Source: Bacillota bacterium (lineage in GTDB: Bacteria; Bacillota; Clostridia; Christensenellales; CAG-138). Taken from it: a stretch of 60,764 nucleotides of DNA. The stretch is taken from assembly GCA_022707005.1 (NCBI GenBank), contig JAKJBL010000001.1, positions 9,454 through 70,217 on the forward strand, written 5' to 3'. Both the position numbers and the translations under genes were made by a program. A model generated the notes under the pieces. That model saw nothing but the letters and a program-made list of their open reading frames with translations. It searched no databases and was not told where the DNA came from. Each line of letters opens with the position of its first letter. The stretch's first letter is position 1. Positions 1-60,764 of this stretch are shown here, piece after piece.

Positions 1-1
1 A

Positions 2-157
2 GCAGGCAATATAGGCGGCGCAGTCGGGCCTGCGCTTATGGGAATAGTGAGCCAGGTTTTCGGGCTTCGCATCGGCCTTATGATGCTCTCGCTCATTTCA
101 GTTGGCGCAGCTGCAATTTTGTTTATTGGCTTAAGAGATAAAAAGAGCTTTACTTAA
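2..157 (+). CDS. C-terminal fragment of a polytopic membrane transporter (MFS-like); the 5' end lies outside the window
   Basis: An open frame runs from the window edge to TAA at 155-157. It reads AGNIGGAVGPALMGIVSQVFGLRIGLMMLSLISVGAAAILFIGLRDKKSFT, which is hydrophobic helices plus a basic tail. It is absent from the ORF track because it has no start. The family is guessed from composition and the sugar-related neighbour. Confidence 0.4.
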   Translation, partial: AGNIGGAVGPALMGIVSQVFGLRIGLMMLSLISVGAAAILFIGLRDKKSFT

Positions 158-596
158 TTACGCCCTTTTGAATAATAACATTCGCATATACGGCTTCTTC
201 GCCTGTCTGCACGATGCAGTAGGCCTTTTTAGCTGCTTCGTAAAACTTAAAGCGTTCATAATAACCAAGTGCAAGAACGCCCCGAGGGTCGAACCTCTTT
301 ACGATTTCTTTGTATTCTTCCCAAATTGGGACTGTCGGCATGTTGTCACTTTTCATTGGCTGCATGAGCATAACGGGAGTTTCAACATAGGAATCGCACG
401 GAATAAGAGTGAGGATAGCCTCTAAGAGCTTAGGTATTCCATGCCCGTCTGCGCGCAGGAACTTGCACCCGCCTTCCTGCGCAAACCGCTTCCCAGGGAA
501 ATTTGCATCTCCAAGCACTATTACATCGCTATGCCCCATTTCACAAAGTGTCAAAATAAGCTCAGGAGAAAGAATCTTAGGTACTCCAAGCAGCAT
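150..596 (-). CDS. fucU: RbsD/FucU family sugar mutarotase (L-fucose mutarotase-like)
   Basis: 148 aa. The N-terminus MLLGVPKILSPELILTLCEMGHSDVIVLGDANFP is typical of FucU/RbsD, and the length fits. No obvious SD precedes the ATG. Confidence 0.8.
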   Translation of the reverse strand: MLLGVPKILSPELILTLCEMGHSDVIVLGDANFPGKRFAQEGGCKFLRADGHGIPKLLEAILTLIPCDSYVETPVMLMQPMKSDNMPTVPIWEEYKEIVKRFDPRGVLALGYYERFKFYEAAKKAYCIVQTGEEAVYANVIIQKGVIK

Positions 597-604
597 AGTA
601 GTTA

Positions 605-643
605 GTGTAAAATAGTTCTGGGTATACCCAGACTATTTTACAC
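605..643. repeat. 39-nt near-perfect inverted repeat (17 bp arms, one bulged T, TATA centre)
   Basis: GTGTAAAATAGTTCTGGG TATA CCCAGACTATTTTACAC, read directly. It lies between the stop of the DtxR-like gene (687) and the fucU start (596). No U-tract follows it on the minus strand. Confidence 0.9.
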
Positions 644-686
644 TGAGCGGATATGGCATTTTAAGGTGGGAGTCTATTGAAGCCCT

Positions 687-1139
687 TTACTCTTTAGATG
701 ATGCTATCTGTTGCTGCATTTGTTCTGCTTTTAGGCGATGATTTAACTTTTCGATATTTTGCACAGTTGCCTTATTAAAAAAATGCTCAATGAGCTCAAC
801 CTGTTTAAGCTCCTGCTTTGTGCCGTTAATAAGGCACAGGAAGTCGTGGAGCACGTCATGCCTGTAAAGCAGATACGCGCCCTCTGCTTCGCCTAAAGGC
901 GTAAGCCTCAAATAAGCATAGGGCTTGTAGTCCAAAAAGCCGCGCTCAGCAAGCTGACCTATCATTTTCGTAACAGAGGAGGGTCTTACATTAAGCGCCC
1001 TTGCGAGCGTCTGCACGCGTACTGCAGGCTCGTGCTTTAAAAGCCTGCATATCATTTCAAGGTAATCTTCCATTGTGCGTGTGAGCGCGCGCTTTTCAAT
1101 GCGCTCATAGCCATCCAATGTTCTAAACTCGCTGTTCAT
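687..1139 (-). CDS. DtxR/MntR family metal-dependent transcriptional repressor
   Basis: 150 aa. The N-terminal winged-helix region (TMEDYLEMICRL...VRVQTLARALNVRPSSVTKMIGQLAERGFL) is followed by a dimerisation/metal-binding region (LRLTPLGEAEGAYLLYRHDVLHDFL). It is divergent from feoAB. SD GAGAGG lies upstream. Confidence 0.85.
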   Translation of the reverse strand: MNSEFRTLDGYERIEKRALTRTMEDYLEMICRLLKHEPAVRVQTLARALNVRPSSVTKMIGQLAERGFLDYKPYAYLRLTPLGEAEGAYLLYRHDVLHDFLCLINGTKQELKQVELIEHFFNKATVQNIEKLNHRLKAEQMQQQIASSKE

Positions 1140-1195
1140 ATCCGCCTCTCACGCTTTTTAGCCTGCCTGCATATTATTGTGTACAGGAAAGATTA

Positions 1196-1209
1196 TTGCA
1201 CTAGTGCAA
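1196..1209. promoter_or_regulatory. Perfect 14-bp palindrome TTGCACTAGTGCAA, a candidate metalloregulator operator in front of feoA
   Basis: Read directly. It sits about 10 nt upstream of the feoA SD (AAAGGAGGTG), in the divergent dtxR-like/feoAB intergenic region. Confidence 0.5.
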
Positions 1210-1232
1210 CATATGAAAGGAGGTGCTAAAGT

Positions 1233-1469
1233 ATGATGGAAAGCCTTTTGTGCGTACCATTTGGCATGTCTGTAAAGGTAGGGGTCCTAAACGCTGCAGG
1301 CGCATGCAGAAGGCGCTTGCTCGACCTGGGGCTGACCCCGGGCGCATATACAACATGCCTTTATGCAGCGCCCTCAGGAAATCCGAAGGCGTATTTAATA
1401 CGCGGCGCAATTATAGCGCTTAGAAACGAAGATGCGGGCTTAGTGGGGCTCGAACCCATAAAGGAGTAA
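1233..1469 (+). CDS. feoA: FeoA family ferrous iron transport protein
   Basis: 78 aa SH3-like small protein (VKVGVLNA...RRRLLDLGLTPGAYTTCLYAAPSGNPKAYLIRGAIIALRNEDA). It lies immediately upstream of feoB and has a strong SD. Confidence 0.85.
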   Translation: MMESLLCVPFGMSVKVGVLNAAGACRRRLLDLGLTPGAYTTCLYAAPSGNPKAYLIRGAIIALRNEDAGLVGLEPIKE

Positions 1470-1472
1470 CAA

Positions 1473-3623
1473 GTGGAAGCTGCAGGCGTTTGTTTTAACA
1501 AACAAAAGCAACCAAAGATAAAGGCGCAAAGCCATATTGTAGCACTTTTAGGCAACCCGAATGTAGGAAAAAGCACGATTTTTAATGCGCTTACAGGTAT
1601 GCGCCAGCATACCGGCAACTGGCCCGGGAAAACTGTAGAAAATTGCCGGGGAAATTTTTTGTATAATGGCGCAGCTTATGAGCTTGTTGATTTGCCCGGC
1701 ACCTATTCGCTTATGGCTTCCTCAGAGGAAGAAAAAATAGCGTGCGATTTCCTCTGCAATGGCGATATGACATCTTCGTATGAAGCTTTTTATGATGCTG
1801 CTGTGGTAGTATGCGACGCGACATGCCTTGAGCGCAATTTAAACCTTGTGCTGCAGACGCTTGAAATAACGCCAAGAGTAGTCGTATGCCTTAACCTTAT
1901 GGATGAAGCTAAAAAAAAGGGAATCTCAATTAACCTCGAAAAGCTCGAACAATGCCTCGGTGTACCTGTTGCAGCTACAACTGCAACAGCAAAACATGGG
2001 CTAAAGGGGCTGTTGAATAAAGTTGAAATGGTTTGCTGCGGATATATTCCAAAGCCCCTGTATGTGACCTATGACGAGCCTATTGAGGAAGCTGCAAAGC
2101 TTGTTGAAGAAACTCTTGCTAATGCAAAAATTAAGGTTAATAGCCGCTTTGCAGCATTAAGGCTGCTCCAACATGAGATTTCTTCCTCTGAAAACCTTGA
2201 TGAGCTTTTGGGCATTTCGCTTTCAGCCCATGAGGAGCTAAATGCAGCGCTTATACAAGCGCGGCGCTTGCTCAGCAAAGAAGGCTATAGCGAGCTTCGC
2301 ATAAAAGACAGATTGGTAGCAGGGATTTTTGCCCATGCAGAGCGGATTTATAAAGAAACTGTAACGCATGAGGCGCTTACGTATTTGAAGGGTCAGCTCA
2401 AGGCAGACCGTATCTTAACAGGCAGGTGGTCCGGGGCTGTAATTATGCTCCTTCTGCTTGCGGTTGTGTTTTATATTACGCTTGTTGGAGCGAACTATCC
2501 TTCAATGCTTATTTCAGGCGCTCTAACCTATGTAGAGACGCAGCTTCTCAACTTAGCCGCATATATAGAGGCGCCGAAGTGGCTTTCGGATGCTCTGATT
2601 TTAGGCATGTTTCGCGTGCTTTCGTGGGTTGTATCAGTAATGCTCCCGCCTATGGCGCTCTTTTTTCCGCTTTTTACACTGCTTGAGGATTTGGGCTATC
2701 TCCCGCGGGTCGCTTTCAATCTTGATAACAGCTTCAGGCGCGCAAATGCGTGCGGCAAGCAAAGCCTTACCATGTGCATGGGGCTTGGCTGCAACGCTGC
2801 AGGGGTAATTGGCTGCAGAATCATAAACAGCCCGCGCGAACGGCTAATAGCAATACTCACGAACAATTTTGTGCCATGCAACGGCCGCTTCCCAACGCTT
2901 ATAGCAATTATAAGCATGTTTTTTATAAGTGCTTCAGCACGCTACGCAAATTCGCTGCTTGCTGCACTTATGCTCACAGGCTTTATTGCGCTTGGCATTT
3001 GGCTGACCTTTGTTTCTTCAAAGCTGCTTTCTAAAACTCTGCTTCGCGGAATTCCGTCCTCGTTTGCGCTTGAGCTGCCGCCGTATAGAGTGCCCCAGGT
3101 CGCAAAGGTGCTTTTGCGCTCCCTGTTTGAGCGCACTCTGTTTGTGCTTGGCCGCGCTGCGCTCGTTGCTGCGCCTATGGGGCTATTTATTTGGCTGCTT
3201 GCGAATATCCGCGTAGAAGGGCTTGCGCTGCTTAAATACTGTACAGCGTTTCTTGATGCCCCTGCGCGCATTTTCGGGCTTGATGGGGCAATACTTATGG
3301 CCTTCATTTTAGGGCTGCCTGCAAACGAAATAGTTATGCCGCTGCTTATTATGACTTATCTTTCAGAAGGCGCGCTGCTTGAACTTGACTCGCTTCTTGC
3401 CTTTAAGACGCTCCTTCTCGAAAACGGGTGGACATGGATAACAGCGCTTTGCACAATGCTGTTTACGCTTTTGCATTGGCCTTGTTCAACTGCGCTTATA
3501 ACTATTTGGAAGGAAACAAAAAGCCTTAAATGGACTGTTGTTGCGTTCCTTTTGCCAACTGCGTTCGGTCTTGCGCTTTGCGCGGCAGTTGCAGCTTTAG
3601 GCCGTGCATTCGGGATAAACTGA
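1473..3623 (+). CDS. feoB: Ferrous iron transporter FeoB (N-terminal G-domain plus polytopic permease)
   Basis: 716 aa. The G1 motif LLGNPNVGKSTIFNALTG and DLPGTYSL are followed by a long hydrophobic permease. The GTG start lies 6 nt after AAGGAG, inside the feoA 3' end. Confidence 0.95.
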   Translation: MEAAGVCFNKQKQPKIKAQSHIVALLGNPNVGKSTIFNALTGMRQHTGNWPGKTVENCRGNFLYNGAAYELVDLPGTYSLMASSEEEKIACDFLCNGDMTSSYEAFYDAAVVVCDATCLERNLNLVLQTLEITPRVVVCLNLMDEAKKKGISINLEKLEQCLGVPVAATTATAKHGLKGLLNKVEMVCCGYIPKPLYVTYDEPIEEAAKLVEETLANAKIKVNSRFAALRLLQHEISSSENLDELLGISLSAHEELNAALIQARRLLSKEGYSELRIKDRLVAGIFAHAERIYKETVTHEALTYLKGQLKADRILTGRWSGAVIMLLLLAVVFYITLVGANYPSMLISGALTYVETQLLNLAAYIEAPKWLSDALILGMFRVLSWVVSVMLPPMALFFPLFTLLEDLGYLPRVAFNLDNSFRRANACGKQSLTMCMGLGCNAAGVIGCRIINSPRERLIAILTNNFVPCNGRFPTLIAIISMFFISASARYANSLLAALMLTGFIALGIWLTFVSSKLLSKTLLRGIPSSFALELPPYRVPQVAKVLLRSLFERTLFVLGRAALVAAPMGLFIWLLANIRVEGLALLKYCTAFLDAPARIFGLDGAILMAFILGLPANEIVMPLLIMTYLSEGALLELDSLLAFKTLLLENGWTWITALCTMLFTLLHWPCSTALITIWKETKSLKWTVVAFLLPTAFGLALCAAVAALGRAFGIN

Positions 3624-3647
3624 GTATAGAAAAGCGTGTTAAAACAA

Positions 3648-3675
3648 AAGTACCCCCGCAAAAACGGGGGTACTT
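3648..3675. terminator. Bidirectional intrinsic terminator between the convergent feoB and fhs genes
   Basis: AAGTACCCCCG CAAAAA CGGGGGTACTT forms an 11-bp stem. On the minus strand it is followed by TTTGTTTT (fhs side); on the plus strand by GGGGGTTTT. Confidence 0.7.
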
Positions 3676-3687
3676 GGGGGTTTTAGC

Positions 3688-5358
3688 TTAAAACAGACCG
3701 CCTATTCTGCCTTCGCTGTCTATGTCGATATTTTCTGCAGCAGGTACCTTGGGAAGCCCCGGCATAGTCATAATATCGCCGGCTAAGGCTATAATGAAGC
3801 CTGCGCCTGCGCTCACCTTAAGGTTTCGAATAGTAACCTCAAACCCCCTCGGAGCCCCAAGCAGCAGCGGATTATCCGAAAAACTGTACTGCGTTTTTGC
3901 CATGCAAATCGGAAGTTCGGAAAACCCAAGCTTTGTAAGCTGCTCAAGCTGCTTTTTTGCAGCAGGCAGAAGCTGTACGCCCTCGCCGTGATAAATATTT
4001 TTAACTATGCGCTCAAGTTTTTCAAGTATAGGGAGTGAAAGCTCATAGCTGAAATTAAACTCGCTCTTTTGTTCGCATACGCGCACGACTTCCTCTGCTA
4101 AAGCAGCCCCGCCTTCGCCGCCTTTTGCCCACACCTCTGTAAGCACTGCGTTAACGCCAAGCGCTTTGCATTTTTCTTCTGCAAGTGCAAGTTCAGCTTC
4201 TGTATCAGTCGGGAAGCGGTTGAGTGCAACAACGCACGGTAGCCCAAATACGGTTTGTATGTTTTCAAGATGCTGCAAAAGGTTTGGAAGCCCCTTTTCA
4301 AGTGCATTAAGGTTCTCTTTTGTAAGCGAGTCTTTTGCTACGCCTCCATGGTGCTTAAGCGCGCGGATTGTCGCAACTACAACAACAGCGCTTGGAGTTA
4401 AGCCTGCTAAGCGGCATTTAATATCGAAAAACTTCTCAGCGCCAAGGTCAGCGCCGAACCCTGCTTCTGTTACTGCATAGTCGCCAAGCTTAAGCGCTGT
4501 TTTTGTCGCAATAATTGAGTTGCACCCATGCGCTATGTTTGCAAATGGGCCGCCGTGGATGAGCGCAGGCGTACCCTCAAGTGTTTGCACAAGGTTGGGC
4601 TTTAGCGCATCTTTTAAAAGCGCTGCCATAGCGCCTTGCGCCTTGAGCTGGCCCGCAGTAACAGGCTCATTGTCAAATGTATAGCCGACTATAATGCGCG
4701 AGAGCTTTTCTTTAAGCACAGTGATGTTTTCGGATAGGCACAAAAGCGCCATTACTTCAGAGGCTACAGTTATATCAAACCCATCCTCGCGGGGCATGCC
4801 TCCGACATTTCCAAGCCCGCAGACAATTGAGCGAAGCTGCCTGTCGTTCATATCAACACAGCGGCGCCATGTAATTTTCCTCGGGTCGAGCCTTAAGCTG
4901 TTGCCCTGGAAGATATGGTTGTCTATCATTGCGCAAAGCAGATTGTTTGCAGCGCCGACAGCGTGAAAATCCCCTGTAAAATGCAGGTTAATATCCTGCA
5001 TTGGCAGCACCTGCGCATAGCCGCCGCCTGCTGCTCCGCCCTTTACGCCAAACACAGGGCCTAAGGAAGGCTCCCTGAGCGCAAGCGCAGAGCGTTTACC
5101 GATTTTTCTTAAAGCATCAGCGAGACCTACTGTTATTGTTGTTTTGCCTTCGCCTGCAGGCGTAGGCGTAATCGCGCTTACAAGTATGAGCTTGCCGTCT
5201 TTAAGCTTAGTTTTGTTCAGGAAAGAGCCGTCAATTTTTGCTTTGTACTTTCCGTAGCATTCGAGATATTCATCCTCAATACCTGCATTTTTAGCAATAT
5301 CGCGAATATCCTGCATTTTAGCGGCCTGGCTTATTTCGATGTCAGAGGGAAAGGGCAT
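3688..5358 (-). CDS. fhs: Formate--tetrahydrofolate ligase
   Basis: It carries the [11 protein letters not shown]-loop, and the remaining conserved blocks are typical of Fhs. I place the start at the ATG at 5358 ([11 protein letters not shown], 556 aa) because GAGGTGG lies 8 nt upstream. The ORF track extends to 5418. Confidence 0.95.
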
Positions 5359-5544
5359 ATATTTGTACCACCTCATCTTAAACTTCTGTACGCCGGTGCT
5401 TAATTTACTCAGCGGCATACCCTGCCTAATAACCTAACATAAAACTTGTTTGATTACAATAATAAGCAGCTGAACTTAGCATAAAGAGGCAGATTGGCTA
5501 TTTAGTGCGCTGTGTAAATACGCTGCTGCCTATGCCTCATGCGC

Positions 5545-5574
5545 TTGACAACCAAGCGCTGCATACACTACTAT
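5545..5574 (+). promoter_or_regulatory. Sigma-70-like promoter for cysS (TTGACA-18-TACTAT)
   Basis: The -35 TTGACA is at 5545-5550 and the -10 TACTAT at 5569-5574. This leaves about a 20 nt 5' UTR containing GGAGG before the ATG at 5600. Confidence 0.5.
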
Positions 5575-5599
5575 ACAAGTGAGAAACTGGAGGTTTACA

Positions 5600-6988
5600 A
5601 TGCAGGTTTATAATACGCTGACACGCAAAAAAGAGGATTTTATTCCTGTTAAAGAAGGCAAGGTAAGCATTTACGCTTGCGGGCCCACTGTATACAACTT
5701 CTTCCATATAGGCAATGCGCGGCCGTTCATTGTTTTTGATACTCTGCGCAGATATTTTGAATACCGCGGCTATGAGGTCACCTTCATTCAAAATTTTACT
5801 GATATTGACGATAAAATGATTCGCAGAGCAAATGAAGAAGGCATAACAGTGCGCGAGTTGAGCGAGCGGTTCATACGCGAATACTATATTGACGCAGATG
5901 CGCTTGGCGTGCGCCGCGCAACTAAAAATCCGCGTGCAACAGAGCATATAGACGACATAATCGAAATTGTTAAGGCTTTGCTTGAAAAGGGGCACGCTTA
6001 TGTAACTGAAGATAATGACGTGTATTTTTCCGTACGGAGCTTTCCTGCATACGGCAGGCTTTCAGGCCAAAGCATTGACGATTTAGAAAGCGGCAGCAGG
6101 GTTGACCCCGGTGAGCAAAAACAGGATCCGCTCGATTTCGCTTTGTGGAAGGCACAAAAACCGGGTGAACCTGCATGGGAAAGCCCCTGGGGCTTAGGCC
6201 GCCCAGGCTGGCATATTGAATGCTCTGCTATGAGCATGAAGCTTTTGGGCGAAACCTTCGATATTCACGCAGGCGGGCAGGATTTAATCTTCCCTCACCA
6301 TGAAAACGAAATTGCCCAAAGCGAGGCTGCAACAGGCAAACCTTTCGCCAAATATTGGATGCATAATGGCTATATAAACGTAAACAACCAGAAGATGTCA
6401 AAGAGCCTCAATAACTTCTTCACAGTGCGTGAAATTGCAGCTGAATATGAGCTTGAGGCTGTGCGGCTGTTTATGCTAAGCGCGCATTACAGGAGCCCTG
6501 TGAACTTTTCGCGCGAGCTTATAGAGCAGGCGCATGCAGCGCTGAGCAGGCTTAAAACTGCAAAGAGCAGGCTTGAAGAAGCGCAGGTTGGCCCGGCAAC
6601 TAATGAAGACGAAGCTTTTGTGAGCGGGCTTGCTGCCTATAAAAAAGCGTTTTGCGAAGCTATGGATGACGACCTTAATACAGCCGATGCACTTGGCACC
6701 CTTTTTGAGCTTGCACGCGCGTGCAATACATTTGTGAGCGAGCCGCGCTCAAAAGAAGCGCTTGAAGCAGGCAGGAACCTTTTTAATGAGCTTTCCGGTG
6801 TGTTGGGGCTGCTTGAAGGCTCTGTTGAAGAAGAATTTCCAAAAGAGGCGCTAAACCTCGTAAAAGAGCGCGAAAATGCGCGCCTAAATAAGGACTGGGC
6901 AGAAGCTGACGCTCTGCGCGAGGCTCTAAAGCAAATGGGCTACACTGTTGAAGACACAAAGCAGGGTCCAAAACTAAAGGCGCTTTAA
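5600..6988 (+). CDS. cysS: Cysteine--tRNA ligase
   Basis: It has the class I motifs HIGNARP (HIGH) and KMSKS, and begins [14 protein letters not shown]. The start at 5600 is supported by GGAGG; the ORF track begins at a GTG at 5579. Confidence 0.95.
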
Positions 6989-7015
6989 GATTGCATTTTT
7001 ATATTGCTGCGCAAT

Positions 7016-7049
7016 ATGCAGGGGCGATTAATAACCGCCCCCGCATTTT
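7016..7049 (+). terminator. Intrinsic terminator after cysS
   Basis: ATGCAGGGGCG (loop ATTAATAAC) CGCCCCCGCAT forms an 11-bp stem with one mismatch, followed by TTTA. Confidence 0.6.
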
Positions 7050-7086
7050 ATAGTCAGCATATTTGCATAATTGCAGACCGATTTTC

Positions 7087-7668
7087 TTATAAAACAGCTT
7101 TTACAGCAGAATAGAGCAAAAGCAGCGACATGCCTATGCTTAGGGGGAGCCTGTATTTAGCATATACGTTTTTAATGGAATTGCCGAAAACCGCCCAAAT
7201 CAGAGTACAGCTGAACATAATAGCAAGAGTTATAACTGACCAAAACAAAATATCGAGCATTTTAGTCGTATAGGGCACGACGTACAGCGAAAACAGAGTA
7301 AGCCCCATAATCCAGCTTTTCATATTGAGCGCCTGAAGCAGGATTCCGCCCATAAATGTGGCTGCAACCATTGGCTTTTCCGGCTGCTCCTTTTTTCCGG
7401 AAAGAAAGATGCTTACAGCAAGGTAAACAAGATATGCTGCACCTACCCATTTAAGAATTGGCACAAGCCCCGGAACAAGAGATGCAAGCGCAATGTTTAA
7501 AAGCCCGCAAAGAAGCATTTTTACGAAAAACCCGCTCATTGTGCCAAACAGGTACCCGCGCGCGCCCCGTATGCCGAGTGTAGCTGAGGTATAAAGCGCC
7601 ATAAAGTTGCTTGGTCCTGGCGTTATCCCCTGTATGAGCACATAAATAAGCAGTGCGGAAATATCCAT
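7087..7668 (-). CDS. LysE/RhtB family amino acid exporter
   Basis: MDISALLIYVLIQGITPGPSNFMALYTSATLGIRGARGYLFG matches the LysE-type N-terminus, and the protein is about 6 TM. I place the start at 7668 (GGAGGCG lies 10 nt upstream). The ORF track extends to 7704. Confidence 0.75.
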   Translation of the reverse strand: MDISALLIYVLIQGITPGPSNFMALYTSATLGIRGARGYLFGTMSGFFVKMLLCGLLNIALASLVPGLVPILKWVGAAYLVYLAVSIFLSGKKEQPEKPMVAATFMGGILLQALNMKSWIMGLTLFSLYVVPYTTKMLDILFWSVITLAIMFSCTLIWAVFGNSIKNVYAKYRLPLSIGMSLLLLYSAVKAVL

Positions 7669-7731
7669 TGTATCATTTCGCCTCCAATGCATAACTTTGT
7701 ACATTATAACACAGCAGGCGTAAAAAGTGTA

Positions 7732-8748
7732 TTACGGTGCCCAACGCAAAGCCGGCGCTAGGGCAGGCTGTGACTGAGACTCCTCCTCTTGAACAACTTC
7801 AACTATTGCCTTAGCAAGATAGGGCACTGCATTTAGCGCCTGCTCAAGCGTATTTTTATGGTCACCTACTTCAACAAGCAGGCATTGGCTTGAAATATGC
7901 TGGTTGTAGCGGCTGGTTTTTACGCGGACATTGCGCACAAGCTCCTCATGGTAGCTTGCAAGCCTATTAGTAATTGCAAGCGCAAGCGCGTAGTTGCTTT
8001 TATAATCGGGCATTTCCTTAAAGCCTGTGCCTGTTGCGCCTTCGCCTGTGCCAACTACAAACATAAGCCGCGCTACCTGCTTGCCGCCTAAGTCAACATA
8101 CATGCCGTTGCCTGCATCGCGATGCACATCAATGAACATTACAAGCGACGGGTATTGCTCCTTATAGCGCTTCATCGTAATTTCAGAACGCGTATATGAG
8201 GTTGAAAGTTTTGGCGGCTCATGGTCGCTTTTATCATGGAGCACATTGCAGCCGTATTTTTCAGAGAGAATTTTAGCTAAGAGCTCGCCAACAGCAATTA
8301 CGCTTGCGCTTTGGTCATAAGTACGGTAACTTTTGCTTTCTTCGTATTTATATGTGCCGCTCATTTTATAAGCTTCTGTATTGTGAGTGTGGTAAATGAG
8401 TATGCGCGGCTCATTCCCGCCAAGCTTTAAAGTTTGGGGCTGTTTTGGCGTAAGCACCTCTATGCGCACTTTTTCGCTTACGCCTTCATCAACCTCTACG
8501 CGTATGCTTATAGGCGGGAGCTCCGCTGTATTTGTATACGGCGCCCCGTAAACAGCTGGTAATCCCATAAGCAAGAGACGCCTTGCCGCAGAACCGCTGC
8601 TTAAGAGCAAAAGCACACCAAGGCAAGCAATAATCCCGCCTGCTGCGAGCAGGCGCAAATGAAGCACAGATAGGTGCGGCCTGTTTCTGCTGCTGTTTTT
8701 TGCTGACTTTTTTGTTTTGCGTTTATACTTTGTCCGCTTCCCGTCCAT
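7732..8748 (-). CDS. spoIIP: Stage II sporulation protein P
   Basis: It has an N-terminal basic segment plus a TM, then ILIYHTHNTEAY and MFIDVHRD blocks characteristic of the SpoIIP amidase-like domain. It sits next to gpr, as in many endospore formers. Confidence 0.85.
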   Translation of the reverse strand: MDGKRTKYKRKTKKSAKNSSRNRPHLSVLHLRLLAAGGIIACLGVLLLLSSGSAARRLLLMGLPAVYGAPYTNTAELPPISIRVEVDEGVSEKVRIEVLTPKQPQTLKLGGNEPRILIYHTHNTEAYKMSGTYKYEESKSYRTYDQSASVIAVGELLAKILSEKYGCNVLHDKSDHEPPKLSTSYTRSEITMKRYKEQYPSLVMFIDVHRDAGNGMYVDLGGKQVARLMFVVGTGEGATGTGFKEMPDYKSNYALALAITNRLASYHEELVRNVRVKTSRYNQHISSQCLLVEVGDHKNTLEQALNAVPYLAKAIVEVVQEEESQSQPALAPALRWAP

Positions 8749-8795
8749 ATAGTAGCGTATGCTGTTTATAAGGCAGCTATGACGGGTTGACAGGG

Positions 8796-9722
8796 CTAGG
8801 CCATCAGCTCCTCAACCTTAGAAAAATAAGGTCTGTGCAGCGCGAGGTTTATGCCTTTTGCAAGGATGCCCGCCATGTCAGAGACAATTGTGTCAATTTC
8901 CTTGGGCGTTACAATCATTGGGCCAAAATGCTCGCTTATTACCTGCTCTGCAAGGCGGAGCATTCTGTCTTCTTCCTTGTGCATGCCTGTTTCACTTGCA
9001 ATAAGGCTTATTGTATCTTGAGAAATCGTGGTAGCAAGCACAACAGTAGGCACGCCGATTGCAACAACAGGTACGCCGAGCGTATCCTTTGAAATGCTTC
9101 GCCTGCCCGTGTTGCCTACGCCAGAGCCAGGGTGGATGCCTGTATCTGTAAGCTGTATTGTTGTGCTTATTCTGCCTGCGCGGCGTGAGGCGAGTGCGTC
9201 TATTGCAATAACTGCAGCAGGTTTTACGCGTTCAACGACTCCGCGCAGAATTTCTTCGGTTTCTACGCCGGTAGTCCCCATAACACCTGGCGCTACTGCA
9301 GCAACAGGGCGCATGGGTTCGCCTATAATATCAGGCAGGTGTTCTGTGATATGCCTTGTTACAAAGGTTTTTTCCACAACTCTTGAGCCTAAGGCATCAG
9401 GTGTTATATATCTGTTGCCAAGGCCGACAACAAGCACTCCGCCTTCTGCTGCGCCTTCAGGCAGGAGCAGTTCGATTTCTTGTGAGAGCACCTCTGAAAC
9501 CTTCTTGAACATATCTGTGTTGCGCTCTATAAGCCGCGGCGCATCAATTGTTACATACTTGCCCATTGGTTTTCCCAAGGTGTTTGCAGCGCTTATGCTC
9601 TCTACCTCTATCCGCGAAATTTCGATATCATCATACTTTTCTTCCTGCTCGGTTACACCCGGAAGGTCAGGGTTTATTTCGCGCGCCTCACGCGCAAGGT
9701 CTGTGTATATATTGCTTTGCAT
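8796..9722 (-). CDS. gpr: Germination protease (GPR endopeptidase)
   Basis: 308 aa. YTDLAREA near the N-terminus, GLGNRYITPDALG, and the IAIDALASR and GVPTV blocks are typical of GPR. Confidence 0.9.
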   Translation of the reverse strand: MQSNIYTDLAREAREINPDLPGVTEQEEKYDDIEISRIEVESISAANTLGKPMGKYVTIDAPRLIERNTDMFKKVSEVLSQEIELLLPEGAAEGGVLVVGLGNRYITPDALGSRVVEKTFVTRHITEHLPDIIGEPMRPVAAVAPGVMGTTGVETEEILRGVVERVKPAAVIAIDALASRRAGRISTTIQLTDTGIHPGSGVGNTGRRSISKDTLGVPVVAIGVPTVVLATTISQDTISLIASETGMHKEEDRMLRLAEQVISEHFGPMIVTPKEIDTIVSDMAGILAKGINLALHRPYFSKVEELMA

Positions 9723-9741
9723 GGCTTTATGCTCCTAAAAT

Positions 9742-9779
9742 AAACTAATACCCCGCACTTATGGCCGGGGTATTAGTTT
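9742..9779 (-). terminator. Intrinsic terminator downstream of livF
   Basis: AAACTAATACCCCG ... CGGGGTATTAGTTT forms a perfect 14-bp stem. The minus-strand reading is followed by ATTTTAGG. Confidence 0.7.
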
Positions 9780-9806
9780 TGCCTTTTATATAAGTTTTAT
9801 GTAGCT

Positions 9807-10526
9807 TTAGTTGCCTCCCTTTCCGAGGTAGGCCTGTTTTACCTTTTCGTTGTTTAGAAGCTCGCTGCCTGAGCCAGTCATAATTATTGAGCCTGTTTCA
9901 AGCACATACCCGCGGTTAGCGATTTTTAGCGCAGCGTTTGCGTTTTGCTCAATTAAAAGCACAGTTACGCCTTCGTCATTTATGCGCCGGATTATATCGA
10001 AAATGCCCTTTACTACAAGCGGCGCAAGCCCTAAAGAGGGTTCGTCCATCATAATAAGCTTAGGCCTTGCCATAAGCGCCCTGCCTACTGAGAGCATTTG
10101 CTGCTCCCCGCCTGAGAGCGTGCCTGCCATTTGCCAGTTGCGCTCTTGTAAACGGGGAAAGAGCGAATATACATGGTTTATGTCTGCGTCTATTCCGTCT
10201 GCGTCTTCGCGTAAATAGGCGCCGATTTTTAAGTTTTCGAACACTGTAAGGTTCGGAAACACACGCCTGCCCTCGGGCACAAGCGTTACCCCTTTGCCGA
10301 CTATTTTTTGGGTTTCAGCAGCTGAAATTGGTTCGCCCGAATATTCAACGCTGCCGCCGCTTTTTTGCACAAGCCCCATTATAGCGCGCAAAGTCGTGGA
10401 TTTGCCTGCGCCGTTTGCGCCTATAAGAGTAACGATTTCGCCCTCGTCAACTGAAAATGTAATGCCTTTAAGCGCCTCAATTCCGCCGTAGGAGACTTTT
10501 AAGTCAGTAACACTAAGCAGGCTCAT
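9807..10526 (-). CDS. livF: Branched-chain amino acid ABC transporter, ATP-binding protein LivF
   Basis: Walker A GANGAGKST, signature LSGGEQQ, and a LivF-type C-terminus (NEKVKQAYLG). Confidence 0.9.
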   Translation of the reverse strand: MSLLSVTDLKVSYGGIEALKGITFSVDEGEIVTLIGANGAGKSTTLRAIMGLVQKSGGSVEYSGEPISAAETQKIVGKGVTLVPEGRRVFPNLTVFENLKIGAYLREDADGIDADINHVYSLFPRLQERNWQMAGTLSGGEQQMLSVGRALMARPKLIMMDEPSLGLAPLVVKGIFDIIRRINDEGVTVLLIEQNANAALKIANRGYVLETGSIIMTGSGSELLNNEKVKQAYLGKGGN

Positions 10527-11305
10527 TCTTCATCCACCCCCAAGTACGCGGCTATAACTGCAGGGTCATCCTGCACCTTTTTAGGCGTGCCCTCAGCTAT
10601 TGTTTTGCCATAATCAAGGACATAAATTCTGTCCGAAATATCCATGACTATCTGCATGTGGTGCTCGATCAACAAAATTGTAAGGCCAAGGTCCTTCCTA
10701 AGCTCTGCGACAAACTGCGTAAGGTCTTCGGTTTCTTTCGGGTTCATGCCTGCAGCTGGTTCGTCTAAAAGCAGAAGCCTTGGCTGAGTTGCAAGCGCAC
10801 GTGCAATTTCAAGCCTGCGCTGAAGGCCATAGGGGAGGCTTGTAGCCATTTCGTTCGCAGACTCTACAAGCCCGACTCTTTCTAAAAGCTCAAATGAGCG
10901 GCGGCGCATTTCGCGTTCGCTTTTGTAATAGTACGGCCAATGCGCCATTGCGCTGAAAAACCCGTTTTTAAGGCGTACATGGTTTGCAAGCAGCACATTA
11001 TCCAAGACGCTTTGTTCTTTAAAAAGCCGGATATTTTGAAAGGTGCGCGCTACGCCCATTGCAGCGATTAAATCAGGGCGCCTGCCTGTAATATCCTGTT
11101 TTTCGCCATTGCCGCAATCTAAAAACACTCTGCCTTCTGTTGGCCTGTATACGCCTGTAATCATGTTGAATGCAGTAGTTTTGCCTGCGCCGTTAGGCCC
11201 GATTATTGCGACAATTTCGTTTTCTTCAACATGTATGTTGAGGTTGTCAACAGCGAGCACGCCGCCAAAGCGCATTACGCCGTTTTCTGTGGATAGCACA
11301 CTCAT
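10523..11305 (-). CDS. livG: Branched-chain amino acid ABC transporter, ATP-binding protein LivG
   Basis: Walker A GPNGAGKTT, a LivG-specific insertion, the signature LPYGLQRRLEIARAL, and DPAVIAAYLG at the C-terminus. It overlaps both neighbours by 4 nt. Confidence 0.9.
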   Translation of the reverse strand: MSVLSTENGVMRFGGVLAVDNLNIHVEENEIVAIIGPNGAGKTTAFNMITGVYRPTEGRVFLDCGNGEKQDITGRRPDLIAAMGVARTFQNIRLFKEQSVLDNVLLANHVRLKNGFFSAMAHWPYYYKSEREMRRRSFELLERVGLVESANEMATSLPYGLQRRLEIARALATQPRLLLLDEPAAGMNPKETEDLTQFVAELRKDLGLTILLIEHHMQIVMDISDRIYVLDYGKTIAEGTPKKVQDDPAVIAAYLGVDEE

Positions 11306-12438
11306 TTTGCAGCGCCTCCCTTCTTAAAAAGCGAAAAGACGCGTTTTGGCAAGGCAGAAAGCGAGTTAATAAGCCAATCAAAGGAAAACTCCCTGCCACC
11401 GAAAAGGCCGCGCCTGTAAAAGAGTATGACAAGCATTAAAAGCACGCTAAAGACTACCATGCGCATGCCTGCTATTGCAGGTATTCGCACAAAGCCGAGG
11501 CTAAAGCCTCCATCGAGCCACCTCAGCCACTCTTTTGCAATGGTAATAAGGAATGCGCCCACAATCGAGCCTGTTATGCTCCCCATGCCTCCAAGCACAA
11601 CAATGAGCAATATGTCGTATGTAAGAATGAACCTGAAGAAAATCGGGGTTATTGCGCCTACAACGCTTGCCATAAGGCCTCCGCCTACACCTGCTATAAA
11701 CCCGGAAAGTACAAACGAAAGCATTTTATGGCGGAAGAGCGAAATGCCCATGCTTTCCGCAGCAACCTCATCATCGCGTATTGACTTAAACGCGCGGCCA
11801 TAGCTTGTTTTCATAAGCCTAACCATAAAGATTGTAAAGAAAGCCATAACTCCGAATGTCCACCACATATTCGCAATAGGCGGGATGCTCTTTATGCCTG
11901 TTGAGCCGTTTGTCAGGTTTTGCATATTTGTAAAGATTACGCGGATAATTTCAGAAAAGCCGAGCGTAGCTATTGCGAGGTAGTCGCCCTTTAGCCTTAA
12001 CACAGGGAAGCCAATTAAAAATGCAATAAAGGCTGTTAAAACTCCGGCAGTCAAAAGCGCGCCTAAAAAGCCGAGGTTTCCTGCCCAGTGGACATCCTTA
12101 AGCCAGGGCACCATAGGCTCAAGGTAAAAGATTTTTTCTTTTATTTCAACAGGAAGTATTAAAAGCGCTGTTGTATATGCACCTACAGCCATGAAGCCCG
12201 CTGTTCCCAACGAAAACTGCCCTGTAAACCCGTTTATGAGGTTCATGGAAAGCGTTAAAACAGCATATACTGCGCAGAGGTTTAAAACGCGCACTCCGTA
12301 GCTGCCCATAAGTATGCCTTCGTTTGAAAAATACAGGAACAAAAGCAAGGCAGTAATAGAAATACTGCTTAGAAGCAGGTTCCTGCGCTTTTTGGGGTTA
12401 AGGTTTGCCACAAAACCTTTTATCTGTCTTTTTTCCAT
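11302..12438 (-). CDS. livM: Branched-chain amino acid ABC transporter permease LivM
   Basis: A polytopic permease in LivM operon position. I place the start at the ATG at 12438 (MEKRQIKGF), just downstream of the livH stop. The ORF track extends to 12531, inside livH. Confidence 0.85.
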   Translation of the reverse strand: MEKRQIKGFVANLNPKKRRNLLLSSISITALLLFLYFSNEGILMGSYGVRVLNLCAVYAVLTLSMNLINGFTGQFSLGTAGFMAVGAYTTALLILPVEIKEKIFYLEPMVPWLKDVHWAGNLGFLGALLTAGVLTAFIAFLIGFPVLRLKGDYLAIATLGFSEIIRVIFTNMQNLTNGSTGIKSIPPIANMWWTFGVMAFFTIFMVRLMKTSYGRAFKSIRDDEVAAESMGISLFRHKMLSFVLSGFIAGVGGGLMASVVGAITPIFFRFILTYDILLIVVLGGMGSITGSIVGAFLITIAKEWLRWLDGGFSLGFVRIPAIAGMRMVVFSVLLMLVILFYRRGLFGGREFSFDWLINSLSALPKRVFSLFKKGGAAK

Positions 12439-12451
12439 TAAAGCAGCCCCC

Positions 12452-13339
12452 TTAAACCTTATCCGTAATCTTTTCGCCGAAAAGACCGGTAGGGAGGAAG
12501 AGCAGTATGAGTATGAGCGCAATAAACGCAAACGCGTCTTTATAGCCTGAGAGCGTAGGTACTATATAAACAATCATAATTTCCATCATTCCAAGTACAA
12601 GGCCGCCTACAACAGCGCCCCGTATATTGCCAATGCCGCCTATTACTGCGGCAATAAAGCATTTCAGCCCCGGCATTACGCCAACATAGGGCTGTATCTG
12701 CGGGTATTTCTGCCCCCACATTATTGCGCCTACTGCTGCAAGCAAAGAGCCGACAGCAAAGGTAGTTGCTATTGTGCGGTTTATGTTTACACCCATGAGC
12801 TTTGCGGTTTCAAAATCTTTAGATACTGCGCGCATTGCCATTCCTGCTTTTGTTTTGTCAACAAGCACCATAAGCGCGAGTACAAGCAGAAGCATTAGAA
12901 CAGGGGTAACAAATGAAAGCTGCTGGATGTTGATACCGCCGATTACGATATTATCCTGAAGTGTGCCTATTTTCGGGAACTGCCGCGGCACGCCTGTGAA
13001 CACAACAGTTGCGAGGTTTTCTAAAAGATAGCTTACGCCGATTGAGGATATTAAAAGAGAGATACGCGGGGCTGAGCGAATTGGCGCATAAGCAGCCTTT
13101 TCAATTAGAACCCCGAGCAGCACAGTCGCAACAAGTACAAGCAAAATCGCTATATACCATGGTATATAAAAGACGGTTATCGCAAAAAAGGAAAAATACA
13201 TTGCCATCATAAAGATATCGCCATGTGCGAAGTTTATAAGGCGCAAAATACCGTATACCATTGTATAGCCAATTGCCACAAGCGCATAAAGGCTCCCTAT
13301 TGTGAGGCCGTTTGCGATGTTTTGCCAGAATAGTGCCAT
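12452..13339 (-). CDS. livH: Branched-chain amino acid ABC transporter permease LivH
   Basis: 295 aa. The N-terminus QNIANGLTIGSLYALVAIGYTMVYGILRLINFAHGD is typical of LivH. Confidence 0.9.
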   Translation of the reverse strand: MALFWQNIANGLTIGSLYALVAIGYTMVYGILRLINFAHGDIFMMAMYFSFFAITVFYIPWYIAILLVLVATVLLGVLIEKAAYAPIRSAPRISLLISSIGVSYLLENLATVVFTGVPRQFPKIGTLQDNIVIGGINIQQLSFVTPVLMLLLVLALMVLVDKTKAGMAMRAVSKDFETAKLMGVNINRTIATTFAVGSLLAAVGAIMWGQKYPQIQPYVGVMPGLKCFIAAVIGGIGNIRGAVVGGLVLGMMEIMIVYIVPTLSGYKDAFAFIALILILLFLPTGLFGEKITDKV

Positions 13340-13388
13340 AGAATCACCCTAACTATTAGTATTGGTTATTTAGTTTCGAGCATACAAT

Positions 13389-13417
13389 GTGCGGGCGGCT
13401 AAGGCTGCCGCCCGCAC
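13389..13417 (-). other. Intercistronic GC-rich hairpin between the binding-protein gene and livH
   Basis: GTGCGGGCGGC (7-nt loop) GCCGCCCGCAC forms a perfect 11-bp stem with no U-tract. It may be a partial terminator or mRNA-stability element that lets the binding-protein message accumulate. Confidence 0.5.
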
Positions 13418-13440
13418 CACAAGTTTAGGTTAGGCTTTGT

Positions 13441-14577
13441 TTAGTCGACAACAACTGTTGTCACATACTTAAAGGCGCCGCCTTCAACAGTTTTAATGAT
13501 TGCCTGGTTCTTAATTGCGTCACCGTTTTCGTCAAATGTGCAGCGGCCTGTTACGCCTACAATGTCAAGCTCTGTAAGCGCCTTTTGGAGAGCTACGCCA
13601 TCAGTTGAGCCTGCTTTTTCAATAGCTGCGACAGCTGCCATGTATGCATCGTAGCCAAGCGCTGTAACTGCGCCCTTTGGCTTGCCGCCGAACATTTTGT
13701 CGTATGCCTCGAGGAACTGCTTGCTCTCGGCTGTCGGTTCTGCGTCAGCGTCAAAGAAGGTTGTAAAGCGGCAGGCTTCTGTTGCTGCACCGCCGACTTC
13801 TATCATAGCTTCGGTTTCCCAAGTGTCGCCGCCAAGGAAGAGCACATCGTTATAGCCCATTTGACGCGCCTGAGACATCATTAGTCCTGCTTCTGTATAG
13901 CCCGAGGGTGCAAAAATTACGTCAGGCTTTGCTGCCATAACTGTTGTAATCTGCGCTGTGAAGTCCTGGTCGCCTTTGTTGAACTTTGCTTCAGCAACGA
14001 TATTGTCTTTGCCGTAAGCTTCAACAAAGAAGTTGCGAAGGCCTATTGCATAGGTGTCAGAAACGTCAACAATAACGCCTGCTTTCATGTAGCCGTTTTG
14101 CTTTGCGAAGTTTGCAAGCAAAGTGCCCTGGAAGTCGTCCAGGTAACAGACACGGAAATAGTAGTCGTTATCGAGTGTTACGAGCGGGTTAGTGCAGGAT
14201 GTGCCGATTGCGGGAATCTTGGCTGCTTCGAATGTCGGGCCTGCAGCAATGCATACTGACGAGCCCCAGCTCCCTACTACAACAGCAACCTTTTCTTCGT
14301 TAACAAGGCGCTCAGCTGCAGTAACAGCCTCAACGTCATCGGACTTATTGTCCATCTCAACAAGGACAATTTTTCTGCCAAGCACTTCGCCCTTTAGGGA
14401 GTGAGCGACTTTAATGCCTTCAAGCTCCATTTGTCCTCCGGCAGCATTTGCGCCTGTTAAGGGCTCGAAAATACCAATTTTAATGGGTTCGGCTTCCTTA
14501 GGTGCGCTTGTGCACGCCGAAGTCAGTGTTGCTACAAGAAACAAAGCAGCAAACAAAAAGACCATGGTTCTCTTCAT
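13441..14577 (-). CDS. Branched-chain amino acid ABC transporter substrate-binding lipoprotein (LivJ/LivK-like)
   Basis: It has a signal peptide with the lipobox LTSAC, then a type I periplasmic-binding-protein fold sequence (KIGIFEPLTGANAAGG...). It is the first gene of the liv operon. Confidence 0.85.
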   Translation of the reverse strand: MKRTMVFLFAALFLVATLTSACTSAPKEAEPIKIGIFEPLTGANAAGGQMELEGIKVAHSLKGEVLGRKIVLVEMDNKSDDVEAVTAAERLVNEEKVAVVVGSWGSSVCIAAGPTFEAAKIPAIGTSCTNPLVTLDNDYYFRVCYLDDFQGTLLANFAKQNGYMKAGVIVDVSDTYAIGLRNFFVEAYGKDNIVAEAKFNKGDQDFTAQITTVMAAKPDVIFAPSGYTEAGLMMSQARQMGYNDVLFLGGDTWETEAMIEVGGAATEACRFTTFFDADAEPTAESKQFLEAYDKMFGGKPKGAVTALGYDAYMAAVAAIEKAGSTDGVALQKALTELDIVGVTGRCTFDENGDAIKNQAIIKTVEGGAFKYVTTVVVD

Positions 14578-14649
14578 GCAGGGTTCCTCCTTTTAATATC
14601 ATGTTTTCATGAATATAGAATAAGCGGGCTATATAAAACCCTCGTTGCT

Positions 14650-14678
14650 ATTATACATACGCATATAAAATAAAGCAA
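14650..14678 (-). promoter_or_regulatory. Sigma-70-like promoter for the liv operon (TTGCTT-17-TATAAT)
   Basis: On the minus strand, -35 TTGCTT is at 14678-14673 and -10 TATAAT at 14655-14650. The promoter is bracketed by a 7-bp inverted repeat, CGTTGCT/AGCAACG (14643-14649 and 14674-14680). Confidence 0.55.
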
Positions 14679-14730
14679 CGGATTGTATATAAATAAGCAT
14701 GATATATAAGGCGTTCAAGCTTCACAGCAT

Positions 14731-14758
14731 AAAAAAACGGGGGGTGTTCCTCCCCCCG
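14731..14758 (-). terminator. Intrinsic terminator after spoIVA
   Basis: On the minus strand, CGGGGGG AGGAACA CCCCCCG is followed by TTTTTTT. Confidence 0.75.
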
Positions 14759-14781
14759 AAAACGCTAAGCTGCTTTGACTG

Positions 14782-16260
14782 TTAAAGAAGAATGCAGATT
14801 AGACCATTGCAGCCGTCATTTACTATACGCTGGAGCGTCTTTTGCAGCTTCTCCTGAACAGCATCCGGCATTCTGCCTGCTTTGCCGGACATACTCTCGC
14901 GCACAAGGTCATAAAGGGGTTTGCCGAAAATATTGGTTTGCCATATAGCGGCAGGGTCTTTTTCAAATGTGTCAGTCAAGTAATTGAGCAAAGCTTCGGA
15001 TTGCTGGGCGCTGCCTACTATCGGGCTGACCTCAGCTTCCATATCAACGCGGAATAATTGCAGCCCTGAGGCGCAGGCACGAAGCTTAACGCCAAACTTG
15101 CTGCCCTGCTGAATGAGCTCTGGCTCTTTAAGCTCCATTTCATCAATTGCAGGGGGGACCATGCCATAGCCAAGAGTTTGCGCTGCTTCAAGCGCGCCTG
15201 CAATGCGCCCGTATTCGCGCTTGACCTTTGCAAAATCCTTAAGCGCAGTTAAAAGCTCATAATCATCCGCAATTTCATAGCCGCTCGTTTCGCTAAGCAC
15301 TATAAAGAAAAGCTCGTCATCAGCTGCAAGGTTGAGCGTAACTAAGCCTGTGCCTAAGTCAATTTGCTCTACAACAGCAGGGGAGAAGCCTTCAATGTCA
15401 GAAAGCGCGTCATACACCTTTTTATAGTCGCGCATTCGCGAGAGCTTTTTCATGTTTTCCTCAACCGGCGCAAGCACCCGCTCCATAAGCCAGTGATCCT
15501 TGTCAAGCTCCATCATATAGCCTGGGAGCCGCACATGCAAAAGCGCAAGCGGGAACTCCATAAGCACTTCGCTTAAAAGCTCAGTTGCAGAAGCTGCGTT
15601 CATGTTGAGCGCATCAAGCGCTATTGCGCTTACTCCGTATTTCTCGCTAAGCTCCTTTTTTAACGCCTGAGCTGCAGCGCCTTCAGGGTCTGTGCTGTTT
15701 ACAACAATGACAAAGGGCTTGCCTGTTGCTTTAAGCTCGTTAATTACGCGTTCTTCCGCTTCGAGGTAGTTTTCACGCGGGATGGATGTTATACTTGCGT
15801 CCGTTGTCATAACGACCCCGATTGTGGAATGGTCCGTTATAACTTTGCGCGTGCCGAGCTCTGCCGCTTCTTCAAAAGGAATTTCATAATCAAACCATGG
15901 CGTGCGCACCATACGGGGCGTTTCAGCTTCCATGTGCCCTATTGCGCCCGGCACCCAATAGCCCACACAATCAACAAGCCGCACATTGCAGTGCGCATTG
16001 TCCCCAAGGTCAAGCCGGACTGCCTCGTTAGGTACGAATTTGGGCTGTGTCGTCATTATTGTTTTGCCTGTGCCGCTTTGGGGCAGCTCGTCTAAAACAC
16101 GAGTGCGCACATGCTCATTTTCTATGCGGGGCAGAACCAATTCATCCATAAAGCGCTTAATAAAGGTCGACTTTCCTGTGCGCACAGGCCCGACTACGCC
16201 AATATAAATGTCGCCCTGAGTGCGCTTAGCAATATCCTGATACAGCTCCATTCTATCCAT
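14782..16260 (-). CDS. spoIVA: Stage IV sporulation protein A (spore coat morphogenetic ATPase)
   Basis: 492 aa. IYIGVVGPVRTGKSTFIKRFM (Walker A) and the overall sequence are highly characteristic of SpoIVA. Confidence 0.95.
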   Translation of the reverse strand: MDRMELYQDIAKRTQGDIYIGVVGPVRTGKSTFIKRFMDELVLPRIENEHVRTRVLDELPQSGTGKTIMTTQPKFVPNEAVRLDLGDNAHCNVRLVDCVGYWVPGAIGHMEAETPRMVRTPWFDYEIPFEEAAELGTRKVITDHSTIGVVMTTDASITSIPRENYLEAEERVINELKATGKPFVIVVNSTDPEGAAAQALKKELSEKYGVSAIALDALNMNAASATELLSEVLMEFPLALLHVRLPGYMMELDKDHWLMERVLAPVEENMKKLSRMRDYKKVYDALSDIEGFSPAVVEQIDLGTGLVTLNLAADDELFFIVLSETSGYEIADDYELLTALKDFAKVKREYGRIAGALEAAQTLGYGMVPPAIDEMELKEPELIQQGSKFGVKLRACASGLQLFRVDMEAEVSPIVGSAQQSEALLNYLTDTFEKDPAAIWQTNIFGKPLYDLVRESMSGKAGRMPDAVQEKLQKTLQRIVNDGCNGLICILL

Positions 16261-16351
16261 ACCTGGGCCTCCTTTTAATCATACGGTTGCTGAAACAATA
16301 TATATGTTGAAAATGGACAAAACAGAATGAGTTTCTTGCATTGATGAGTGC

Positions 16352-16391
16352 AAAAAACAAAACTGCCGCTATATTTTAGTATATGCGGCAG
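16352..16391 (-). terminator. Intrinsic terminator after the DUF218 gene
   Basis: On the minus strand, CTGCCGCATATA CTAAAA TATAGCGGCAG (11 bp with one bulge) is followed by TTTTGTTTTTTG. Confidence 0.7.
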
Positions 16392-16427
16392 CAGAAAGCT
16401 TTAGGTCAGGCTATGGCAGGCTTTTAG

Positions 16428-17210
16428 CTATATTCTGCCCATAAGCAAATATGCCCAAATCGCAACGGACTCGCGCAAACAATTATTTAGCGAAAGGTAC
16501 CAAATATCGGGCGCGCTTATGCCAAACGCAGTTATGCCGAGCTTTTTTGCAGCACGGCCTGCGCGGTAAACATGGAAGTCGGTTGTAACAAAGCCAAGCT
16601 TAAGGTTTTCTCCAAGGCGGTTTTTTAGAAGTTCCTGTGAAAAGGCGAAGTTTTCGCGGGTATTCGTTGAGGCGTCTTCAAGCAGTATGCGCGAAGGCTC
16701 CAAGCCCTGCGCCTTAAAATAGCGCGCCATTGCCTCTGCTTCGCTTATATATTCATCCCTGCCGCGGCCGCCAGAAAGCACTGCTACTGTTTTTGGGTTA
16801 TTTGCAAGGTATTTAAGCGCTGTATCCATACGTCTTTTAAGAACAAGAGTAGGGCGGTCGCCGCGAAGGCCTGCTCCAAGCACGATAATTGCATCAGCGC
16901 CCTGGGGCGGAGGCTTTGAAGAAGCGGTGTAAATGCGGATAGAAGTTGCGGCAAAAAGGAGAAAAATCAGTACATACGAATAATAGAATATAGCGGCAGG
17001 CAAAGCGCCTGTTTTAAAGCTTTGGGGCAGTACAGGAAGAAAGATTCCCAACAGCAAAAGAGGCAGGCCTAAAATCCCCGGGAGCACAACGCCTAAGTTA
17101 AAATTGCTTATGAGCATAATTGCAAGCGTATCGAGCACCCCAAGAATCCCAAGTGCGACTAAAACAACGCGAAGCATATTATTGCCCCTTCCTGATGCGG
17201 GTTTTTGCAT
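16428..17210 (-). CDS. YdcF/DUF218 family membrane-anchored protein (SanA/ElyC-like)
   Basis: Several N-terminal TM helices are followed by IIVLGAGLRGDRPTLVL...AVLSGGRGRDEYISEAEAM...TNTRENF, the DUF218 signature. SD AAGGAG lies upstream of the ATG at 17210. Confidence 0.7.
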   Translation of the reverse strand: MQKPASGRGNNMLRVVLVALGILGVLDTLAIMLISNFNLGVVLPGILGLPLLLLGIFLPVLPQSFKTGALPAAIFYYSYVLIFLLFAATSIRIYTASSKPPPQGADAIIVLGAGLRGDRPTLVLKRRMDTALKYLANNPKTVAVLSGGRGRDEYISEAEAMARYFKAQGLEPSRILLEDASTNTRENFAFSQELLKNRLGENLKLGFVTTDFHVYRAGRAAKKLGITAFGISAPDIWYLSLNNCLRESVAIWAYLLMGRI

Positions 17211-17240
17211 AAGACTCCTTTATGCAAGCCAAACTTGCGA

Positions 17241-17615
17241 TTAGCTTAGGTATTTGCTCACTGCATCTGCCGCATAGGCAACAGGCACGCTTAAAAGCGC
17301 CCAGAGCAGGCTGTATTCAAGGCAGATTTGTCCATAAAGATTATAGCGGCGGCTTGAATAATCCCACACATTCCATTTTAGAGCAACATTTACTATTGCG
17401 CCGCCAATAAACTCTACAGAAGTTATAAGCAGGCTTCCTAAAAGCGCTTTAAGCACTATAAACCCTGACCCGATTGCCGTAAACACATGGTAAAGCAGCA
17501 AAAACGCAGCTCCGCCTATTATTGTCATGCTCCAGTGCGTGCGCCGCCGCCATAAAAGCTCAAGCACAAGATAAGCAATGCCGCCTGCTAAAAACAAACC
17601 AAAGTACATTCGCAC
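17241..17615 (-). CDS. Small polytopic membrane protein (resembles the PF06541 'putative ABC-transporter type IV' family)
   Basis: 124 aa, 4 predicted TM, with a WDYS motif near the C-terminal third. It has a strong SD (AAGGAGGGTG) and lies between galE and the DUF218 gene. Confidence 0.45.
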   Translation of the reverse strand: MRMYFGLFLAGGIAYLVLELLWRRRTHWSMTIIGGAAFLLLYHVFTAIGSGFIVLKALLGSLLITSVEFIGGAIVNVALKWNVWDYSSRRYNLYGQICLEYSLLWALLSVPVAYAADAVSKYLS

Positions 17616-17672
17616 CCTCCTTATTTTAGAGGATGCGTGCTGAGGCGGGTTTTAATGCAGCAGCTTTAGTTT

Positions 17673-18686
17673 TTAAAGCCAATGCCCAAGCTGTTCAAAG
17701 CGCCAGGCGTCCTTGCACATATTTATTAGGCTATGCTGTGCCTGCCAGCCAAGGTGCAGGTTCGCCTTATTTGTATCTGCATAGTAAGCTGCAAGGTCCC
17801 CTTGCCTGCGGCTTGTAATTTTGTACGGGATGCTGCGGCCGCTCGCCTTTTCAAAAGCGTGCACAAGTTCAAGCACGCTTGTGCCTTTGCCTGTGCCTAA
17901 GTTAAATGCTTCTGCACCTGTGTGCAAAAAAGCATATTCGAGCGCTGCAAGGTGACCTTTTGCAATGTCAACAACATGAATATAGTCGCGGACCCCTGTA
18001 CCGTCAGCTGTTTGATAGTCGCCCCCGAAAATCTTGAGCTCAGGCAGCCTGCCTGAGGCAACTGCAGTTATATAGGGCATAATATTATTTGGTATGCCGC
18101 TTGGCTTTTCGCCTATTAACCCGCTTGGGTGCGCGCCTATCGGGTTAAAGTAGCGAAGCAGCACAATGCTCCACATTGGGTCTGAGGCAGCTAAATCAAG
18201 CAGTATGCGCTCTGCCATTACCTTTGTGCTGCCATAAGGGTTAACTGCGTTAAGCGGATAATCCTCTAAATATGGAGAAGGATTGTTAAGCCCGTATACA
18301 GTAGCTGAGGATGAAAACACTATCTTGCAGCAGTCTGCCTTTTGCATTGCCTTTAAAAGGTTAATTGTCCCTGTGACATTTGTTTCGTAGTATTTTAAAG
18401 GGTGAAGCACTGATTCTCCAACTGCCTTGAGTGCTGCAAAATGTATAACCGCATCTATGCGCGAAGCTGCAAACAAATCGTTAAGCGCTTTTTCGTCGCG
18501 GAGGTCTGCATTAAATGTTTTGAAGCTGCGGTTTGTAATTTGTTTTACACGCGTGAGCATTTCTGGCTCTGAGTTTGAGAAGTTGTCTAAAACACTAAGC
18601 TCATAGCCTGCATTAAGCAGCTCCACACATGCATGGCTGCCTATATAGCCTGCGCCGCCTGTAACAAGAACTGTTTTTGGCATCAT
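17673..18686 (-). CDS. galE: UDP-glucose 4-epimerase
   Basis: VLVTGGAGYIGSH (NAD-binding), the YGSTK catalytic motif, and 337 aa. Confidence 0.9.
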   Translation of the reverse strand: MMPKTVLVTGGAGYIGSHACVELLNAGYELSVLDNFSNSEPEMLTRVKQITNRSFKTFNADLRDEKALNDLFAASRIDAVIHFAALKAVGESVLHPLKYYETNVTGTINLLKAMQKADCCKIVFSSSATVYGLNNPSPYLEDYPLNAVNPYGSTKVMAERILLDLAASDPMWSIVLLRYFNPIGAHPSGLIGEKPSGIPNNIMPYITAVASGRLPELKIFGGDYQTADGTGVRDYIHVVDIAKGHLAALEYAFLHTGAEAFNLGTGKGTSVLELVHAFEKASGRSIPYKITSRRQGDLAAYYADTNKANLHLGWQAQHSLINMCKDAWRFEQLGHWL

Positions 18687-18766
18687 TGCTGCTCCTTTCT
18701 TATTTCAGGTAAGTTGAGTGTAACCTTTAAGCCGCTTAGAGGCAAGATATATAAAGGCTTATAAAC

Positions 18767-18795
18767 TTGCCGCTGTATTTTTTCGGGAGTATACT
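18767..18795 (+). promoter_or_regulatory. Candidate promoter for the mrp-like gene (TTGCCG-17-TATACT)
   Basis: Hexamers at 18767-18772 and 18790-18795. AGGAGG lies upstream of the ATG at 18827. Confidence 0.4.
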
Positions 18796-18826
18796 GAAAG
18801 AGGAAAATTTAACTAGGAGGCAGTAA

Positions 18827-19672
18827 ATGGGCGAAACTTGTACATTTGACTGCGCGCAATGCGAACTTGAATGCAGTGAGCGCCAAAACCCAAAGACGGA
18901 TTTTCGTGAAGACCCGCATGTGCTTAGCAGAATCCGCTGTGTTATAGGCGTTGTAAGCGGCAAAGGCGGGGTTGGCAAATCCCTTGTTACTTCGCTTTTG
19001 GGTGTTATTGCAAAGCGCGCAGGGCTTAAGGTAGGTATTTTAGATGCTGATATTACAGGCCCTTCAATCCCTAAAATCTTCGGGCTTAGAGAAAAAGCCG
19101 AAGGTTCCGAGCTTGGGCTCTACCCTGTGGCATCAAAAACCGGCATACAGATTATGTCGATGAATGTATTGCTTGAAGGCGACACTGACCCTGTAATTTG
19201 GCGCGGCCCGATAATTGCAGGCGCTGTTAAGCAGTTTTGGACTGAGGTTATTTGGGGCGACCTTGACATATTGTTTATTGATATGCCGCCGGGCACAGGC
19301 GATGTGCCGCTTACAGTGTTCCAGACTATTCCTGTTGACGGCGTTGTTATAGTTACTACGCCTCAGGAGCTCGTAGGTATGGTCGTTGAAAAAGCAGTTC
19401 ACATGGCTGAGGCAATGCATGTGCCCATTGTAGGGCTTGCAGAAAACATGAGCTATGTAAAATGCCCCGGCTGCTCCTTGGTAATAAGCCCCTTTGGCGA
19501 GAGCCGCCTTGAGGAGTTTGCAAAGAAGCACGATATCAGCGCTGTTGCAAAGCTGCCTATTGAGCCTGAGCTTGCATCAAAATGCGATTTAGGCAAAATC
19601 GAAAGCTTTGAAGGCGACTGGCTCACGGGGCTTTTTGCAGCAGTCGAAAATATCCTAAAAAATAAGGCATAG
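18827..19672 (+). CDS. Mrp/NBP35/ApbC family Fe-S cluster carrier ATPase
   Basis: A deviant Walker A, SGKGGVGKS, and a CPxC-type motif (KCPGC). The N-terminus is Cys-rich (CTFDCAQCELEC). Confidence 0.85.
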   Translation: MGETCTFDCAQCELECSERQNPKTDFREDPHVLSRIRCVIGVVSGKGGVGKSLVTSLLGVIAKRAGLKVGILDADITGPSIPKIFGLREKAEGSELGLYPVASKTGIQIMSMNVLLEGDTDPVIWRGPIIAGAVKQFWTEVIWGDLDILFIDMPPGTGDVPLTVFQTIPVDGVVIVTTPQELVGMVVEKAVHMAEAMHVPIVGLAENMSYVKCPGCSLVISPFGESRLEEFAKKHDISAVAKLPIEPELASKCDLGKIESFEGDWLTGLFAAVENILKNKA

Positions 19673-19687
19673 CACAAAATATTCAAC

Positions 19688-19725
19688 AAGCAAAAACAAG
19701 CAGGCACATCTGCTTGTTTTTGCTT
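19688..19725. terminator. Bidirectional terminator between the convergent mrp-like gene and trxA
   Basis: AAGCAAAAACAAGCAG GCACAT CTGCTTGTTTTTGCTT forms a perfect 16-bp stem with A/T-rich flanks. Confidence 0.8.
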
Positions 19726-19741
19726 GAAATCTATTTATTTT

Positions 19742-20056
19742 CTATACATTTATCATTTCGAGAATAGCTTCTTTGGGTTTTACGCCAACTGATTTATTCA
19801 CTGCTTTGCCGCCTTTAAACAGCACGAGCGTAGGTATGCTCATTACGCCGAACTGGGATGCAAGCTGCGGCTGTTCATCTACATTTATTTTCCCTACTTT
19901 AACAGTTCCCGCCTTTTCTTTGGCTACCTCTTCGAGCACAGGCGCAATCATCCTGCACGGGCCGCACCAGCTTGCCCAAAAATCTACGAGTACTGGCGAG
20001 CTTGAATCAAGCACTTCTGTTTTAAAATTAGAATTTGTAATTTCTGTTACGGACAT
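19742..20056 (-). CDS. trxA: Thioredoxin
   Basis: 104 aa with the WCGPC active site. Confidence 0.9.
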   Translation of the reverse strand: MSVTEITNSNFKTEVLDSSSPVLVDFWASWCGPCRMIAPVLEEVAKEKAGTVKVGKINVDEQPQLASQFGVMSIPTLVLFKGGKAVNKSVGVKPKEAILEMINV

Positions 20057-20114
20057 CTTTCATTACCTCCGCCTTATTCATAGCTTTAGTATAACCGCTT
20101 ATGCCTGAGGTTAC

Positions 20115-20129
20115 CGTGATGATGTCACA
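20115..20129. promoter_or_regulatory. Crp-like inverted half-sites CGTGA-N5-TCACA upstream of trxA
   Basis: Read directly. The centre is about 41 nt upstream of the TSS predicted from a TATACT -10 (minus strand, 20093-20088). The spacer is one nt shorter than the canonical CRP N6. Confidence 0.3.
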
Positions 20130-20140
20130 TAAAACAATCT

Positions 20141-20812
20141 TTAGGTTATGAGCTTATTAAGCTTTTGCTCGTTTATAAGGCATACTTTGCCGCGGGCAAG
20201 CTTAACCATCCCTTCTTCCTGAAAATACTTGAGCATTCTTGTAACAACCTCGCGCGCTGTGCCAAGGTGGTTGGCAATGCGCTCATGCGTAAGTGAGAGT
20301 GCCAAGGCGCCTTCGACAGCGCTTTCATCAAGCAAAAAAGAAGCAAGGCGCGAATCAAAGCGCTTGAAAAGAATTTGCTCCATAAGCCACATGACTTCGC
20401 TAAAGCGCGAAGCCATAAGCTCGCTTGTATAGTTAGCTACAACAGGTGAGCTTTCCATGAGATTTTCATAAGTGGAAACAGGGAGCACCCAGAACCTGCT
20501 TTGTTTTTCGGCTTCTACCCAAATATCGAATTGCAGACTTGCAATTAAACAGGAGGCAGAAAAAAGGCAGATATCGCGCTCAAACAGGCGATAGAGTGTG
20601 ATTTCTTTGCCCTCGTCGGATACTATGTAAGTACGAAGCTGACCTGATTCAATTAAAAACAAGCCTACGCAGTCTGCGCTGCCGTTCATAAGGACCGTAT
20701 CTTTTTCAACTGACCTTGGCGTAGCGTCAATAAGCAGCTTGGCGCGTTGTGCGTCATTAAGCGCCTGCCAAATCGGAAAGAGTGACTCGAGCCCCTTCAT
20801 GGGCTTATCCAT
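20141..20812 (-). CDS. Crp/Fnr family transcriptional regulator
   Basis: 223 aa. A cNMP-binding-like beta-roll is followed by a C-terminal HTH, LTHERIANHLGTAREVVTRMLK (an R-E-x-x-x-R recognition helix like CRP). There is no N-terminal Cys cluster, so it is not a classical FNR. Confidence 0.85.
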   Translation of the reverse strand: MDKPMKGLESLFPIWQALNDAQRAKLLIDATPRSVEKDTVLMNGSADCVGLFLIESGQLRTYIVSDEGKEITLYRLFERDICLFSASCLIASLQFDIWVEAEKQSRFWVLPVSTYENLMESSPVVANYTSELMASRFSEVMWLMEQILFKRFDSRLASFLLDESAVEGALALSLTHERIANHLGTAREVVTRMLKYFQEEGMVKLARGKVCLINEQKLNKLIT

Positions 20813-20900
20813 GGCGTCCCCTTATAATTTAATATACATATTGTACCATGGCGCTGCATGCGTTAACAACCGCACATATAGCCTTAGCTGCCTAAAGTTT

Positions 20901-23288
20901 TTAGCTTGAATAGACTTTTTGTGCATAGTGAACTGCAGCCATTGCGTTTTTTCCATAAAAATCAGCTCCGATTTTTTTGGCATACCCCTCGCTGAGCACT
21001 GCGCCGCCAACCATAATCCTGCACTCAGGCGCGCATTTATGAAGCTGTGTAATTGTAGCTTCCATGCTTGGAACAGTTGTTGTCATAAGCGCGCTAAGTC
21101 CCGCAAGGCGCGCGTTGTTTAGAGCTACAGCTTCTAAAACAGCCTCTTTCGGAACGTCTTTGCCAAGGTCGATTACTCTGAAGCAGTAGTTTTCAAGCAG
21201 CGCCTTAACTATGTTCTTGCCTATATCGTGGACATCGCCCTCAACTGTTGCAAGCACAACAACGCCTTTATCCGCATTTTCGGATTTATCCATGCGCTTA
21301 TGCACTTGTTCAAAGGCTGCTTTTGCAGCTTCAGCGCTTAAGAGAAGCTGGGGTAAAAAGAGCGAGCCGTTTTCATATTCCATACCTATCTCATTAAGCG
21401 CTGGCATAAGCGCAGTTTCTATAATGCCAAGCGGCGCCTCAGTTTCAAGCGCACAGGCTGCAGCTTCTGCTGCCTCGGTTTTAAGGCCGTGTTTTAGCGC
21501 GTAATAAAGCGCTTCCTTTGGGGCTTTTGGTTTTTGCTTAGGCGCGTCAGGCGCGCTTTGGCTGCTGTAATGCTTAATAAACTCTGCGCATTTGGGGTCA
21601 TAGCCAAGGAGCAGAGCTGCGCTCTTAAATGCGTCAAGCATTTTAGCCGAATACGGGTTTATAAGCGCTGCGTCAAGGCCTGCGCCAAGCGCAAGCATAA
21701 GGAAGGCTGAGTTAAGAAGCTCTCTGTTGGGAAGTCCGAATGAAATATTAGAAACTCCGAGAATTGTTTTTACACCGAGCTCATTTTTAATAAGCCTTAA
21801 GGCTTCAAGCGTAACACGCGCATTGTCGTCCTCTGCGCTTTGTGCCATTGTAAGCGTATCGAATAAAAGGTCTTCTTTTTGTATGCCGTATTTATGTGCA
21901 GTTTCAACAATGCTCCTTGCTATTTTTAGGCGGCCCTCCGCAGTTTTTGGGATTCCGTTTTCATCAAGAGTAAGCGCAACTATTAGCCCGCCGTATTTTT
22001 TAACAAGCGGGAAGATTTGGCTCATGCTTTCCTTTTTGCCGTTAATAGAGTTTATAATCGGTTTTCCGTTATAGTGGCGCATGCTCAGTTCAAATGCTTT
22101 GGGGTTTGCGCTGTCAAGCTGCAACGGAAGCCCGCAAACGCTTTGAATGCTTTTAACTGTATCTAAAAGCACTTTTGGCTCGTCAAGCCCCGGAAGCCCC
22201 ACATTAACATCAAGCGCCTGCACGCCAAGCGCCTGCTGACAGAGCGCCTCTTTTAAAATATAGTCTGTTTCGCCAGCTAAGAGCGCCTGCTTTAAGGCAG
22301 GCTTGCCTGTTGGGTTAATGCGTTCGCCTATCAGTACAGGCGAGGCGCCAAAATATACAGCGCGTATGCCGCTTGAGGCAACTGTGAGCGCCCTGTATTC
22401 GGGCTTTTTAGGCAAAAGCCCCTTGCATGCAAGAACAAGCGCTTTAAGATGCGCAGGTGTAGTCCCGCAGCAGCCGCCTAAGAGCTGTGCGCCCTCAGCT
22501 GCAGCCTTATACATAAGCGCAGCGAATTCTTCAGGCGAAAGGTCGTAAACGGTTTTGCCGTTTTCAAACTTGGGCAGACCTGCGTTCGGGTTTAAAATGA
22601 GCGGAAGTGAAGAAAGCTTTCGAAGTTTTTTAAGCACTGGCAGCATCTCTAAAGGGCCTAAGCCGCAGTTTAAGCCAAGCGCATCAACCCCTAACCCTTC
22701 AAGCAGCGCAACAACAGCAGAAAGCTCTCCGCCTGTTAAAAGCCTTTCGTTTTTGTCAAGCGTTACAGTAGCGCATATAGGCAGGCTTGAACACTCCTTT
22801 GCAGCAAGCACAGCTGCCTTAAGCTCATAGGTATCTGACATTGTTTCAATAAGCACAAGGTCAGCGCCTGCTTTTGCGCCTGCGTAAATAGCTTCGCCAA
22901 AGAGCGAAACTGCCTCTTCAAACTTTAAGTCGCCAAGCGGCTCAAGGAGCTTCCCTGTAGGGCCTACATCAAAGGCAACGAATTTATGCTGCTGACCTTT
23001 GTGCGCTGCAATTGCTTCTTTAGCAAGCTCAACTGCCTTAGTTGAAATTTCGCTTACTGAATAGCCGCTGCCTGCAAGCTTGTGGCTGTTTGCGCCAAAG
23101 GTGTTTGTTTTAAGTATGTTGCAGCCTGCCTCAAGGTACGCTTCATGCACAGCGCGTACTGCTTCCGGCCTTTTTAAGCAGCAGCAATCAGGGATTTCGC
23201 CGGGCTTAAGCCCTGCTTGTTGGAGCATCGTGCCCATAGCGCCGTCAAAAAATAGCAGAGAAGTTAAAAGCAAATCACGAAAGTCCAT
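20901..23288 (-). CDS. metH: Cobalamin-dependent methionine synthase lacking the C-terminal activation domain
   Basis: 795 aa. It contains a homocysteine S-methyltransferase domain (FDGAMGT...GGCCGTTP), a pterin-binding domain, and a B12-binding domain with DVHDIGKNIV (DxHxxG). Confidence 0.9.
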   Translation of the reverse strand: MDFRDLLLTSLLFFDGAMGTMLQQAGLKPGEIPDCCCLKRPEAVRAVHEAYLEAGCNILKTNTFGANSHKLAGSGYSVSEISTKAVELAKEAIAAHKGQQHKFVAFDVGPTGKLLEPLGDLKFEEAVSLFGEAIYAGAKAGADLVLIETMSDTYELKAAVLAAKECSSLPICATVTLDKNERLLTGGELSAVVALLEGLGVDALGLNCGLGPLEMLPVLKKLRKLSSLPLILNPNAGLPKFENGKTVYDLSPEEFAALMYKAAAEGAQLLGGCCGTTPAHLKALVLACKGLLPKKPEYRALTVASSGIRAVYFGASPVLIGERINPTGKPALKQALLAGETDYILKEALCQQALGVQALDVNVGLPGLDEPKVLLDTVKSIQSVCGLPLQLDSANPKAFELSMRHYNGKPIINSINGKKESMSQIFPLVKKYGGLIVALTLDENGIPKTAEGRLKIARSIVETAHKYGIQKEDLLFDTLTMAQSAEDDNARVTLEALRLIKNELGVKTILGVSNISFGLPNRELLNSAFLMLALGAGLDAALINPYSAKMLDAFKSAALLLGYDPKCAEFIKHYSSQSAPDAPKQKPKAPKEALYYALKHGLKTEAAEAAACALETEAPLGIIETALMPALNEIGMEYENGSLFLPQLLLSAEAAKAAFEQVHKRMDKSENADKGVVVLATVEGDVHDIGKNIVKALLENYCFRVIDLGKDVPKEAVLEAVALNNARLAGLSALMTTTVPSMEATITQLHKCAPECRIMVGGAVLSEGYAKKIGADFYGKNAMAAVHYAQKVYSS

Positions 23289-23297
23289 GGTTTTCTC

Positions 23298-23960
23298 CTA
23301 ATTCAGGTTTTCTATTGCAGGCTTTTTATATAGGCAGGTTTTATTTAATGTGCAGCTGCTGCAGCCCCTGCTGTTTGTTGTAGGTTCTGAATTTGTTATG
23401 CCGATTATGGCAGTAATGGATTTCAGAGGGACAAGCATTGACTTTTCAGTGCAGGAAAGGCCGATTGTTTTTGCAGCATCTAAAATTCTAAGCAGTGTTT
23501 GCTGGTATGAAAGCGAAAAGTCACCGTATCCGGGCGAAAAGCGCTCACAAAGGCAGAGCCCTCTTTTTGCGTATGCTTGTCTAAGCTCATCCTGAACATT
23601 ATCAACAGCGCTCTCAAGCAAAGAGGCGGCGCATGCGTGCAGCACAAGACAGGCAGGCATATCTGTTTTTGAATACGCCTTTATCAGGGTATCTACGCCT
23701 GAGCCAAGGGTTGCGCAAAACAGCAGGCAATGCGTGCAGGTTTTAAGGTGGATGGAAAGCGCGCGGCTTTTTATGACATCGCCATTTAGCATTATGCTGT
23801 TTTCACTAACAGCAATCGGAAATTCGCGCAGGGTGTACTTAAAGGCAGCTGCGTTTTCAAGCGCAGGCAGGCAGGCGTTTAATATTGCTTCTGTCTGGCT
23901 GTCGGGCTCTAGTTGAGAAAAGCCGAGATACCTTAAAGCTTCCTTTTTGTTTACCCGCAT
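23298..23960 (-). CDS. Stand-alone methionine synthase activation (reactivation, AdoMet-binding) domain protein
   Basis: 220 aa with an RFSPGYGD motif. It lies between metF and metH and overlaps the metF 3' end by 10 nt. Confidence 0.7.
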   Translation of the reverse strand: MRVNKKEALRYLGFSQLEPDSQTEAILNACLPALENAAAFKYTLREFPIAVSENSIMLNGDVIKSRALSIHLKTCTHCLLFCATLGSGVDTLIKAYSKTDMPACLVLHACAASLLESAVDNVQDELRQAYAKRGLCLCERFSPGYGDFSLSYQQTLLRILDAAKTIGLSCTEKSMLVPLKSITAIIGITNSEPTTNSRGCSSCTLNKTCLYKKPAIENLN

Positions 23961-24832
23961 AATCTTACCTGCTGTATTATAAAACTTATGTTTTGCATGA
24001 TTGCCTTTGCAATTTCGGGTTTGTTCATTGTGTAAATATGGATGCCGCGCACGCCGTTTGCAAGAAGGTCAATAATTTGCTCTGTTGCATACGCTATGCC
24101 CGCCTGCTCCATTGCTTTTTGGTCGTCTCCGAACTTATCGAGGATGCTTAAAAAGCGCGGGGGAAGCGCAGTGCCGCTAAGCTCCACAATCCGCGAAATT
24201 TGTTTTTTATTCGTTACAGGCATAATCCCTGCAAGCACAGGTATGTTTATGCCATGCTCGCGGATTTTGTATAAAAACCTGTATAGAATATTATTGTCAA
24301 AAAACATCTGCGTTGTTAGAAAGTCGCATCCCGCATCTGCCTTCTCTTTTAAATGAAGGAGGTCCTCCTGTTGGCTTGCGCTTGAAACATGGCCTTCAGG
24401 GTAACACGCAGCTCCTATTGAAAATCCGCCAAAATTCTTTATAACATCTACAAGTTCGCTTGCATATTTAAAATGGCTGTTTCCTGTTAAGGCATAACCT
24501 TGAGGGATATCCCCCCTAAGCGCAAGAATATTCTTTATGCCTGCCTCCTTTAGGCGTGAAATAAGCCCAAGCACCTCATCTTTTGAACAGCAGACGCATG
24601 TAAGGTGCGCAAGCGCAACTGCGTTGCTTTGCTTTATGCACTCTGCCATTGCAAGCGTATTTTTTGAGTTGCTGCCGCTTGCGCCGCATGTAACGCTTAT
24701 AAAATCAGGGTTAAAAGCTGCGGTTGCTCCGACTAGCGCTTCTGCGCGCTCCATATTCCATTCGTCCTTAGGCGGGAACAGTTCACATGAAACTGTTGCC
24801 CTGTTGTTTTTAAGCATATCCCGAATAAACAC
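23951..24832 (-). CDS. metF: 5,10-methylenetetrahydrofolate reductase
   Basis: 293 aa. ATVSCELFPPK, HLTC and NILALRGD blocks are typical of MetF. It has a GTG start at 24832. Confidence 0.9.
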   Translation of the reverse strand: MFIRDMLKNNRATVSCELFPPKDEWNMERAEALVGATAAFNPDFISVTCGASGSNSKNTLAMAECIKQSNAVALAHLTCVCCSKDEVLGLISRLKEAGIKNILALRGDIPQGYALTGNSHFKYASELVDVIKNFGGFSIGAACYPEGHVSSASQQEDLLHLKEKADAGCDFLTTQMFFDNNILYRFLYKIREHGINIPVLAGIMPVTNKKQISRIVELSGTALPPRFLSILDKFGDDQKAMEQAGIAYATEQIIDLLANGVRGIHIYTMNKPEIAKAIMQNISFIIQQVRLCG

Positions 24833-24863
24833 TTATAACAGCCCTTTCTTTATGCCGATTTAT

Positions 24864-24897
24864 AAAAAAAGCCCTGCCTCGCGTTGCGAGACAGGGC
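24864..24897 (-). terminator. Strong intrinsic terminator in the metF 5' leader (attenuator)
   Basis: On the minus strand, GCCCTGTCTCGC AAC GCGAGGCAGGGC (12 bp, one G-U pair) is followed by TTTTTTT. It ends 31 nt upstream of the metF start. Confidence 0.8.
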
Positions 24898-24913
24898 ATA
24901 ACCTGCTTTGCCG

Positions 24914-25006
24914 TTATTTTAGCGGCATTCGCAACACCAAAAGCAGTGTGGGATACATCATTCCACACATGGGCATCAGCATGGTTTTGGTATTGAGCGT
25001 TTTCAT
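24914..25006 (-). CDS. Putative methionine-rich leader peptide (30 aa, MKTLNTKTMLMPMCGMMYPTLLLVLRMPLK)
   Basis: ATG at 25006 is preceded by AAGGAA (25019-25014, 7-nt spacer). 7 of 30 codons are AUG, at positions 1, 9, 11, 13, 16, 17 and 27. The TAA stop lies 16 nt before the terminator stem. The ORF is too short for the ORF track. Confidence 0.55.
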   Translation of the reverse strand: MKTLNTKTMLMPMCGMMYPTLLLVLRMPLK

Positions 25007-25034
25007 AGCCGCGTTCCTTTTCTTCTCTTAGGGC

Positions 25035-25063
25035 ATAGTAATGCACAGCCAAGAATTTGTCAA
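25035..25063 (-). promoter_or_regulatory. Near-consensus sigma-70 promoter for the metF leader (TTGACA-17-TACTAT)
   Basis: On the minus strand, -35 is at 25063-25058 and -10 at 25040-25035. The predicted TSS is near 25028. Confidence 0.65.
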
Positions 25064-25094
25064 GCTAAAGCGGCATTTATGCAGCGTAAAGCTT

Positions 25095-25112
25095 CAGAAA
25101 ACTGGTTTTCTG
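25095..25112. repeat. 18-bp palindrome CAGAAAAC TG GTTTTCTG
   Basis: Read directly, in the divergent region between the metF leader promoter and the Gfo/Idh/MocA gene. Confidence 0.8.
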
Positions 25113-25191
25113 CACAAAGCGCTTGAGTTAAAGGGCAAAGATGCGCTATTCTTAATATATTCTTGAAAAGAGCTGGCTTTGGGAGGCAAAA

Positions 25192-26181
25192 ATGAAACAA
25201 AAAAAGATGGGGATTCTTGGTGCAGGCAGTATAGCTGTAAAAATGGCAGACACAATCAGGCAAATGGAGAGCGTAATTCCTTATGCAATAGCTTCCCGCG
25301 ACCTTAATAAGGCGGAAGCGTTTAAAGCTGCGCATGGTTTTGAAAAAGCCTACGGCTCATATATGGAGCTTTGGAGCGACCCTGAGGTTGACTTTATTTA
25401 TATTGCAACCCCTCACTCGCACCATGCGGAACAGGCAAAATGCTGCATCTTAGCCGGCAAGCCTGTGCTTTGTGAAAAGGCGTTTACAAAAACAAGCCAG
25501 GAGGCAAAAGAGGTGCTTGCGCTTGCAGCTGAGCGCAAGGTGCTTATAGCTGAGGCAATTTGGCCGCGCTATATGCCTATGGCGCAAACCCTCAAAGAAT
25601 TTGTAGAGAGCGGCACGCTTGGCAAAATAACATCCCTAAGCGCAAACCTCGGCTACAATGTGTTCAAAAAGCCGCGCGTAAATGACCCTGCGCTTGCAGG
25701 CGGCAGCCTGCTTGATGTTGGCGTATATACGCTCAACTTTGCCTCAATGCTTTTTGGCAATGACATAAAAAAGGTCACCTCCTCATGCGTTATGAGCGAA
25801 ACAGGCGTTGATACGCAAAATTCAGTCATTTTAGAATATTCAGATGGCAGAACGGCTACTCTTTACAGCAGCGTTGTTTCATTTACTGACCGCATGGGCG
25901 TGCTTTATGGAGAAAAGGGGTTTGCGATAGTAGATAATATTAACAACTTTGAGGCGCTTCGCGTTTATGATAAAGAGTATAAGCTCATAGAGCATTTAGT
26001 GCGGCCTGCTCAGATTACGGGCTTTGAATATGAGGTGCTCGCAATGCTTGAAGCTATGGAAAACGGCTGGCTTGAATGCAAGCAGATGCCGCATAGCGAA
26101 ATAATAAGGATTATGGAGCTTATGGATTCAATCAGGCATAGCTCTAAGTTTTACTATCCAGGAGAAGCACGGCAAAACTAA
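25192..26181 (+). CDS. Gfo/Idh/MocA family NAD(P)-dependent oxidoreductase
   Basis: 329 aa. An N-terminal Rossmann fold (MGILGAGSIAVKMA), the EKAF motif (LCEKAFT), and a C-terminal alpha/beta domain. SD GGGAGG. Confidence 0.85.
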   Translation: MKQKKMGILGAGSIAVKMADTIRQMESVIPYAIASRDLNKAEAFKAAHGFEKAYGSYMELWSDPEVDFIYIATPHSHHAEQAKCCILAGKPVLCEKAFTKTSQEAKEVLALAAERKVLIAEAIWPRYMPMAQTLKEFVESGTLGKITSLSANLGYNVFKKPRVNDPALAGGSLLDVGVYTLNFASMLFGNDIKKVTSSCVMSETGVDTQNSVILEYSDGRTATLYSSVVSFTDRMGVLYGEKGFAIVDNINNFEALRVYDKEYKLIEHLVRPAQITGFEYEVLAMLEAMENGWLECKQMPHSEIIRIMELMDSIRHSSKFYYPGEARQN

Positions 26182-26191
26182 GGCATATAGC

Positions 26192-26217
26192 AAAAAGCCG
26201 GAGAACCCGGCTTTTTT
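26192..26217. terminator. Bidirectional terminator between the convergent oxidoreductase and isomerase genes
   Basis: AAAAAGCCGG AGAAC CCGGCTTTTTT. Confidence 0.6.
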
Positions 26218-26231
26218 AATACAAGCTAAGG

Positions 26232-26921
26232 CTAACGTTTATACAAAGGATATTCGTTGCAAAGGAGCCTGTAGGGCGGCTCGTCCTCTTCAATTGTAGA
26301 AAAGCGGCCAACAGGCGCATGGAAGCGGTTGTCGGATACATCGTCGTTGCACATGGAGACTTCCCCCAAAAGCACAGGCCCATGCCCCTCTTCAGCTGAA
26401 AAGTCGTGGTATAAATACGGTTGAATAGTTATGCTCTCACCCGGGGCAAGGCGCACCTGTGTGCCTGCAGGCACATTGTATGAGCGGCCGTCCTGCCTTA
26501 TTGCAACGTCTGTGTTTAAAAAGCCCGCTCCGTCTTGTGTTGAGTTGTATACGCGTATAAGGATATTGCCGCCTGCCCGGTTGATTATATCCTCCATTTT
26601 AGAGAAGTGAAAATGCATAGGCGCGTACTGCCCTTCTTCAAGGTATAAAAGCTTCTCAGCATAGCTTTTGGGGTAGCGCGCTCTGTCTAAAGTGTTTCCG
26701 TTTCGCAGTGTTATAAGAGAAAACCCGATTTTAGAGAATTCGCCCAAGCCGTAGTCGGTAATATCCCATCCAAGCATATTCTCGCGCACTTCGTCGTATT
26801 CTTCGTTTTTAGCTGCCCATTCTTTTGGGGTAAAGCTGCAAAAAGGCGGCAGCGAAAACCTGTGCGTATAAGCCATTTCTTCCATTTTGCGGATTGCTTT
26901 GTTTATTTCTGAGCGTTTCAA
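26232..26921 (-). CDS. D-lyxose/D-mannose family cupin sugar isomerase
   Basis: KRSEINKAIRKMEE at the N-terminus and PMHFHFSKMEDIINRAGGN (a cupin metal site) resemble YdaE-type D-lyxose isomerases. I place the start at the TTG at 26921, 6 nt after AGGAGG. The ORF track extends to 26966. Confidence 0.75.
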   Translation of the reverse strand: MKRSEINKAIRKMEEMAYTHRFSLPPFCSFTPKEWAAKNEEYDEVRENMLGWDITDYGLGEFSKIGFSLITLRNGNTLDRARYPKSYAEKLLYLEEGQYAPMHFHFSKMEDIINRAGGNILIRVYNSTQDGAGFLNTDVAIRQDGRSYNVPAGTQVRLAPGESITIQPYLYHDFSAEEGHGPVLLGEVSMCNDDVSDNRFHAPVGRFSTIEEDEPPYRLLCNEYPLYKR

Positions 26922-27175
26922 GTATATCCTCCTGCTGCTCAATGTTTTTAAAAACCAAAAGCGCATAGCCTAGCCAAGGCGCGTTTTTTTGAGTATAGCC
27001 TTAAACTTCAGCTTTGTAAACAGCGCAAAAACAGCTTTATGCGCTAAAGCTTTAATCCGCAGGAATTTAAGCTTTGGTGGACAATGGAAAAGCTTATGAA
27101 TATAATTAGTTTAGCGCTTACACGCGCAGTTTGTCTGCTTTTGCGCTTGAGACAAGTCAGGGTAAAGGTGAAGTT

Positions 27176-27997
27176 ATGGGAAGTATAAACGCGGACAGTT
27201 TCGAGGCCTTTTGCGCAGCGCTCGAAGAAACGCCTGTGTCTCTCGAATTCTGCGAACGCTTCGATGAAAAAAGCAATATCTGGAACCTTTCGCGCCATAA
27301 GCACACTTATGTGGAGCTGCTTTATTTTCTTTACGGCGGAGTTGAAGTAACTGCGCAGGAACGCTCAATGGAAGCGACATTTTATGATGTAGTCGTATAT
27401 CCTCGAGACACCTATCATACTGAAAACCTGCAGTATGGCAAGCACAACGAGGTTATTTGCCTGTGGGTTGATATGGGCGGGCTTTCGCTGCCCGAGGTTA
27501 TTCATATTCAAGATAATAATGCTGAGCTTAAATGGCTGCTTGAGCAAATACACAGCGAGCACAAAAGCAGCGGGGCGTGCAGATACCTTATAGAATGCTA
27601 TATAAAAGCCGCACTTTTGCTTATTGCGAGGAAATACATGCATGAAAAATCCCCGCAGGATTCAATTAACCGGGTTATTCTATATATGCGCGACCACTTA
27701 AGCAGCGAAATAACTGTTGAAGAAATGGCGAGAATGATTTATGTAAGCAAATCCTACCTTAGCCGAATGTTTAAAAAGCGCACGGGCAAATCGTTAATGC
27801 AGTATTTGCGCGAGCTTCGCATACAAAGCGCAAAGGCAATGTTAGTGTCAACTGACGAGAGTATTGAGGATATTGCATATAAAACCGGCTTTAACTCCCC
27901 AAAATACTTTTGCAATACTTTCCGCAGGCATACAGGAGTACCTCCAAGGACATTCAGGCTTTCTGAGCGTTACAGCATAAACAAGCTTCAAAATTAA
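27176..27997 (+). CDS. AraC family transcriptional regulator (cupin sensor plus HTH)
   Basis: The C-terminus (ITVEEMARMIYVSKSYLSRMFKKRTGKSLMQYL...IAYKTGFNSPKYFCNTFRRHTGVPP) is a canonical AraC double HTH. I place the start at the ATG at 27176. Confidence 0.85.
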   Translation: MGSINADSFEAFCAALEETPVSLEFCERFDEKSNIWNLSRHKHTYVELLYFLYGGVEVTAQERSMEATFYDVVVYPRDTYHTENLQYGKHNEVICLWVDMGGLSLPEVIHIQDNNAELKWLLEQIHSEHKSSGACRYLIECYIKAALLLIARKYMHEKSPQDSINRVILYMRDHLSSEITVEEMARMIYVSKSYLSRMFKKRTGKSLMQYLRELRIQSAKAMLVSTDESIEDIAYKTGFNSPKYFCNTFRRHTGVPPRTFRLSERYSINKLQN

Positions 27998-28267
27998 AAT
28001 TCTGTTTATTAGGCAGATTACTTAGTTAAAAACCGTTTTTATTCAAAAGCTGCACTTCTTTTTCAATAATCTAAATATAAGCACGCCTGCATTTACGCGT
28101 ATTCAAGCAAAGCCGCCTGCTTAGCAGTTTAGGTTCACGAAAATGTACCATTAGTGCAAAGCCATGAGTTTACCTTTGACACGCCGTATAATAGAATAGT
28201 AATAGAAAGCAAGGGCTTATGCGCTATTGCTCCGAATCCGTCCAAGAGAAAGAGCAGGTATAAAAAA

Positions 28268-30646
28268 ATGAAAAGTTCAAACACATCAATAAACAAAATA
28301 AGCGAGCTTATGCAAAGCGAAAGAATAAGCGGCTTAAGAGCAAAGCTCTTTTTAGAGGAGCGCTATGCTTCAATAGAGCAGGCGCATATAGTAACCGAAG
28401 TATATAAGCAAAACCCGGGGCTGCCTGTAAACATACTCAGAGCAAAGGCGCTTAAAGCTGCGTTATTAGGTATGCAAATCCGCATAGACCAGGGCGAGCT
28501 TATTGTAGGCAACCGAACCGCAGGCATACGCGGCGGCGTCATTTTCCCCGAATCGGGCTTAAGCTGGGTGGATAATGAAATCGAAAACCTAAAGACCCGC
28601 CCGCAGGATAAGTTCGGTGTGCGTGCTGAGGATATTAAAGAATTCAGAGAAGAAATTCTTCCCTTCTGGAAGGGGCGTACGCTTGAAGACGTGCTTGACG
28701 AGCGCATTGGCGATGAAATGCGCCTGATAGGGAAGGTCGCAAAAATCAACCAGACTGACCATGCGCAGGGGCATATCTGCCCTGATACTAAGCTGTGGCT
28801 TAAAGAAGGGCCAAGCGGCATTTTGAAAAACGCAAAAGCGCATATAGCAGCAGCAAGCGGCGAACAGGCGCAGTTTTACGAGGGCATTGTGATTGCAATG
28901 GAAGGCGCGAGCGCCTTTATGAACAGATACGCTGAGCTTGCGTTCAGCTTAAAAGATTCGCCGGGCTATAAAGCTGAAGAAATGCTTGAGCTTTCGCGCA
29001 TTTGCGCAAAGCTTGCAAAAGAGCCGCCCGAAACCTTCCATGAGGCTGTGCAGTCTGCTTGGTTCCTCTATGTGCTTTTGCACATGGAGTCAAACGCCTC
29101 CTCGTTTTCGCCGGGGCGGATGGATCAGTACTTATACCCCTTTTACGAAAAAGACAAAAACGCGGGCAGGCTGAGCCTTGATAAAGCGCTTGAGCTTGTT
29201 CAATGCCTCTTTATAAAATTCAACCATATAGTTTATCTGCGAAGCTCAGGGAGCGCCCGCTATTTTGCAGGGTTCCCCATTGGCTTTAATGTTGCGCTCG
29301 GCGGGGTGAACAAGCAGGGTGAAGACGCCTCAAATGAGCTTAGCTATCTTTTCCTGCGCGCACAGGAGCATCTTGGGCTCCCGCAGCCAAACCTTTCCGC
29401 AAGGGTGCATAAGGACTCGCCCGAATACTTTTTATATAGATGCAGCCAGGTAATAGGCAGGGGGAGCGGGATGCCCCAGCTCTTTAATGACGAGGCAGTC
29501 ATACCTGCGCTCATTAACAGAGGCATAAGCAAAGAAGATGCGCTTAACTACGCAATAGTCGGCTGCGTTGAGCTTACCACAATGGGCAACAGCCTTGGCT
29601 GGAGCGACGCTGCAATGTTCAACATGGTCAAGGCGCTTGAGCTTGCGCTAAATGACGGAGTATGCCTATTAAGCGGCAAGCAGATGGGCGCAAAGACCGG
29701 CACACTTGCGGAGTTTAAAACTTATGAAGACGTTGAAGCTGCCTTAATGAAGCAAATCGACTTCTTTTTCAGCCGCATGATAAGCTGCTGCGAAATAGTT
29801 GAAAAAGCACATGCGGAACTTCTGCCTTCGCCTTTGCTCTCCTCAGTTATTCAAGGCTGCATGGAAAAGGGGCTTGATGTAACTGCAGGCGGCGCTGTTT
29901 ATAATCTTTCCGGTATACAGGCAATTCAATGCGCAAACATTGAAGACAGTTTGGCTGCCCTAAAAACGCTCGTCTTCGAGCAAAAGCGGTTTTCGCCGCA
30001 GGCTGTGCATGCTGCACTTGTCAATAACTTTGAAGGCGAGGAGCTTATGCGCCTTACGCTTTTAAATAAGGCGCCAAAGTATGGCAATGATGTAGAGTGG
30101 GTTGATAATATCGCAAACAAGTGGATTGGCATTTTTTCTAAAAAACTTGAACAATATACGAACGCACGCGGCGGGATTTACCACGCAGGGCTTTATACGG
30201 TTTCCGCGCATGTGCCTATGGGGCAGAATGTGGGCGCAACGCCAGATGGCAGGAGCAGCCGCGAACCGCTTGCAGACGGCGGTATGTCCGCAGTGTACGG
30301 CAGAGATATGAAGGGCCCTACTGCGCTTTTAAAGTCGGTTTCGAGAGTTGACTCGCACTTTGGCAGCAATGGTACGCTTTTAAACATGAAGTTCCTGCCG
30401 GATTTATTCATGCATGAGGACGGGCTTAAGAAGTTCGTAAGCTTAATCCGTGCGTTTGTTGAGCTTAAGATAATACATGTGCAGTTTAATGTTGTTCGCC
30501 TTGAGGACCTTTTAAAGGCGCAGGAAAACCCTGAGCAATACAGAAGCCTAACGATAAGGGTTGCCGGGTATACAGCCTACTTTACGGAGCTTGCAAGAGA
30601 CCTCCAAAACGAGATTATTAAGCGCACAAGCTATGCAAGCCTATGA
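28268..30646 (+). CDS. Glycyl radical enzyme of the PFL2/dehydratase-lyase (1,2-eliminase) type; substrate unknown
   Basis: It carries the C-terminal glycyl radical motif TIRVAGYTAYF (Gly codon at 30566-30568) and the Cys loop IVGCVELT (a GCVE motif with the catalytic Glu seen in eliminating GREs). About 792 aa from the ATG at 28268; the ORF track starts at a GTG at 28154. Confidence 0.9.
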   Translation: MKSSNTSINKISELMQSERISGLRAKLFLEERYASIEQAHIVTEVYKQNPGLPVNILRAKALKAALLGMQIRIDQGELIVGNRTAGIRGGVIFPESGLSWVDNEIENLKTRPQDKFGVRAEDIKEFREEILPFWKGRTLEDVLDERIGDEMRLIGKVAKINQTDHAQGHICPDTKLWLKEGPSGILKNAKAHIAAASGEQAQFYEGIVIAMEGASAFMNRYAELAFSLKDSPGYKAEEMLELSRICAKLAKEPPETFHEAVQSAWFLYVLLHMESNASSFSPGRMDQYLYPFYEKDKNAGRLSLDKALELVQCLFIKFNHIVYLRSSGSARYFAGFPIGFNVALGGVNKQGEDASNELSYLFLRAQEHLGLPQPNLSARVHKDSPEYFLYRCSQVIGRGSGMPQLFNDEAVIPALINRGISKEDALNYAIVGCVELTTMGNSLGWSDAAMFNMVKALELALNDGVCLLSGKQMGAKTGTLAEFKTYEDVEAALMKQIDFFFSRMISCCEIVEKAHAELLPSPLLSSVIQGCMEKGLDVTAGGAVYNLSGIQAIQCANIEDSLAALKTLVFEQKRFSPQAVHAALVNNFEGEELMRLTLLNKAPKYGNDVEWVDNIANKWIGIFSKKLEQYTNARGGIYHAGLYTVSAHVPMGQNVGATPDGRSSREPLADGGMSAVYGRDMKGPTALLKSVSRVDSHFGSNGTLLNMKFLPDLFMHEDGLKKFVSLIRAFVELKIIHVQFNVVRLEDLLKAQENPEQYRSLTIRVAGYTAYFTELARDLQNEIIKRTSYASL

Positions 30647-31557
30647 ATACAGCCAATATCTTTGATATAAAGCGGTTTGGTACAAATGACGGTAGCGGCA
30701 TACGCACTGTTGTGTTTATTAAAGGCTGCCCTCTAAGCTGCCTTTGGTGCCATAACCCTGAAGGCCTTTTCAAAGAAAATAGAATCTGGTGCATGAACAA
30801 CCTTTGCATAGGGTGCGAAAGCTGCATTGCAGCATGCGAAGCTAAGGCTATAACCCGCCTCGAAAGGGGAGTGCGGGTTGACCATGACGTCTGCACGCAT
30901 TGCGGCGCGTGCCTCAATGTGTGCCCAACAGGCGCTTTGCGCGTTGACGGCATAAAAATGAGCGTTGCCGAGGTAATGGCTGAAATTGAAAAAGACAGAG
31001 TCTTTTACGGCAGGGAGGGCGGCGTAACTTTAAGCGGCGGAGAGTGCACAGCAGAGCCTGAGTTTTCGCTCGAGCTTCTTAAAGAATGCAAAAAGGCGGG
31101 CATTCATACTGCAATTGAAACCTGTTTATTTGCAAAGCCCGAAATAATGGCCGCTTTTATGGAGGCTGCCGATTTAATTCTTGCAGACCTTAAACTTTTT
31201 GACCCCAAGCTTCATAAAGAGGCGACAGGTGTTGACAATGCACTCATTCTTTCAAACTTTGAAATGCTCGCAAAAGGCGCAACGCCTGTTATAGTTAGAA
31301 TCCCGATGATTCCGGGCTATACTGCCTCTGTTTCAAATGTAAGCCAGATAGCCGAATTTGTGGCTTCAAAAAACCCGAAGATTCCGATAGAGCTTCTTAA
31401 TTATAACCCGCTTTGCGAAGGCAAATATTATGCTTTGGGCAAGGAATTTATAAACTGTACGGAGCCGTTTTCGCAGAAAGAAATGGAAGTTTTCGCTTGT
31501 GCTGCAAGAGCGCACGGGCTAAATGTAAGTTATGAAGGCATGAAGGAGCAAAAATGA
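30643..31557 (+). CDS. Glycyl radical enzyme activating enzyme (radical SAM, with two auxiliary 4Fe-4S motifs)
   Basis: CPLSCLWCHNPE (CX3CX2C), plus CIGCESCIAAC and CTHCGACLNVCP. An ATGA overlap joins it to the GRE stop. Confidence 0.9.
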   Translation: MNTANIFDIKRFGTNDGSGIRTVVFIKGCPLSCLWCHNPEGLFKENRIWCMNNLCIGCESCIAACEAKAITRLERGVRVDHDVCTHCGACLNVCPTGALRVDGIKMSVAEVMAEIEKDRVFYGREGGVTLSGGECTAEPEFSLELLKECKKAGIHTAIETCLFAKPEIMAAFMEAADLILADLKLFDPKLHKEATGVDNALILSNFEMLAKGATPVIVRIPMIPGYTASVSNVSQIAEFVASKNPKIPIELLNYNPLCEGKYYALGKEFINCTEPFSQKEMEVFACAARAHGLNVSYEGMKEQK

Positions 31558-33323
31558 GCACAATAAGCAGATTTTTAGAAATTTCGAATAAAGGCGGCAG
31601 CGTTTACATGCACGATGTAAAAGCCGCGTTTAATAAAGAGCACGAAAAGTTTACGCTTGTGCTGCATTTGCTAAACGGCAGCTTAAGGGTGTTTGATATT
31701 CCTATGCCTGAAGCTAAAACAAAAGAAGAAGAGCGTTTCCTGCAGGATTACTTTTACGGGCGCGTATATAATATCCTTTCAATGCTTGGCGGGGTTAAAA
31801 TGGATGTATACTGCGGGAGCAGTAAATACTTTAAAGACCTTGCAGAAGGGCTTTTAACAGCGTTTGGCGTTAATGACCCAAGGCTTAAGCGCGAAGGCTA
31901 TGCAAAATGCCTTAATGTGGCTGACAGAATGAACCTTGCCCTTGGCGCAGCGCAGTTTAGCTTTGAGCTTTTTGATGGCGCAGCAAATATAAAAGAACAG
32001 CCTGAAGAAATCTTTCTTACTGATGTTGTTTCCGGCTTTAAAAAGGCGGCAGATAGGGCAATGCACGGCCGCTTTACAGGTATAGATATAGGCGGCACGG
32101 ATATTAAGCTTGTAGGCGTAAATAACGGCAGGCTCGACCATATAAAAGAGTATGACTGGAACCCGTCCTCTTTTAAAACAATTGACTGTCTTACTTCTGT
32201 TGTGCTTTTGCTTGCGCGCATGAGCAGGGCGCTTTTAAGCCTGCCTATAGAGCTAAGCCAAGAAGCGCAAAAGCTTCGCAAGGCTGTGCTTGAAAAAGAC
32301 GAGCCTTTTGAGGCAATGCAAAGGGATGTTGTTCGACTTGAAACGCTTGCAGGCGAACTTAAAGGCGTTGACGGCATTGGCGTGAGCTTCCCTGATGTAG
32401 TTGTGCGCGATAGAATAGTTGGCGGCGAAACGCATAAAACAAAGGGCGTGCGCGAGCATTCTAAAGATTACGAAAGCGAATTTAAGTCGCTCACAGACCT
32501 TAACTGCAGCCTTAGTGAATACTGCAGCGCAAACGGCAAAGTGCATATTACAAATGACGGGCCAATGTCTGCATATACTGCAGCTGTTGAACTTGCGCAT
32601 TCTGATAAAGCTTTGTCTGTAAGCGCAGGGATGTTTGCGCATTCGCTTGGAACAGAGCTTGGCACAGGCTGGGTTGATGAGGAGGGCAAAGTGCCCGAAT
32701 ACCCGCTTGAGGTATATAACTGCATAATAGATTTAGGCAACGCGCCTGCAGCAGGCTACGAAGCAGCTGATGTCAGGAGCTTGAACAACTTTAACACAGG
32801 GTTGGCAGGCACGCTTCAGCGCTTTACAGGTCAAAGCGGCGCTTTCCGTTTAGCTGAGGAATACTATAAATTAACAGCTCCCAATGAATATGCTGCGCTT
32901 TTTGAAAAGGGCTTTATAACAAAGACCGAAAAAGGGTTAATCGCCTCTATTGCGCCTGTTGATATGCGCAAGGCGTTTCTCGAACACCTTATGGCGCAGG
33001 CGGAGCAGGGAATGCCTGAAGCAATGGAGATTTTCCGCACTATCGGCAAATGCCTTGCTGCAACATGGCTTGAAACAGACGAGGTGCTTAGCCCTAAGTG
33101 CAAATCGAGAGTTTTATTCGGAAGGTTTGTGAAGAAGAACGCGGTTTTTGCGCTTATGAATGAAGGCGCAAAAGAGCTTTTGCCAAACTTAACTCTTTTA
33201 GCTGCTGATGAGAGCTTAGCATATACTAAGCTTATGTGTGAGCTTAGAGACAGCAAAGAATATACAGTAGCCCAGTTCGGGCAGGCAGTCGGCTCGGTTT
33301 ATTTTGCAGCTTCCATGCTTTAG
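31554..33323 (+). CDS. ASKHA-superfamily (sugar kinase/ROK-like) protein with an uncharacterised N-terminal extension of about 170 aa
   Basis: A GIDIGGTDIKLVGV phosphate-1 motif starts at about residue 175. Later DGPMSAYTAA and GTELGTGWV blocks fit actin-like ATPase folds. There is no ROK Cys zinc motif. An ATGA overlap joins it to the activase stop. Confidence 0.55.
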   Translation: MSTISRFLEISNKGGSVYMHDVKAAFNKEHEKFTLVLHLLNGSLRVFDIPMPEAKTKEEERFLQDYFYGRVYNILSMLGGVKMDVYCGSSKYFKDLAEGLLTAFGVNDPRLKREGYAKCLNVADRMNLALGAAQFSFELFDGAANIKEQPEEIFLTDVVSGFKKAADRAMHGRFTGIDIGGTDIKLVGVNNGRLDHIKEYDWNPSSFKTIDCLTSVVLLLARMSRALLSLPIELSQEAQKLRKAVLEKDEPFEAMQRDVVRLETLAGELKGVDGIGVSFPDVVVRDRIVGGETHKTKGVREHSKDYESEFKSLTDLNCSLSEYCSANGKVHITNDGPMSAYTAAVELAHSDKALSVSAGMFAHSLGTELGTGWVDEEGKVPEYPLEVYNCIIDLGNAPAAGYEAADVRSLNNFNTGLAGTLQRFTGQSGAFRLAEEYYKLTAPNEYAALFEKGFITKTEKGLIASIAPVDMRKAFLEHLMAQAEQGMPEAMEIFRTIGKCLAATWLETDEVLSPKCKSRVLFGRFVKKNAVFALMNEGAKELLPNLTLLAADESLAYTKLMCELRDSKEYTVAQFGQAVGSVYFAASML

Positions 33324-33333
33324 TGCATAACCT

Positions 33334-34167
33334 CTAAGTAGTATTCAAGCGGATTTCGCTGCCTGTAAAAAGGCGCAAAAGGCTATCGCCCATAACACCT
33401 TTAAGCGTATTATAAGCTTCTTCGCCTGTGCAATGGCCTGTATAGTAAACTGCGCCAGTGTTTTTTAGGTATTCGCCTACCTGGTTTATAAGCTCTTTGG
33501 GCTCGCTTTGCCCAAGCGATGGGTTGTAAAGATGAAAGCCTCCAAACACATAGTTTAAAGACCTGCCCTTAAGACCTATGAATGTATTAAGGATGTTTAC
33601 AATCCCTCTGTGGCTGCAGCCCGCAAAAAGGGTTGTGCATTCGCCTTCGCGGATAACGAGGTTTTGTTCATGCAGAAATATGTCTTCAACTGTTGTGTTT
33701 TCGTGCTCCATAAGTAAAGTCTTGTTTGCGTTTGAACAAAGCGCACTGCCCTCAACATTTGAAAACACCTCAATGCCCTCTGCAATAAAGAACCTGTCTG
33801 CTGTAAAAACGAGCCGCCTGTTCTCCTTAAGTTCAGCTTCAAGGCCTATATATTTAAGGCTTCCGTCAGGGCGCAAAGAATAATAGTTGTTAAACGCCTT
33901 ATGGTGAACGAAAACTTCCGCTTTTTTATTGTGCTTTAAAAATTCGCGCAAGCCGCCACCATGGTCATAATGCCCGTGTGAAATAACTAAAAAGTCGATA
34001 TCTTTAATATTAACGCCGAGTTTTTTCGCATTTTCGAGGAACAAGCCGCTTGCCCCTAAATCACATAAGAGCTTATACTTGCCTGTTTCTATATAAAGGC
34101 TTAGCCCGTGCTCAGTGTTGAAGCGGTTTGAAACTGCTGTGTTTTCAACTAAAGTTTTAACTACCAT
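33334..34167 (-). CDS. MBL-fold metallo-hydrolase (COG1237-like)
   Basis: LVISHGHYDHGGGL (an HxHxDH-type motif). 277 aa. It is the last gene of the NifX-like operon. Confidence 0.8.
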   Translation of the reverse strand: MVVKTLVENTAVSNRFNTEHGLSLYIETGKYKLLCDLGASGLFLENAKKLGVNIKDIDFLVISHGHYDHGGGLREFLKHNKKAEVFVHHKAFNNYYSLRPDGSLKYIGLEAELKENRRLVFTADRFFIAEGIEVFSNVEGSALCSNANKTLLMEHENTTVEDIFLHEQNLVIREGECTTLFAGCSHRGIVNILNTFIGLKGRSLNYVFGGFHLYNPSLGQSEPKELINQVGEYLKNTGAVYYTGHCTGEEAYNTLKGVMGDSLLRLFTGSEIRLNTT

Positions 34168-34183
34168 GAGATTCCTCCGGGTA

Positions 34184-35050
34184 TTAGCCTGAAGCCTTTA
34201 GGCTTTCAATAAGCTTTTTGAGCTTTTCCCACATGCGTTTTATTTCTGCTGCTGCTGCGCTTTGTGCAAATGAGGTTATAGGTTGAAGGCTGTTTATAGA
34301 GGCAATTACAGTTTCGTCAAATGGAATCTTTCCAATAACAGGGATATTCTCCGATAAAGCATATTCTTTAATTTGCTCTGTTAAATCCGGGTTAATGTCA
34401 TACTTGTTTATGCATAATGCTGTTTGTATGTTGAAATGTCTCGCTACACCTACGACCCGCTTTAAATCACTAATGCCTGAAATTGTCGGTTCTGTAACAA
34501 TAAGCGCAAGGTCCGCAGCAGTTATTGACGAAATTACAGGGCAGCCAATACCCGGAGAGCCGTCAAGAATGATAAGCTCATCGTCATTAGCTTGTGAGCG
34601 CGCATTTTTGCGCAGCTTTGTTATAAGCATGCCTGAGCCGTCGCTGCCCGAAGCCATCTTAGCGCGAAAAATCAGACCTTCGTGTGTTTTAGTCGTGTAA
34701 ATATCCGCGTCCTTTAGTTTTATAAGAGTGATTGCATCATTCGGGCAGGCAATAACGCAGGCGCCGCAGCCCTCGCAGCTTATTTCATCTACAACATGGT
34801 CCTTCATAGCGTCAAACCTGCATACGGCATCGCAAATACCGCAGCTTATGCAGCGGCTTTCATCAACCTTAGCCTTGCTTAACGCATAGAAGTCTTCTGT
34901 GTGAAGGTTGCGCCCCTTATAATAAAGCGAAAGGTTTGGTGCATCCACATCGCAATCCGCAATCAGGCGCGTACCGCTTAAAGCTTGAAGCGCTGCTGTA
35001 ATCATGGTTTTGCCTGTGCCGCCTTTGCCGCTTATTATAACTAATTCCAT
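34184..35050 (-). CDS. MinD/ParA-type P-loop ATPase with an inserted 2x[4Fe-4S] ferredoxin domain (COG1149-like)
   Basis: ISGKGGTGKT is followed by CISCGICDAVC and CEGCGACVIACP. Confidence 0.8.
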   Translation of the reverse strand: MELVIISGKGGTGKTMITAALQALSGTRLIADCDVDAPNLSLYYKGRNLHTEDFYALSKAKVDESRCISCGICDAVCRFDAMKDHVVDEISCEGCGACVIACPNDAITLIKLKDADIYTTKTHEGLIFRAKMASGSDGSGMLITKLRKNARSQANDDELIILDGSPGIGCPVISSITAADLALIVTEPTISGISDLKRVVGVARHFNIQTALCINKYDINPDLTEQIKEYALSENIPVIGKIPFDETVIASINSLQPITSFAQSAAAAEIKRMWEKLKKLIESLKASG

Positions 35051-35874
35051 GCAAATGCCTCCTTAAGCTGCTTAGATAGCGCCTCAAACGCCAGCTTGTA
35101 TTCTGGAAGCTCAAGCAGGAGCTTCCCTTTTGAATACGCGATTGCAGCTTCTTTGCTAAAGGGAATAACGCCTAAAAGGTTTATTCCGTTTTTGCCGCAA
35201 TACTCAGTAATGAGGCTGTCTTCGCCTCTGCTTTTATTTACGAGCGCTGCAAAAGGCAGCCCGACATGGTTAAGAAGCTCTACTGCGATTTCCATATCGT
35301 TAAGCCCAAATACGGTAGGCTCAGTAACTATGAGCGCTGCGTCTGCGTGGCGGAGCGTTGTAACCGCATTGCATGATGTACCCGGCGCGCAGTCGAGGAT
35401 TGCATCTTCAGAGCTTTTTAGTTGCTTTAGCAAATGCTTTATTACAGGCACAGCCATAGGTTCGCCTATATTGAGCACACCGCGGGCAGCAAATATGCCG
35501 TTCGACCTGCCCTTTTCAACAACGCCCACAGCCCTTTTGGCAAAGGTAATTGCGCCCTCGCTGCATGCAAGAGAGCAGGCATGGCAGCCATGGCAAAGTT
35601 CCTTAAAGAGCAGAATCTCCTTTTTTGTAGCTGCGAGCGCGTTGAACTGGCAGGCGGTCACGCAATCTTTGCACAATGTGCAGAGTGAATAGTCAACGCA
35701 AGGATAGTCAACAAGCGTTTCTTCAGCTGAAACAGCCATCGGGTTAAGGAATATAAAGCCGTTTGGCTCTTCCACATCGCAATCATAATAGGCACAGTTT
35801 AAAGTATACGCAAGATTTACTGCAAGCGTAGTTTTCCCAGTGCCTCCCTTGCCGCTTAAAATGCACAGCTTCAC
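35041..35874 (-). CDS. MinD/ParA-type P-loop ATPase with an inserted 2x[4Fe-4S] ferredoxin domain (a paralogue of the downstream gene)
   Basis: LSGKGGTGKTT is followed by CTLCKDCVTAC and CHGCHACSLAC. The GTG start overlaps the NifX-like stop (GTGA). Confidence 0.8.
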   Translation of the reverse strand: MKLCILSGKGGTGKTTLAVNLAYTLNCAYYDCDVEEPNGFIFLNPMAVSAEETLVDYPCVDYSLCTLCKDCVTACQFNALAATKKEILLFKELCHGCHACSLACSEGAITFAKRAVGVVEKGRSNGIFAARGVLNIGEPMAVPVIKHLLKQLKSSEDAILDCAPGTSCNAVTTLRHADAALIVTEPTVFGLNDMEIAVELLNHVGLPFAALVNKSRGEDSLITEYCGKNGINLLGVIPFSKEAAIAYSKGKLLLELPEYKLAFEALSKQLKEAFAWN

Positions 35875-36260
35875 TTATTCTCAAAGCCCCCTCTGAAGCC
35901 TTTTCGCATGCCTGCGTGCGCATCTCCCGCTTCGTCAAGCGGGCTGAGCCTGCCTGCTTTATAAAGCTCAACTGCTTCGCTCACCAGCACAGCTGAAGTG
36001 CGAAACGCCCTTATACCTGCACCTTTTAGCACATTATAGGCGTTTGGGCCTAAATTGCCCGTTAGAACAACCTCTGCGCCTAAGTCGATAATTTGCTGGG
36101 ATGCAGCGATTCCAGCGCCTCCGCTTGCGCTTTGCGCCTTGTTTTCAATAAATGTGTAAGTCTCGGTCTTTGGCTCATAAAGCGCAAAATACTCACACCT
36201 TCCAAAGCGCGGGTCGCTAAGAGCTGACTCTGTGTTGCCTGTGCTTGAAATTGCAATCAT
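35871..36260 (-). CDS. NifB/NifX/NafY-like 'dinitrogenase iron-molybdenum cofactor biosynthesis' domain protein
   Basis: 129 aa. MIAISSTGN...DPRFGRCEYFALYE...GAGIAASQQIIDLGAEVVLTGNLGPNAYNVLKGAGI is typical of the PF02579 family. Confidence 0.8.
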   Translation of the reverse strand: MIAISSTGNTESALSDPRFGRCEYFALYEPKTETYTFIENKAQSASGGAGIAASQQIIDLGAEVVLTGNLGPNAYNVLKGAGIRAFRTSAVLVSEAVELYKAGRLSPLDEAGDAHAGMRKGFRGGFENK

Positions 36261-36264
36261 TATA

Positions 36265-36636
36265 TTATTCCTCCTTTTGATTTTGCCATCTTCTGCCTCC
36301 GTGGCGATGCCTGTGGCAGCTGCCGCAGTTTTCTAACTGACCGTCACAAAGTATGTACTCCCCTCCGCCAATAAACAGCGCTTTGCCATTAACAAGCGCA
36401 TCTGACAGCTTTCTTCTTGCAGCATCGTATATGCCCTGCACTGTTGAGCGCGCTATGCCCATGCGCAAGGCGCATTCCTCCTGCGTGAGCCGTTCAAGGT
36501 CAATAAGGCGGATTGTCTCGTATTCGTCAATCGTCATGTTCACTGTTGGAAAAGCTTCAGGAACTGTGCCAAGCGGCCCGAAGCGGGCATTATTTGGCAG
36601 CGCGCAGACTCTTCTCCATTTTCTCGGTCGCGGCAT
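36265..36636 (-). CDS. DUF134 (UPF0251) predicted DNA-binding protein
   Basis: MPRPRKWRRVCALPNNARFGP...EYETIRLIDLERLTQEECALRMGIARSTVQGIYDAARRKL is the DUF134 signature with a sigma-70 region-4-like HTH. The tail is Cys/His-rich (CGSCHRHRH). Confidence 0.75.
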   Translation of the reverse strand: MPRPRKWRRVCALPNNARFGPLGTVPEAFPTVNMTIDEYETIRLIDLERLTQEECALRMGIARSTVQGIYDAARRKLSDALVNGKALFIGGGEYILCDGQLENCGSCHRHRHGGRRWQNQKEE

Positions 36637-36653
36637 ATTACCTCAACTTTCAT

Positions 36654-36686
36654 GCAAAAGCAGCAGGAAACTTCCTGCAGCTTTGC
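36654..36686 (-). other. Imperfect intercistronic hairpin between the DUF5320 and DUF134 genes
   Basis: GCAAAAGCAGCAGGA AACT TCCTGCAGCTTTGC has a 6-bp perfect core plus an extended stem with a mismatch and a bulge. There is no U-tract. Confidence 0.5.
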
Positions 36687-36694
36687 AATTAAAC

Positions 36695-36949
36695 TTATTG
36701 TTCACTAAGGCTTTTGTTTACAGCTTCCAAGCTTGCCTCAAGCCGCTTTTTATGCTCTAAAAGCCATTGTTTGTCTGCTTCTAAGCCAGGCGCATTTGCA
36801 TAAGCGTAAAACCCGCGGCCGCAGCCTGGTCTGCGCCTAAAGCCTGCTCCAAAACCACCATAGCCTGGCGCTGCACCCGCGCAGCCGCCAAAGCCTCTGC
36901 CTGTTAGGGGGCCAAAGCCCATAGGGCCAGTACCGTCACCTCTCGGCAT
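36695..36949 (-). CDS. DUF5320 small protein (Gly/Arg-rich N-terminus, C-terminal coiled coil)
   Basis: MPRGDGTGPMGFGPLTGRGFGGC... is the DUF5320 signature. I place the start at the ATG at 36949, 6 nt after GGAGGTG. The ORF track uses a GTG at 36958. Confidence 0.7.
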   Translation of the reverse strand: MPRGDGTGPMGFGPLTGRGFGGCAGAAPGYGGFGAGFRRRPGCGRGFYAYANAPGLEADKQWLLEHKKRLEASLEAVNKSLSEQ

Positions 36950-36990
36950 GATTAACACCTCCTTCAGTTTGTGGCATATACCATAAATGA

Positions 36991-37019
36991 ATTATAGGCC
37001 TGTTTATGTCATATGTCAA
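36991..37019 (-). promoter_or_regulatory. Perfect consensus sigma-70 promoter TTGACA-17-TATAAT for the DUF5320 operon
   Basis: On the minus strand, -35 is at 37019-37014 and -10 at 36996-36991. The -35 overlaps a tandem direct repeat, TGACATA TGACATA (37018-37005). Confidence 0.7.
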
Positions 37020-37054
37020 TAACTAATTTTTTATTCTTTAAAATAAAGCAAAAG

Positions 37055-37083
37055 TTGACTCCATATTTTTATAATGCTATATT
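37055..37083 (+). promoter_or_regulatory. Promoter for the mgtA leader (TTGACT-17-TATATT with an upstream TG)
   Basis: -35 at 37055-37060 and -10 at 37078-37083, with TGC immediately upstream (extended -10-like). Confidence 0.6.
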
Positions 37084-37254
37084 TAAAAATAAGGGTCAAC
37101 CCGAAAGGAAGTGAATTTATGGACGGCAACCCTCGAGAACGTAGTTATGTTCTCGACTCCCTATATAGAAGCACTACTCAACGGGCATATGACTTTTTCG
37201 GGCTGTTGTCCTCCTTTTAGGGCAAATGTGCAAACCCGTGCAAGCATGAAACTG

Positions 37255-37277
37255 CTGCCTGTTGAAGGCAGTTTTTT
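37255..37277 (+). terminator. Terminator-like hairpin inside the mgtA 5' leader
   Basis: CTGCCT GTTGA AGGCAG is followed by TTTTTT. It ends 55 nt upstream of the mgtA GTG. An alternative pairing, AAACTGC/GCAGTTT, is also possible. Confidence 0.5.
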
Positions 37278-37332
37278 ATTGCCGATAAATGGCTTCACTG
37301 GGGGATACTTAAAATAGAAAGGACTGATTCCA

Positions 37333-39963
37333 GTGAATAACATTACTAAGAGCGAGCTCGAAACTGCAAGGCTTGGAATCGAAGAAAAGCTGCGCGTGTA
37401 TTCATCGCTTGAGCAGGATTTGCTCTTAAGCGAACTTTCTACTGACAGCGAAGGTCTATCCGACGAAGAAGCCGAAGAAAGGCTCGATGAGTTCGGCAGG
37501 AACGTCATTACGCCAAGTGAAGGCAACACGATATTTAGCAGGGTTAAAGAGGCACTCATTAACCCGTTTAATATTGTGCTCTTTATTATTGCAATACTTA
37601 CATTTTTTACAGACGTCATTGCCTCTGCAGAACCCGATTATTCAACAGTTATAATAATCCTTGCGCTTGTATTTCTCGCAAGCCTTATTGCCTTTGTGCA
37701 GAGTCAGCGCTCTGATTCCGCTGTTGGCAAGCTTGCGAAAATGATTTCAAACAAAGCTGATGTCTGGCGTGATAGCAAGCTTATTGAAATACCTCTTGAT
37801 GAAGTAGTGCCCGGAGATATCGTGCGCCTTTCGGCAGGGGATATGGTGCCTGCGGATGTGCGGTTTTTAAGGACGAAGGACACCTTCGTTGCCCAAGCTG
37901 CGTTAACAGGCGAGTCGAACCCAATAGAAAAGTTCGCCTCAACCTCAAATGGAGCAAGCACGCTTACTGATTTAGCGAACATTGGCTTTATGGGCTCAAA
38001 TATTATAAGCGGGAGCGCGCTTGCAGTTGTTTTGGCAACAGGTGATGAAACCTATTTTGGCTCAATGGCAAAGTCGCTTTCAGGTGACAGAGCAAAAACA
38101 AGCTTTGAGCGCGGGGTCGATTCGATAAGCAACCTCCTTCTTCGCATGATGTTTGTAATGGTTCCTGTGGTATTCCTTATAAATGTGCTTGCAAAAGGCA
38201 GCTGGCCAAGCGCGCTGCTGTTTTCTGTAAGCGTTGCAGTAGGCCTTACGCCTGAAATGCTGCCAGTAATTATGACCTCGACCTTGGCAAGGGGCGCGCT
38301 CACAATGTCAAGGCACCAGGTGATTGTGCGAACTCTTGGCGCAATCCAGGTGTTCGGGGAAATGAATGTGCTATGCACGGATAAAACCGGAACCCTTACA
38401 GAAGACAAAATCGTGCTCGAAAAATACATGGATTTGCACGGAAATGACGATACGCGAATCCTCCGCCACGCATACTTAAACAGCGCCTTTCAAACCGGGC
38501 TTAAAAACCTTATTGACCTTGCTATTATAAACAGGGCAAAACAGTACGGGCTCAACACAGCGCTTGCAAATTACAGCAGAGTAGATGAAATCCCCTTCGA
38601 CTTTGCCCGCAGAAGGATGAGTGTTGTGCTGCTTGATAAAAACGGCAAGCGGCAGCTCATTACAAAGGGCGCTGTAGAAGAAATTATTGCAATCTCCTCC
38701 TTTCTTGAGGTTAACGGCAAGGTTATCCCAATGGATGAAGAAACCCGCCGCATTGCGCTTAAAACGTATGAAAAGCACAACTCGGACGGGCTTAGGATGA
38801 TTGCAGTCGCTCAAAAGAACGAAGTCCCTGATGTAGGCACTTTTGGGGTAAAAGATGAGCGTGACATGGTCTTAATAGGCTTTATCGGCCTGCTTGACCC
38901 GCCAAAAGAAAGCGCTGCTGCAGCAATTTGCGCCCTTAAAGAGCACGGTGTTCGAACAGTTGTTTTAACAGGAGACAGCGAGGGCGTTGCGCGCAAGGTG
39001 TGCACAAAAGTCGGCGTAAATGCCTCAAATCTGCTTACAGGCAGGGATGTCGAACTCATGGACGATGAAGCGCTGCTTAACGCTATTAAAACCTGCGACC
39101 TTTTTGCAAAGCTCTCGCCAACGCAAAAAGAGCGGGTAGTAAAGGCGTTTCAAACTTCAGGCAATACTGTTGGCTATTTGGGCGACGGCATTAATGACGC
39201 GCTGCCCTTAAGGCAGGCTGATGTCGGAATCTCGGTTGACAGCGCAGTTGATATTGCAAAAGAAACAGCTGATATAATCCTTTTAAAAAAGGACTTAATG
39301 GTGCTTGAAGAAGGGGTTATTGAGGGCAGGAAAACCTTCGGAAACATAATAAAATACATAAAGATGGCAGCGAGCGGCAATTTCGGCAATATGATTGCTG
39401 TGCTTGCAGCCTCGATATTCCTACCGTTTTTGCCAATGCTGCCTGTGCAAATTTTGGCGCAGAATCTTTTATATGATTTTTCACAAATAGGCATTCCTTT
39501 TGACAGCATTGACAGCGAATACATAAAAAAGCCGCGCAAATGGGAAACAAAGTCGATTAAATCCTTTATGGTCTACTTAGGTCCGCTAAGCTCAATTTTT
39601 GACATCCTCTGCTTTAGCGTTATGTGGTGGGCAATAGGAGCAAACACAATGACGCTTTCCCCGTTATTCCAATGCGGCTGGTTTGTTTTTGGCACAGTTT
39701 CGCAGGTGCTTGTTATTTATATGATTCGCACTGCAAAGCTGCCTTTTATTCAAAGCATGCCTTCAATGGCGCTTTTTGTGCCAACGCTCTTAGTTGCGGG
39801 CATTGCCCTGTTTATAGGCTTTTCGGATTATGCGGCTTTGCTTGATTTACAGAGGCTGCCTGTGCAGTTTGTCCCGTGGCTTATAGCCATACTTTTAGCA
39901 TACCTGATATGCGTACAGTTTATAAAGAAGCGCTATGTAAAAAAATACGGCGAGTGGATGTAA
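37333..39963 (+). CDS. mgtA: Magnesium-translocating P-type ATPase
   Basis: 876 aa. It has DKTGTLT, TGES, GDGINDA, and MgtA-like N- and C-terminal helices. GTG start with AGAAAGGA upstream. Confidence 0.9.
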   Translation: MNNITKSELETARLGIEEKLRVYSSLEQDLLLSELSTDSEGLSDEEAEERLDEFGRNVITPSEGNTIFSRVKEALINPFNIVLFIIAILTFFTDVIASAEPDYSTVIIILALVFLASLIAFVQSQRSDSAVGKLAKMISNKADVWRDSKLIEIPLDEVVPGDIVRLSAGDMVPADVRFLRTKDTFVAQAALTGESNPIEKFASTSNGASTLTDLANIGFMGSNIISGSALAVVLATGDETYFGSMAKSLSGDRAKTSFERGVDSISNLLLRMMFVMVPVVFLINVLAKGSWPSALLFSVSVAVGLTPEMLPVIMTSTLARGALTMSRHQVIVRTLGAIQVFGEMNVLCTDKTGTLTEDKIVLEKYMDLHGNDDTRILRHAYLNSAFQTGLKNLIDLAIINRAKQYGLNTALANYSRVDEIPFDFARRRMSVVLLDKNGKRQLITKGAVEEIIAISSFLEVNGKVIPMDEETRRIALKTYEKHNSDGLRMIAVAQKNEVPDVGTFGVKDERDMVLIGFIGLLDPPKESAAAAICALKEHGVRTVVLTGDSEGVARKVCTKVGVNASNLLTGRDVELMDDEALLNAIKTCDLFAKLSPTQKERVVKAFQTSGNTVGYLGDGINDALPLRQADVGISVDSAVDIAKETADIILLKKDLMVLEEGVIEGRKTFGNIIKYIKMAASGNFGNMIAVLAASIFLPFLPMLPVQILAQNLLYDFSQIGIPFDSIDSEYIKKPRKWETKSIKSFMVYLGPLSSIFDILCFSVMWWAIGANTMTLSPLFQCGWFVFGTVSQVLVIYMIRTAKLPFIQSMPSMALFVPTLLVAGIALFIGFSDYAALLDLQRLPVQFVPWLIAILLAYLICVQFIKKRYVKKYGEWM

Positions 39964-39969
39964 TGCCTT

Positions 39970-40881
39970 TTAGCTTAGAAGGCCGAGCTGTTCTAAAGGT
40001 CTATCCATTGCTTTGCCTTCTAAGTAAACGAACATACAGTGGGGAATTGTTTTTCGAATATTGTCGCTATGCTCCAAAAACCCGTTTGCCGCTATGAGCA
40101 TAGCGGCTTTTTTGCGCTTGGACGCCATAAAGCTTATTGACCGTTCTATAGAGGCAAGGCAGCTCTTAAGCCTTAAATTGTCTATTTTAGTATCTTCGTG
40201 CACAACAAACACGCTGCCTGCAGGCGGAGTGTCAGAAATTAGGCGCTGCCATTGTTTAGCTAAGCTAAAGGCGCTCCTGTATGCGCTGTTTTGCATAATC
40301 ACTTTAGCGCTCATAGAAGGGGGTACAAGCATAATGCCAAATTCTTGCCCTGCTGCCCGTTCCAAAAGCCCTGCTTCGCTTTCAAAAACAAGCCTTGGCT
40401 CAATCTCTAAAGCACGAAGCATCTTTTTAAGCATTAAAAGCTCGGCTGTGCTATTTAAAGAGTCGGGCAGAAGCACATCGCCGTTAAGCTCTGCAAGTGA
40501 AGTAATAGTTTTGCCGTTTTCAACAGCTATAAGGTTTAAATAAGAAGTTACTGCTTCAATACGCGCTTTATACGGGTTAAGCTTTTCTAAATCTTTTGCA
40601 TACATAAGGCAGGCATCGATTGAAGCTTCGTTAAAGGCTGTAAATAGCTCCTCATAACTTGAAAAGCTGTGTATTTCATAGTTGGGCGCGCCGCTTTCTA
40701 TTAACCCGAACGCGCAGTATGATAGAGGGTCATTAAAGACTAAGCCGACTTTTAAAGGAGGGCTGGGCTGACCTGCGCCAAACCTCGAAAACCAAATCCC
40801 GATAGCAAGCGCAAGAAGCGGGAGCAGCAGAAAAAGCACAGTTTGCTTGGTACTATTTTGTTTTTTAGGGCCTTTTTCCAA
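39970..40881 (-). CDS. Membrane-anchored SsuA/NMT1-like (type 2) substrate-binding-protein-like protein
   Basis: An N-terminal basic segment plus one TM, then LKVGLVFNDP...HSFSSYEELFTAFNEASIDACLMY, resembling sulfonate/nitrate-type binding proteins. It has a TTG start and a weak SD, so boundaries and family are uncertain. Confidence 0.4.
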   Translation of the reverse strand: MEKGPKKQNSTKQTVLFLLLPLLALAIGIWFSRFGAGQPSPPLKVGLVFNDPLSYCAFGLIESGAPNYEIHSFSSYEELFTAFNEASIDACLMYAKDLEKLNPYKARIEAVTSYLNLIAVENGKTITSLAELNGDVLLPDSLNSTAELLMLKKMLRALEIEPRLVFESEAGLLERAAGQEFGIMLVPPSMSAKVIMQNSAYRSAFSLAKQWQRLISDTPPAGSVFVVHEDTKIDNLRLKSCLASIERSISFMASKRKKAAMLIAANGFLEHSDNIRKTIPHCMFVYLEGKAMDRPLEQLGLLS

Positions 40882-40985
40882 TTTATATCCGTACTCAGTG
40901 TTTTTGTTAGCATAAGCGGTTGTGTAAAGCTTAGCGCAGCATCAGTATATATGTTTACCAGGGTTCATGCAAATCGGCTTGTGCT

Positions 40986-41351
40986 CTATGCTTGATTTTT
41001 TGCATTGAACCATTGAAATACAGCAAGCGCAATTAGAAAAATGCCGAACGCTTTTCTTAACCAGAGCGCCTCAAGAAAAGTAGCAAGAAGCGCGCCGCCT
41101 ATTGCGCCTAAGCTCCCAAAAAGTATAAGCGGCAGCGCTGACTTTGCCTCAAGCCTGCCGTCTTTTTTATGCACCAAGAGCGCAAGCAGTGCGCCTGGAA
41201 GGAAGGCGAGCATATTTATGCCCTGCGCTTCATGCTGAGAAAGGCCTGCAAGCAGAGTAAGAATGGGTATTAAAATAGTGCCTCCGCCCATTCCCATGCC
41301 TGAGAGAATTCCTCCTGCAAAACCCGCAAGCAGCAAAAAGAGCAAGTTCAT
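40986..41351 (-). CDS. TSUP (TauE/SafE) family transporter, C-terminal half-size protein
   Basis: MNLLFLLLAGFAGGILSGMGMGGGTILIPILTLL is a TSUP repeat motif, with 4 predicted TM. Its ATG overlaps the TGA of the upstream half (CTATGA). Confidence 0.7.
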   Translation of the reverse strand: MNLLFLLLAGFAGGILSGMGMGGGTILIPILTLLAGLSQHEAQGINMLAFLPGALLALLVHKKDGRLEAKSALPLILFGSLGAIGGALLATFLEALWLRKAFGIFLIALAVFQWFNAKNQA

Positions 41352-41716
41352 AGCAAAAGCCTTATGCCTGCTGCAAGCATAAGCAGGCAAAAGAGGCTGT
41401 CAATCCAAAGGGGGCGAAGCTTGCCAAGAAGCCTCGCACCAAAAAAGCTGCCTGGCAGCATACCAAGAATCACTGGCAGTGCAGATTGGACTATAAGCAT
41501 GTTTCTAAGCATATATACAGCAACACTTATTATAGAAAGAGGCAGCATGACCATAAGCGCAGTTGAATGCGCTCGCTCTGAGTTTAGCGCGCAAAGCCTT
41601 TTAAGCACAACAACAGCAAGAATCCCGCCGCCTGCCCCAAACAGGCCGTTTGCAATGCCTGTTCCGACTGCTGCAAGGATTATTGGGAGCGTAAACTTGC
41701 TGCGCTTTTGCTGCAT
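41348..41716 (-). CDS. TSUP (TauE/SafE) family transporter, N-terminal half-size protein
   Basis: GIANGLFGAGGGILAVVVL is a TSUP repeat motif, with 4 predicted TM. I place the start at the ATG at 41716 (MQQKRSK). The ORF track uses a TTG at 41758. Confidence 0.7.
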   Translation of the reverse strand: MQQKRSKFTLPIILAAVGTGIANGLFGAGGGILAVVVLKRLCALNSERAHSTALMVMLPLSIISVAVYMLRNMLIVQSALPVILGMLPGSFFGARLLGKLRPLWIDSLFCLLMLAAGIRLLL

Positions 41717-41871
41717 ACACCTATACTGTACAAAGAATATAGAATTATACAGTAACAATTTAATGCAAACAGAAAGGGAGTGTGTTATACTACATAAGGC
41801 AAAATACTTTGGAAGCGGGCACGAATTGTAGATGTCAAGAAATTGTCAACTGCATTGCAATAGAGTTATTT

Positions 41872-41893
41872 AGGGCAAGCTATGCCCTTTTTT
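41872..41893 (+). terminator. Orphan terminator-like hairpin upstream of rnfC
   Basis: AGGGCA AGCTA TGCCCT is followed by TTTTT. No plus-strand gene lies upstream. The stem is only 6 bp, so this is weak. Confidence 0.35.
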
Positions 41894-41894
41894 A

Positions 41895-41912
41895 TTGTGT
41901 AATTATTCACAA
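41895..41912. promoter_or_regulatory. Candidate Rex (redox-sensing repressor) operator TTGTGTAATTATTCACAA
   Basis: It matches the TTGTGAA-N4-TTCACAA consensus at 13 of 14 specified positions. It lies 28 nt upstream of the rnfC ATG. Confidence 0.6.
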
Positions 41913-41939
41913 AGATGAGTATATGCGAGTTTTGAAAGG

Positions 41940-43289
41940 ATGGTGCTGAAGTTGCACAAGCGTACCTTCAGAGGCGGCGTGCACCCGATGCAGAAACTGC
42001 ATGAGGGGAAGCTGCCTACAAAAGACAAACCAGTGCGCGAGTTTATACCCGATACAGTCTGTATTCTTATGGGGATGCATTTGGGCGCGCCGAGCAAACC
42101 ATGTGTTGAAAAGGGCGAGTATGTCAAGCTTGGCCAGTTGATTGGCGAGCCTGTAGGAGCCTTGGGGCTGCCTGTGCATGCAAGCGTTTCCGGTGAGGTG
42201 CTTGACGTTTCGCTTAAACAGCAAATGGTTGCAGAGCCTGCAATGTGCGTTACAATTAAAAACGATTATAAAGACGAATGGGCGGACAATCTAAAAGGCT
42301 TAGGAGATGTTGAAACTGTTGACCCATCGCTTATAGTGCCTGCAATTAAAGCAGCGGGCATTTGCGGCATGGGAGGCGCCTGCTTCCCTACCCATATAAA
42401 ATTTGCAATGCGCGAAGGCCAATACTGCGACACAATAATTTTAAACGGCGCTGAATGCGAAACATACCTGACATCCGACCATCGCCTTATGTTAGAAAAT
42501 CCCGAAAGAATAGTTAACGGGCTTCGCGCTGCCATGCGCGCAATGGGCGTTGAGCGGGGCGTTATAGCAGTAGAGGATAATAAGCCGGACGCAATCGAAT
42601 CCATGAAAAAGGCTGCAGAGGGCAGGCTTGGAGTAGAGGTTGCAGCGCTTAAGACAAAATATCCGCAGGGCGCTGAAAAGCAAATAATAGAATCGATTAC
42701 AAACAGGCAGGTGCCAAGGCAGGGGCTGCCTATTGACGCGCATGTGATTGTGCTAAACGTAGGGACTGCAGCTGCAATTTCAGACGCAGTAAGCTTTGGC
42801 AGACCAGTTGTTTCGCGCATAACCACAGTTACAGGCTGCGTAAAATCGCCAGACAACTTAAGGCTTCGCATAGGCACAAGCTTCCATGATGCAATAGAGG
42901 CATGCGGGGGGTATAGCGAAACGCCCGGCAAGCTTGCAGCAGGCGGCTCAATGACAGGCATTTGCGTTGCAAGCGATGAAGTCTCAATGACTAAGGCTAC
43001 AAACGGCATAGTCGTATATAACTTAGAAGATGCAAAATCGTTTGATGAGGGGCTCTGTATCCGCTGCGGCCGCTGCGCTAATGTTTGCCCGACAGGGCTT
43101 AGACCATATTTAATGAAGCCCTATTGCGATGCAAACGACCTTGCAAAGGCTGAAAAATATGATGTTATGGATTGCATAGTCTGCGGAAGCTGCTCTTTCA
43201 TTTGCCCTGCCAGGCTTTGGCTTACGGCTTCCTTTAAAAACACCAAGGAAAAGATACTTCTTGAGCGGAAAAGGAGGTCAGGAAAATGA
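41940..43289 (+). CDS. rnfC: Rnf electron transport complex subunit C
   Basis: TFRGGVHP at the N-terminus, an NADH-binding-like region, and two C-terminal 4Fe-4S motifs (CIRCGRCANVCP, CIVCGSCSFICP). The start is ambiguous: ATG 41940, GTG 41943 or TTG 41952. Confidence 0.9.
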   Translation: MVLKLHKRTFRGGVHPMQKLHEGKLPTKDKPVREFIPDTVCILMGMHLGAPSKPCVEKGEYVKLGQLIGEPVGALGLPVHASVSGEVLDVSLKQQMVAEPAMCVTIKNDYKDEWADNLKGLGDVETVDPSLIVPAIKAAGICGMGGACFPTHIKFAMREGQYCDTIILNGAECETYLTSDHRLMLENPERIVNGLRAAMRAMGVERGVIAVEDNKPDAIESMKKAAEGRLGVEVAALKTKYPQGAEKQIIESITNRQVPRQGLPIDAHVIVLNVGTAAAISDAVSFGRPVVSRITTVTGCVKSPDNLRLRIGTSFHDAIEACGGYSETPGKLAAGGSMTGICVASDEVSMTKATNGIVVYNLEDAKSFDEGLCIRCGRCANVCPTGLRPYLMKPYCDANDLAKAEKYDVMDCIVCGSCSFICPARLWLTASFKNTKEKILLERKRRSGK

Positions 43290-44245
43290 GTTTGCGCTTA
43301 TCCACAGCTCCGCATATACGAAGCATTGAAACAACCAAAAGGCTTATGGCAGATGTTATTATTGCGCTTATGCCTGCAGCGCTTATCGGCATTTACTATT
43401 TCGGCCCAAATGCTGCGCTTTTAGTCGGGCTAAGCGCCTTTACAGCAGTTTTAACCGAATACCTTTGGCAAAAGGCAGCTAAAAAGCCTGTATGCATCGG
43501 CGATTTGTCAGCGCTTGTAACAGGGCTTCTGCTTGGGCTCAACCTCCCCCCAACAGCGCCATGGTGGCTTGCGGTTTTTGGCAGCTTCCTTGCAATTGCG
43601 CTTGTAAAGCAGCTCTTTGGGGGGCTTGGGCATAATTTTATGAACCCGGCGCTAACAAGCCGTGCAATTCTTCTTGCATCCTGGCCGGTTCGGATGACTT
43701 CATTTGTAATGCCGACATATTTTGCGCCTGTTGAAGCAGTTGCTTCTGCAACTCCTCTCGGGGGGCTTCCGGCAAGCACGCTTGAACTGTTCCTCGGCAC
43801 TATTCCCGGTACTATAGGCGAGGTGTGCAAGGCTGCAATCCTGCTCGGGCTGCTTTATTTATTGATACGGGGAACCGTTTATCCGCATGTGCCTACTATT
43901 TTTCTTTTCGTTACTGCTCTGCTTGGCTGGGCGCTTGGCACAAACGGGGGCTTTACTTTTGACGGCGACCCGCTTGCCGCAATTCTTTCGGGCGGTGTAA
44001 TGTTCGGCGCTGTGTTTATGGCAACTGACTATGCTACAAGCCCTATGACGAAAAAAGGGCAGGTTATATTTGCTGCGGGCTGCGGGCTTATACTAAGCGT
44101 TATACGCGCATACAGCAAGCTGCCAGAGGGCGCGACATACGCAATCCTGCTTATGAATATAGCAACTCCGCTTATTGATAAATATATAAAGCCCACAGTG
44201 TACGGCTCACAAAAGGCGGTTAAAGGGGTGAAGGCAAATGCGTGA
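43286..44245 (+). CDS. rnfD: Rnf complex subunit D
   Basis: A polytopic membrane protein. The N-terminus SLRLSTAPHIRS and the operon position fit RnfD. Confidence 0.9.
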   Translation: MSLRLSTAPHIRSIETTKRLMADVIIALMPAALIGIYYFGPNAALLVGLSAFTAVLTEYLWQKAAKKPVCIGDLSALVTGLLLGLNLPPTAPWWLAVFGSFLAIALVKQLFGGLGHNFMNPALTSRAILLASWPVRMTSFVMPTYFAPVEAVASATPLGGLPASTLELFLGTIPGTIGEVCKAAILLGLLYLLIRGTVYPHVPTIFLFVTALLGWALGTNGGFTFDGDPLAAILSGGVMFGAVFMATDYATSPMTKKGQVIFAAGCGLILSVIRAYSKLPEGATYAILLMNIATPLIDKYIKPTVYGSQKAVKGVKANA

Positions 44246-44772
44246 AATCTTTAAGCTGACCTGGCGGCTTCTTGTTATTGCTGTTGTTGCAGCCTTTGCG
44301 CTTGGTGCGACAAATGAGCTTACAAAAGGGCCGATACGCGAACAGGTGGCTGCTGCTGCAGATGCTGCGCGCATTGCAGTCCTGCCTGACGCAGAGCGCT
44401 TCGAGCTTATAAGCGAAGGCGAGGGCGGCTGCGATAATGCGTTTATGGGGCTTAGCGGCGCAAATACCGTAGGCTATACAGCGCAGGCTACAGCTAATGG
44501 TTACGGCGGAAGTGATAATCGGCGTTGACCTAAACGGTATAGTAACAGGCATCAATGTTGGCGGAGCCGGCTTTTCCGAAACTTCGGGGCTTGGCTCAAA
44601 AGTTAAAAACGAAGAATTCAGAGCGCAGTTTAGAGGCGGTCACGGTGTTTTTGGCTTAAACGGCGCAGGAGAAACATCCGTTGATGCTGTAACAGGCGCA
44701 ACAACAAGCTCAGCTGCTGTTGTGAGCGCAGTTAATACAGCTTACGCCTATATACTTGAGTTAATGGCATAG
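44238..44772 (+). pseudogene. rnfG: Rnf complex subunit G interrupted by a single-nucleotide frameshift near 44505-44511
   Basis: Two overlapping ORFs (44238-44528 and 44497-44772) together give a normal RnfG. The first carries the N-terminal TM and ends ...TAQATANGYGG. The second reads EVIIGVDLNGIVTGINV...SETSGLGSKV...DAVTGATTSS, which includes the FMN-attachment motif. The frame changes within GGCGGAAGTG. Confidence 0.8.
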
Positions 44773-44784
44773 AAGGAGGAGAAC

Positions 44785-45438
44785 ATGAAAAAGAGCAGCT
44801 TAAGCAGCGTGTTCTTCAATGGGTTAATAACTGAGAACCCGACGTTTCGGCTTGTGCTTGGCACATGTCCTACAATCGCAAGCACAACAAGCGCGTTTAA
44901 CGGCCTGGGTATGGGGGCTGCGGCAACATTCGTGTTAGTCGGCTCAAATGTGGTTATCTCGCTGCTTCGAAACTTCATTCCGGATAAGGTGCGGATTCCG
45001 GCGTTTGTTGTTGTTATATGCACCTTTGTAACAATGGTTCAAATGCTTATGCAGGCATTTGTGCCAAGCCTTTATGAGGCGCTCGGGATTTTTATTCCGC
45101 TGATTGTCGTAAACTGCATCATACTTGCGCGCGCAGAAGCTTATGCGAGCAAAAGCGGAGTGCTGCATTCTGCTATTGACGGCTTGGGCATGGGCGCGGG
45201 CTTTACGCTTGCAATAACGAGCATGGGGATTGTGCGTGAGCTTATAGGCAATGGCACAGTTTTTGGCACAGCTGTTATGGGTGCGTCCTATGAGCCAATG
45301 GCGCTTATTCTGCTTGCGCCAGGCGGGTTTTTAACATACGGGCTAATGCTTGGGCTTATGAATGTGCTCACAGTTGGTGCGGAAAAACGCAAGCTTAAAA
45401 AGCAGCTCGTTGAACATGAAGGGGGTGCTGACGCATGA
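44785..45438 (+). CDS. rnfE: Rnf complex subunit E
   Basis: GLITENPTFRLVLGTCPT and IPLIVVNCIILARAEA are typical RnfE/NqrD blocks. Confidence 0.9.
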   Translation: MKKSSLSSVFFNGLITENPTFRLVLGTCPTIASTTSAFNGLGMGAAATFVLVGSNVVISLLRNFIPDKVRIPAFVVVICTFVTMVQMLMQAFVPSLYEALGIFIPLIVVNCIILARAEAYASKSGVLHSAIDGLGMGAGFTLAITSMGIVRELIGNGTVFGTAVMGASYEPMALILLAPGGFLTYGLMLGLMNVLTVGAEKRKLKKQLVEHEGGADA

Positions 45439-46043
45439 TGCCGGCTTTAGAAGGGTTTAATAGCTTTGGCGATATTCTGCTGTTCATGGTCGCGTGCGTG
45501 CTCTCAAATAACTTTATTTTCTCGCGCTATCTTGGGATATGTCCGTTCCTTGGGGTTTCAAGCAAAGTTGAAACAGCAGTCGGCATGGGTATGGCCGTAA
45601 CTTTTGTTATGGGGCTTGCGAGCCTCTTTACCTGGATGGTCTATTACTGGCTGCTTGTGCCGCTAAATCTTGCGTACCTCGACACAATCAGCTTTATACT
45701 TGTAATTGCCTCGCTTGTGCAATTTGTTGAAATGTTCCTTAAAAAAAGCGTTCCGAGCCTTTATAAAGCGCTTGGCATATATCTTCCGCTCATTACGACA
45801 AACTGCGCAGTGCTCGGGGTGACAGTGCTTAATGTCAGCGGGAGCTACGATGTTTTAAAGAGCGTTTTTAACGGCGTCTTTGGCGCGCTCGGCTTCCTGC
45901 TTGCAATAGTCTTAATGGCAGGGGTGCGTGAAAGACTCGAAACTTCGGATGTGCCCAAGCCGCTTCGCGGCTTTGCAATCAGTTTTATCATTGCAGGCTT
46001 AATGTCCGTGGCATTCTTAGGCTTTGTCGGCCTTGTTAAGTAG
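45435..46043 (+). CDS. rnfA: Rnf complex subunit A
   Basis: NNFIFSRYLGICPFLGVS and LPLITTNCAVLGV are typical RnfA/NqrE blocks. Confidence 0.9.
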   Translation: MMPALEGFNSFGDILLFMVACVLSNNFIFSRYLGICPFLGVSSKVETAVGMGMAVTFVMGLASLFTWMVYYWLLVPLNLAYLDTISFILVIASLVQFVEMFLKKSVPSLYKALGIYLPLITTNCAVLGVTVLNVSGSYDVLKSVFNGVFGALGFLLAIVLMAGVRERLETSDVPKPLRGFAISFIIAGLMSVAFLGFVGLVK

Positions 46044-46055
46044 GGAGGCGTACAA

Positions 46056-46856
46056 ATGGATGTAACTGCAATTCTTTATGCGCTTTTAGTGCTTGGTGCG
46101 CTTGGGCTTGTTTTTGGCATTGTGCTTGGAATAGCTGATAAAAAATTCTTTGTGCCTGCAGATGAGCGGGTAGAACGAATTAGGGCATGCCTGCCTGGAG
46201 CAAACTGCGGGGCATGCGGCTTTGCCGGCTGCGACGCATACGCGGATGCCGTAGCTTCGGGCAAGGTGCTCCCCAACTGCTGCCCTGTAGGCGGCTCTGC
46301 TGCTGCATGCGCAATAGGCGATGTTATAGGGTGCGCAGTAGAGGTAAGCGAACCTGTGCGCGCGCGCGTGCTTTGCCAGGGCACAACAACTGAAGCTGTG
46401 CAAAAATACGAATATGACGGCTACAAAAGCTGCAGAGCAGCAATAGGTATTGCCGGGGGGCCAAAGCAGTGCAAGTTTTCATGCGTAGGGCTTGGCGACT
46501 GCGCTGCTGCCTGCCCGTTTGATGCGATTACTATGCGCGATGGCATAGCAAATATAGACGAAGGTCTTTGCGTAGGCTGCGGCGTATGCGTTGATGTTTG
46601 CCCGAGGAATGTAATTAAGCTTTTGCCTATTATGAAAAATCAGGTAATAGTCCGCTGCAGGAACACGGATTCCGGGCGCGAAGCACGCGCTGTTTGCAAA
46701 AAGGTGTGCATTGCCTGCGGCCGCTGCGAGAAGGCGTGTAAATTTGACGCTATAAAAGTAATTGACGGCTGTGCTGTAATCGACCAGCAAAAGTGCACGC
46801 GCTGCAACGAATGCGTTGCTGTCTGCCCGACAAAGTGCATAACAGTCGGAAGTTAG
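46056..46856 (+). CDS. rnfB: Rnf complex subunit B (polyferredoxin)
   Basis: An N-terminal TM, CGACGFAGCDAYA, and several CxxCxxCxxxCP motifs. Confidence 0.9.
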   Translation: MDVTAILYALLVLGALGLVFGIVLGIADKKFFVPADERVERIRACLPGANCGACGFAGCDAYADAVASGKVLPNCCPVGGSAAACAIGDVIGCAVEVSEPVRARVLCQGTTTEAVQKYEYDGYKSCRAAIGIAGGPKQCKFSCVGLGDCAAACPFDAITMRDGIANIDEGLCVGCGVCVDVCPRNVIKLLPIMKNQVIVRCRNTDSGREARAVCKKVCIACGRCEKACKFDAIKVIDGCAVIDQQKCTRCNECVAVCPTKCITVGS

Positions 46857-46868
46857 TTTAACAAAAAT

Positions 46869-46894
46869 AAAAAGGGTCTGAAGGCCCTTTTTTT
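46869..46894. terminator. Bidirectional terminator between rnfB and the convergent DUF1846 gene
   Basis: AAAAAGGGTC TGAA GGCCCTTTTTTT. Confidence 0.6.
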
Positions 46895-46899
46895 GTTGT

Positions 46900-48408
46900 T
46901 CAGTTATGGTAGAGCTTGTTGTTGCTAAAAACAGGCTCGCTTGTAAGGTTAATGCCGAGCTTTCTAAGCGTGGATTCATCCACCTGCGAAAGAATAACGC
47001 TTGAGTGCGCCTCAGCGCAGTTAAGCTTGCTAAGCTGCTTAAGGGCAAGAGCTGCAGTCGGGTTTGTAGCAGCGCTTATTGAGAGCGCAAGCAGGATTTC
47101 ATCTGTATGAAGTCTTGGGTTAGAGTTGCCAAGATGCTGAGTCTTTAAGTTTTGTATAGGCTCGATAATTATAGGCGAAAGCAGATGTATGTCCTCATGT
47201 ATGCCGCCAAGCGTTTTAAGGGCGTTTAGAAGCGCTGCTGACGAGGCGCCAAGCAGAGCCGAAGTTTTCCCTGTGACTAAGCGGCCGTCCGTAAGTTCAA
47301 TAGCCATTGCAGGCGCGCCTGTTTGTTCCGCTTTGTTAAGCGCAGCTGCAATTACAGGGCGCAGCTCGCTTGTTACGCCTGATTGGTTCATGAGCAGTTC
47401 AAGCTTTGTTACAAGCTCTTTGCCAGAGCTGCCGCGCTTATACTCGCAGCTTACAGTATAATACCGCCTTAGAATTTCACGCTTTGCAGCAGCAGAGACA
47501 ACAGCATCATCAGTTATGCAAAAGCCGACCATGTTCACGCCCATATCTGTAGGAGAAAGATACGGGAATGTGCCGTCCATGCGTTCAAAAATTGCCTTAA
47601 GCACAGGGAAAACCTCTACATCGCGGTTATAGTTGACAGCCATTGTGCCATAGGCCTCAAGGTGGAAAGGGTCAATCATAGTTACATCGTTTAAGTCTGC
47701 AGTCGCAGCTTCAAAAGCAAGGTTTACAGGGTGCTTGAGCGGCAAATTCCAAATTGGGAAAGTCTCAAACTTTGCATAGCCCGCCTTTAGGCCTCGGCGG
47801 TTGTCGTGGTAGAGCTGCGAAAGGCAGGTCGCCATTTTCCCGCTTCCAGGGCCTGGCGCAGTTACAACTACAAGCGAACGCTCGGTTTCTATATATTCGT
47901 TTTTGCCATAGCCATCATCGCTTACAATAAGCTGCACATTTGAGGGATAGCCCGAAATCGGGTAGTGCTTGTATACGCGCACGCCGAGGTTTTCGAGCTT
48001 GCGCTTAAAGAGTTCAGCAGCAGGCTGCCCGCAGTACTGTGTAAGCACAACGCTGCCAACATAAAGGCCGATTCCGAGAAAGGCGTCAATAAGGCGCAGC
48101 ACGTCCATATCATAAGTTATGCCAAGGTCGCCGCGGCGCTTGTTTTTTTCAATGTCAGCAGCGTTTATTGTTATAACGATTTCAACCTGTTCCTTTAAGC
48201 AGAGCAGCATATTGACCTTGCTGTCAGGCTTAAAGCCGGGCAGCACCCTCGACGCGTGATAATCGTCGAAGAGTTTGCCGCCAAATTCAAGGTAAAGCTT
48301 GCCGCCAAAGCGCGCTATACGCTCACGTATGCGCTCAGACTGCAAGTGAAGATATTTGTCGTTGTCATAACCTATTTGTAAAAGCTGAGCCTGATTCTGG
48401 CCTTCCAA
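46900..48408 (-). CDS. DUF1846 (UPF0371) family protein
   Basis: IGYDNDKYLHLQSERIRERI...GGKLFDDYHASRVLPGF is the conserved UPF0371 N-terminus. I place the start at the TTG at 48408, 7 nt after AGGGGGT, giving 502 aa. The ORF track extends to 48522. Confidence 0.75.
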   Translation of the reverse strand: MEGQNQAQLLQIGYDNDKYLHLQSERIRERIARFGGKLYLEFGGKLFDDYHASRVLPGFKPDSKVNMLLCLKEQVEIVITINAADIEKNKRRGDLGITYDMDVLRLIDAFLGIGLYVGSVVLTQYCGQPAAELFKRKLENLGVRVYKHYPISGYPSNVQLIVSDDGYGKNEYIETERSLVVVTAPGPGSGKMATCLSQLYHDNRRGLKAGYAKFETFPIWNLPLKHPVNLAFEAATADLNDVTMIDPFHLEAYGTMAVNYNRDVEVFPVLKAIFERMDGTFPYLSPTDMGVNMVGFCITDDAVVSAAAKREILRRYYTVSCEYKRGSSGKELVTKLELLMNQSGVTSELRPVIAAALNKAEQTGAPAMAIELTDGRLVTGKTSALLGASSAALLNALKTLGGIHEDIHLLSPIIIEPIQNLKTQHLGNSNPRLHTDEILLALSISAATNPTAALALKQLSKLNCAEAHSSVILSQVDESTLRKLGINLTSEPVFSNNKLYHN

Positions 48409-48437
48409 TGTTTTTACCCCCTGCGCCTGCTTAGTAT

Positions 48438-48466
48438 ATAATACTGCTTTAGGCTTATGAGTGCAA
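48438..48466 (-). promoter_or_regulatory. Candidate promoter for the DUF1846 gene (TTGCAC-17-TATTAT)
   Basis: On the minus strand, -35 is at 48466-48461 and -10 at 48443-48438. Confidence 0.5.
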
Positions 48467-48480
48467 ATGAAGTTTGGGCA

Positions 48481-48504
48481 AACAAAAACGTGCCTTAGCA
48501 CGTT
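48481..48504 (-). terminator. Intrinsic terminator after the FAD-dependent protein gene
   Basis: On the minus strand, AACGTGC TAAG GCACGTT is followed by TTTTGTTT. Confidence 0.65.
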
Positions 48505-48530
48505 TTCTAAGAAGCTTAGCAATAATCTGA

Positions 48531-49937
48531 CTATTTTTTAGCAATATCCCTTGCTACTACTATACCTGTAACGCTTGCCTGCATAAGCCCGCGCGTTATG
48601 CCTGCGCCGTCGCCTATTGCATAAAGACCTGGGATTTCGGTTTCAAAGCTGCTGCTCACCTGAAGCTTTGATGAGTAGAACTTGACTTCAACCCCGTATA
48701 AAAGCGTATTTTTGGAATACAGCCCAGGCGCTATGTTGTCAAACGCGCGCAGCGCCTCAATTATGCTTGTAAGGTGCCTGTGCGGAAGCACAAAGGATAA
48801 ATCCCCAGGTACTGCTGTTTTTAGCGTTGGGACAGTTGTTGACTTGTTTAGGCGCGACATATCAGTCCGCCTGCCCTGAAGGAGGTCGCCAAGGCGCTGC
48901 ACCATTATGCCCCCGCCTGTGAGCATGTTGCCAAGCTGCGCAATATAGTTGCCGTAGCGTATGGGCTCGCTGAAAGGCTGCGTAAAGCGGGTTGAAACAA
49001 GCATAGCAAAGTTCGTGTTCTGTGTGCGCAGCTCCTGCTCATGGTAGCTGTGGCCGTTTACTACTGCTATGCCGCCTTCATAATGTTCTTCGCTTACAAG
49101 GCCGCCCGGGTTCATGCAGAATGTGCGCACGCGGTTTTCGAATGTATCTGAATAATAAATGAGCTTAGCTTCATATACCTGCTTTGTAAGGTGATCCATT
49201 ATAGAGTTTGGCACCTCAACGCGCACACCGATATCGACTTCGTTGTTTCGCGTTTGCAGCCCTATGTGCGAAGCTTTCTCTGCAAGCCAGGTCGCGCCGC
49301 CGCGCCCGGGCGCAAGCACGATATATGGGGCGTTGACTACTGAGGTGCTCCCGTCTGCTGCCTTCAGGCTTACGCCTGTAGCCTTGCCGCCCTCAATTAG
49401 AATTTCTTCAGCAGCAGTCCGCTCTAAAAAAGTGAAGCCCTGCTCTTTAATGAGCCCTGTATACATATTCTGCAGGGTTGTAAACGCGTACTCCGTACCC
49501 ATGTGCCGAATTGGGCAGGGCACAAGGCGTATGTTATGCCTGCTCGCTTCGTATGAAATTTCGCTTACCTTGGGGTTGTCGCGCCCGTGGACAACCTGGG
49601 GCGCCCCATGCTTAACAAAAATGCTGTCTGCATAGTCAATGAGCGACTGCGCTTCGCGCTCTGACATATAGTCGGTTATATTCCCGCCGACTTCATGCGA
49701 AAGTGAGAGCTTGCCGTCTGAAAAGGCGCCTGCGCCTGCCCAGCCTGTAATTATTGCGCAAGGCTCGCAGCTTACGCACTTGCCTGTAACGCGCGCAGGG
49801 CAGGTGCGCGAATTTAGACTCCGCCCCTGGTCAACGAGCAAAACATTCATTTGAGGTTTAAGCTTCTTTAGCTCAAGCGCAGCAAAAATCCCTGCAGGAC
49901 CTGCGCCTATTATAACAACATCATAATTTTCGGGCAT
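48531..49937 (-). CDS. FAD-dependent oxidoreductase (COG2509-like uncharacterised dehydrogenase)
   Basis: DVVIIGAGPAGIFAA (dinucleotide-binding), a C-terminal GLYAIGDGAGITRG motif, and 468 aa. Confidence 0.75.
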   Translation of the reverse strand: MPENYDVVIIGAGPAGIFAALELKKLKPQMNVLLVDQGRSLNSRTCPARVTGKCVSCEPCAIITGWAGAGAFSDGKLSLSHEVGGNITDYMSEREAQSLIDYADSIFVKHGAPQVVHGRDNPKVSEISYEASRHNIRLVPCPIRHMGTEYAFTTLQNMYTGLIKEQGFTFLERTAAEEILIEGGKATGVSLKAADGSTSVVNAPYIVLAPGRGGATWLAEKASHIGLQTRNNEVDIGVRVEVPNSIMDHLTKQVYEAKLIYYSDTFENRVRTFCMNPGGLVSEEHYEGGIAVVNGHSYHEQELRTQNTNFAMLVSTRFTQPFSEPIRYGNYIAQLGNMLTGGGIMVQRLGDLLQGRRTDMSRLNKSTTVPTLKTAVPGDLSFVLPHRHLTSIIEALRAFDNIAPGLYSKNTLLYGVEVKFYSSKLQVSSSFETEIPGLYAIGDGAGITRGLMQASVTGIVVARDIAKK

Positions 49938-50134
49938 TTAATACACCCTTTCCGGTTACTTTTTAGCTGCTTCGCATGCCAAAAAGAGCATAACGCATTG
50001 ACCTGCCCCTGTCAAGACAGCATATATTGCTAAAGTTATGAGTCTTACACCTTCTAAAAGCGGCGCTTATATTGCTGCCTGCATATAGCAGCGCAAACAT
50101 GCAATAGTATCTATTTGCCAAGAAGCTAATATAC

Positions 50135-51709
50135 ATGAGTAGCCGCTTTAGGCATGGGAGGCGTATTTTGCTAAACAGGAACTCGTTCTTTTATCAGGCT
50201 GCGCTTTTGGCTGCCTCAAACTTTGTGCTTCAGCTTTTAGGGTTTGTCTACCGCGTGCTTTTAGGCAGGCTTGCAGGGCCTGAGGGACTTGGCGTATATA
50301 CGCTTGCAATTCAGGTGTATTCAATAGTTATGTCCGTTTGCTCTTTCGGGCTTTGCGTAGCAGTAACTCATGTTTGTGCGCGGCTTTACGAAACAGCGGA
50401 TTATAGAGGCATACGAAAGCTCATTAGGTTTGCTTTATTCTGCTTTGTTTTGCTCCTTAGCCTGCTTGCAGTCCCAATCCTTTCTTTTAGGGGGTTTATA
50501 GCTAAGACGCTTTTAAGCGACAGCAGAACTGAGAGCGCGCTTTTTATTATACTTATCTGCATTTTGTTTACCGGCATAGAAAACATCTTAAAAGCAGCGT
50601 TTTTAGGCTGCAGGCTTGTGCGCTATACTGCTGTTTCTGAATTGGGCGAGCTTCTTATAAGAATAGGTTTTGCCTGGCTCCTTTTAACGCGCCTTATGAA
50701 CGGCGACCACGGCAGAAGCGCGTTTTTAATAGTGCTTGCAATGACGCTTTCCGAGTTATACAGCGTTGCGTTTCTTTCTGCCTCGTTTCTTGCCCGTTTT
50801 AAAGTAAAACTTGCAAAGCCTAAAACACCCGCTTTTAACATAAAGCGCGCATTTTTGAAAATGGCGGTTCCGTCAGCTTTGACCTCTGTTTTGTCGAATG
50901 TGTTTTCTTCTATTGCAGTAGTAATATTTCCTGCGCGCCTTATGCTTGCAGGGTATGCGCATAATGAGGCTGTAAGCAGCCTTGGGCTGATTTCGGGGAT
51001 GGTAGCGCCGCTTCTTATGCTTCCTTATGCATTAGTAGGCGCCTTATGCGCGCTTTTAATGCCGAGCATAGCCGCTGCATCAGCCTTAGGGCAAAAGCGT
51101 GTGCTTGCGCGTAAAATCGATAAGGGCATTGAAGCTGCGGGGCTTCTCGCGCTGCCGCCAACAGCTGCGCTTTTGCCGTTCATCCCCCTTATGTGCGCAT
51201 TTCTTTTTAATAGAACCGTGCCTCCGCTTTTAGCGCTGTTATTGGCTCTGCATACTGTTACAGTTTATTATTTAATTTTAGCAAACAGCATTTTAAATGG
51301 CTTGGGGCTTCAAAAAAAAGTGCTCCTGCTTGCCTTTTTAGGCGAGAGCCTGCAGGTAGCGCTCGTGTTTTTGCTTACTGCAAAGCCTGCGCTCCATGTT
51401 TATGGCTATGTGCTTGGGATGATAATTGCAGATTTGCTTAGAACGCTCTTCAGTTTTGTTTTTATTCATGCTTCGTCAGGCACAAAACCGCGCGTTTTTC
51501 AAGCAGGACTTGTTCCGCTTGCATGCGCAGTTACGCTTTATGCCTTCAGCAGGCTCTGCTTTTTTAAGCTGCTTTCGCTTAGCATAAGTGCTGCTAACGC
51601 GCTGCTCCTTAGCCTTGGTTTTTCCGCGCTTTTATACTTTGCGCTGCTTCGTCTGCTTGGGGTGAGGGTGCTTGCTTATTTAAGGCGCTTCGTTTTTGTG
51701 CAAAAATAA
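50135..51709 (+). CDS. MOP-superfamily flippase (SpoVB / polysaccharide biosynthesis protein-like)
   Basis: 524 aa with about 14 TM. The N-terminus (FFYQAALLAASNFVLQLLGFVYRVLLGRLAGPEGLGVY) resembles SpoVB/MurJ-like proteins. Confidence 0.6.
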   Translation: MSSRFRHGRRILLNRNSFFYQAALLAASNFVLQLLGFVYRVLLGRLAGPEGLGVYTLAIQVYSIVMSVCSFGLCVAVTHVCARLYETADYRGIRKLIRFALFCFVLLLSLLAVPILSFRGFIAKTLLSDSRTESALFIILICILFTGIENILKAAFLGCRLVRYTAVSELGELLIRIGFAWLLLTRLMNGDHGRSAFLIVLAMTLSELYSVAFLSASFLARFKVKLAKPKTPAFNIKRAFLKMAVPSALTSVLSNVFSSIAVVIFPARLMLAGYAHNEAVSSLGLISGMVAPLLMLPYALVGALCALLMPSIAAASALGQKRVLARKIDKGIEAAGLLALPPTAALLPFIPLMCAFLFNRTVPPLLALLLALHTVTVYYLILANSILNGLGLQKKVLLLAFLGESLQVALVFLLTAKPALHVYGYVLGMIIADLLRTLFSFVFIHASSGTKPRVFQAGLVPLACAVTLYAFSRLCFFKLLSLSISAANALLLSLGFSALLYFALLRLLGVRVLAYLRRFVFVQK

Positions 51710-51741
51710 AGCCTGACCCAAAACGGATTTTGGGTCAGGCT
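51710..51741. terminator. Bidirectional terminator between the flippase gene and the convergent hydA
   Basis: AGCCTGACCCAAAA CGGA TTTTGGGTCAGGCT forms a perfect 14-bp stem. Confidence 0.8.
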
Positions 51742-51755
51742 CTGCTTTTATTAAA

Positions 51756-53504
51756 TTATACTGTCTTATTCGAATACCTGTCTCTTGGCTGGTAGTGCGT
51801 ATGCAGCAGCTCATGCGATTTATGGCCGCAGGGCTCGCCCAAAAATTCATCATAAATGAATTTTATTGCAGGGTTATGGTGAGATTTGCGAATTGGCATA
51901 TCCCTGTCTTCTTCATAAGTTGCGCGGGTGCGCTCTATGAGCGGGTTTATTGTGCGAAGCGTCTCAGCATCAACAATCGGCTGACCGCCGCCTGTTACAC
52001 AGCCTCCCGGGCAGCCCATGATTTCTATGAAGTGGAAGTTCTTTTCGCCGGCCTTAATAGCATCAAGAAGCTTGCCTGCATTGCCGGTTCCGTGCGCTAC
52101 TGCTACGTTTACATCCATTCCGCCAATATGTACTGTAGCTTCTTTTATCCCCTCAAGCCCGCGGATGTCGTTGTATTCGATATCTTTAAGTTCCTCGCCT
52201 GCAAGAATGTCAGCTACTGTACGAAGCGCTGCTTCCATAACTCCGCCTGTTACGCCAAAGATTGTTGCTGCACCTGAGGATTCGCCGAGAATGTCGTCGA
52301 ATCCTTCATCAGGCAGGTTCACAAAATCTATGCGCGCCTGCTTTACCATAGCCGCAAACTCGCGCGTTGTAAGGGTTGCGTCAACATCGCGGTAACCGTC
52401 GCGCCCCATTTCAGGCCGAATTATTTCGAATTTCTTTGCAGTGCAGGGCATTACTGAAACTACGAAAACATCCTTAGGGTCAAGCCCGTTCTTTTGCGCG
52501 AAATAAGTTTTAGTAAGCACGCCCTGCATTTCATGCGGGCTCTTGCATGAGGAAAGGTTCGGCAAAAACTCAGGGTAGAAATGCTCGCAGTATTTTATCC
52601 ACCCCGGGCTGCATGAAGTAATCATAGGCAGCACGCCGCCTTCTTTAATGCGGTTAATAAGCTCGGTGCCTTCTTCTAAAATTGTAAGGTCAGCTGCAAA
52701 CTGCACGTCAAAAACTCGGTCAGCGCCAAGCCTACGCATTGCAGCAACCATTTTGCCTGTGCAGCGTGTGCCCATAGGCATGCCGAACGATTCGCCTATT
52801 GCAAAACGCACAGCTGGTGCAGGCTGGAAAACAACGAACTTCTTCGGGTCTGCAAGCGCAGCCCATACATCCTTTGTAGCATCCTTTTCTGTAAGCGCTC
52901 CTGTTGGGCAGGCAATTATGCACTGGCCGCAGTTGACGCAGGCAGCTTCATTAAGGCTGAAGCCAAAGACTGAGCCGATTTGGGTCTTAAAGCCGCGGTT
53001 CTGGAGACCTATGGCATAAACGCCCTGCACCTTTTCACAGGCTGCTACGCATCGCCTGCACAGGATGCACTTGTTGTTATCCCTTACTATAGAGGGCGAA
53101 GCTTCGTCAATAGTATGTATAGTGCGCGGGCCGTCAAATTCGATTTCTGTCATGCCGAGTTCATCTGCAAGCGACTGCAGCTCACAGGAACGGTTGCGCT
53201 TGCATGTAAGGCAGGAACGGTCGTGGTCTGAAAGAATAAGCCCGAGCACTGTGCGCCTTGCATCAAGCACTTCAGGCGAAGCTGTGTTTACACTTAGCCC
53301 TTCTGAAACGGGCAGAACGCAGGATGCCTGAAGCTTGCCGGATTTTGTGTCTTCAACAACGCACATTCTGCATGCGCCTATGTTGTTGATGTCTTTGAAG
53401 TTGCAAAGCGTAGGTATGCGGATGCCTTCTTTTTGGGCGACTTCGAGCACAGTCATGCCTTCTTCTGCCTGAACCTGCCGCCCGTTGATTACCATGTTTA
53501 TCAT
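51756..53504 (-). CDS. hydA: [FeFe] hydrogenase, monomeric CpI-like architecture
   Basis: 582 aa. An N-terminal 2Fe-2S ferredoxin-like domain and 4Fe-4S motifs (CILCRRCVAAC, CVNCGQCIIACP). H-cluster motifs TSCSPGW, MPCTAKK and GCPGGC. Confidence 0.9.
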   Translation of the reverse strand: MINMVINGRQVQAEEGMTVLEVAQKEGIRIPTLCNFKDINNIGACRMCVVEDTKSGKLQASCVLPVSEGLSVNTASPEVLDARRTVLGLILSDHDRSCLTCKRNRSCELQSLADELGMTEIEFDGPRTIHTIDEASPSIVRDNNKCILCRRCVAACEKVQGVYAIGLQNRGFKTQIGSVFGFSLNEAACVNCGQCIIACPTGALTEKDATKDVWAALADPKKFVVFQPAPAVRFAIGESFGMPMGTRCTGKMVAAMRRLGADRVFDVQFAADLTILEEGTELINRIKEGGVLPMITSCSPGWIKYCEHFYPEFLPNLSSCKSPHEMQGVLTKTYFAQKNGLDPKDVFVVSVMPCTAKKFEIIRPEMGRDGYRDVDATLTTREFAAMVKQARIDFVNLPDEGFDDILGESSGAATIFGVTGGVMEAALRTVADILAGEELKDIEYNDIRGLEGIKEATVHIGGMDVNVAVAHGTGNAGKLLDAIKAGEKNFHFIEIMGCPGGCVTGGGQPIVDAETLRTINPLIERTRATYEEDRDMPIRKSHHNPAIKFIYDEFLGEPCGHKSHELLHTHYQPRDRYSNKTV

Positions 53505-53577
53505 AGCGAGTTTGTTCCTTTCTGCTTTAACATTCGCGACCCATGTTATTGTTCACATTAAGGGTTAGATAATCCCC

Positions 53578-53599
53578 TATATAGAATACTTTCTATATA
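53578..53599. promoter_or_regulatory. 22-bp palindrome TATATAGAA-N4-TTCTATATA overlapping the hydA promoter
   Basis: Read directly. The arms are a perfect 9 bp, and the palindrome covers the -10 element and part of the spacer of the predicted hydA promoter. Confidence 0.5.
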
Positions 53600-53611
53600 A
53601 ACGCTTGTCAA
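53583..53611 (-). promoter_or_regulatory. Promoter for hydA (TTGACA-17-TATTCT)
   Basis: On the minus strand, -35 is at 53611-53606 and -10 at 53588-53583. This leaves about a 70 nt 5' UTR with GAAAGGAA before the ATG. Confidence 0.6.
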
Positions 53612-53640
53612 CATATTATCAATGTTTATTTAAAATTCAT

Positions 53641-53669
53641 TTGTATATACTTTAGGACGGCGTTATACT
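53641..53669 (+). promoter_or_regulatory. Candidate promoter for the ABC operon (TTGTAT-17-TATACT)
   Basis: Hexamers at 53641-53646 and 53664-53669. A leader of about 135 nt precedes the ATG at 53813. Confidence 0.4.
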
Positions 53670-53812
53670 TACCTGCAGGGTCATTTCACAAAACAGCGCA
53701 GGGGCGCAAGACGCCATATATTTAAAAAACCCGGAACCGAAAGCTCGCTAAGGTCGTCATATTTCATGGGCTCGTTCGCTTAAGGTGAACTATGCAGGAG
53801 AGGCATAAATGC

Positions 53813-54508
53813 ATGAATAATTCACCGCTCATTATTCTTCGCAATGTAACAAAGACCTACCGTGTAGGCACAGTTGATATTCATGCCTTGCGCGGGGTTG
53901 ACCTTACGCTTAATAAGGGCGAAATCTGCTGTGTCGTAGGGCGCTCCGGCTCAGGCAAATCAACGCTTCTTAATGTGCTTGCAGGGCTTGAAAAACCCAC
54001 TTCAGGCGAAATCATAATTTCGCGCATGCGCATAGAGCGCATGACGCAAAGCGAGCTTATACGCTTCCGCCAGGATAAAGTAGGCTTCATCTTTCAATCT
54101 TTCAACCTTATGCCTTACTATACAGCGCTTGAAAACGTTGCGTTCCCGCTTGTTTTTCGCGGCATAAGCAAGCAGAAGCGGCTTGAGGCTGCGCGCAAAA
54201 TACTTAAGGCTGTTGGTTTGGAGACGCATTTGCAGCATAAGCCGATGCAGCTCTCAGGCGGGCAGCAGCAGCGCGTAGGCATTGCGCGCGCGCTTGTGAG
54301 CGACCCTGAAATCGTATTTGCGGATGAACCAACGGGCAACCTCGACAGTAAAACGTCGGATGAGGTTATACGCATAATTTGCGACATCGCGCGCGAGCGG
54401 GGCAAAACGCTCATTATGGTAACTCATGACCCTAATATGGCAGCATATACGGATAAGGCAATACATTTGCTTGACGGGCAGATTACAGATATAGAACAAA
54501 GGGCATAA
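53813..54508 (+). CDS. ABC transporter ATP-binding protein (MacB/LolD/FtsE-like)
   Basis: GRSGSGKSTLLN, LSGGQQQRVGIARAL and FADEPTGNLD. I place the start at the ATG at 53813 (GGAGAGG upstream). The ORF track starts at 53792. Confidence 0.9.
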   Translation: MNNSPLIILRNVTKTYRVGTVDIHALRGVDLTLNKGEICCVVGRSGSGKSTLLNVLAGLEKPTSGEIIISRMRIERMTQSELIRFRQDKVGFIFQSFNLMPYYTALENVAFPLVFRGISKQKRLEAARKILKAVGLETHLQHKPMQLSGGQQQRVGIARALVSDPEIVFADEPTGNLDSKTSDEVIRIICDIARERGKTLIMVTHDPNMAAYTDKAIHLLDGQITDIEQRA

Positions 54509-54534
54509 TTTGCTCGAAGTTTGGAGGAATATTT

Positions 54535-56301
54535 ATGCGTAAAATAAGAATATTTTCTATTGTGTTATGCGCCTTGTTCGCGCTTATGCTTATGCCGCGG
54601 GTTGCGTTTGCAGCAGGCGATGTTGAAATGAGTTTTACAAGTACATCGTTTGCAATAGCAGATAATCAGGCTACCATAAAATTCACAATTACAAATAATA
54701 GCGGTAGTGAACTTACGGTTGAAAATGGAAGTTTTGAAATAGTATCAATGGGAAGACAGCTTCCTCTTGGGTCGAGCAGCCAAATTATTGTTGATGCACC
54801 GGATACAACCTCAAAAATCGAAGATAAGAAAAGCGCTAGTTTTACGCTTGTCTTGACTGATATAAGAGCAAGCGAAGGCAGCTATACAATGTTGATTAAA
54901 GCAAAAGACAATGTTGGAGTTATTGCATTTAACACATGCTATCTAACTAAAGACGACTCCGGGGCTGTTGACCCGCCAAAACCCGAAACCCCTGAAGATG
55001 CTTTGGCAGCGCTTATGCTTGCATCAGTTGGGCAGGATGGCTCGGTTGTGCCAGCGCCAAAGGGCAACGCGGGTGAGCGCATAAGGCTCAGGCTGCCTTT
55101 TTTCAACCGCTCAGCTGCACCTCTAAGCAATATTTTAGTTACGCCTCAGTTAAGCGCAAGCCTTGATGCGTTCCCGTTTGAAATTGAGGCTGTCGACTAT
55201 ACGGCAAGGCTTGGCGATATGCGCGGGGGCGAAATTCGCGAGCTTGCCTATGACCTTAAACTCTCAAAAAATGTTACATCAGGCGTAAAGGAAGTCAAGT
55301 TCAACGCAATTTACTACAACAACACAAAGGGCGGCTACGAAACTGCGACAGTTTCTGCTTTTGTTACTGTTGTGAAAGGTGCTTCGGGCATTCAAACAGA
55401 TGAAGACGGAAAGCTTGTTGTTACCATACCCAAGCTTACGATAGAAGCGTACAGCATTAAACCCGAAAACGAACAGGATGCTGTTACAGGCAGGCTTTTT
55501 GCAGGCGAAGCATTCCTGCTTGAACTTACATTGCGCAACAACTCTCTTGATGAGGCTGTTGAAAACATTCAGCTTACGCTTGAAAACGAGGCAGGCGTTA
55601 TACTCCCTGCTGAGGGCGGGAGCAATACTGTGTTTATACGCCGCATAGGAGCAGGGGAAAGCGCGCAAAAGTCCATGAAGTTCCAATCAGCGCCTGATGC
55701 TGAAAGCAAGGCGCATACGCTAAGCGCAAAGCTTGGCTATGAAAGCGGAAAGTCACATAAGAGTTTTGCAACAACAGAAACAATTACGCTTCCAATCTCA
55801 CAGCGCATACGCGTGCGCATAGACGACCCTGTTACATACGGAGACGCGTATGAAAACCAGCCTTCGCCAGTATACTTTAACTTATACAACATGGGCAAAT
55901 CCTCCCTGTATAACTGCATGGTAAATATAGAAGGCGAGGGGCTGCGCATGGAAGAGGGCTTTTTTGGCGGCAATGTCGGCCCCGGCTCTACAATGCGCGC
56001 TGATTTTAACATAATCCCGTCTGTGCCCGGCGAAATCGCTGCAAATGTAATTGTAACTTACGAAGATGTTTACGGGGTGGAAACGCGTGTTGAAAAGCCG
56101 TTTACCCTATTTGTGCAGGAAGAGTTCAAGCCGGGCCTTGATGAGGATATCTTCAACCCGATGCCTGAGAAGCCGCTCCCATCAAGAGGCTTAAGCCCAC
56201 TTCTAATTATAGGCGGAGGCGTTTTAGCTGCAGGTGGCACTGCAGCAGGGCTAATTCTAAAAAGACGCAGGCGCCGCAGGAGGGAGCTTGAAGACGCATG
56301 A
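54535..56301 (+). CDS. Secreted, C-terminally membrane-anchored protein with repeated CARDB/Ig-like beta-sandwich segments
   Basis: It has a signal peptide (MRKIRIFSIVLCALFALMLMPRVAFA). Repeated N-x-G/S...N...L patterns occur (ITNNSGSELTVENG, LRNNSLDEAVENIQL, LYNMGKSSLYNCMVNIEG). The C-terminus has a TM followed by KRRRRRRR. Confidence 0.5.
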   Translation: MRKIRIFSIVLCALFALMLMPRVAFAAGDVEMSFTSTSFAIADNQATIKFTITNNSGSELTVENGSFEIVSMGRQLPLGSSSQIIVDAPDTTSKIEDKKSASFTLVLTDIRASEGSYTMLIKAKDNVGVIAFNTCYLTKDDSGAVDPPKPETPEDALAALMLASVGQDGSVVPAPKGNAGERIRLRLPFFNRSAAPLSNILVTPQLSASLDAFPFEIEAVDYTARLGDMRGGEIRELAYDLKLSKNVTSGVKEVKFNAIYYNNTKGGYETATVSAFVTVVKGASGIQTDEDGKLVVTIPKLTIEAYSIKPENEQDAVTGRLFAGEAFLLELTLRNNSLDEAVENIQLTLENEAGVILPAEGGSNTVFIRRIGAGESAQKSMKFQSAPDAESKAHTLSAKLGYESGKSHKSFATTETITLPISQRIRVRIDDPVTYGDAYENQPSPVYFNLYNMGKSSLYNCMVNIEGEGLRMEEGFFGGNVGPGSTMRADFNIIPSVPGEIAANVIVTYEDVYGVETRVEKPFTLFVQEEFKPGLDEDIFNPMPEKPLPSRGLSPLLIIGGGVLAAGGTAAGLILKRRRRRRRELEDA

Positions 56302-57626
56302 ACATCCTTGACATGCTCTTAATCGCCTTCATGAACCTATGGAGGCGCAAACTCAGGGCGTTTTTAACTGTGCTCGGCATGGTTATAGGCACTGCGAGCA
56401 TTGTTGTTATGGTGTCTTTAGGTATTGGCATAAACGAGTCCTTCCGCGAAAACTACGAGCGCGCCGGGAGCTTGACAACGATAAACGTAAACAGCTACCG
56501 CATGATTGAAACTAAGGAAAAAGACTCGGGCAAGGTAATCGGCGGCAGAGCTGAAGAAGTTGTGCTAAACGATAAAAGCGTGCAGGCCTTTAAGCGCCTT
56601 AGCGGGGTTGTTGCAGTAATGCCCATGTATGAAACATGGGGCAGCGTAAAGAGCGGGCAATATATAACTGACCTTTCAATACTCGGGGTTGACCTCGAGG
56701 CTGCTGAGGCGTTTGGCTTTAACTTAGCAGAAGGGCGCATGGCCCGGCCAAATACAGGCACAAATTATGAGGTTGTTTTTGGCAGCTGGACTCTTAAGGG
56801 TTTCTACAACCCCAAAACTGGCAAGCAGGCGCTTGACGCTGAGGGCAATTCGCGAATAACCCTTGAACATTCGCGCTTTCAGCTTACATTTGACTGGAGC
56901 AATATTTATGGCGACCAGGGCGGCATGATTCTTCCTGAAGGCGAAACCATTGCAAAGGGCAAATACTACAAGCTAAATGCAGTAGGTGTGCTTTCAGAAG
57001 AAGGGAACAATAACTCATACTATTCTTTAATGGATGTAAATGCGATTAAACGGCTCGCTAAGGAAAACAAGCAATTTATAGGCATAGATACATCAAAATA
57101 CAGCCAGATTTGGGTTAAGTGCGCAGATATAGACGATGTGCTTGCAGTACAGGAGCAAATTATTGAAATGGGGTATGGCGCATACAGCCTGCAGGATGCG
57201 CTTAAGGCAGCGCAGGAAAGCTCAAAGCAGCTCCAAATGCTCCTTGGCGCAATAGGCGGAGTTGCGCTGCTTGTTGCAGCAATCGGCATTATGAACACTA
57301 TGATGATGAGCATTTACGAGCGCACGCGTGAAATCGGCATTATTAAGGTGCTCGGCTGCAGAATGAGCAATATTGCAGGTCTGTTTTTAACAGAGGCAGC
57401 ATATATAGGCTTTTTCGGCGGCGCGCTCGGGCTTGCTTTAAGCTATACGCTCTCGTTTATACTTAACAGGTTTCTGCTTGGCAATGTCGGGCTCTCAAGC
57501 GTTATCCCGCTTTATTTATCTTTGGGTGCGCTCACGTTTTCTGTTTTTGTCGCGCTTATAAGCGGCATGTACCCTGCAATGCGTGCAATGCGCCTTTCAG
57601 CGCTTGCAGCAATCCGAGCCGAATAA
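56298..57626 (+). CDS. ABC transporter permease, FtsX/MacB type with a large extracytoplasmic domain
   Basis: A TM, then a periplasmic domain of about 250 aa, then 3 TM carrying the FtsX motif (REIGIIKVLGCRMSNI). A 4-nt overlap joins it to the upstream gene. Confidence 0.85.
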   Translation: MNILDMLLIAFMNLWRRKLRAFLTVLGMVIGTASIVVMVSLGIGINESFRENYERAGSLTTINVNSYRMIETKEKDSGKVIGGRAEEVVLNDKSVQAFKRLSGVVAVMPMYETWGSVKSGQYITDLSILGVDLEAAEAFGFNLAEGRMARPNTGTNYEVVFGSWTLKGFYNPKTGKQALDAEGNSRITLEHSRFQLTFDWSNIYGDQGGMILPEGETIAKGKYYKLNAVGVLSEEGNNNSYYSLMDVNAIKRLAKENKQFIGIDTSKYSQIWVKCADIDDVLAVQEQIIEMGYGAYSLQDALKAAQESSKQLQMLLGAIGGVALLVAAIGIMNTMMMSIYERTREIGIIKVLGCRMSNIAGLFLTEAAYIGFFGGALGLALSYTLSFILNRFLLGNVGLSSVIPLYLSLGALTFSVFVALISGMYPAMRAMRLSALAAIRAE

Positions 57627-57735
57627 ATCTTAAAATAACTTAAGGCAGCGCCCGCTTTTTGTATGCGGCAGCAATGCCCTTTTATTGTGTTGCCTTAAGG
57701 CTTGTGATATATTGGTATACAAAGGGGGCGTGTAT

Positions 57736-58185
57736 ATGTGGAAGGAATTTAAAGAATTTGCTTTCAAAGGTAATGTTATAGATTTGGCAGTCGGCGTTAT
57801 GATTGGCGCAGCTTTTGGTAAAATCGTTACAAGTGTTGTAAACGATATTTTTATGCCGCTTTTAAGCCCGCTAACAGGCAGCCTCGACTTTTCTTCTCTT
57901 TTTGTAGCAATGGATGGCAACAGCTATGCGACGCTTGCAAAAGCTCAGGAAGCAGGCGCAGCAACGCTTAACTACGGCGCGTTTATTACAACAGTTATTG
58001 ATTTTTTAATTATCGCTCTATGCATATTTTTATTTGTGCGCCTTATTTCAAAGCTGCAGCGCAAAGAATCCGAGGTGCCTGCAGCGCCTGCAGAAGCACG
58101 CAAATGTCCGTTTTGCCAAAGCGAAATTTCGGTTCTTGCAACGCGCTGCCCGCATTGCACTTCTATACTTAACGAGGTTAAATAA
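57736..58185 (+). CDS. mscL: Large-conductance mechanosensitive channel with a C-terminal CxxC...CxxC zinc-ribbon-like tail
   Basis: MWKEFKEFAFKGNVIDLAVGVMIGAAFGKIV is the canonical MscL N-terminus. The tail reads KCPFCQSEISVLATRCPHCTS. ATG at 57736 follows AAAGGGGG; the ORF track uses a TTG at 57685. Confidence 0.85.
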   Translation: MWKEFKEFAFKGNVIDLAVGVMIGAAFGKIVTSVVNDIFMPLLSPLTGSLDFSSLFVAMDGNSYATLAKAQEAGAATLNYGAFITTVIDFLIIALCIFLFVRLISKLQRKESEVPAAPAEARKCPFCQSEISVLATRCPHCTSILNEVK

Positions 58186-58610
58186 TGCTTTTTGATTATT
58201 TCAATAACGGGTATCTCTACAAAGAAGACTGGAACTGTTCAGAACATATGGTAGCAGGCGCTAATTACGCCTATAAGCTCGGGCTTGATGAAAAGGCAAT
58301 AAAGCTTGCAGCAGGCTTTGGGGGCGGCATGGCAATAGGGAGCATTTGCGGCGCGCTTACAGGCGCAATAATGGTGCTTGGAGTGCTCTTTGTTAAAGAG
58401 CGCGCGCATGAAAGCGACAAAATTAAAGTGCTTGCAAAAGAACTTTTTGAGCGCTACAAGCAAAGCATGGGCGACATTGACTGCCTGCCCTTAAAAGATA
58501 AATACAGAACCGAACAAATCAGATGCAGACTGGTTATTCTTGAAGCTGCGCGCATACTCGATGATATAATAGCTCGCGAGCTGCCTGGCTTCGTTGCAAA
58601 ACTTGGGTGA
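58185..58610 (+). CDS. C_GCAxxG_C_C family protein
   Basis: 141 aa. NCSEH..., GGGMAIGSICGALTGAIMVLG, and downstream conserved Cys residues (DIDC, IRC) fit the family pattern. Confidence 0.7.
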   Translation: MLFDYFNNGYLYKEDWNCSEHMVAGANYAYKLGLDEKAIKLAAGFGGGMAIGSICGALTGAIMVLGVLFVKERAHESDKIKVLAKELFERYKQSMGDIDCLPLKDKYRTEQIRCRLVILEAARILDDIIARELPGFVAKLG

Positions 58611-58672
58611 ATCTGTTATTCTAATTAAACCCGCAGGCAATGCCTCGGAAGTTTAAAAAGGGTCGGTTAACT

Positions 58673-59902
58673 ATGAAAAACGCATTTGATATTTTAGACG
58701 AGCGCGGCTTTATAAAACAAGCCTCGCACCCTGAAGAACTGCGCGCACTTATGGGAAGAGAAAGCATAACCTTTTACATAGGTTATGACCCAACTGCGGA
58801 TAGTCTCCATGTAGGGCATTATGTGCAGCTTATGGCAATGGCACACATGCAGCGTGCAGGCCATAAGCCGATTGCTCTGCTTGGCGGGGGCACGACAATG
58901 ATTGGCGACCCCTCAGGCAAAACCGATATGCGCCGCATGATGACTCAAGAAGAAATAGCAAATAACGCTGCCCGCTATCAGGTTCAAATGTCAAGGCTTT
59001 TGGAGTTTGGCGAGGGCAAAGCGCAAATTGCAAACAATGCGGACTGGCTGCTTCCGCTAAACTTCCTCGAGTTTATGCGCGAAATCGGAGTGCTGTTTTC
59101 CGTAAACCGCATGCTTGCAGCTGATTGTTATAAAAACCGGCTTGAAGAAGGGCTGACGTTCTTTGAAATGGGCTATATGCTCATGCAAAGTTACGACTTT
59201 TTGCATCTTAACCGCGAGTTTAACTGTGTGCTTCAAATGGGCGGGGATGACCAGTGGAGCAATATACTTGCAGGAGCTGATTTAATAAGGCGCAAGGAGC
59301 AGCGGCCTGCATACGCGCTTACATGCGCGCTTTTAACAACAAGCGACGGAAGAAAAATGGGCAAGACCGAAAAGGGCGCTCTTTGGCTTGATAAAGAAAA
59401 ATGCTCGGTTTTTGATTTTTATCAATATTGGCGCAATGTAGATGATGAAGACGTTGAGCGCTGCCTGTCGCTTTTGACTTTTATCCCAATGGCTGAAATA
59501 CATAAAATGTGCGCGCAAAAGGACGAAAGAATAAACAACGCAAAGCGCAGGCTTGCGTTTGAGCTTACAAGCCAGGTGCATGGCGAAGTTGAGGCGCAGC
59601 GCGCAATGGACGCAGCTGAAGCGCTCTTTACAGGTGCAGGCGATTTAGAACACATGCCTACGCTGGAATTAACAGAGGCAGATATAGAAAGCTCAGGGCT
59701 TCGCATCCCGGATTTGCTCGTTTTAGGCAAGCTCGCAAAATCCAAAAGCGATGCAAGAAGGCTTATAGAAAGCGGAGCTGTGTTTATTGACTCAATTGCA
59801 GTAGAAGATTTTTCAAAAACGCTTAATAAGGCGCAGCTTGAAGGTGACGGCGTTATTTTGCAAAAAGGCAAAAAGGGTTTTTTGCGGGTGCGGCTTAGCT
59901 GA
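58673..59902 (+). CDS. tyrS: Tyrosine--tRNA ligase
   Basis: GYDPTADSLHVGHY (HIGH), KMGKT (KMSKS), and a C-terminal S4-like domain. The start is at the ATG at 58673 (MKNAFDILDERGF). Confidence 0.95.
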   Translation: MKNAFDILDERGFIKQASHPEELRALMGRESITFYIGYDPTADSLHVGHYVQLMAMAHMQRAGHKPIALLGGGTTMIGDPSGKTDMRRMMTQEEIANNAARYQVQMSRLLEFGEGKAQIANNADWLLPLNFLEFMREIGVLFSVNRMLAADCYKNRLEEGLTFFEMGYMLMQSYDFLHLNREFNCVLQMGGDDQWSNILAGADLIRRKEQRPAYALTCALLTTSDGRKMGKTEKGALWLDKEKCSVFDFYQYWRNVDDEDVERCLSLLTFIPMAEIHKMCAQKDERINNAKRRLAFELTSQVHGEVEAQRAMDAAEALFTGAGDLEHMPTLELTEADIESSGLRIPDLLVLGKLAKSKSDARRLIESGAVFIDSIAVEDFSKTLNKAQLEGDGVILQKGKKGFLRVRLS

Positions 59903-60531
59903 TGGAGGCATACCGCACAATATACAGCGAAGCAAGCGTTGAGCTTATAATACGAAAATCGCGCTTTATTGGTCAATGCATACCTGTTAGCAACGAGAGC
60001 AGCGCAAAAGAGGCTCTTGAAAGCATAAAAAAGAAGTATTGGAACGCAAGCCACAACCCCTTTGCGTACAGCCTCAGGCAGCCTATAAAAACAGCGCGCT
60101 ATAGCGATGACGGCGAGCCTGCAGGAACCGCAGGGCTGCCTATTCTCAAGGTTATAAACAACAGGGGGCTTTTTGACCTTATTGTAGTGGTTACAAGGTA
60201 TTTTGGCGGTGTGCTGCTTGGAGCAGGCGGCTTAGTCAGGGCGTATGCTTTAGCTGCAGGCGCTGCGCTTGATGAAGCGGGGCTTGTTGAAATGAAGCCG
60301 TGCGAAAGGTTAAAGGCTAAAATGAGCTATTCTGAGTATGCTGCGCTTGAAGCGCTTATAAAAACAGAAGCTGCCCTTATAAATGCGGAATTTGGCGAGG
60401 GCGTAAGCGTTGAAGTGAGCATACCAAAAGAAAAGTCCGCTGCCTTTATTGAGCTTCTGCTTGAGCGGACTGACGGAAGGGTAAAGGCTTTACCGATTAG
60501 CGACTGTTTAGGCGCATTTAGACTTAACTAA
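59902..60531 (+). CDS. yigZ: YigZ/IMPACT (UPF0029) family protein
   Basis: IRKSRFIGQCIPV...KKKYWNASHNPFAY...DDGEPAGTAGLPIL is the UPF0029 signature. Its start overlaps the tyrS stop by 1 nt. Confidence 0.8.
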   Translation: MEAYRTIYSEASVELIIRKSRFIGQCIPVSNESSAKEALESIKKKYWNASHNPFAYSLRQPIKTARYSDDGEPAGTAGLPILKVINNRGLFDLIVVVTRYFGGVLLGAGGLVRAYALAAGAALDEAGLVEMKPCERLKAKMSYSEYAALEALIKTEAALINAEFGEGVSVEVSIPKEKSAAFIELLLERTDGRVKALPISDCLGAFRLN

Positions 60532-60588
60532 GCTGAGCGATTTGCACAAGGCTGTGCAGTAAATAATCACAACGAGGAGGTATGCGAT

Positions 60589-60764
60589 ATGGAAATCACA
60601 ATAACCAGGACAACGGCTCCCAAGGCAAAGCCGGACGAGAGCAAAATGGGCTTTGGCAGACTCTTTTCAGACCACATGTTCATAATGGAATATGAAGACG
60701 GCAAGGGTTGGTTTAATCCACGTATTCAGCCGTATCAGCCGCTTTTAATTGACCCTGCCTCGCC
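60589..60764 (+). CDS. ilvE: Branched-chain amino acid aminotransferase, N-terminal fragment (continues beyond the window)
   Basis: ATG at 60589 lies 8 nt after GAGGAGG. It translates to MEITITRTTAPKAKPDESKMGFGRLFSDHMFIMEYEDGKGWFNPRIQPYQPLLIDPAS, a typical class IV IlvE N-terminus. It is not in the ORF track because no stop falls in the window. Confidence 0.75.
   Translation, partial: MEITITRTTAPKAKPDESKMGFGRLFSDHMFIMEYEDGKGWFNPRIQPYQPLLIDPAS

Follow-up and report, generated by a model that had tools for sequence, protein, structure and literature searches.

A methionine-codon-rich leader with mutually exclusive RNA helices upstream of methionine operons in uncultured Clostridia: a probable ribosome-mediated attenuator

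How are methionine genes controlled in a clostridial bacterium that has no recognizable S-box or T-box ahead of them? According to the textbook picture, such genes in Firmicutes are regulated by SAM riboswitches, Met T-boxes or protein regulators, and leader-peptide attenuation is mostly a proteobacterial theme. The question is raised by a 60,764-nt stretch of DNA from a member of the Clostridia (hereafter the window), in which a short ORF packed with methionine codons and a terminator precede metF-metH. An earlier note, made from the sequence alone, read this arrangement as an attenuator that follows the logic of the trp and his leaders.

The promoter, Shine-Dalgarno sequence (SD), ORF, stop codon and terminator described in that note are all present on the minus strand (Table 1). 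The promoter agrees with the consensus at 10 of 12 positions and is the best promoter-like site within 23500-26500; judging from its sequence, transcription probably starts near 25028. The SD forms an anti-SD duplex of -6.5 kcal/mol, and codons 1, 9, 11, 13, 16, 17 and 27 of the ORF encode methionine. The terminator begins 16 nt past the leader stop and ends 31 nt ahead of the metF start codon. Its stem, GCCCTGTCTCGC-AAC-GCGAGGCAGGGC (24897-24871), comprises 12 pairs, nine of them G-C and one G.U, and the hairpin energy is -21.7 kcal/mol. Since the nearest upstream gene is divergent (plus strand, start at 25192), the terminator cannot belong to it. The whole 202-nt leader folds with a z score of -3.6 relative to shuffled sequences.

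Pfam analysis of the downstream genes revealed MTHFR in the metF product and Met_synt_B12, which resembles the MetH activation domain, in the 220-aa protein. MetH itself carries four domains (S-methyl_trans, Pterin_bind, B12-binding_2 and B12-binding). The GTG start of metF (24832) is backed by the alignment of homologues, and a metagenome contig of the same species (L116) has ATG there.

Table 1. Elements of the leader and of the downstream operon in the window.
Feature	Position	Strand	Details
Promoter, sigma-70-type	25035..25063	-	TTGACA 25063-25058, 17 nt, TACTAT 25040-25035
Shine-Dalgarno AAGGAA	25014..25019	-	7 nt upstream of leader ATG (25006)
Leader ORF, 30 codons + TAA	24914..25006	-	MKTLNTKTMLMPMCGMMYPTLLLVLRMPLK; TAA 24916-24914
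P0 5' strand (segment 1)	24985..24995	-	CAAUACCAAAA; codons 4-8, directly 5' of Met block
Putative regulatory Met block, codons 9-17	24956..24982	-	AUG at codons 9, 11, 13, 16, 17
P1 hairpin	24946..24968	-	GUGUGG 24968-24963 with CCACAC 24951-24946
P0 3' strand	24932..24942	-	UUUUGGUGUUG; overlaps antiterminator strand B
Strand B (segment 2)	24929..24937	-	GUGUUGCGA; codons 24-26; partner P0 or terminator top
P2 hairpin	24909..24927	-	UGCCG 24927-24923 with CGGCA 24913-24909
P3 hairpin	24891..24906	-	GCAGG 24906-24902 with CCUGU 24895-24891
B partner in antiterminator	24881..24889	-	UCGCAACGC; 9 bp with B
Intrinsic terminator	24864..24897	-	12-bp stem 24897-24871 + U7 24870-24864
Operon probably under leader control	20901..24832	-	metF 24832-23951; 220-aa protein 23960-23298; metH 23288-20901

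At gathering thresholds, neither the window nor any of 13 homologous loci has a match in Rfam. When E values up to 10 were allowed for 24700-25300, we observed only noise at E >= 1 (PyrR, idnO, NsiR1, anti-hemB and snoJ33), which was driven by the terminator hairpin, and no SAM, T-box or THF model. Among the Rfam models, the leader matches none of SAM-I/S-box (RF00162), SAM-II to VI, SAM-SAH and T-box (RF00230). This agrees with the earlier expectation that no known riboswitch or T-box covers the region. The same note placed the leader "in place of an S-box or T-box". Neither is found at the leader, but 20 other Clostridia metF loci also yielded no S-box or T-box at gathering thresholds; therefore, replacement of an S-box cannot be claimed.

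The clustering of methionine codons is far beyond chance. With an ATG trinucleotide frequency of 1.7% in the window, the probability of finding at least five ATG in nine codons is 1.7e-7. Across all six frames of the 60.8 kb, exactly one of 121,528 nine-codon windows contains five ATG, and it is the leader block.

We found 15 further instances of the leader in genomes of uncultured Clostridia and in metagenomes. Their ORFs comprise 28-34 codons with 4-8 internal AUG codons, and each is accompanied by an SD and a terminator. In all 14 distinct homologues the SD forms an anti-SD duplex of -5.6 to -16.3 kcal/mol at a spacing of 7-12 nt. A TTGACA -35 box lies at the same relative place in every homologue for which that region was retrieved (in L134 it falls outside the retrieved 90 nt). 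Each homologous leader precedes the first gene of a methionine operon, whichever gene that is. It stands ahead of metY-metA-metF-metH in L001, L125, L129, L132, L135 and L137, of metA-metF in L003, of metY-metA in L081 and L139, and of metF-metH in L031, L130 and L134, as in the window. One genome (L127) carries two copies, one before metF-metH and the other before metY-metA. Some of the ORFs had already been called as genes by gene callers. Three related genomes have no leader (L131, L133 and L004, the last of which keeps the promoter).

A search of proteins with a leader-peptide profile returned one called ORF only, because small ORFs are rarely called. An exhaustive search of representatives added five leader peptides; two other candidates from it (P0122 and P0124) were rejected as repetitive junk proteins. 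Scanning metagenomes with ATGNTGATGCNNANGNGNGGNATGATG gave 44 loci, of which only L081 and L116 are true leaders; the others are Met-rich stretches of ordinary proteins, e.g. archaeal zinc-ribbon transcription factors. Met-rich frames in L010 and L063 turned out to be alternative frames within metH and were discarded. The covariance model of the leader family (R1) was searched over 84 sources, and its weak matches (L016, L047, L131 and positions 9735-9839 of the window) proved on inspection not to be leaders. What they mark is a 3' element resembling a T-box, ordinary terminators and, with no leader ahead of it, a terminator of the family type. In the case of L031, the annotated first ATG of the ORF was rejected as it overlaps the -10 box; an in-frame ATG 36 nt further downstream gives a 29-aa leader that resembles the others.

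Comparison of the 14 distinct leaders revealed that the enrichment is specific to one frame: 88 AUGs are in frame, versus 0 and 0 in the other two. Methionine accounts for 21% of the codons. AUG occupies block positions 1, 3 and 9 in 14/14 leaders and position 5 in 12/14. The intervening codons, by contrast, differ among leaders at each of their three positions; CCC is found at block position 4 in 9/14. The sole length difference within the block is one whole AUG codon, located in the P1 loop. The N-terminal 8-11 codons differ in sequence and length among the leaders and are always open behind the SD.

In the window, both alternative pairings proposed in the earlier note are parts of longer computed helices. 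The pairing AUACCAAAA:UUUUGGUGU, which encloses the Met run, lies within the 11-bp helix P0 of the minimum free energy (MFE) fold, and GUUGCGA:UCGCAAC is contained in a helix of 9 bp when 24940-24881 is folded. P0 and P1 form a domain of -20.2 kcal/mol, and the P1 loop contains Met codons 16-17. The terminator-side partner of strand B runs from the top of the 5' arm through the loop and includes 2 nt at the start of the 3' arm. The leader stop codon is located in the P2 loop, adjoining its 3' arm, and P3 is predicted to sequester the base of the terminator 5' arm.

Are these helices kept in the relatives? P1 is paired in 99% of cells, with compensatory changes at 3/6 pairs, and was independently predicted by RNAalifold. 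The terminator is paired in 96.8% of cells and has four compensatory pairs. The equivalent of P0 in relatives is GCAACAUGC:GCGUGUUGC, where a compensatory change has turned core pair 14:67 from A-U (9 leaders) into G-C (2 leaders). Strand B is nearly invariant among the 16 leaders. Its helix with the terminator, 8-11 bp long in homologues, is 94.8% paired; at pair 73:131, 10 leaders have A-U and 2 have G-C. Where B has changed from U to C, in L132 and L135, its P0 partner has changed from A to G and the terminator loop also carries G, as expected if B pairs alternately with both. Within P1, a change from Gly to Glu occurs together with one from Ser to Leu, and pairing is kept. Such substitutions change the amino acid yet preserve the pairs, which shows that conservation outside the methionine codons acts at the RNA level.

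P2 and P3 were assessed by folding each sequence; column counting was dropped because MAFFT cannot align that variable region. The P2 variants AUGCCC:GGGCAU, UGCCU:AGGCA and AUGUGCU:AGCACAU retain pairing in homologues, and a P3-type hairpin of differing sequence appears in the MFE fold of 16/16 leaders. In all 16, the stretch that begins with B and ends with the terminator loop adopts the same three-way junction (B:terminator, P2 and P3) at -18 to -38 kcal/mol, versus -16.5 to -28 for the terminator hairpin alone. The leader stop codon is always inside this junction.

A single P0 register for the whole family had to be rejected: the window and L116 differ from most relatives, and the L001 subtype seems to use a box in the 5'-UTR. 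The Met-run-enclosing helix exists in the window, but in its own register; across the family, the function of P0 appears to be kept while the exact pairing is not. The covariation comes from few independent events among 16 related sequences, and the effective sequence number of the covariance model is 2.5. In general, the comparison of upstream regions suggested in the earlier note confirmed conservation of the short ORF, the clustered AUGs, the terminator and both alternative helices, with compensatory changes.

The effect of the ribosome was studied by masking its footprint in thermodynamic folding of the leaders. With a ribosome at the stop codon, the B:terminator helix fell to near zero (0-0.4 expected pairs) in the leaders listed, except L127b (1.9). 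The effect of stalling was clear in L130, where the unmasked fold contains P0 and a stall at Met9, 11 or 13 produces an 8-bp antiterminator. In the window, L127a, L134 and L031 it was only partial, and the L001/L081/L127b subtype, for which the junction is predicted even without a ribosome, showed none. The partner that sequesters B in this subtype seems to be the 5'-UTR box ACAYGC, which would lie outside the footprint of a ribosome stalled in the Met block.

In the case of the window, a ribosome with its A site at Met9 or Met11 covers the 5' strand of P0, and a stall there lifts B:terminator to only 3-4 expected pairs, since the SD/start region is an alternative partner for B. When the stall is placed at Met13-17, P0 returns in the computed folds unless the ribosome is taken to exclude it sterically. 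The earlier proposal that the antiterminator strand is hidden under a ribosome at the stop codon is only partly correct: strand B lies 6 to 21 nt from the stop codon across the family, and in the window only about 3 nt of it would be covered. According to the folds, a terminating ribosome would disrupt the three-way junction, the feature common to all leaders.

These results allow us to regard the leader as, quite probably, a ribosome-mediated (leader-peptide) transcription attenuator that senses methionine via charging of elongator tRNA-Met and controls metF-metH. The trp/his-type logic of the earlier note is thus supported by the conserved ORF, Met codons and terminator and by the covarying alternative helices. 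What we computed are the anatomy, the conservation before methionine operons, the frame-specific AUG enrichment, the exclusive helices with their covariation, and the folds. From these we infer that the ORF is translated, that ribosomes stall upon methionine limitation, and that the timing of ribosome and polymerase permits the following regulatory outcome.

Once transcription has started, a ribosome would load at the SD and the leader ATG. If it does not stall, strand B would be held by P0 around P1, or traversed by the ribosome. On reaching the stop codon, the ribosome would sit on P2 and the start of P3, so that the three-way-junction antiterminator could not assemble; the 12-bp terminator would then form, and transcription would end at U7, before metF. 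When Met-tRNA is scarce, the ribosome would stall at the Met codons 9-17 and cover or sterically block the P0 5' strand, leaving B, P2 and P3 free. B would take the top of the terminator 5' arm and the loop, P3 would take the base of the arm, and together with P2 they would form the junction. With the whole 5' arm removed, RNA polymerase would read through into metF-metH. P1 may serve as a pause hairpin that adjusts the timing of ribosome and polymerase. The modelled refinements to the earlier proposal concern the shape of the antiterminator and what the terminating ribosome covers. A point against this reading is that methionine limitation should also lower fMet-tRNA and hence leader initiation, which would favour termination in P0-type members.

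Similar data could be produced by a new metabolite riboswitch for SAM, methionine or a related ligand, in which P0-P1 is the aptamer and the ORF is incidental. The ligand would stabilise P0 and keep B sequestered, an anti-antiterminator as in the S-box, leading to termination. Both P0 and P1 covary, conservation is high at the unpaired positions inside and between them, the P0, B:terminator and terminator switch is laid out like an S-box expression platform, and the leader precedes genes classically under S-box control. We nevertheless consider this explanation unlikely. The unpaired conservation is exactly triplet-phased, with invariant AUGs and neighbouring triplets that vary at all three positions, and the P1 loop grows by a whole AUG. 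All 88 AUGs share one frame; it always opens at an SD-led ATG (with duplexes as strong as -16 kcal/mol), and its end invariably falls within the antiterminator junction. Additionally, the P0 register of the window, differing from that of relatives, fits poorly with a binding pocket of fixed structure, and SAM, SAM-SAH and other riboswitch models gave no match. A ligand-binding RNA would, on the other hand, agree with how highly the nucleotides of the P0-P1 domain are conserved. As the AUG-lined internal and hairpin loops are conserved well beyond codon identity, we considered a composite sensor as well, in which Met-tRNA stalling is combined with a P0-P1 domain that binds a ligand (SAM, Met or tRNA-Met) or programs a polymerase pause. 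The unusually strong conservation of P0-P1 is the sole point that speaks specifically for it, and we give it even less credence than the riboswitch; if it is true, the entire de novo methionine pathway would respond, through one leader, to tRNA charging and a metabolite signal together.

It is improbable that the ORF and the hairpin are real but sense no methionine, with basal metF-metH expression set by a terminator that leaks constitutively or by a generic uORF for translation coupling. The related genomes that manage without a leader would agree with such a role, but it leaves unexplained the frame-specific Met enrichment, the exclusive association with methionine operons regardless of their first gene, and the conserved mutually exclusive helices. 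Still less credible is a nascent-peptide sensor of the TnaC/SpeFL type, in which M-x-M-P-M-C-G-x-M ... C-V-L-R-M-P would arrest the ribosome on free methionine or SAM. These motifs look conserved family-wide, and several members end in Pro-stop (RMP-stop), a slow termination context. The conserved non-Met residues, however, coincide with helices P0, P1, P2 and B, and swaps that change the amino acid preserve the pairs (Cys/Arg, the Gly to Glu with Ser to Leu described above, and CCG to CCC with CGG to GGG). The C-termini differ (RMPLK, RMPVTAV, RVYRLA, RVCL, RMC, SRNKA), and among the family leaders we found no conservation of peptide residues independent of RNA pairing, as an arrest sensor would demand. 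Moreover, a ribosome arrested close to the stop by abundant ligand would occupy the junction and cause termination, with much the same result as ordinary termination, and the enrichment in Met codons would be left unexplained. The lowest probability of all goes to a TRAP-like protein that is activated by methionine, binds the spaced AUG triplets and holds the leader in the terminating fold. B. subtilis TRAP binds (G/U)AG repeats, and triplets 3 nt apart (AUG NNN AUG NNN AUG) do stand upstream of the antiterminator/terminator switch. Against it, there are only 4-8 triplets, some of them contiguous, all in frame with an SD-led ORF that has a positioned stop codon, and none of the loci examined has a candidate gene for an RNA-binding protein linked to it.

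The attenuator reading can be compared with the classical leader peptides trpL, hisL, leuL, thrL, pheL and ilvL of E. coli and Salmonella. The Met leader shares with them an SD-led short ORF rich in the cognate codon, the pairings 1:2 (here P0), 2:3 (B:terminator) and 3:4 (terminator), a stop codon placed so that the terminating ribosome would prevent the antiterminator, and an intrinsic terminator just ahead of the first biosynthetic gene. In contrast to them, it reads methionine, whose single codon is also the start codon, and it occurs in Clostridia rather than in Proteobacteria. Its antiterminator is a three-way junction of B:terminator top, P2 and P3 instead of a single 2:3 hairpin, and it has an extra covarying hairpin, P1, with regulatory codons in the loop. 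No sequence or covariance-model similarity to the Trp, His, Leu and Thr leaders of Rfam was observed.

To our knowledge, methionine is missing from the curated leader families, and this is the first methionine leader with comparative structural support. The earlier statement that no standard Met leader-peptide family exists is true for Rfam; in the literature, Met leaders have been proposed for C. jejuni and S. lividans. The clostridial leader is therefore a new family of a kind already proposed. In C. jejuni, MetL, with 20 aa and 3 Met codons, lies upstream of metBA, and attenuation was proposed (PMC3847290); CJsORF19 (MMYQMR) lies upstream of a Met transporter gene, and translation initiation was seen by TIS profiling/Ribo-seq (bioRxiv 10.1101/2022.11.09.515450). 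MetL resembles our leader in its Met-codon ORF, short terminated RNA and place upstream of methionine genes; compared by description only, it is shorter and has fewer Met codons, and the accessible text reports no analysis of alternative structures or covariation (PMC3847290). S. lividans metL (MSTTSDRTPATEATTTPGARCMCRRMCAF) is a predicted Met and Cys leader peptide upstream of metNIQ, on a leaderless transcript and with 3 internal Met codons only, for which the authors found no typical intrinsic terminator (PMC8079986). It likewise precedes a methionine-related operon, but controls a transporter instead of biosynthesis and has no evident relationship to the clostridial leader. The likeness to both is best described as functional analogy only.

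S-boxes (SAM-I) and Met T-boxes control the same kinds of genes by a choice between antiterminator and terminator in the 5' leader, and sequestering of the antiterminator strand by P0 is analogous to the S-box anti-antiterminator. Here, however, a translating ribosome would report how much Met-tRNA is available, and neither SAM binding nor direct binding of uncharged tRNA would be the signal. T-boxes and riboswitches usually dominate in Gram-positive bacteria. Ribosome-dependent attenuation is represented there by the Firmicutes His leader upstream of hisZ/hisS (Naville & Gautheret 2010, PMC2965389) and the Leu-rich ilv attenuator peptide of S. aureus (PMC5794164). The Met leader differs from these in its amino acid and in its unrelated sequence, and it has comparative support from several uncultured Clostridia lineages and from two operons in one genome.

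If our reading is correct, Met-tRNA charging rather than SAM can control the whole de novo pathway (metY, metA, metF, metH), and such control works even though AUG doubles as the initiation codon. The leader is a compact, well-defined element for annotation, e.g. as a new covariance model, and it explains several "hypothetical" proteins of 28-34 aa called in metagenomes. It is also a reminder that small ORFs can be leaders, and that the apparent peptide conservation is here largely conservation of RNA structure. Compared with trpL and its kin, the mechanism would be classical; the gain lies in the breadth of known regulation rather than in a new principle.

Reading of the minus strand together with consensus scans bore out every coordinate that the earlier note had assigned to the leader of metF-metH.

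Elements of the Met leader in the window
Feature	Coordinates	Strand	Remarks
Promoter, TTGACA-17 nt-TACTAT	25063-25035	minus	strand reading and consensus scans
Shine-Dalgarno (SD) site, AAGGAA	25019-25014	minus	7 nt before ATG at 25006
Leader ORF, 30 codons, MKTLNTKTMLMPMCGMMYPTLLLVLRMPLK	ATG 25006, TAA 24916-24914	minus	
Terminator, 12-bp stem + T7	24897-24871 + 24870-24864	minus	starts 16 nt past the ORF stop

The T7 tract ends 31 nt before the metF GTG (24832), and the genes downstream encode MTHFR (metF), a 220-aa protein matching the MetH activation domain and a four-domain cobalamin-dependent MetH. Because the upstream neighbour, a GFO/IDH/MocA oxidoreductase on the plus strand, is divergent, the terminator belongs to the 5′ leader and does not close the gene before it. 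With ATG at 1.7% of the window's trinucleotides, five in nine codons have P = 1.7e-7; across six frames, at least five were reached by 1 of 121,528 nine-codon windows, that of the leader. The leader fold also stands out from shuffled sequences (z = -3.6). At 19742-20812, on the same strand and immediately 3′ of metH, lie genes for a Crp/Fnr-family regulator (20812-20141) and a thioredoxin (20056-19742).

The Met leader is neither an S-box nor a T-box. In agreement with the earlier note, which had recognised no core of a SAM-I riboswitch or Met T-box, cmscan at gathering thresholds gave no Rfam match in the whole window or at the leaders of 13 homologous loci, and a permissive scan of 24700-25300 returned only terminator-hairpin-driven matches with E >= 1, none of them SAM-class, T-box or THF. 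Similarly, no SAM riboswitch or T-box reached Rfam gathering scores within 3 kb on either side of metF in 20 other Clostridia species (L004-L023). In one of these, a Christensenellaceae MAG (L016, 2840-2945), a terminator 5′ of metF is preceded by the T-box-motif-like AAGUGGUAACACGGG, which scores below the Rfam T-box gathering score.

A MetF-based scan with one genome per species yielded 80 loci, with a best MetF identity of only 69%. Screening these loci for runs of nine codons free of stops and holding four or more ATG revealed homologous small ORFs at L031 and at the three loci closest to the window (L001-L003). The family is narrow, being present in only 4 of 80 species representatives. 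Further members came from a metagenome pattern scan (L081 and L116, the latter from the same species as the window), a called 33-aa protein (L125, L126), contigs coding for the nearest MetF homologues (L127 with two copies, L129, L130, L132, L134) and an exhaustive profile search of protein representatives (P0123 and P0125-P0128, on contigs L135-L140). Proteins P0122 and P0124 (256 and 314 aa) were rejected: their tandem repeats (…NMPKCTFLYRSACFVLRLHSTWELA…) match the leader profile via a CFVLR-like stretch and look like translated repeat DNA unrelated to leaders. The analysis set comprised 16 DNA instances, 14 of them clearly distinct. All hosts are uncultured Clostridia, with MAG labels Clostridia, Bacillota, Feifaniaceae, Christensenellaceae, Oscillospiraceae and Eubacteriales. 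On one such contig (L130, 1102-1194, Christensenellaceae), an unrelated NiCo riboswitch (RF02683, 57 bits) lies 5′ of a cation-efflux gene.

The leader precedes the first gene of the methionine operon, whichever gene that is: metY in L001, metA in L003 and metF in L031. GCA_036677445.1 (L127) carries two diverged copies on opposite strands, at 5815-5901 (+) and 12730-12626 (-), one before metF-metH and the other before metY-metA, an arrangement that points to a small regulon of Met leaders. L004 (2895-3003), the next-closest MetF relative among those that lack a leader, keeps the same promoter (TTGACA ... TACCATGCA) followed by only a 60-nt UTR, in which 'GGAATGATGAT' may be left over from a leader since deleted. 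A terminator closely resembling those of the family (GCCCUGUUUUGCAGCAGCGAAGCAGGG) lies 5′ of metA in L131 (4925-4965), where the Met-rich ORF is absent; it may likewise be a degenerate remnant.

In each leader an SD-like site precedes the ATG by 7-12 nt (anti-SD duplex -5.6 to -16.3 kcal/mol). The 8-11 codons ahead of the Met block (window codons 9-17) vary freely in sequence and number, and the frame stays open. Among the 14 distinct leaders, AUG accounts for 88 of 418 internal codons, and ATG occurs 0 times in the other two frames. AUG never changes at block positions 1, 3 and 9 and occupies position 5 in 12 of 14 leaders; the triplets in between vary at all three positions (CUG/AUG/UAU/UUA/GUC; CCC/UGC/CGC/CUU/CCU), and the sole length change is one whole AUG. 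Such triplet-phased conservation is to be expected of regulatory codons and not of a ligand pocket.

The alternative helices are conserved as well, with compensatory changes. In the 16-sequence alignment A5, RNAalifold independently predicted the terminator (96.8% paired, four compensatory pairs) and hairpin P1, whose loop holds Met codons 16-17 (99% paired, three pairs with exchanges, two of them U-A/C-G and one G-C/A-U). Helix P0, which encloses the Met run, is GCAACAUGC:GCGUGUUGC in most members; its core is paired in 9-16 of the 16 sequences, with one A-U to G-C exchange. The antiterminator strand B (GUGUUGCGA; codons 24-26 in the window), which P0 sequesters, is complementary in all members to the top of the terminator 5′ arm and its loop (94.8% paired, A-U/G-C at pair 73:131). 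In L132 and L135, where B has a U-to-C change, both partners match it: the P0 5′ strand has changed from A to G, and the terminator loop has G. P1 of the same leaders combines Gly to Glu with a compensating Ser to Leu. Cys/Arg alternates with Thr/Ala codons, and in P2 CCG to CCC accompanies CGG to GGG. Several seemingly conserved amino acids are thus by-products of RNA helices.

When each leader was folded from B to the terminator loop, all 16 gave the same three-way junction, composed of B:terminator top (8-11 bp) and hairpins P2 and P3, of which P3 pairs with the terminator 5′ arm at its base. In sum, the elements of the junction take up 7-13 of the 10-14 terminator-arm nucleotides, at -18 to -38 kcal/mol versus -16.5 to -28 for the lone terminator hairpin. 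In the window the junction has -23.2 kcal/mol (z = -3.3) and the P0+P1 domain -20.2 kcal/mol; with the 3′ arm added, the MFE structure becomes the terminator (-31.8). The P0 register of the window and L116 (24995-24985 with 24942-24932) differs from that of most relatives. L116 (1556-1760) differs from positions 25006-24800 of the window by a few SNPs, none of which harms the pairing: P1 is strengthened by GGA to GGG, and a terminator G.U becomes G-C through U to C. The metF start is GTG in the window and ATG in L116. A subtype (L001 at ~438-446, L125, L127b, L081, L139) has a 5′-UTR box, ACAYGC(GA), just 5′ of the SD and complementary to (UU)GCGUGU of B; the B-sequestering helix would here have the SD, start codon and entire Met block inside it. 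The simple stalling model gives no account of this box.

These results allow us to assume that the metF-metH leader probably acts by ribosome-mediated Met attenuation; the conserved ORF, phased AUGs and mutually exclusive helices support, in silico and with refinements, what the earlier note had proposed. With no stalled ribosome, B would be held in P0 or be in the course of being traversed. A ribosome that stalls within the Met block would cover or block the P0 5′ strand and leave B, P2 and P3 free, so that the junction would form and take away the terminator 5′ arm. We infer leader translation, stalling, polymerase-ribosome timing and the regulatory outcome, as well as a possible pausing role of P1. 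In every leader the stop codon falls in the P2 loop (as in the window), the P2 3′ arm or the start of P3; a ribosome terminating there, taken to cover roughly -15 to +12 nt, would therefore prevent the junction, and the terminator would form. The earlier note had this ribosome covering the antiterminator strand. Since B and the stop codon are 6 to 21 nt apart, coverage of B does not hold as a general rule; occupation of the junction would.

In the masking simulation, a ribosome at the stop codon left 0-0.4 expected B:terminator pairs among the leaders listed, which do not include L129, except for L127b (1.9). L130 behaved as the model predicts, forming P0 in the absence of a ribosome and ~8 antiterminator pairs when Met9, 11 or 13 occupied the A site. 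The stall effect was weaker in the window (3-4 expected pairs at Met9 and Met11), L127a, L134 and L031. For the L001 subtype, the junction was predicted by default and lost only once the ribosome reached the ORF end.

The most serious rival is a riboswitch with P0-P1 as its aptamer, which would fit the conservation of that domain and its S-box-like platform. We consider it improbable, as it sits poorly with triplet-phased conservation, strictly single-frame AUGs, an SD and start with a positioned stop codon, and the shifted P0 register. A sensor acting through the nascent peptide is disfavoured by its variable C-termini and by conserved residues that follow RNA pairing. There is little support for a TRAP-like protein binding the AUG repeats, or for a non-sensing uORF followed by a terminator.

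Met attenuation by a translating ribosome would make this leader functionally a trp/his-type leader-peptide attenuator: its anatomy matches segments 1:2, 2:3 and 3:4 of the classical scheme, and it has the defining features at the sequence level, with the simulated ribosome geometry in clear accord for only some leaders. Literature searches found earlier Met leader proposals and no published description of the Clostridia family. In C. jejuni, the proposed leader peptide MetL, of 20 aa with 3 Met codons, is encoded in a short RNA before metBA (PMC3847290); its translation initiation, and a second Met-rich uORF, MMYQMR, were seen by TIS profiling (bioRxiv 10.1101/2022.11.09.515450). S. lividans metL lies before metNIQ without a clear terminator (PMC8079986). 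Naville & Gautheret described regular leader peptides as rare in Firmicutes (PMC2965389), and Seliverstov et al. found no RNA element at methionine operons in Actinobacteria (PMC1262725). On this basis the Clostridia Met leader forms a new family within a type of regulation, leader-peptide attenuation, that is already known in principle. Particular to these leaders are the Clostridia host, the proposed control of the de novo pathway in both its halves, an antiterminator predicted to be a three-way junction, and the comparative support for the structures.

Follow-up and report, generated by a model that had tools for sequence, protein, structure and literature searches.

Organization of the Locus

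The glycyl radical enzyme (GRE) operon described here lies in a 60.7-kb stretch of DNA, called the window. An AraC-family regulator gene is followed by genes for the GRE, its radical-SAM activase and a 589-aa protein, with ATGA overlaps at both junctions among the last three (GRE stop/activase start and activase stop/589-aa gene start); two further genes, one of them divergent, lie on the other side of the regulator gene (Table 1). These six genes, both overlaps, and the GRE motifs RVAGYTAYF (residue 764, nt 30557–30583) and GCVE (residue 432, nt 29561–29572) had been correctly placed in a preliminary description of this DNA, and the GCVE Cys loop bears out its assignment of the protein to the Cys/Glu-loop GREs and not to pyruvate formate-lyase.

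Table 1. Features of the GRE locus (nucleotide positions in the window).
Feature	Position	Strand	Basis
Gfo/Idh/MocA NAD(P) oxidoreductase	25192–26181	+	Pfam PF01408 + PF22725
Lyx_isomer cupin (D-lyxose/D-mannose isomerase family), divergent from AraC gene	26232–26966	−	PF07385, 317 bits
Divergent promoter-like region, cupin/AraC interval	26992–27106		Consensus matches only
AraC-family regulator	27176–27997 (mechanical ORF 27131–27997)	+	PF12833 + PF00165
GRE, PflD-like lineage	28268–30646	+	PF02901 at 692 bits + PF01228
Radical-SAM activase for GRE	30643–31557	+	TIGR02494; Pfam Radical_SAM, Fer4
589-aa protein, whole gene	31554–33323	+	AlphaFold2 model + motifs
N-terminal domain of 589-aa protein, about 168 aa	31554–32057	+	AlphaFold2 alpha/beta domain
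ROK-like ASKHA kinase core of 589-aa protein	32058–33323	+	Fold + motifs

The mechanical open reading frame (ORF) of the GRE begins at GTG 28154; the start was placed at ATG 28268 because homologs are 784–790 aa long. For the AraC regulator, whose mechanical ORF begins at TTG 27131 and whose homologs are 271–274 aa long, the likely start is ATG 27176, which is preceded by the ribosome-binding site AAAGGTGAAG. The promoter-like sequences of the divergent interval are TGGACA-17-TATAAT on the + strand (27078–27106; 11 of 12 consensus matches) and TTTACA-17-TATACT on the − strand (27020–26992; 10 of 12).

The "sugar-catabolic neighborhood" of the preliminary description holds for the Gfo and cupin genes but not for the wider flanks, which are housekeeping: a Crp-type regulator, MetH, a MetH activation domain and MetF upstream, and an MBL-fold protein, two MinD-like Fe-S ATPases, a NifX-like protein, DUF134 and a P-type ATPase downstream. 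As that description had also noted, genes for microcompartment shells, aldehyde dehydrogenase, sulfite reductase and P5C reductase are absent from the 39 window ORFs scanned with Pfam (all but one at least 150 aa); ORFs shorter than 120 aa and nine longer non-overlapping ORFs (9807–13339, the run 44785–46856 beside the RnfC/RnfD genes, 57685–58185 and 59902–60531) lie outside the scan. No Fsa aldolase, sugar transporter, hydroxyacetone reductase or YbiW-type gene was found in the window.

Lineage and Active Site of the GRE

By sequence comparison, the closest characterized relatives of the GRE are PflD and YbiW, and the relationship is loose. Identity is 43.5% to E. coli PflD (41.6–43.5% across characterized PflD proteins), 39.1% to glycerol dehydratase and 35.6% to YbiW, and E. 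coli PflD and glycerol dehydratase are themselves 42.5% identical. Since 41.6–43.5% barely exceeds 39.1%, it is context and aligned residues, rather than close similarity, that place the GRE in the PflD lineage. The best PDB matches were 8yjo (653 bits) and 8id0 (624 bits), followed by the glycerol dehydratase 1r8w (607 bits, 39% identity), as against 453 bits for YbiW, and the best NCBIfam equivalog was PflD, at 763 bits against a cut-off of 1109. In a neighbor-joining tree, E. coli PflD and 8id0 together form the sister group of the window clade. At columns where these two PflD proteins agree and glycerol dehydratase differs, the window GRE matches PflD at 73 and the dehydratase at 26; the same count against YbiW gives 93 with PflD and 25 with YbiW.

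Ten aligned active-site positions, which we take to be those of glycerol dehydratase residues and not of the phosphate and sugar ligands of PflD itself, were compared: the window GRE agrees with PflD at all ten and differs from glycerol dehydratase at four and from YbiW at six. Relative to YbiW the differences are S278/H, G339/Y, L436/V, D447/G, Y643/S and V645/I; relative to glycerol dehydratase, H281, Y339, P436 and S642 become S, G, L and V, and His164, Ser282, Asp447 and Tyr640 are conserved. The tight clustering with a defined GRE that would have spoken against the preliminary description is thus lacking at the level of overall identity, although the aligned active-site residues are shared.

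The window GRE shares with PflD (E. coli b3951, PDB 8YJO; homolog 8ID0; activase PflC) the PFL-like fold, the glycyl motif and the CxE Cys loop, and a dedicated activase lies directly 3′ in both cases. The window activase has the motif CPLSCLWC (residue 29) together with a two-cluster insert of ferredoxin type, and scores 311 bits to TIGR02494 (cut-off 174). Unlike the PflD locus, the window lacks a Frw-type PTS, fsaB and gldA; in their place it encodes an AraC regulator and a ROK-like kinase, and its genes overlap translationally. PflD and YbiW were defined in 2024 as C–O lyases that act on 1,5-anhydromannitol-6-phosphate and 1,5-anhydroglucitol-6-phosphate, respectively (PMC13450708, section 5.7). 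Both are ring-opening isomerases, not eliminases or dehydratases. With such relatives, the earlier labels "orphan" and "eliminase" do not suit the window GRE, which is predicted to be a 1,5-anhydrohexitol-6-phosphate ring-opening C–O lyase.

The 589-aa Protein

The 589-aa protein has no sequence match in Pfam, NCBIfam or the PDB. Its C-terminal core was modeled by AlphaFold2 with a pLDDT of 92, and Foldseek matched this core to ROK glucokinase, ManNAc kinase and GlcNAc kinase (lowest E value 1e-10; target-normalized TM-score 0.67–0.71); hhalign against ROK kinases gave E = 1.6e-4 with the motifs aligned. DIGGTD (178), NDG (334) and GTELGTG (366) are invariant in the family and align with the DxGGT phosphate-1, catalytic ND and GTxxGxG motifs of ROK kinases (glucokinase 2QM1, ManNAc kinase 2YHW, GlcNAc kinase 7P7W), with which the protein has the ASKHA fold in common. 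It differs from them in its low identity (12–16%, with no Pfam ROK match), in the absence of the Zn-binding Cys motif, in E-V-Y-N-C in place of ExGH, in an unaligned helical insertion of ~50 residues (about 222–270) in the first ASKHA lobe, and in the extra 168-aa N-terminal domain (pLDDT 87), for which no recognizable fold relative was found (best PDB Foldseek match E = 0.059, TM-score ≤0.3). A few homologs show a weak match to PF01869 (BadF/BadG/BcrA/BcrD).

By its modeled fold, then, the ASKHA kinase-like protein of the preliminary description is a ROK-type hexose kinase with intact ATP-binding and catalytic motifs, and its core is predicted to be an ATP-dependent anhydrohexitol 6-kinase. 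The family is small and closed (301 representative clusters among 1.84 billion) and is not exclusive to GREs: about one-third of 57 metagenome kinase loci with enough flank are missing a GRE or activase, and in these Glk-type glucokinase, ROK or purine genes lie alongside.

Homologous Loci

The 80 homologous loci surveyed comprise 29 in the kinase subgroup of the window and 51 others. GRE, activase and ASKHA (~590 aa) genes are collinear in all 29 subgroup loci, which span at least six phyla, and AraC orthologs stand directly 5′ of the GRE in 16 of these loci by clustering and about 20 by tblastn. Genes for a ribose-type ABC transporter are present in the subgroup (sugar-binding protein in 14 loci, ATPase in 16, permease in 19), 14 loci have a linked shikimate/quinate-dehydrogenase-like gene and 5 have GMC oxidoreductases; PTS and Fsa genes occur in none of the 29, and no Fsa gene lies within 10 kb of the locus in any subgroup genome.

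GREs 57–61% identical to that of the window (765–777 bits to the PflD model, on a par with the 763 of the window GRE) have an Fsa aldolase beside them in 22 loci and a FrwC-type PTS IIC, with IIA, IIB and EI, in 11, which is the E. coli pflD-frw-fsaB layout. Given the ABC genes and the lack of any PTS in the kinase subgroup, the ABC importer and the kinase occupy the place that the PTS holds in the other set, and the sugar appears to be phosphorylated by a previously undescribed kinase instead of during PTS uptake.

A true YbiW ortholog lies beside the operon in nine loci (L004, L006, L007, L009, L011, L016, L020, L027 and L051; the three compared are 50–59% identical to E. coli YbiW). In L152 and L162 the YbiW ortholog is 72–74% identical and an Fsa aldolase lies between the two modules. 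In many related loci a YbiV-like HAD phosphatase and a ROK kinase accompany the YbiW orthologs near window-type operons. YbiW itself (E. coli b0823, PDB 8ID7, 8YJN; associated with YbiY, FsaA and the phosphatase YbiV) belongs to the same reaction class and gives the same product, and the pairing mirrors that of PflD and YbiW in E. coli.

The Gfo and cupin genes recur as accessories and do not belong to the core. Each occurs in 6 of the 29 subgroup loci, the cupin in none of the 51 others; they are paired in L132 and L134, the cupin is also found in L150, and in Christensenellaceae both lie in an adjacent YbiW-type module. The conserved partners are not these two but the ASKHA protein, AraC, the ribose-type ABC transporter and the shikimate-dehydrogenase-like gene; the expectation that the flanking sugar genes would be conserved was borne out only sporadically. 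The cupin scores 260 to NCBIfam NF051472 (cut-off 350) and 205 bits to PDB 3kmh. The Gfo protein belongs to the family of the 1,5-anhydro-D-fructose reductases; its best solved relative, at 154 bits, is 2O48, a dimeric dihydrodiol dehydrogenase known to act as a 1,5-anhydrofructose reductase (PMC12441222), but it scores only 66–69 bits to the bacterial enzymes (Sinorhizobium 2GLX; 4KOA). As a lead, it is a candidate 1,5-anhydro-D-fructose reductase.

Substrate of the GRE

The GRE very probably acts on a sugar derivative, as first proposed, and the anhydrohexitol route, then offered as pure speculation, is now the best-supported reading: on balance we favor the AraC-GRE-activase-kinase unit as a PTS-independent, kinase-fed variant of "anhydroglycolysis."

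It is unlikely, though worth serious consideration, that chemistry and layout are kept while the clade represents a third specificity alongside those of PflD and YbiW, its substrate being 1,5-anhydroglucitol-6-phosphate, a different anhydro- or deoxy-hexitol phosphate, or a cyclitol phosphate. The window clade forms a deep lineage of its own (about 42% identity to PflD) below the PflD equivalog cut-off, and seven alignment columns consistently split the kinase and PTS subgroups, one of them (642) adjoining the substrate-contacting Tyr643. The shikimate/quinate-dehydrogenase-like gene, which to our knowledge plays no part in the pathway as published, hints together with the GMC oxidoreductases at cyclic-polyol redox outside that scheme, and in L092 the kinase stands beside a YbiW-like and not a PflD-like GRE. 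Against this, the PflD residues are present at all ten aligned active-site positions, and Fsa is linked to the sister subgroup and to L152 and L162, so that products should be fructose-configured; fructose-configured products fit only the glucitol or mannitol epimers. The co-occurring true YbiW orthologs, in turn, argue that the window-type GRE is the mannitol-specific partner.

Gene order (GRE, activase, kinase), an ABC transporter that brings in unphosphorylated substrate, and the fructokinases among the ROK-type models listed would all suit a GRE that opens the free anhydrohexitol, with the kinase then phosphorylating the product 1-deoxyfructose. We consider this very improbable: the seven separating columns are the only ones and none is charged, and R32, R83, K159 and R679, the full set of basic residues that the PTS subgroup conserves and glycerol dehydratase lacks, are all retained by the kinase subgroup. 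Substrate taken up through a PTS necessarily arrives phosphorylated, so GREs of both subgroups should bind a phosphorylated substrate.

It is scarcely credible that the GRE dehydrates a small polyol in the conventional manner of the glycerol/diol dehydratases, with the kinase-like protein as regulator or ATPase accessory: the B12-independent glycerol dehydratase of Clostridium butyricum (PDB 1R8W/1R9D) shares the Cys/Glu loop and ranks third among PDB matches, ROK repressors among the Foldseek matches show that non-catalytic regulators exist in that family, and the PF01869 match might be read likewise, but H281, Y339 and S642 are replaced, microcompartment and aldehyde-processing genes were not found among the scanned ORFs, the neighboring genes encode a sugar kinase and a regulator, not a glycerol/propanediol pathway, close relatives accompany a PTS and Fsa, and the 589-aa protein has invariant ATP-binding and catalytic-Asp motifs and no detected DNA-binding domain.

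Proposed Pathway

Gene identities, motifs, fold, synteny and lineage come directly from the analysis, whereas the substrate, the kinase activity and its placement ahead of the GRE, the part played by Gfo and everything downstream are inferences. In the kinase-fed anhydroglycolysis proposed here, AraC would turn the operon on and a free 1,5-anhydrohexitol would enter the cell, most likely 1,5-anhydro-D-mannitol, which the neighboring Gfo-type reductase might produce intracellularly from 1,5-anhydro-D-fructose. The ROK-like kinase would use ATP to phosphorylate the anhydrohexitol on O6 before the GRE acts. The activase would place a glycyl radical on Gly767 of the GRE, whereupon the Cys433 thiyl radical would abstract the hydrogen at C2 of the sugar phosphate and the C2 hydroxyl would lose its proton to Glu435; cleavage of the ring C–O bond would give 1-deoxy-fructose-6-phosphate, which an Fsa-type aldolase encoded elsewhere may split into glyceraldehyde-3-phosphate and hydroxyacetone. 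The anhydro-sugar C–O lyase pathway of E. coli was reportedly set out by Ma et al. in J Am Chem Soc in 2024. Most likely, the operon lets a strict anaerobe open ring-shaped anhydro sugars by means of a radical enzyme, as that pathway does in E. coli.

Organization of the Locus

The gene for the glycyl radical enzyme (GRE) is followed by those for a radical-SAM activase and a 589-aa protein, with ATGA overlaps at both junctions, and 5' of the AraC regulator gene there is a promoter-like site close to the consensus (11 of 12 matches). The six genes of the locus, the RVAGYTAYF and GCVE motifs and the overlaps are all present as in the preliminary description. The "sugar-catabolic neighbourhood" that it proposed is limited to the Gfo/Idh/MocA oxidoreductase (Gfo) and cupin genes, because the wider window is chromosomal DNA of a spore-forming strict anaerobe, with genes for SpoIVA, SpoIIP, Gpr, Rnf, an [FeFe]-hydrogenase, formate-tetrahydrofolate ligase and MetH/MetF. 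No sign of a recent insertion of the locus was seen: its GC content (0.45–0.48) is unremarkable, and gene order in the flanks is fully preserved in L001, an Oscillospiraceae MAG with a GRE 89% identical to that of the window and synteny over all 22 kb compared.

Features of the locus and of the wider window (coordinates count from the start of the window)
Feature	Position	Strand	Remarks
Crp/Fnr-type regulator	20141-20812		
Split methionine synthase	20901-24832	-	MetH (795 aa) without activation domain; 3' of it a distinct 220-aa protein that weakly matches the Met_synt_B12 activation domain, and after that MetF
Gfo/Idh/MocA oxidoreductase	25192-26181	+	
Lyx_isomer cupin	26232-26966	-	PF07385, 317 bits
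AraC regulator	27131-27997 (ORF)	+	Likely start ATG 27176, preceded by a good ribosome-binding site
GRE	28268-30646	+	PF02901, 692 bits; PF01228, 99.5 bits
Radical-SAM activase	30643-31557	+	TIGR02494, 311 bits (cut-off 174)
589-aa protein	31554-33323	+	Predicted ROK-like kinase (AlphaFold2/Foldseek)
Five-gene cluster	33334-36636	-	MBL-fold protein, two tandem MinD/ParA-type ATPases with 4Fe-4S ferredoxin inserts, NifX-like Nitro_FeMo-Co protein, DUF134 protein
303-aa ORF	39970-40881	-	No Pfam match
ABC ATPase	53792-54508		
588-aa ORF	54535-56301	+	No Pfam match
MacB/FtsX permease	56298-57626		

The five-gene cluster is convergent with the operon and is kept in L001. The 588-aa ORF may encode the periplasmic adaptor of an ABC exporter, because it is flanked by genes for an ABC ATPase and a MacB/FtsX permease.

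Two Groups of Related Loci

Scanning a single genome for each species yielded 80 loci with GREs 57–89% identical to that of the window, in which ORFs were called, clustered and annotated. Group A comprises 29 loci, counting the window, and group B the 51 loci without the 590-aa gene.

Genes associated with the GRE in the two groups of loci
Gene	Group A (29 loci)	Group B (51 loci)
~590-aa protein, in the order GRE-activase-kinase	29	0
AraC regulator	16	1
Sugar-binding protein (ribose-type ABC)	14	0
ABC ATPase	16	2
ABC permease	19	2
Shikimate-dehydrogenase-like gene	14	4
PTS IIC (FrwC-type)	0	11
Fsa aldolase	0	22

Group A loci are found in Bacillota, Spirochaetota, Planctomycetota, Chloroflexota, Anaeromyxobacter and an actinomycete, and a Pfam census of 90 unlabelled group A neighbours returned additional sugar-binding proteins and GMC oxidoreductases. 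Group B loci also contain genes for IIA, IIB, EI, a PRD regulator, DeoR and a Cof-type phosphatase, in a layout that follows the pflD-frw-fsaB logic of E. coli. For the E. coli route, termed anhydroglycolysis, work from 2024 showed that PflD acts on 1,5-anhydromannitol-6-P (AM6P) and YbiW on 1,5-anhydroglucitol-6-P, in each case by opening the ring (PMC13450708, section 5.7; PMC12441222, section 5.1). According to the same sources, both lyases yield 1-deoxy-fructose-6-P, from which FsaA and FsaB form glyceraldehyde-3-P and hydroxyacetone, and the phosphorylated substrate is supplied by the phosphotransferase system (PTS; PMC13450708; PMC12441222).

Across the 60.7-kb window, no genes were found for Fsa/TalC or another Fsa-type aldolase, GldA, a hydroxyacetone reductase, shikimate dehydrogenase, ROK proteins, sugar ABC components or any other transporter for the pathway. 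In 28 related genome loci, likewise, no Fsa gene lies within 10 kb, and no aldolase occurs among the 25 most frequent Pfam families listed for the 90 unlabelled group A neighbours.

The shikimate/quinate-dehydrogenase-like gene directly adjoins GRE-activase-kinase in 14 of the 29 group A loci (L002, L003, L005, L008, L010, L012, L020, L023, L027 and others); the window has the Gfo gene instead. The encoded protein scores 226 bits with the aroE model TIGR00507, above the cut-off of 200, and published anhydroglycolysis gives no role to such an enzyme. Near the operon in L023, L039, L048 and other non-Bacillota loci are genes for GMC oxidoreductases (5 of the 90 unlabelled neighbours) and HbpS-like proteins, which may act in the oxidative interconversion of anhydro sugars.

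The Glycyl Radical Enzyme Is Related to PflD

The GRE superfamily signature RVAGYTAYF is found at residue 764, in the Gly_radical domain (PF01228), and the Cys loop GCVE at residue 432, in the PFL-like domain (PF02901); the gene for the cognate radical-SAM activase overlaps the GRE stop codon. The Cys-Cys pair of pyruvate formate-lyase is absent, the loop being G-C-V-E, and with 159 bits the enzyme stays below the TIGR01255 cut-off of 994. The best solved relatives in a PDB search are E. coli PflD (8yjo, 653 bits) and a PflD homologue (8id0, 624 bits), followed by glycerol dehydratase (607 bits) and YbiW (453 bits); 9rco, a recent "Glycyl radical protein" deposit (816 aa) with no functional name in its entry, scores 540 bits. 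The window's GRE shares 43.5% identity with E. coli PflD, 41.6% with 8id0, 39.1% with glycerol dehydratase and 35.6% with YbiW. By this measure the relationship to PflD is loose, and similarity alone does not settle function, because PflD itself is 42.5% identical to glycerol dehydratase.

The best NCBIfam equivalog, the PflD model NF007437, scores 763 bits, below its cut-off of 1109. Group B GREs score 765–777 bits, level with the window's enzyme; therefore the missed cut-off does not set that enzyme apart from those in the canonical context, and the cut-off takes in less than the functional context does. In a neighbour-joining tree (distance-based, with one outgroup), groups A and B fall together in a single clade, with E. 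coli PflD and 8id0 as its sister group, and at diagnostic columns the window GRE agrees with PflD at 73 and with glycerol dehydratase at 26. The nearest characterized relative by PDB search, NCBIfam and tree is PflD. PflD and YbiW are ring-opening C-O lyases, and the earlier view of the GRE as an orphan eliminase does not hold; the anhydro-hexitol route that accompanied it as speculation was a good guess.

The 589-aa Protein Is a Predicted ROK-Like Kinase

The 589-aa protein has no Pfam match even at E ≤ 10 (including ROK, PF00480), no NCBIfam match and no PDB sequence match, and its relatives carry the public names "hypothetical" or "predicted NBD/HSP70 family sugar kinase." These searches gave nothing usable, and its identity is taken from structure prediction only. 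An AlphaFold2 model built from 45 homologues (pLDDT 92) matches, from about residue 170 to the end, ROK glucokinase, ManNAc kinase and GlcNAc kinase (Foldseek, E to 1e-10; target-normalised TM-score against ROK kinases 0.67–0.71). DIGGTD, NDG and GTELGTG are invariant, with D178-G-G-T182 and N334-D335 in all 45 sequences, and profile comparison (hhalign) with ROK kinases aligned the ATP-binding and catalytic motifs (50% probability, E = 1.6e-4). The model points to an ASKHA/ROK fold in which DxGGT is the ATP motif and the ND motif contributes the catalytic Asp. Unlike ROK kinases, the protein lacks the zinc motif CxCGxxGC/ExGH, the aligned segment being PLEVYNCIIDLG, with no Cys cluster; its N-terminal 168 residues (pLDDT 87) have no fold match in the PDB by Foldseek. 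An HgdC-type (archerase-like) ATPase, prompted by a weak match to 1hux (E = 0.86) and PF01869 flags, was dropped, as fold and motifs match ROK kinases.

The family is small and closed: at E ≤ 1e-3 it has 301 representative clusters out of 1.84 billion, and these do not extend into ordinary ROK proteins. When metagenome contigs were scanned with the kinase alignment, 57 loci had at least 1 kb upstream; in 38 of them an activase or GRE gene lies directly upstream, and about one third lack a GRE. A GRE-exclusive family was rejected on this count: the family is mainly, not exclusively, linked to GREs. Kinase genes without a GRE adjoin a Glk-type glucokinase gene, a ROK gene or purine genes, and the family may include general sugar kinases. 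In L118, L119, L143, L157 and L160, and in L138–L140, the GRE-less kinase lies just 3' of a Glk glucokinase or by URO-D-like/ROK-like genes. Termite-gut contigs (L105, L106, L109, L110, and L117) encode kinase homologues 41–43% identical, with VanW-like, polysaccharide-deacetylase and purine genes (purN, purD, and purC) as neighbours; L109 and L110 also carry a third GRE type, 33% identical to the window's and 38–39% to YbiW and to glycerol dehydratase.

Pairing With a YbiW Module

A second module adjoins the group A operon in Christensenellaceae and in several other loci. Besides a true YbiW orthologue it encodes a short activase, a ROK kinase, a YbiV-like HAD phosphatase and a 7-bladed lactonase-like protein, and in some cases cupin and Gfo. 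The YbiW orthologues compared are 50–59% identical to E. coli YbiW in genome loci and 72–74% in L152 and L162. The second module lies at about 1–9 kb in each of L004, L006, L007, L009, L011, and L027, and at about 10–13.4 kb in L152 and L162, and forms a two-GRE supercluster with the group A operon. The arrangement mirrors the PflD/YbiW pair of E. coli and is the best argument that the group A GRE is the mannitol-configured partner. Between the two modules of L152 and L162 lies an Fsa aldolase gene; in the window, a predicted kinase takes the place of the PTS.

Active Site and Order of Reactions

Ten active-site positions of glycerol dehydratase, which we take to be those of the 1R9D literature, were used for mapping. 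The window's residues at these positions (H169, S278, S279, G339, C433, E435, L436, D447, Y643, and V645) are the same in all group A GREs, all group B GREs and both PflDs; six of the ten are different in YbiW-type enzymes and four in glycerol dehydratase. In place of the YbiW signature (H282, Y344, G456, S662, and I664) the window GRE has S, G, D, Y, and V, and it lies outside the YbiW clade. H281, Y339, and S642 of what we assume to be the glycerol dehydratase pocket are replaced by S278, G339, and V645. C433 and E435, the CxE motif, align with C431 and E433 of 8id0 (Cys431 and Glu433 of PflD in 8ID0 numbering; PMC13450708). The main rival to the proposed kinase-fed anhydroglycolysis keeps the same chemistry and assigns it to a different sugar phosphate, which we consider unlikely.

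Loss of the phosphate site in the kinase-linked subgroup was sought, and only 7 columns, none of them charged, were found to separate group A from group B GREs consistently. R32, R83, K159, and R679, which are conserved in the PTS-linked group B and absent from glycerol dehydratase, are all kept in group A. Because a sugar delivered by the PTS is necessarily phosphorylated, these findings argue that group A GREs also bind a phosphorylated substrate, which would place the kinase ahead of the GRE. The same residues speak against a GRE that acts on an unphosphorylated sugar with the kinase phosphorylating the product, and this order of reactions is quite improbable. A conventional dehydratase GRE with a non-kinase accessory protein is scarcely credible beside the pocket differences and the kinase motifs.

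The Gfo and Cupin Genes

The preliminary description laid emphasis on the Gfo and cupin genes, each of which occurs in only 6 of the 29 group A loci (the cupin in none of the 51 group B loci); both are accessory. The pair does recur by the kinase gene in two unrelated metagenome contigs (L132 and L134). The best solved relative of Gfo is dimeric dihydrodiol dehydrogenase (154 bits), bacterial 1,5-anhydrofructose reductases score 66–69 bits, and no NCBIfam equivalog model was passed; because of the matches to anhydrofructose reductases, reduction of 1,5-anhydrofructose to an anhydrohexitol by Gfo is a reasonable lead. The cupin scores 260 bits with NF051472, below the cut-off of 350, and that it epimerises a keto-anhydrohexitol at C2 is speculation.

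Discussion

To our knowledge, the first description of anhydroglycolysis dates from 2024 and concerns only the PTS-fed form of enterobacteria, and the literature searched contained no description of a kinase-fed variant. The operon probably encodes such a PTS-independent, kinase-fed anhydroglycolysis, in which a distinct PflD-like GRE lineage is combined with an undescribed ROK-like kinase. The 589-aa protein would stand in for the PTS by phosphorylating the anhydrohexitol before the GRE acts, and the GRE would convert AM6P to 1-deoxy-fructose-6-P; the downstream half of the pathway we infer by analogy with E. coli.

A broader reading, held tentatively and at slightly less than an even chance, joins a new kinase family, PTS-independent anhydroglycolysis and a funnel formed by Gfo and the cupin. 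The 589-aa protein would found a small family with a ROK-like core without the zinc motif and an unmatched N-terminal domain; its partners would be an ABC importer, AraC and ring-ketone oxidoreductases (shikimate-dehydrogenase-like, Gfo or GMC), in Bacillota, Spirochaetota, Planctomycetota, Chloroflexota, Myxococcota and Actinomycetota. Gfo and the cupin would supply the mannitol-configured substrate, either by channelling 1,5-anhydrofructose into it or by epimerising anhydroglucitol. In a bolder form of this reading, the GRE lineage would have a third, undescribed substrate. The operon also raises the question of how the linked shikimate-dehydrogenase-like, Gfo and cupin enzymes act on anhydro sugars.

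If the proposal is correct, kinase, GRE and activase would be simple soluble parts for PTS-free 1,2-propanediol engineering, and a function would be assigned to a "hypothetical" protein family that has no Pfam model. The pool of 1,5-anhydrohexitols derives from diet and glycogen, and its anaerobic use would extend to strict anaerobes represented in gut, sediment, digester and symbiont metagenomes.
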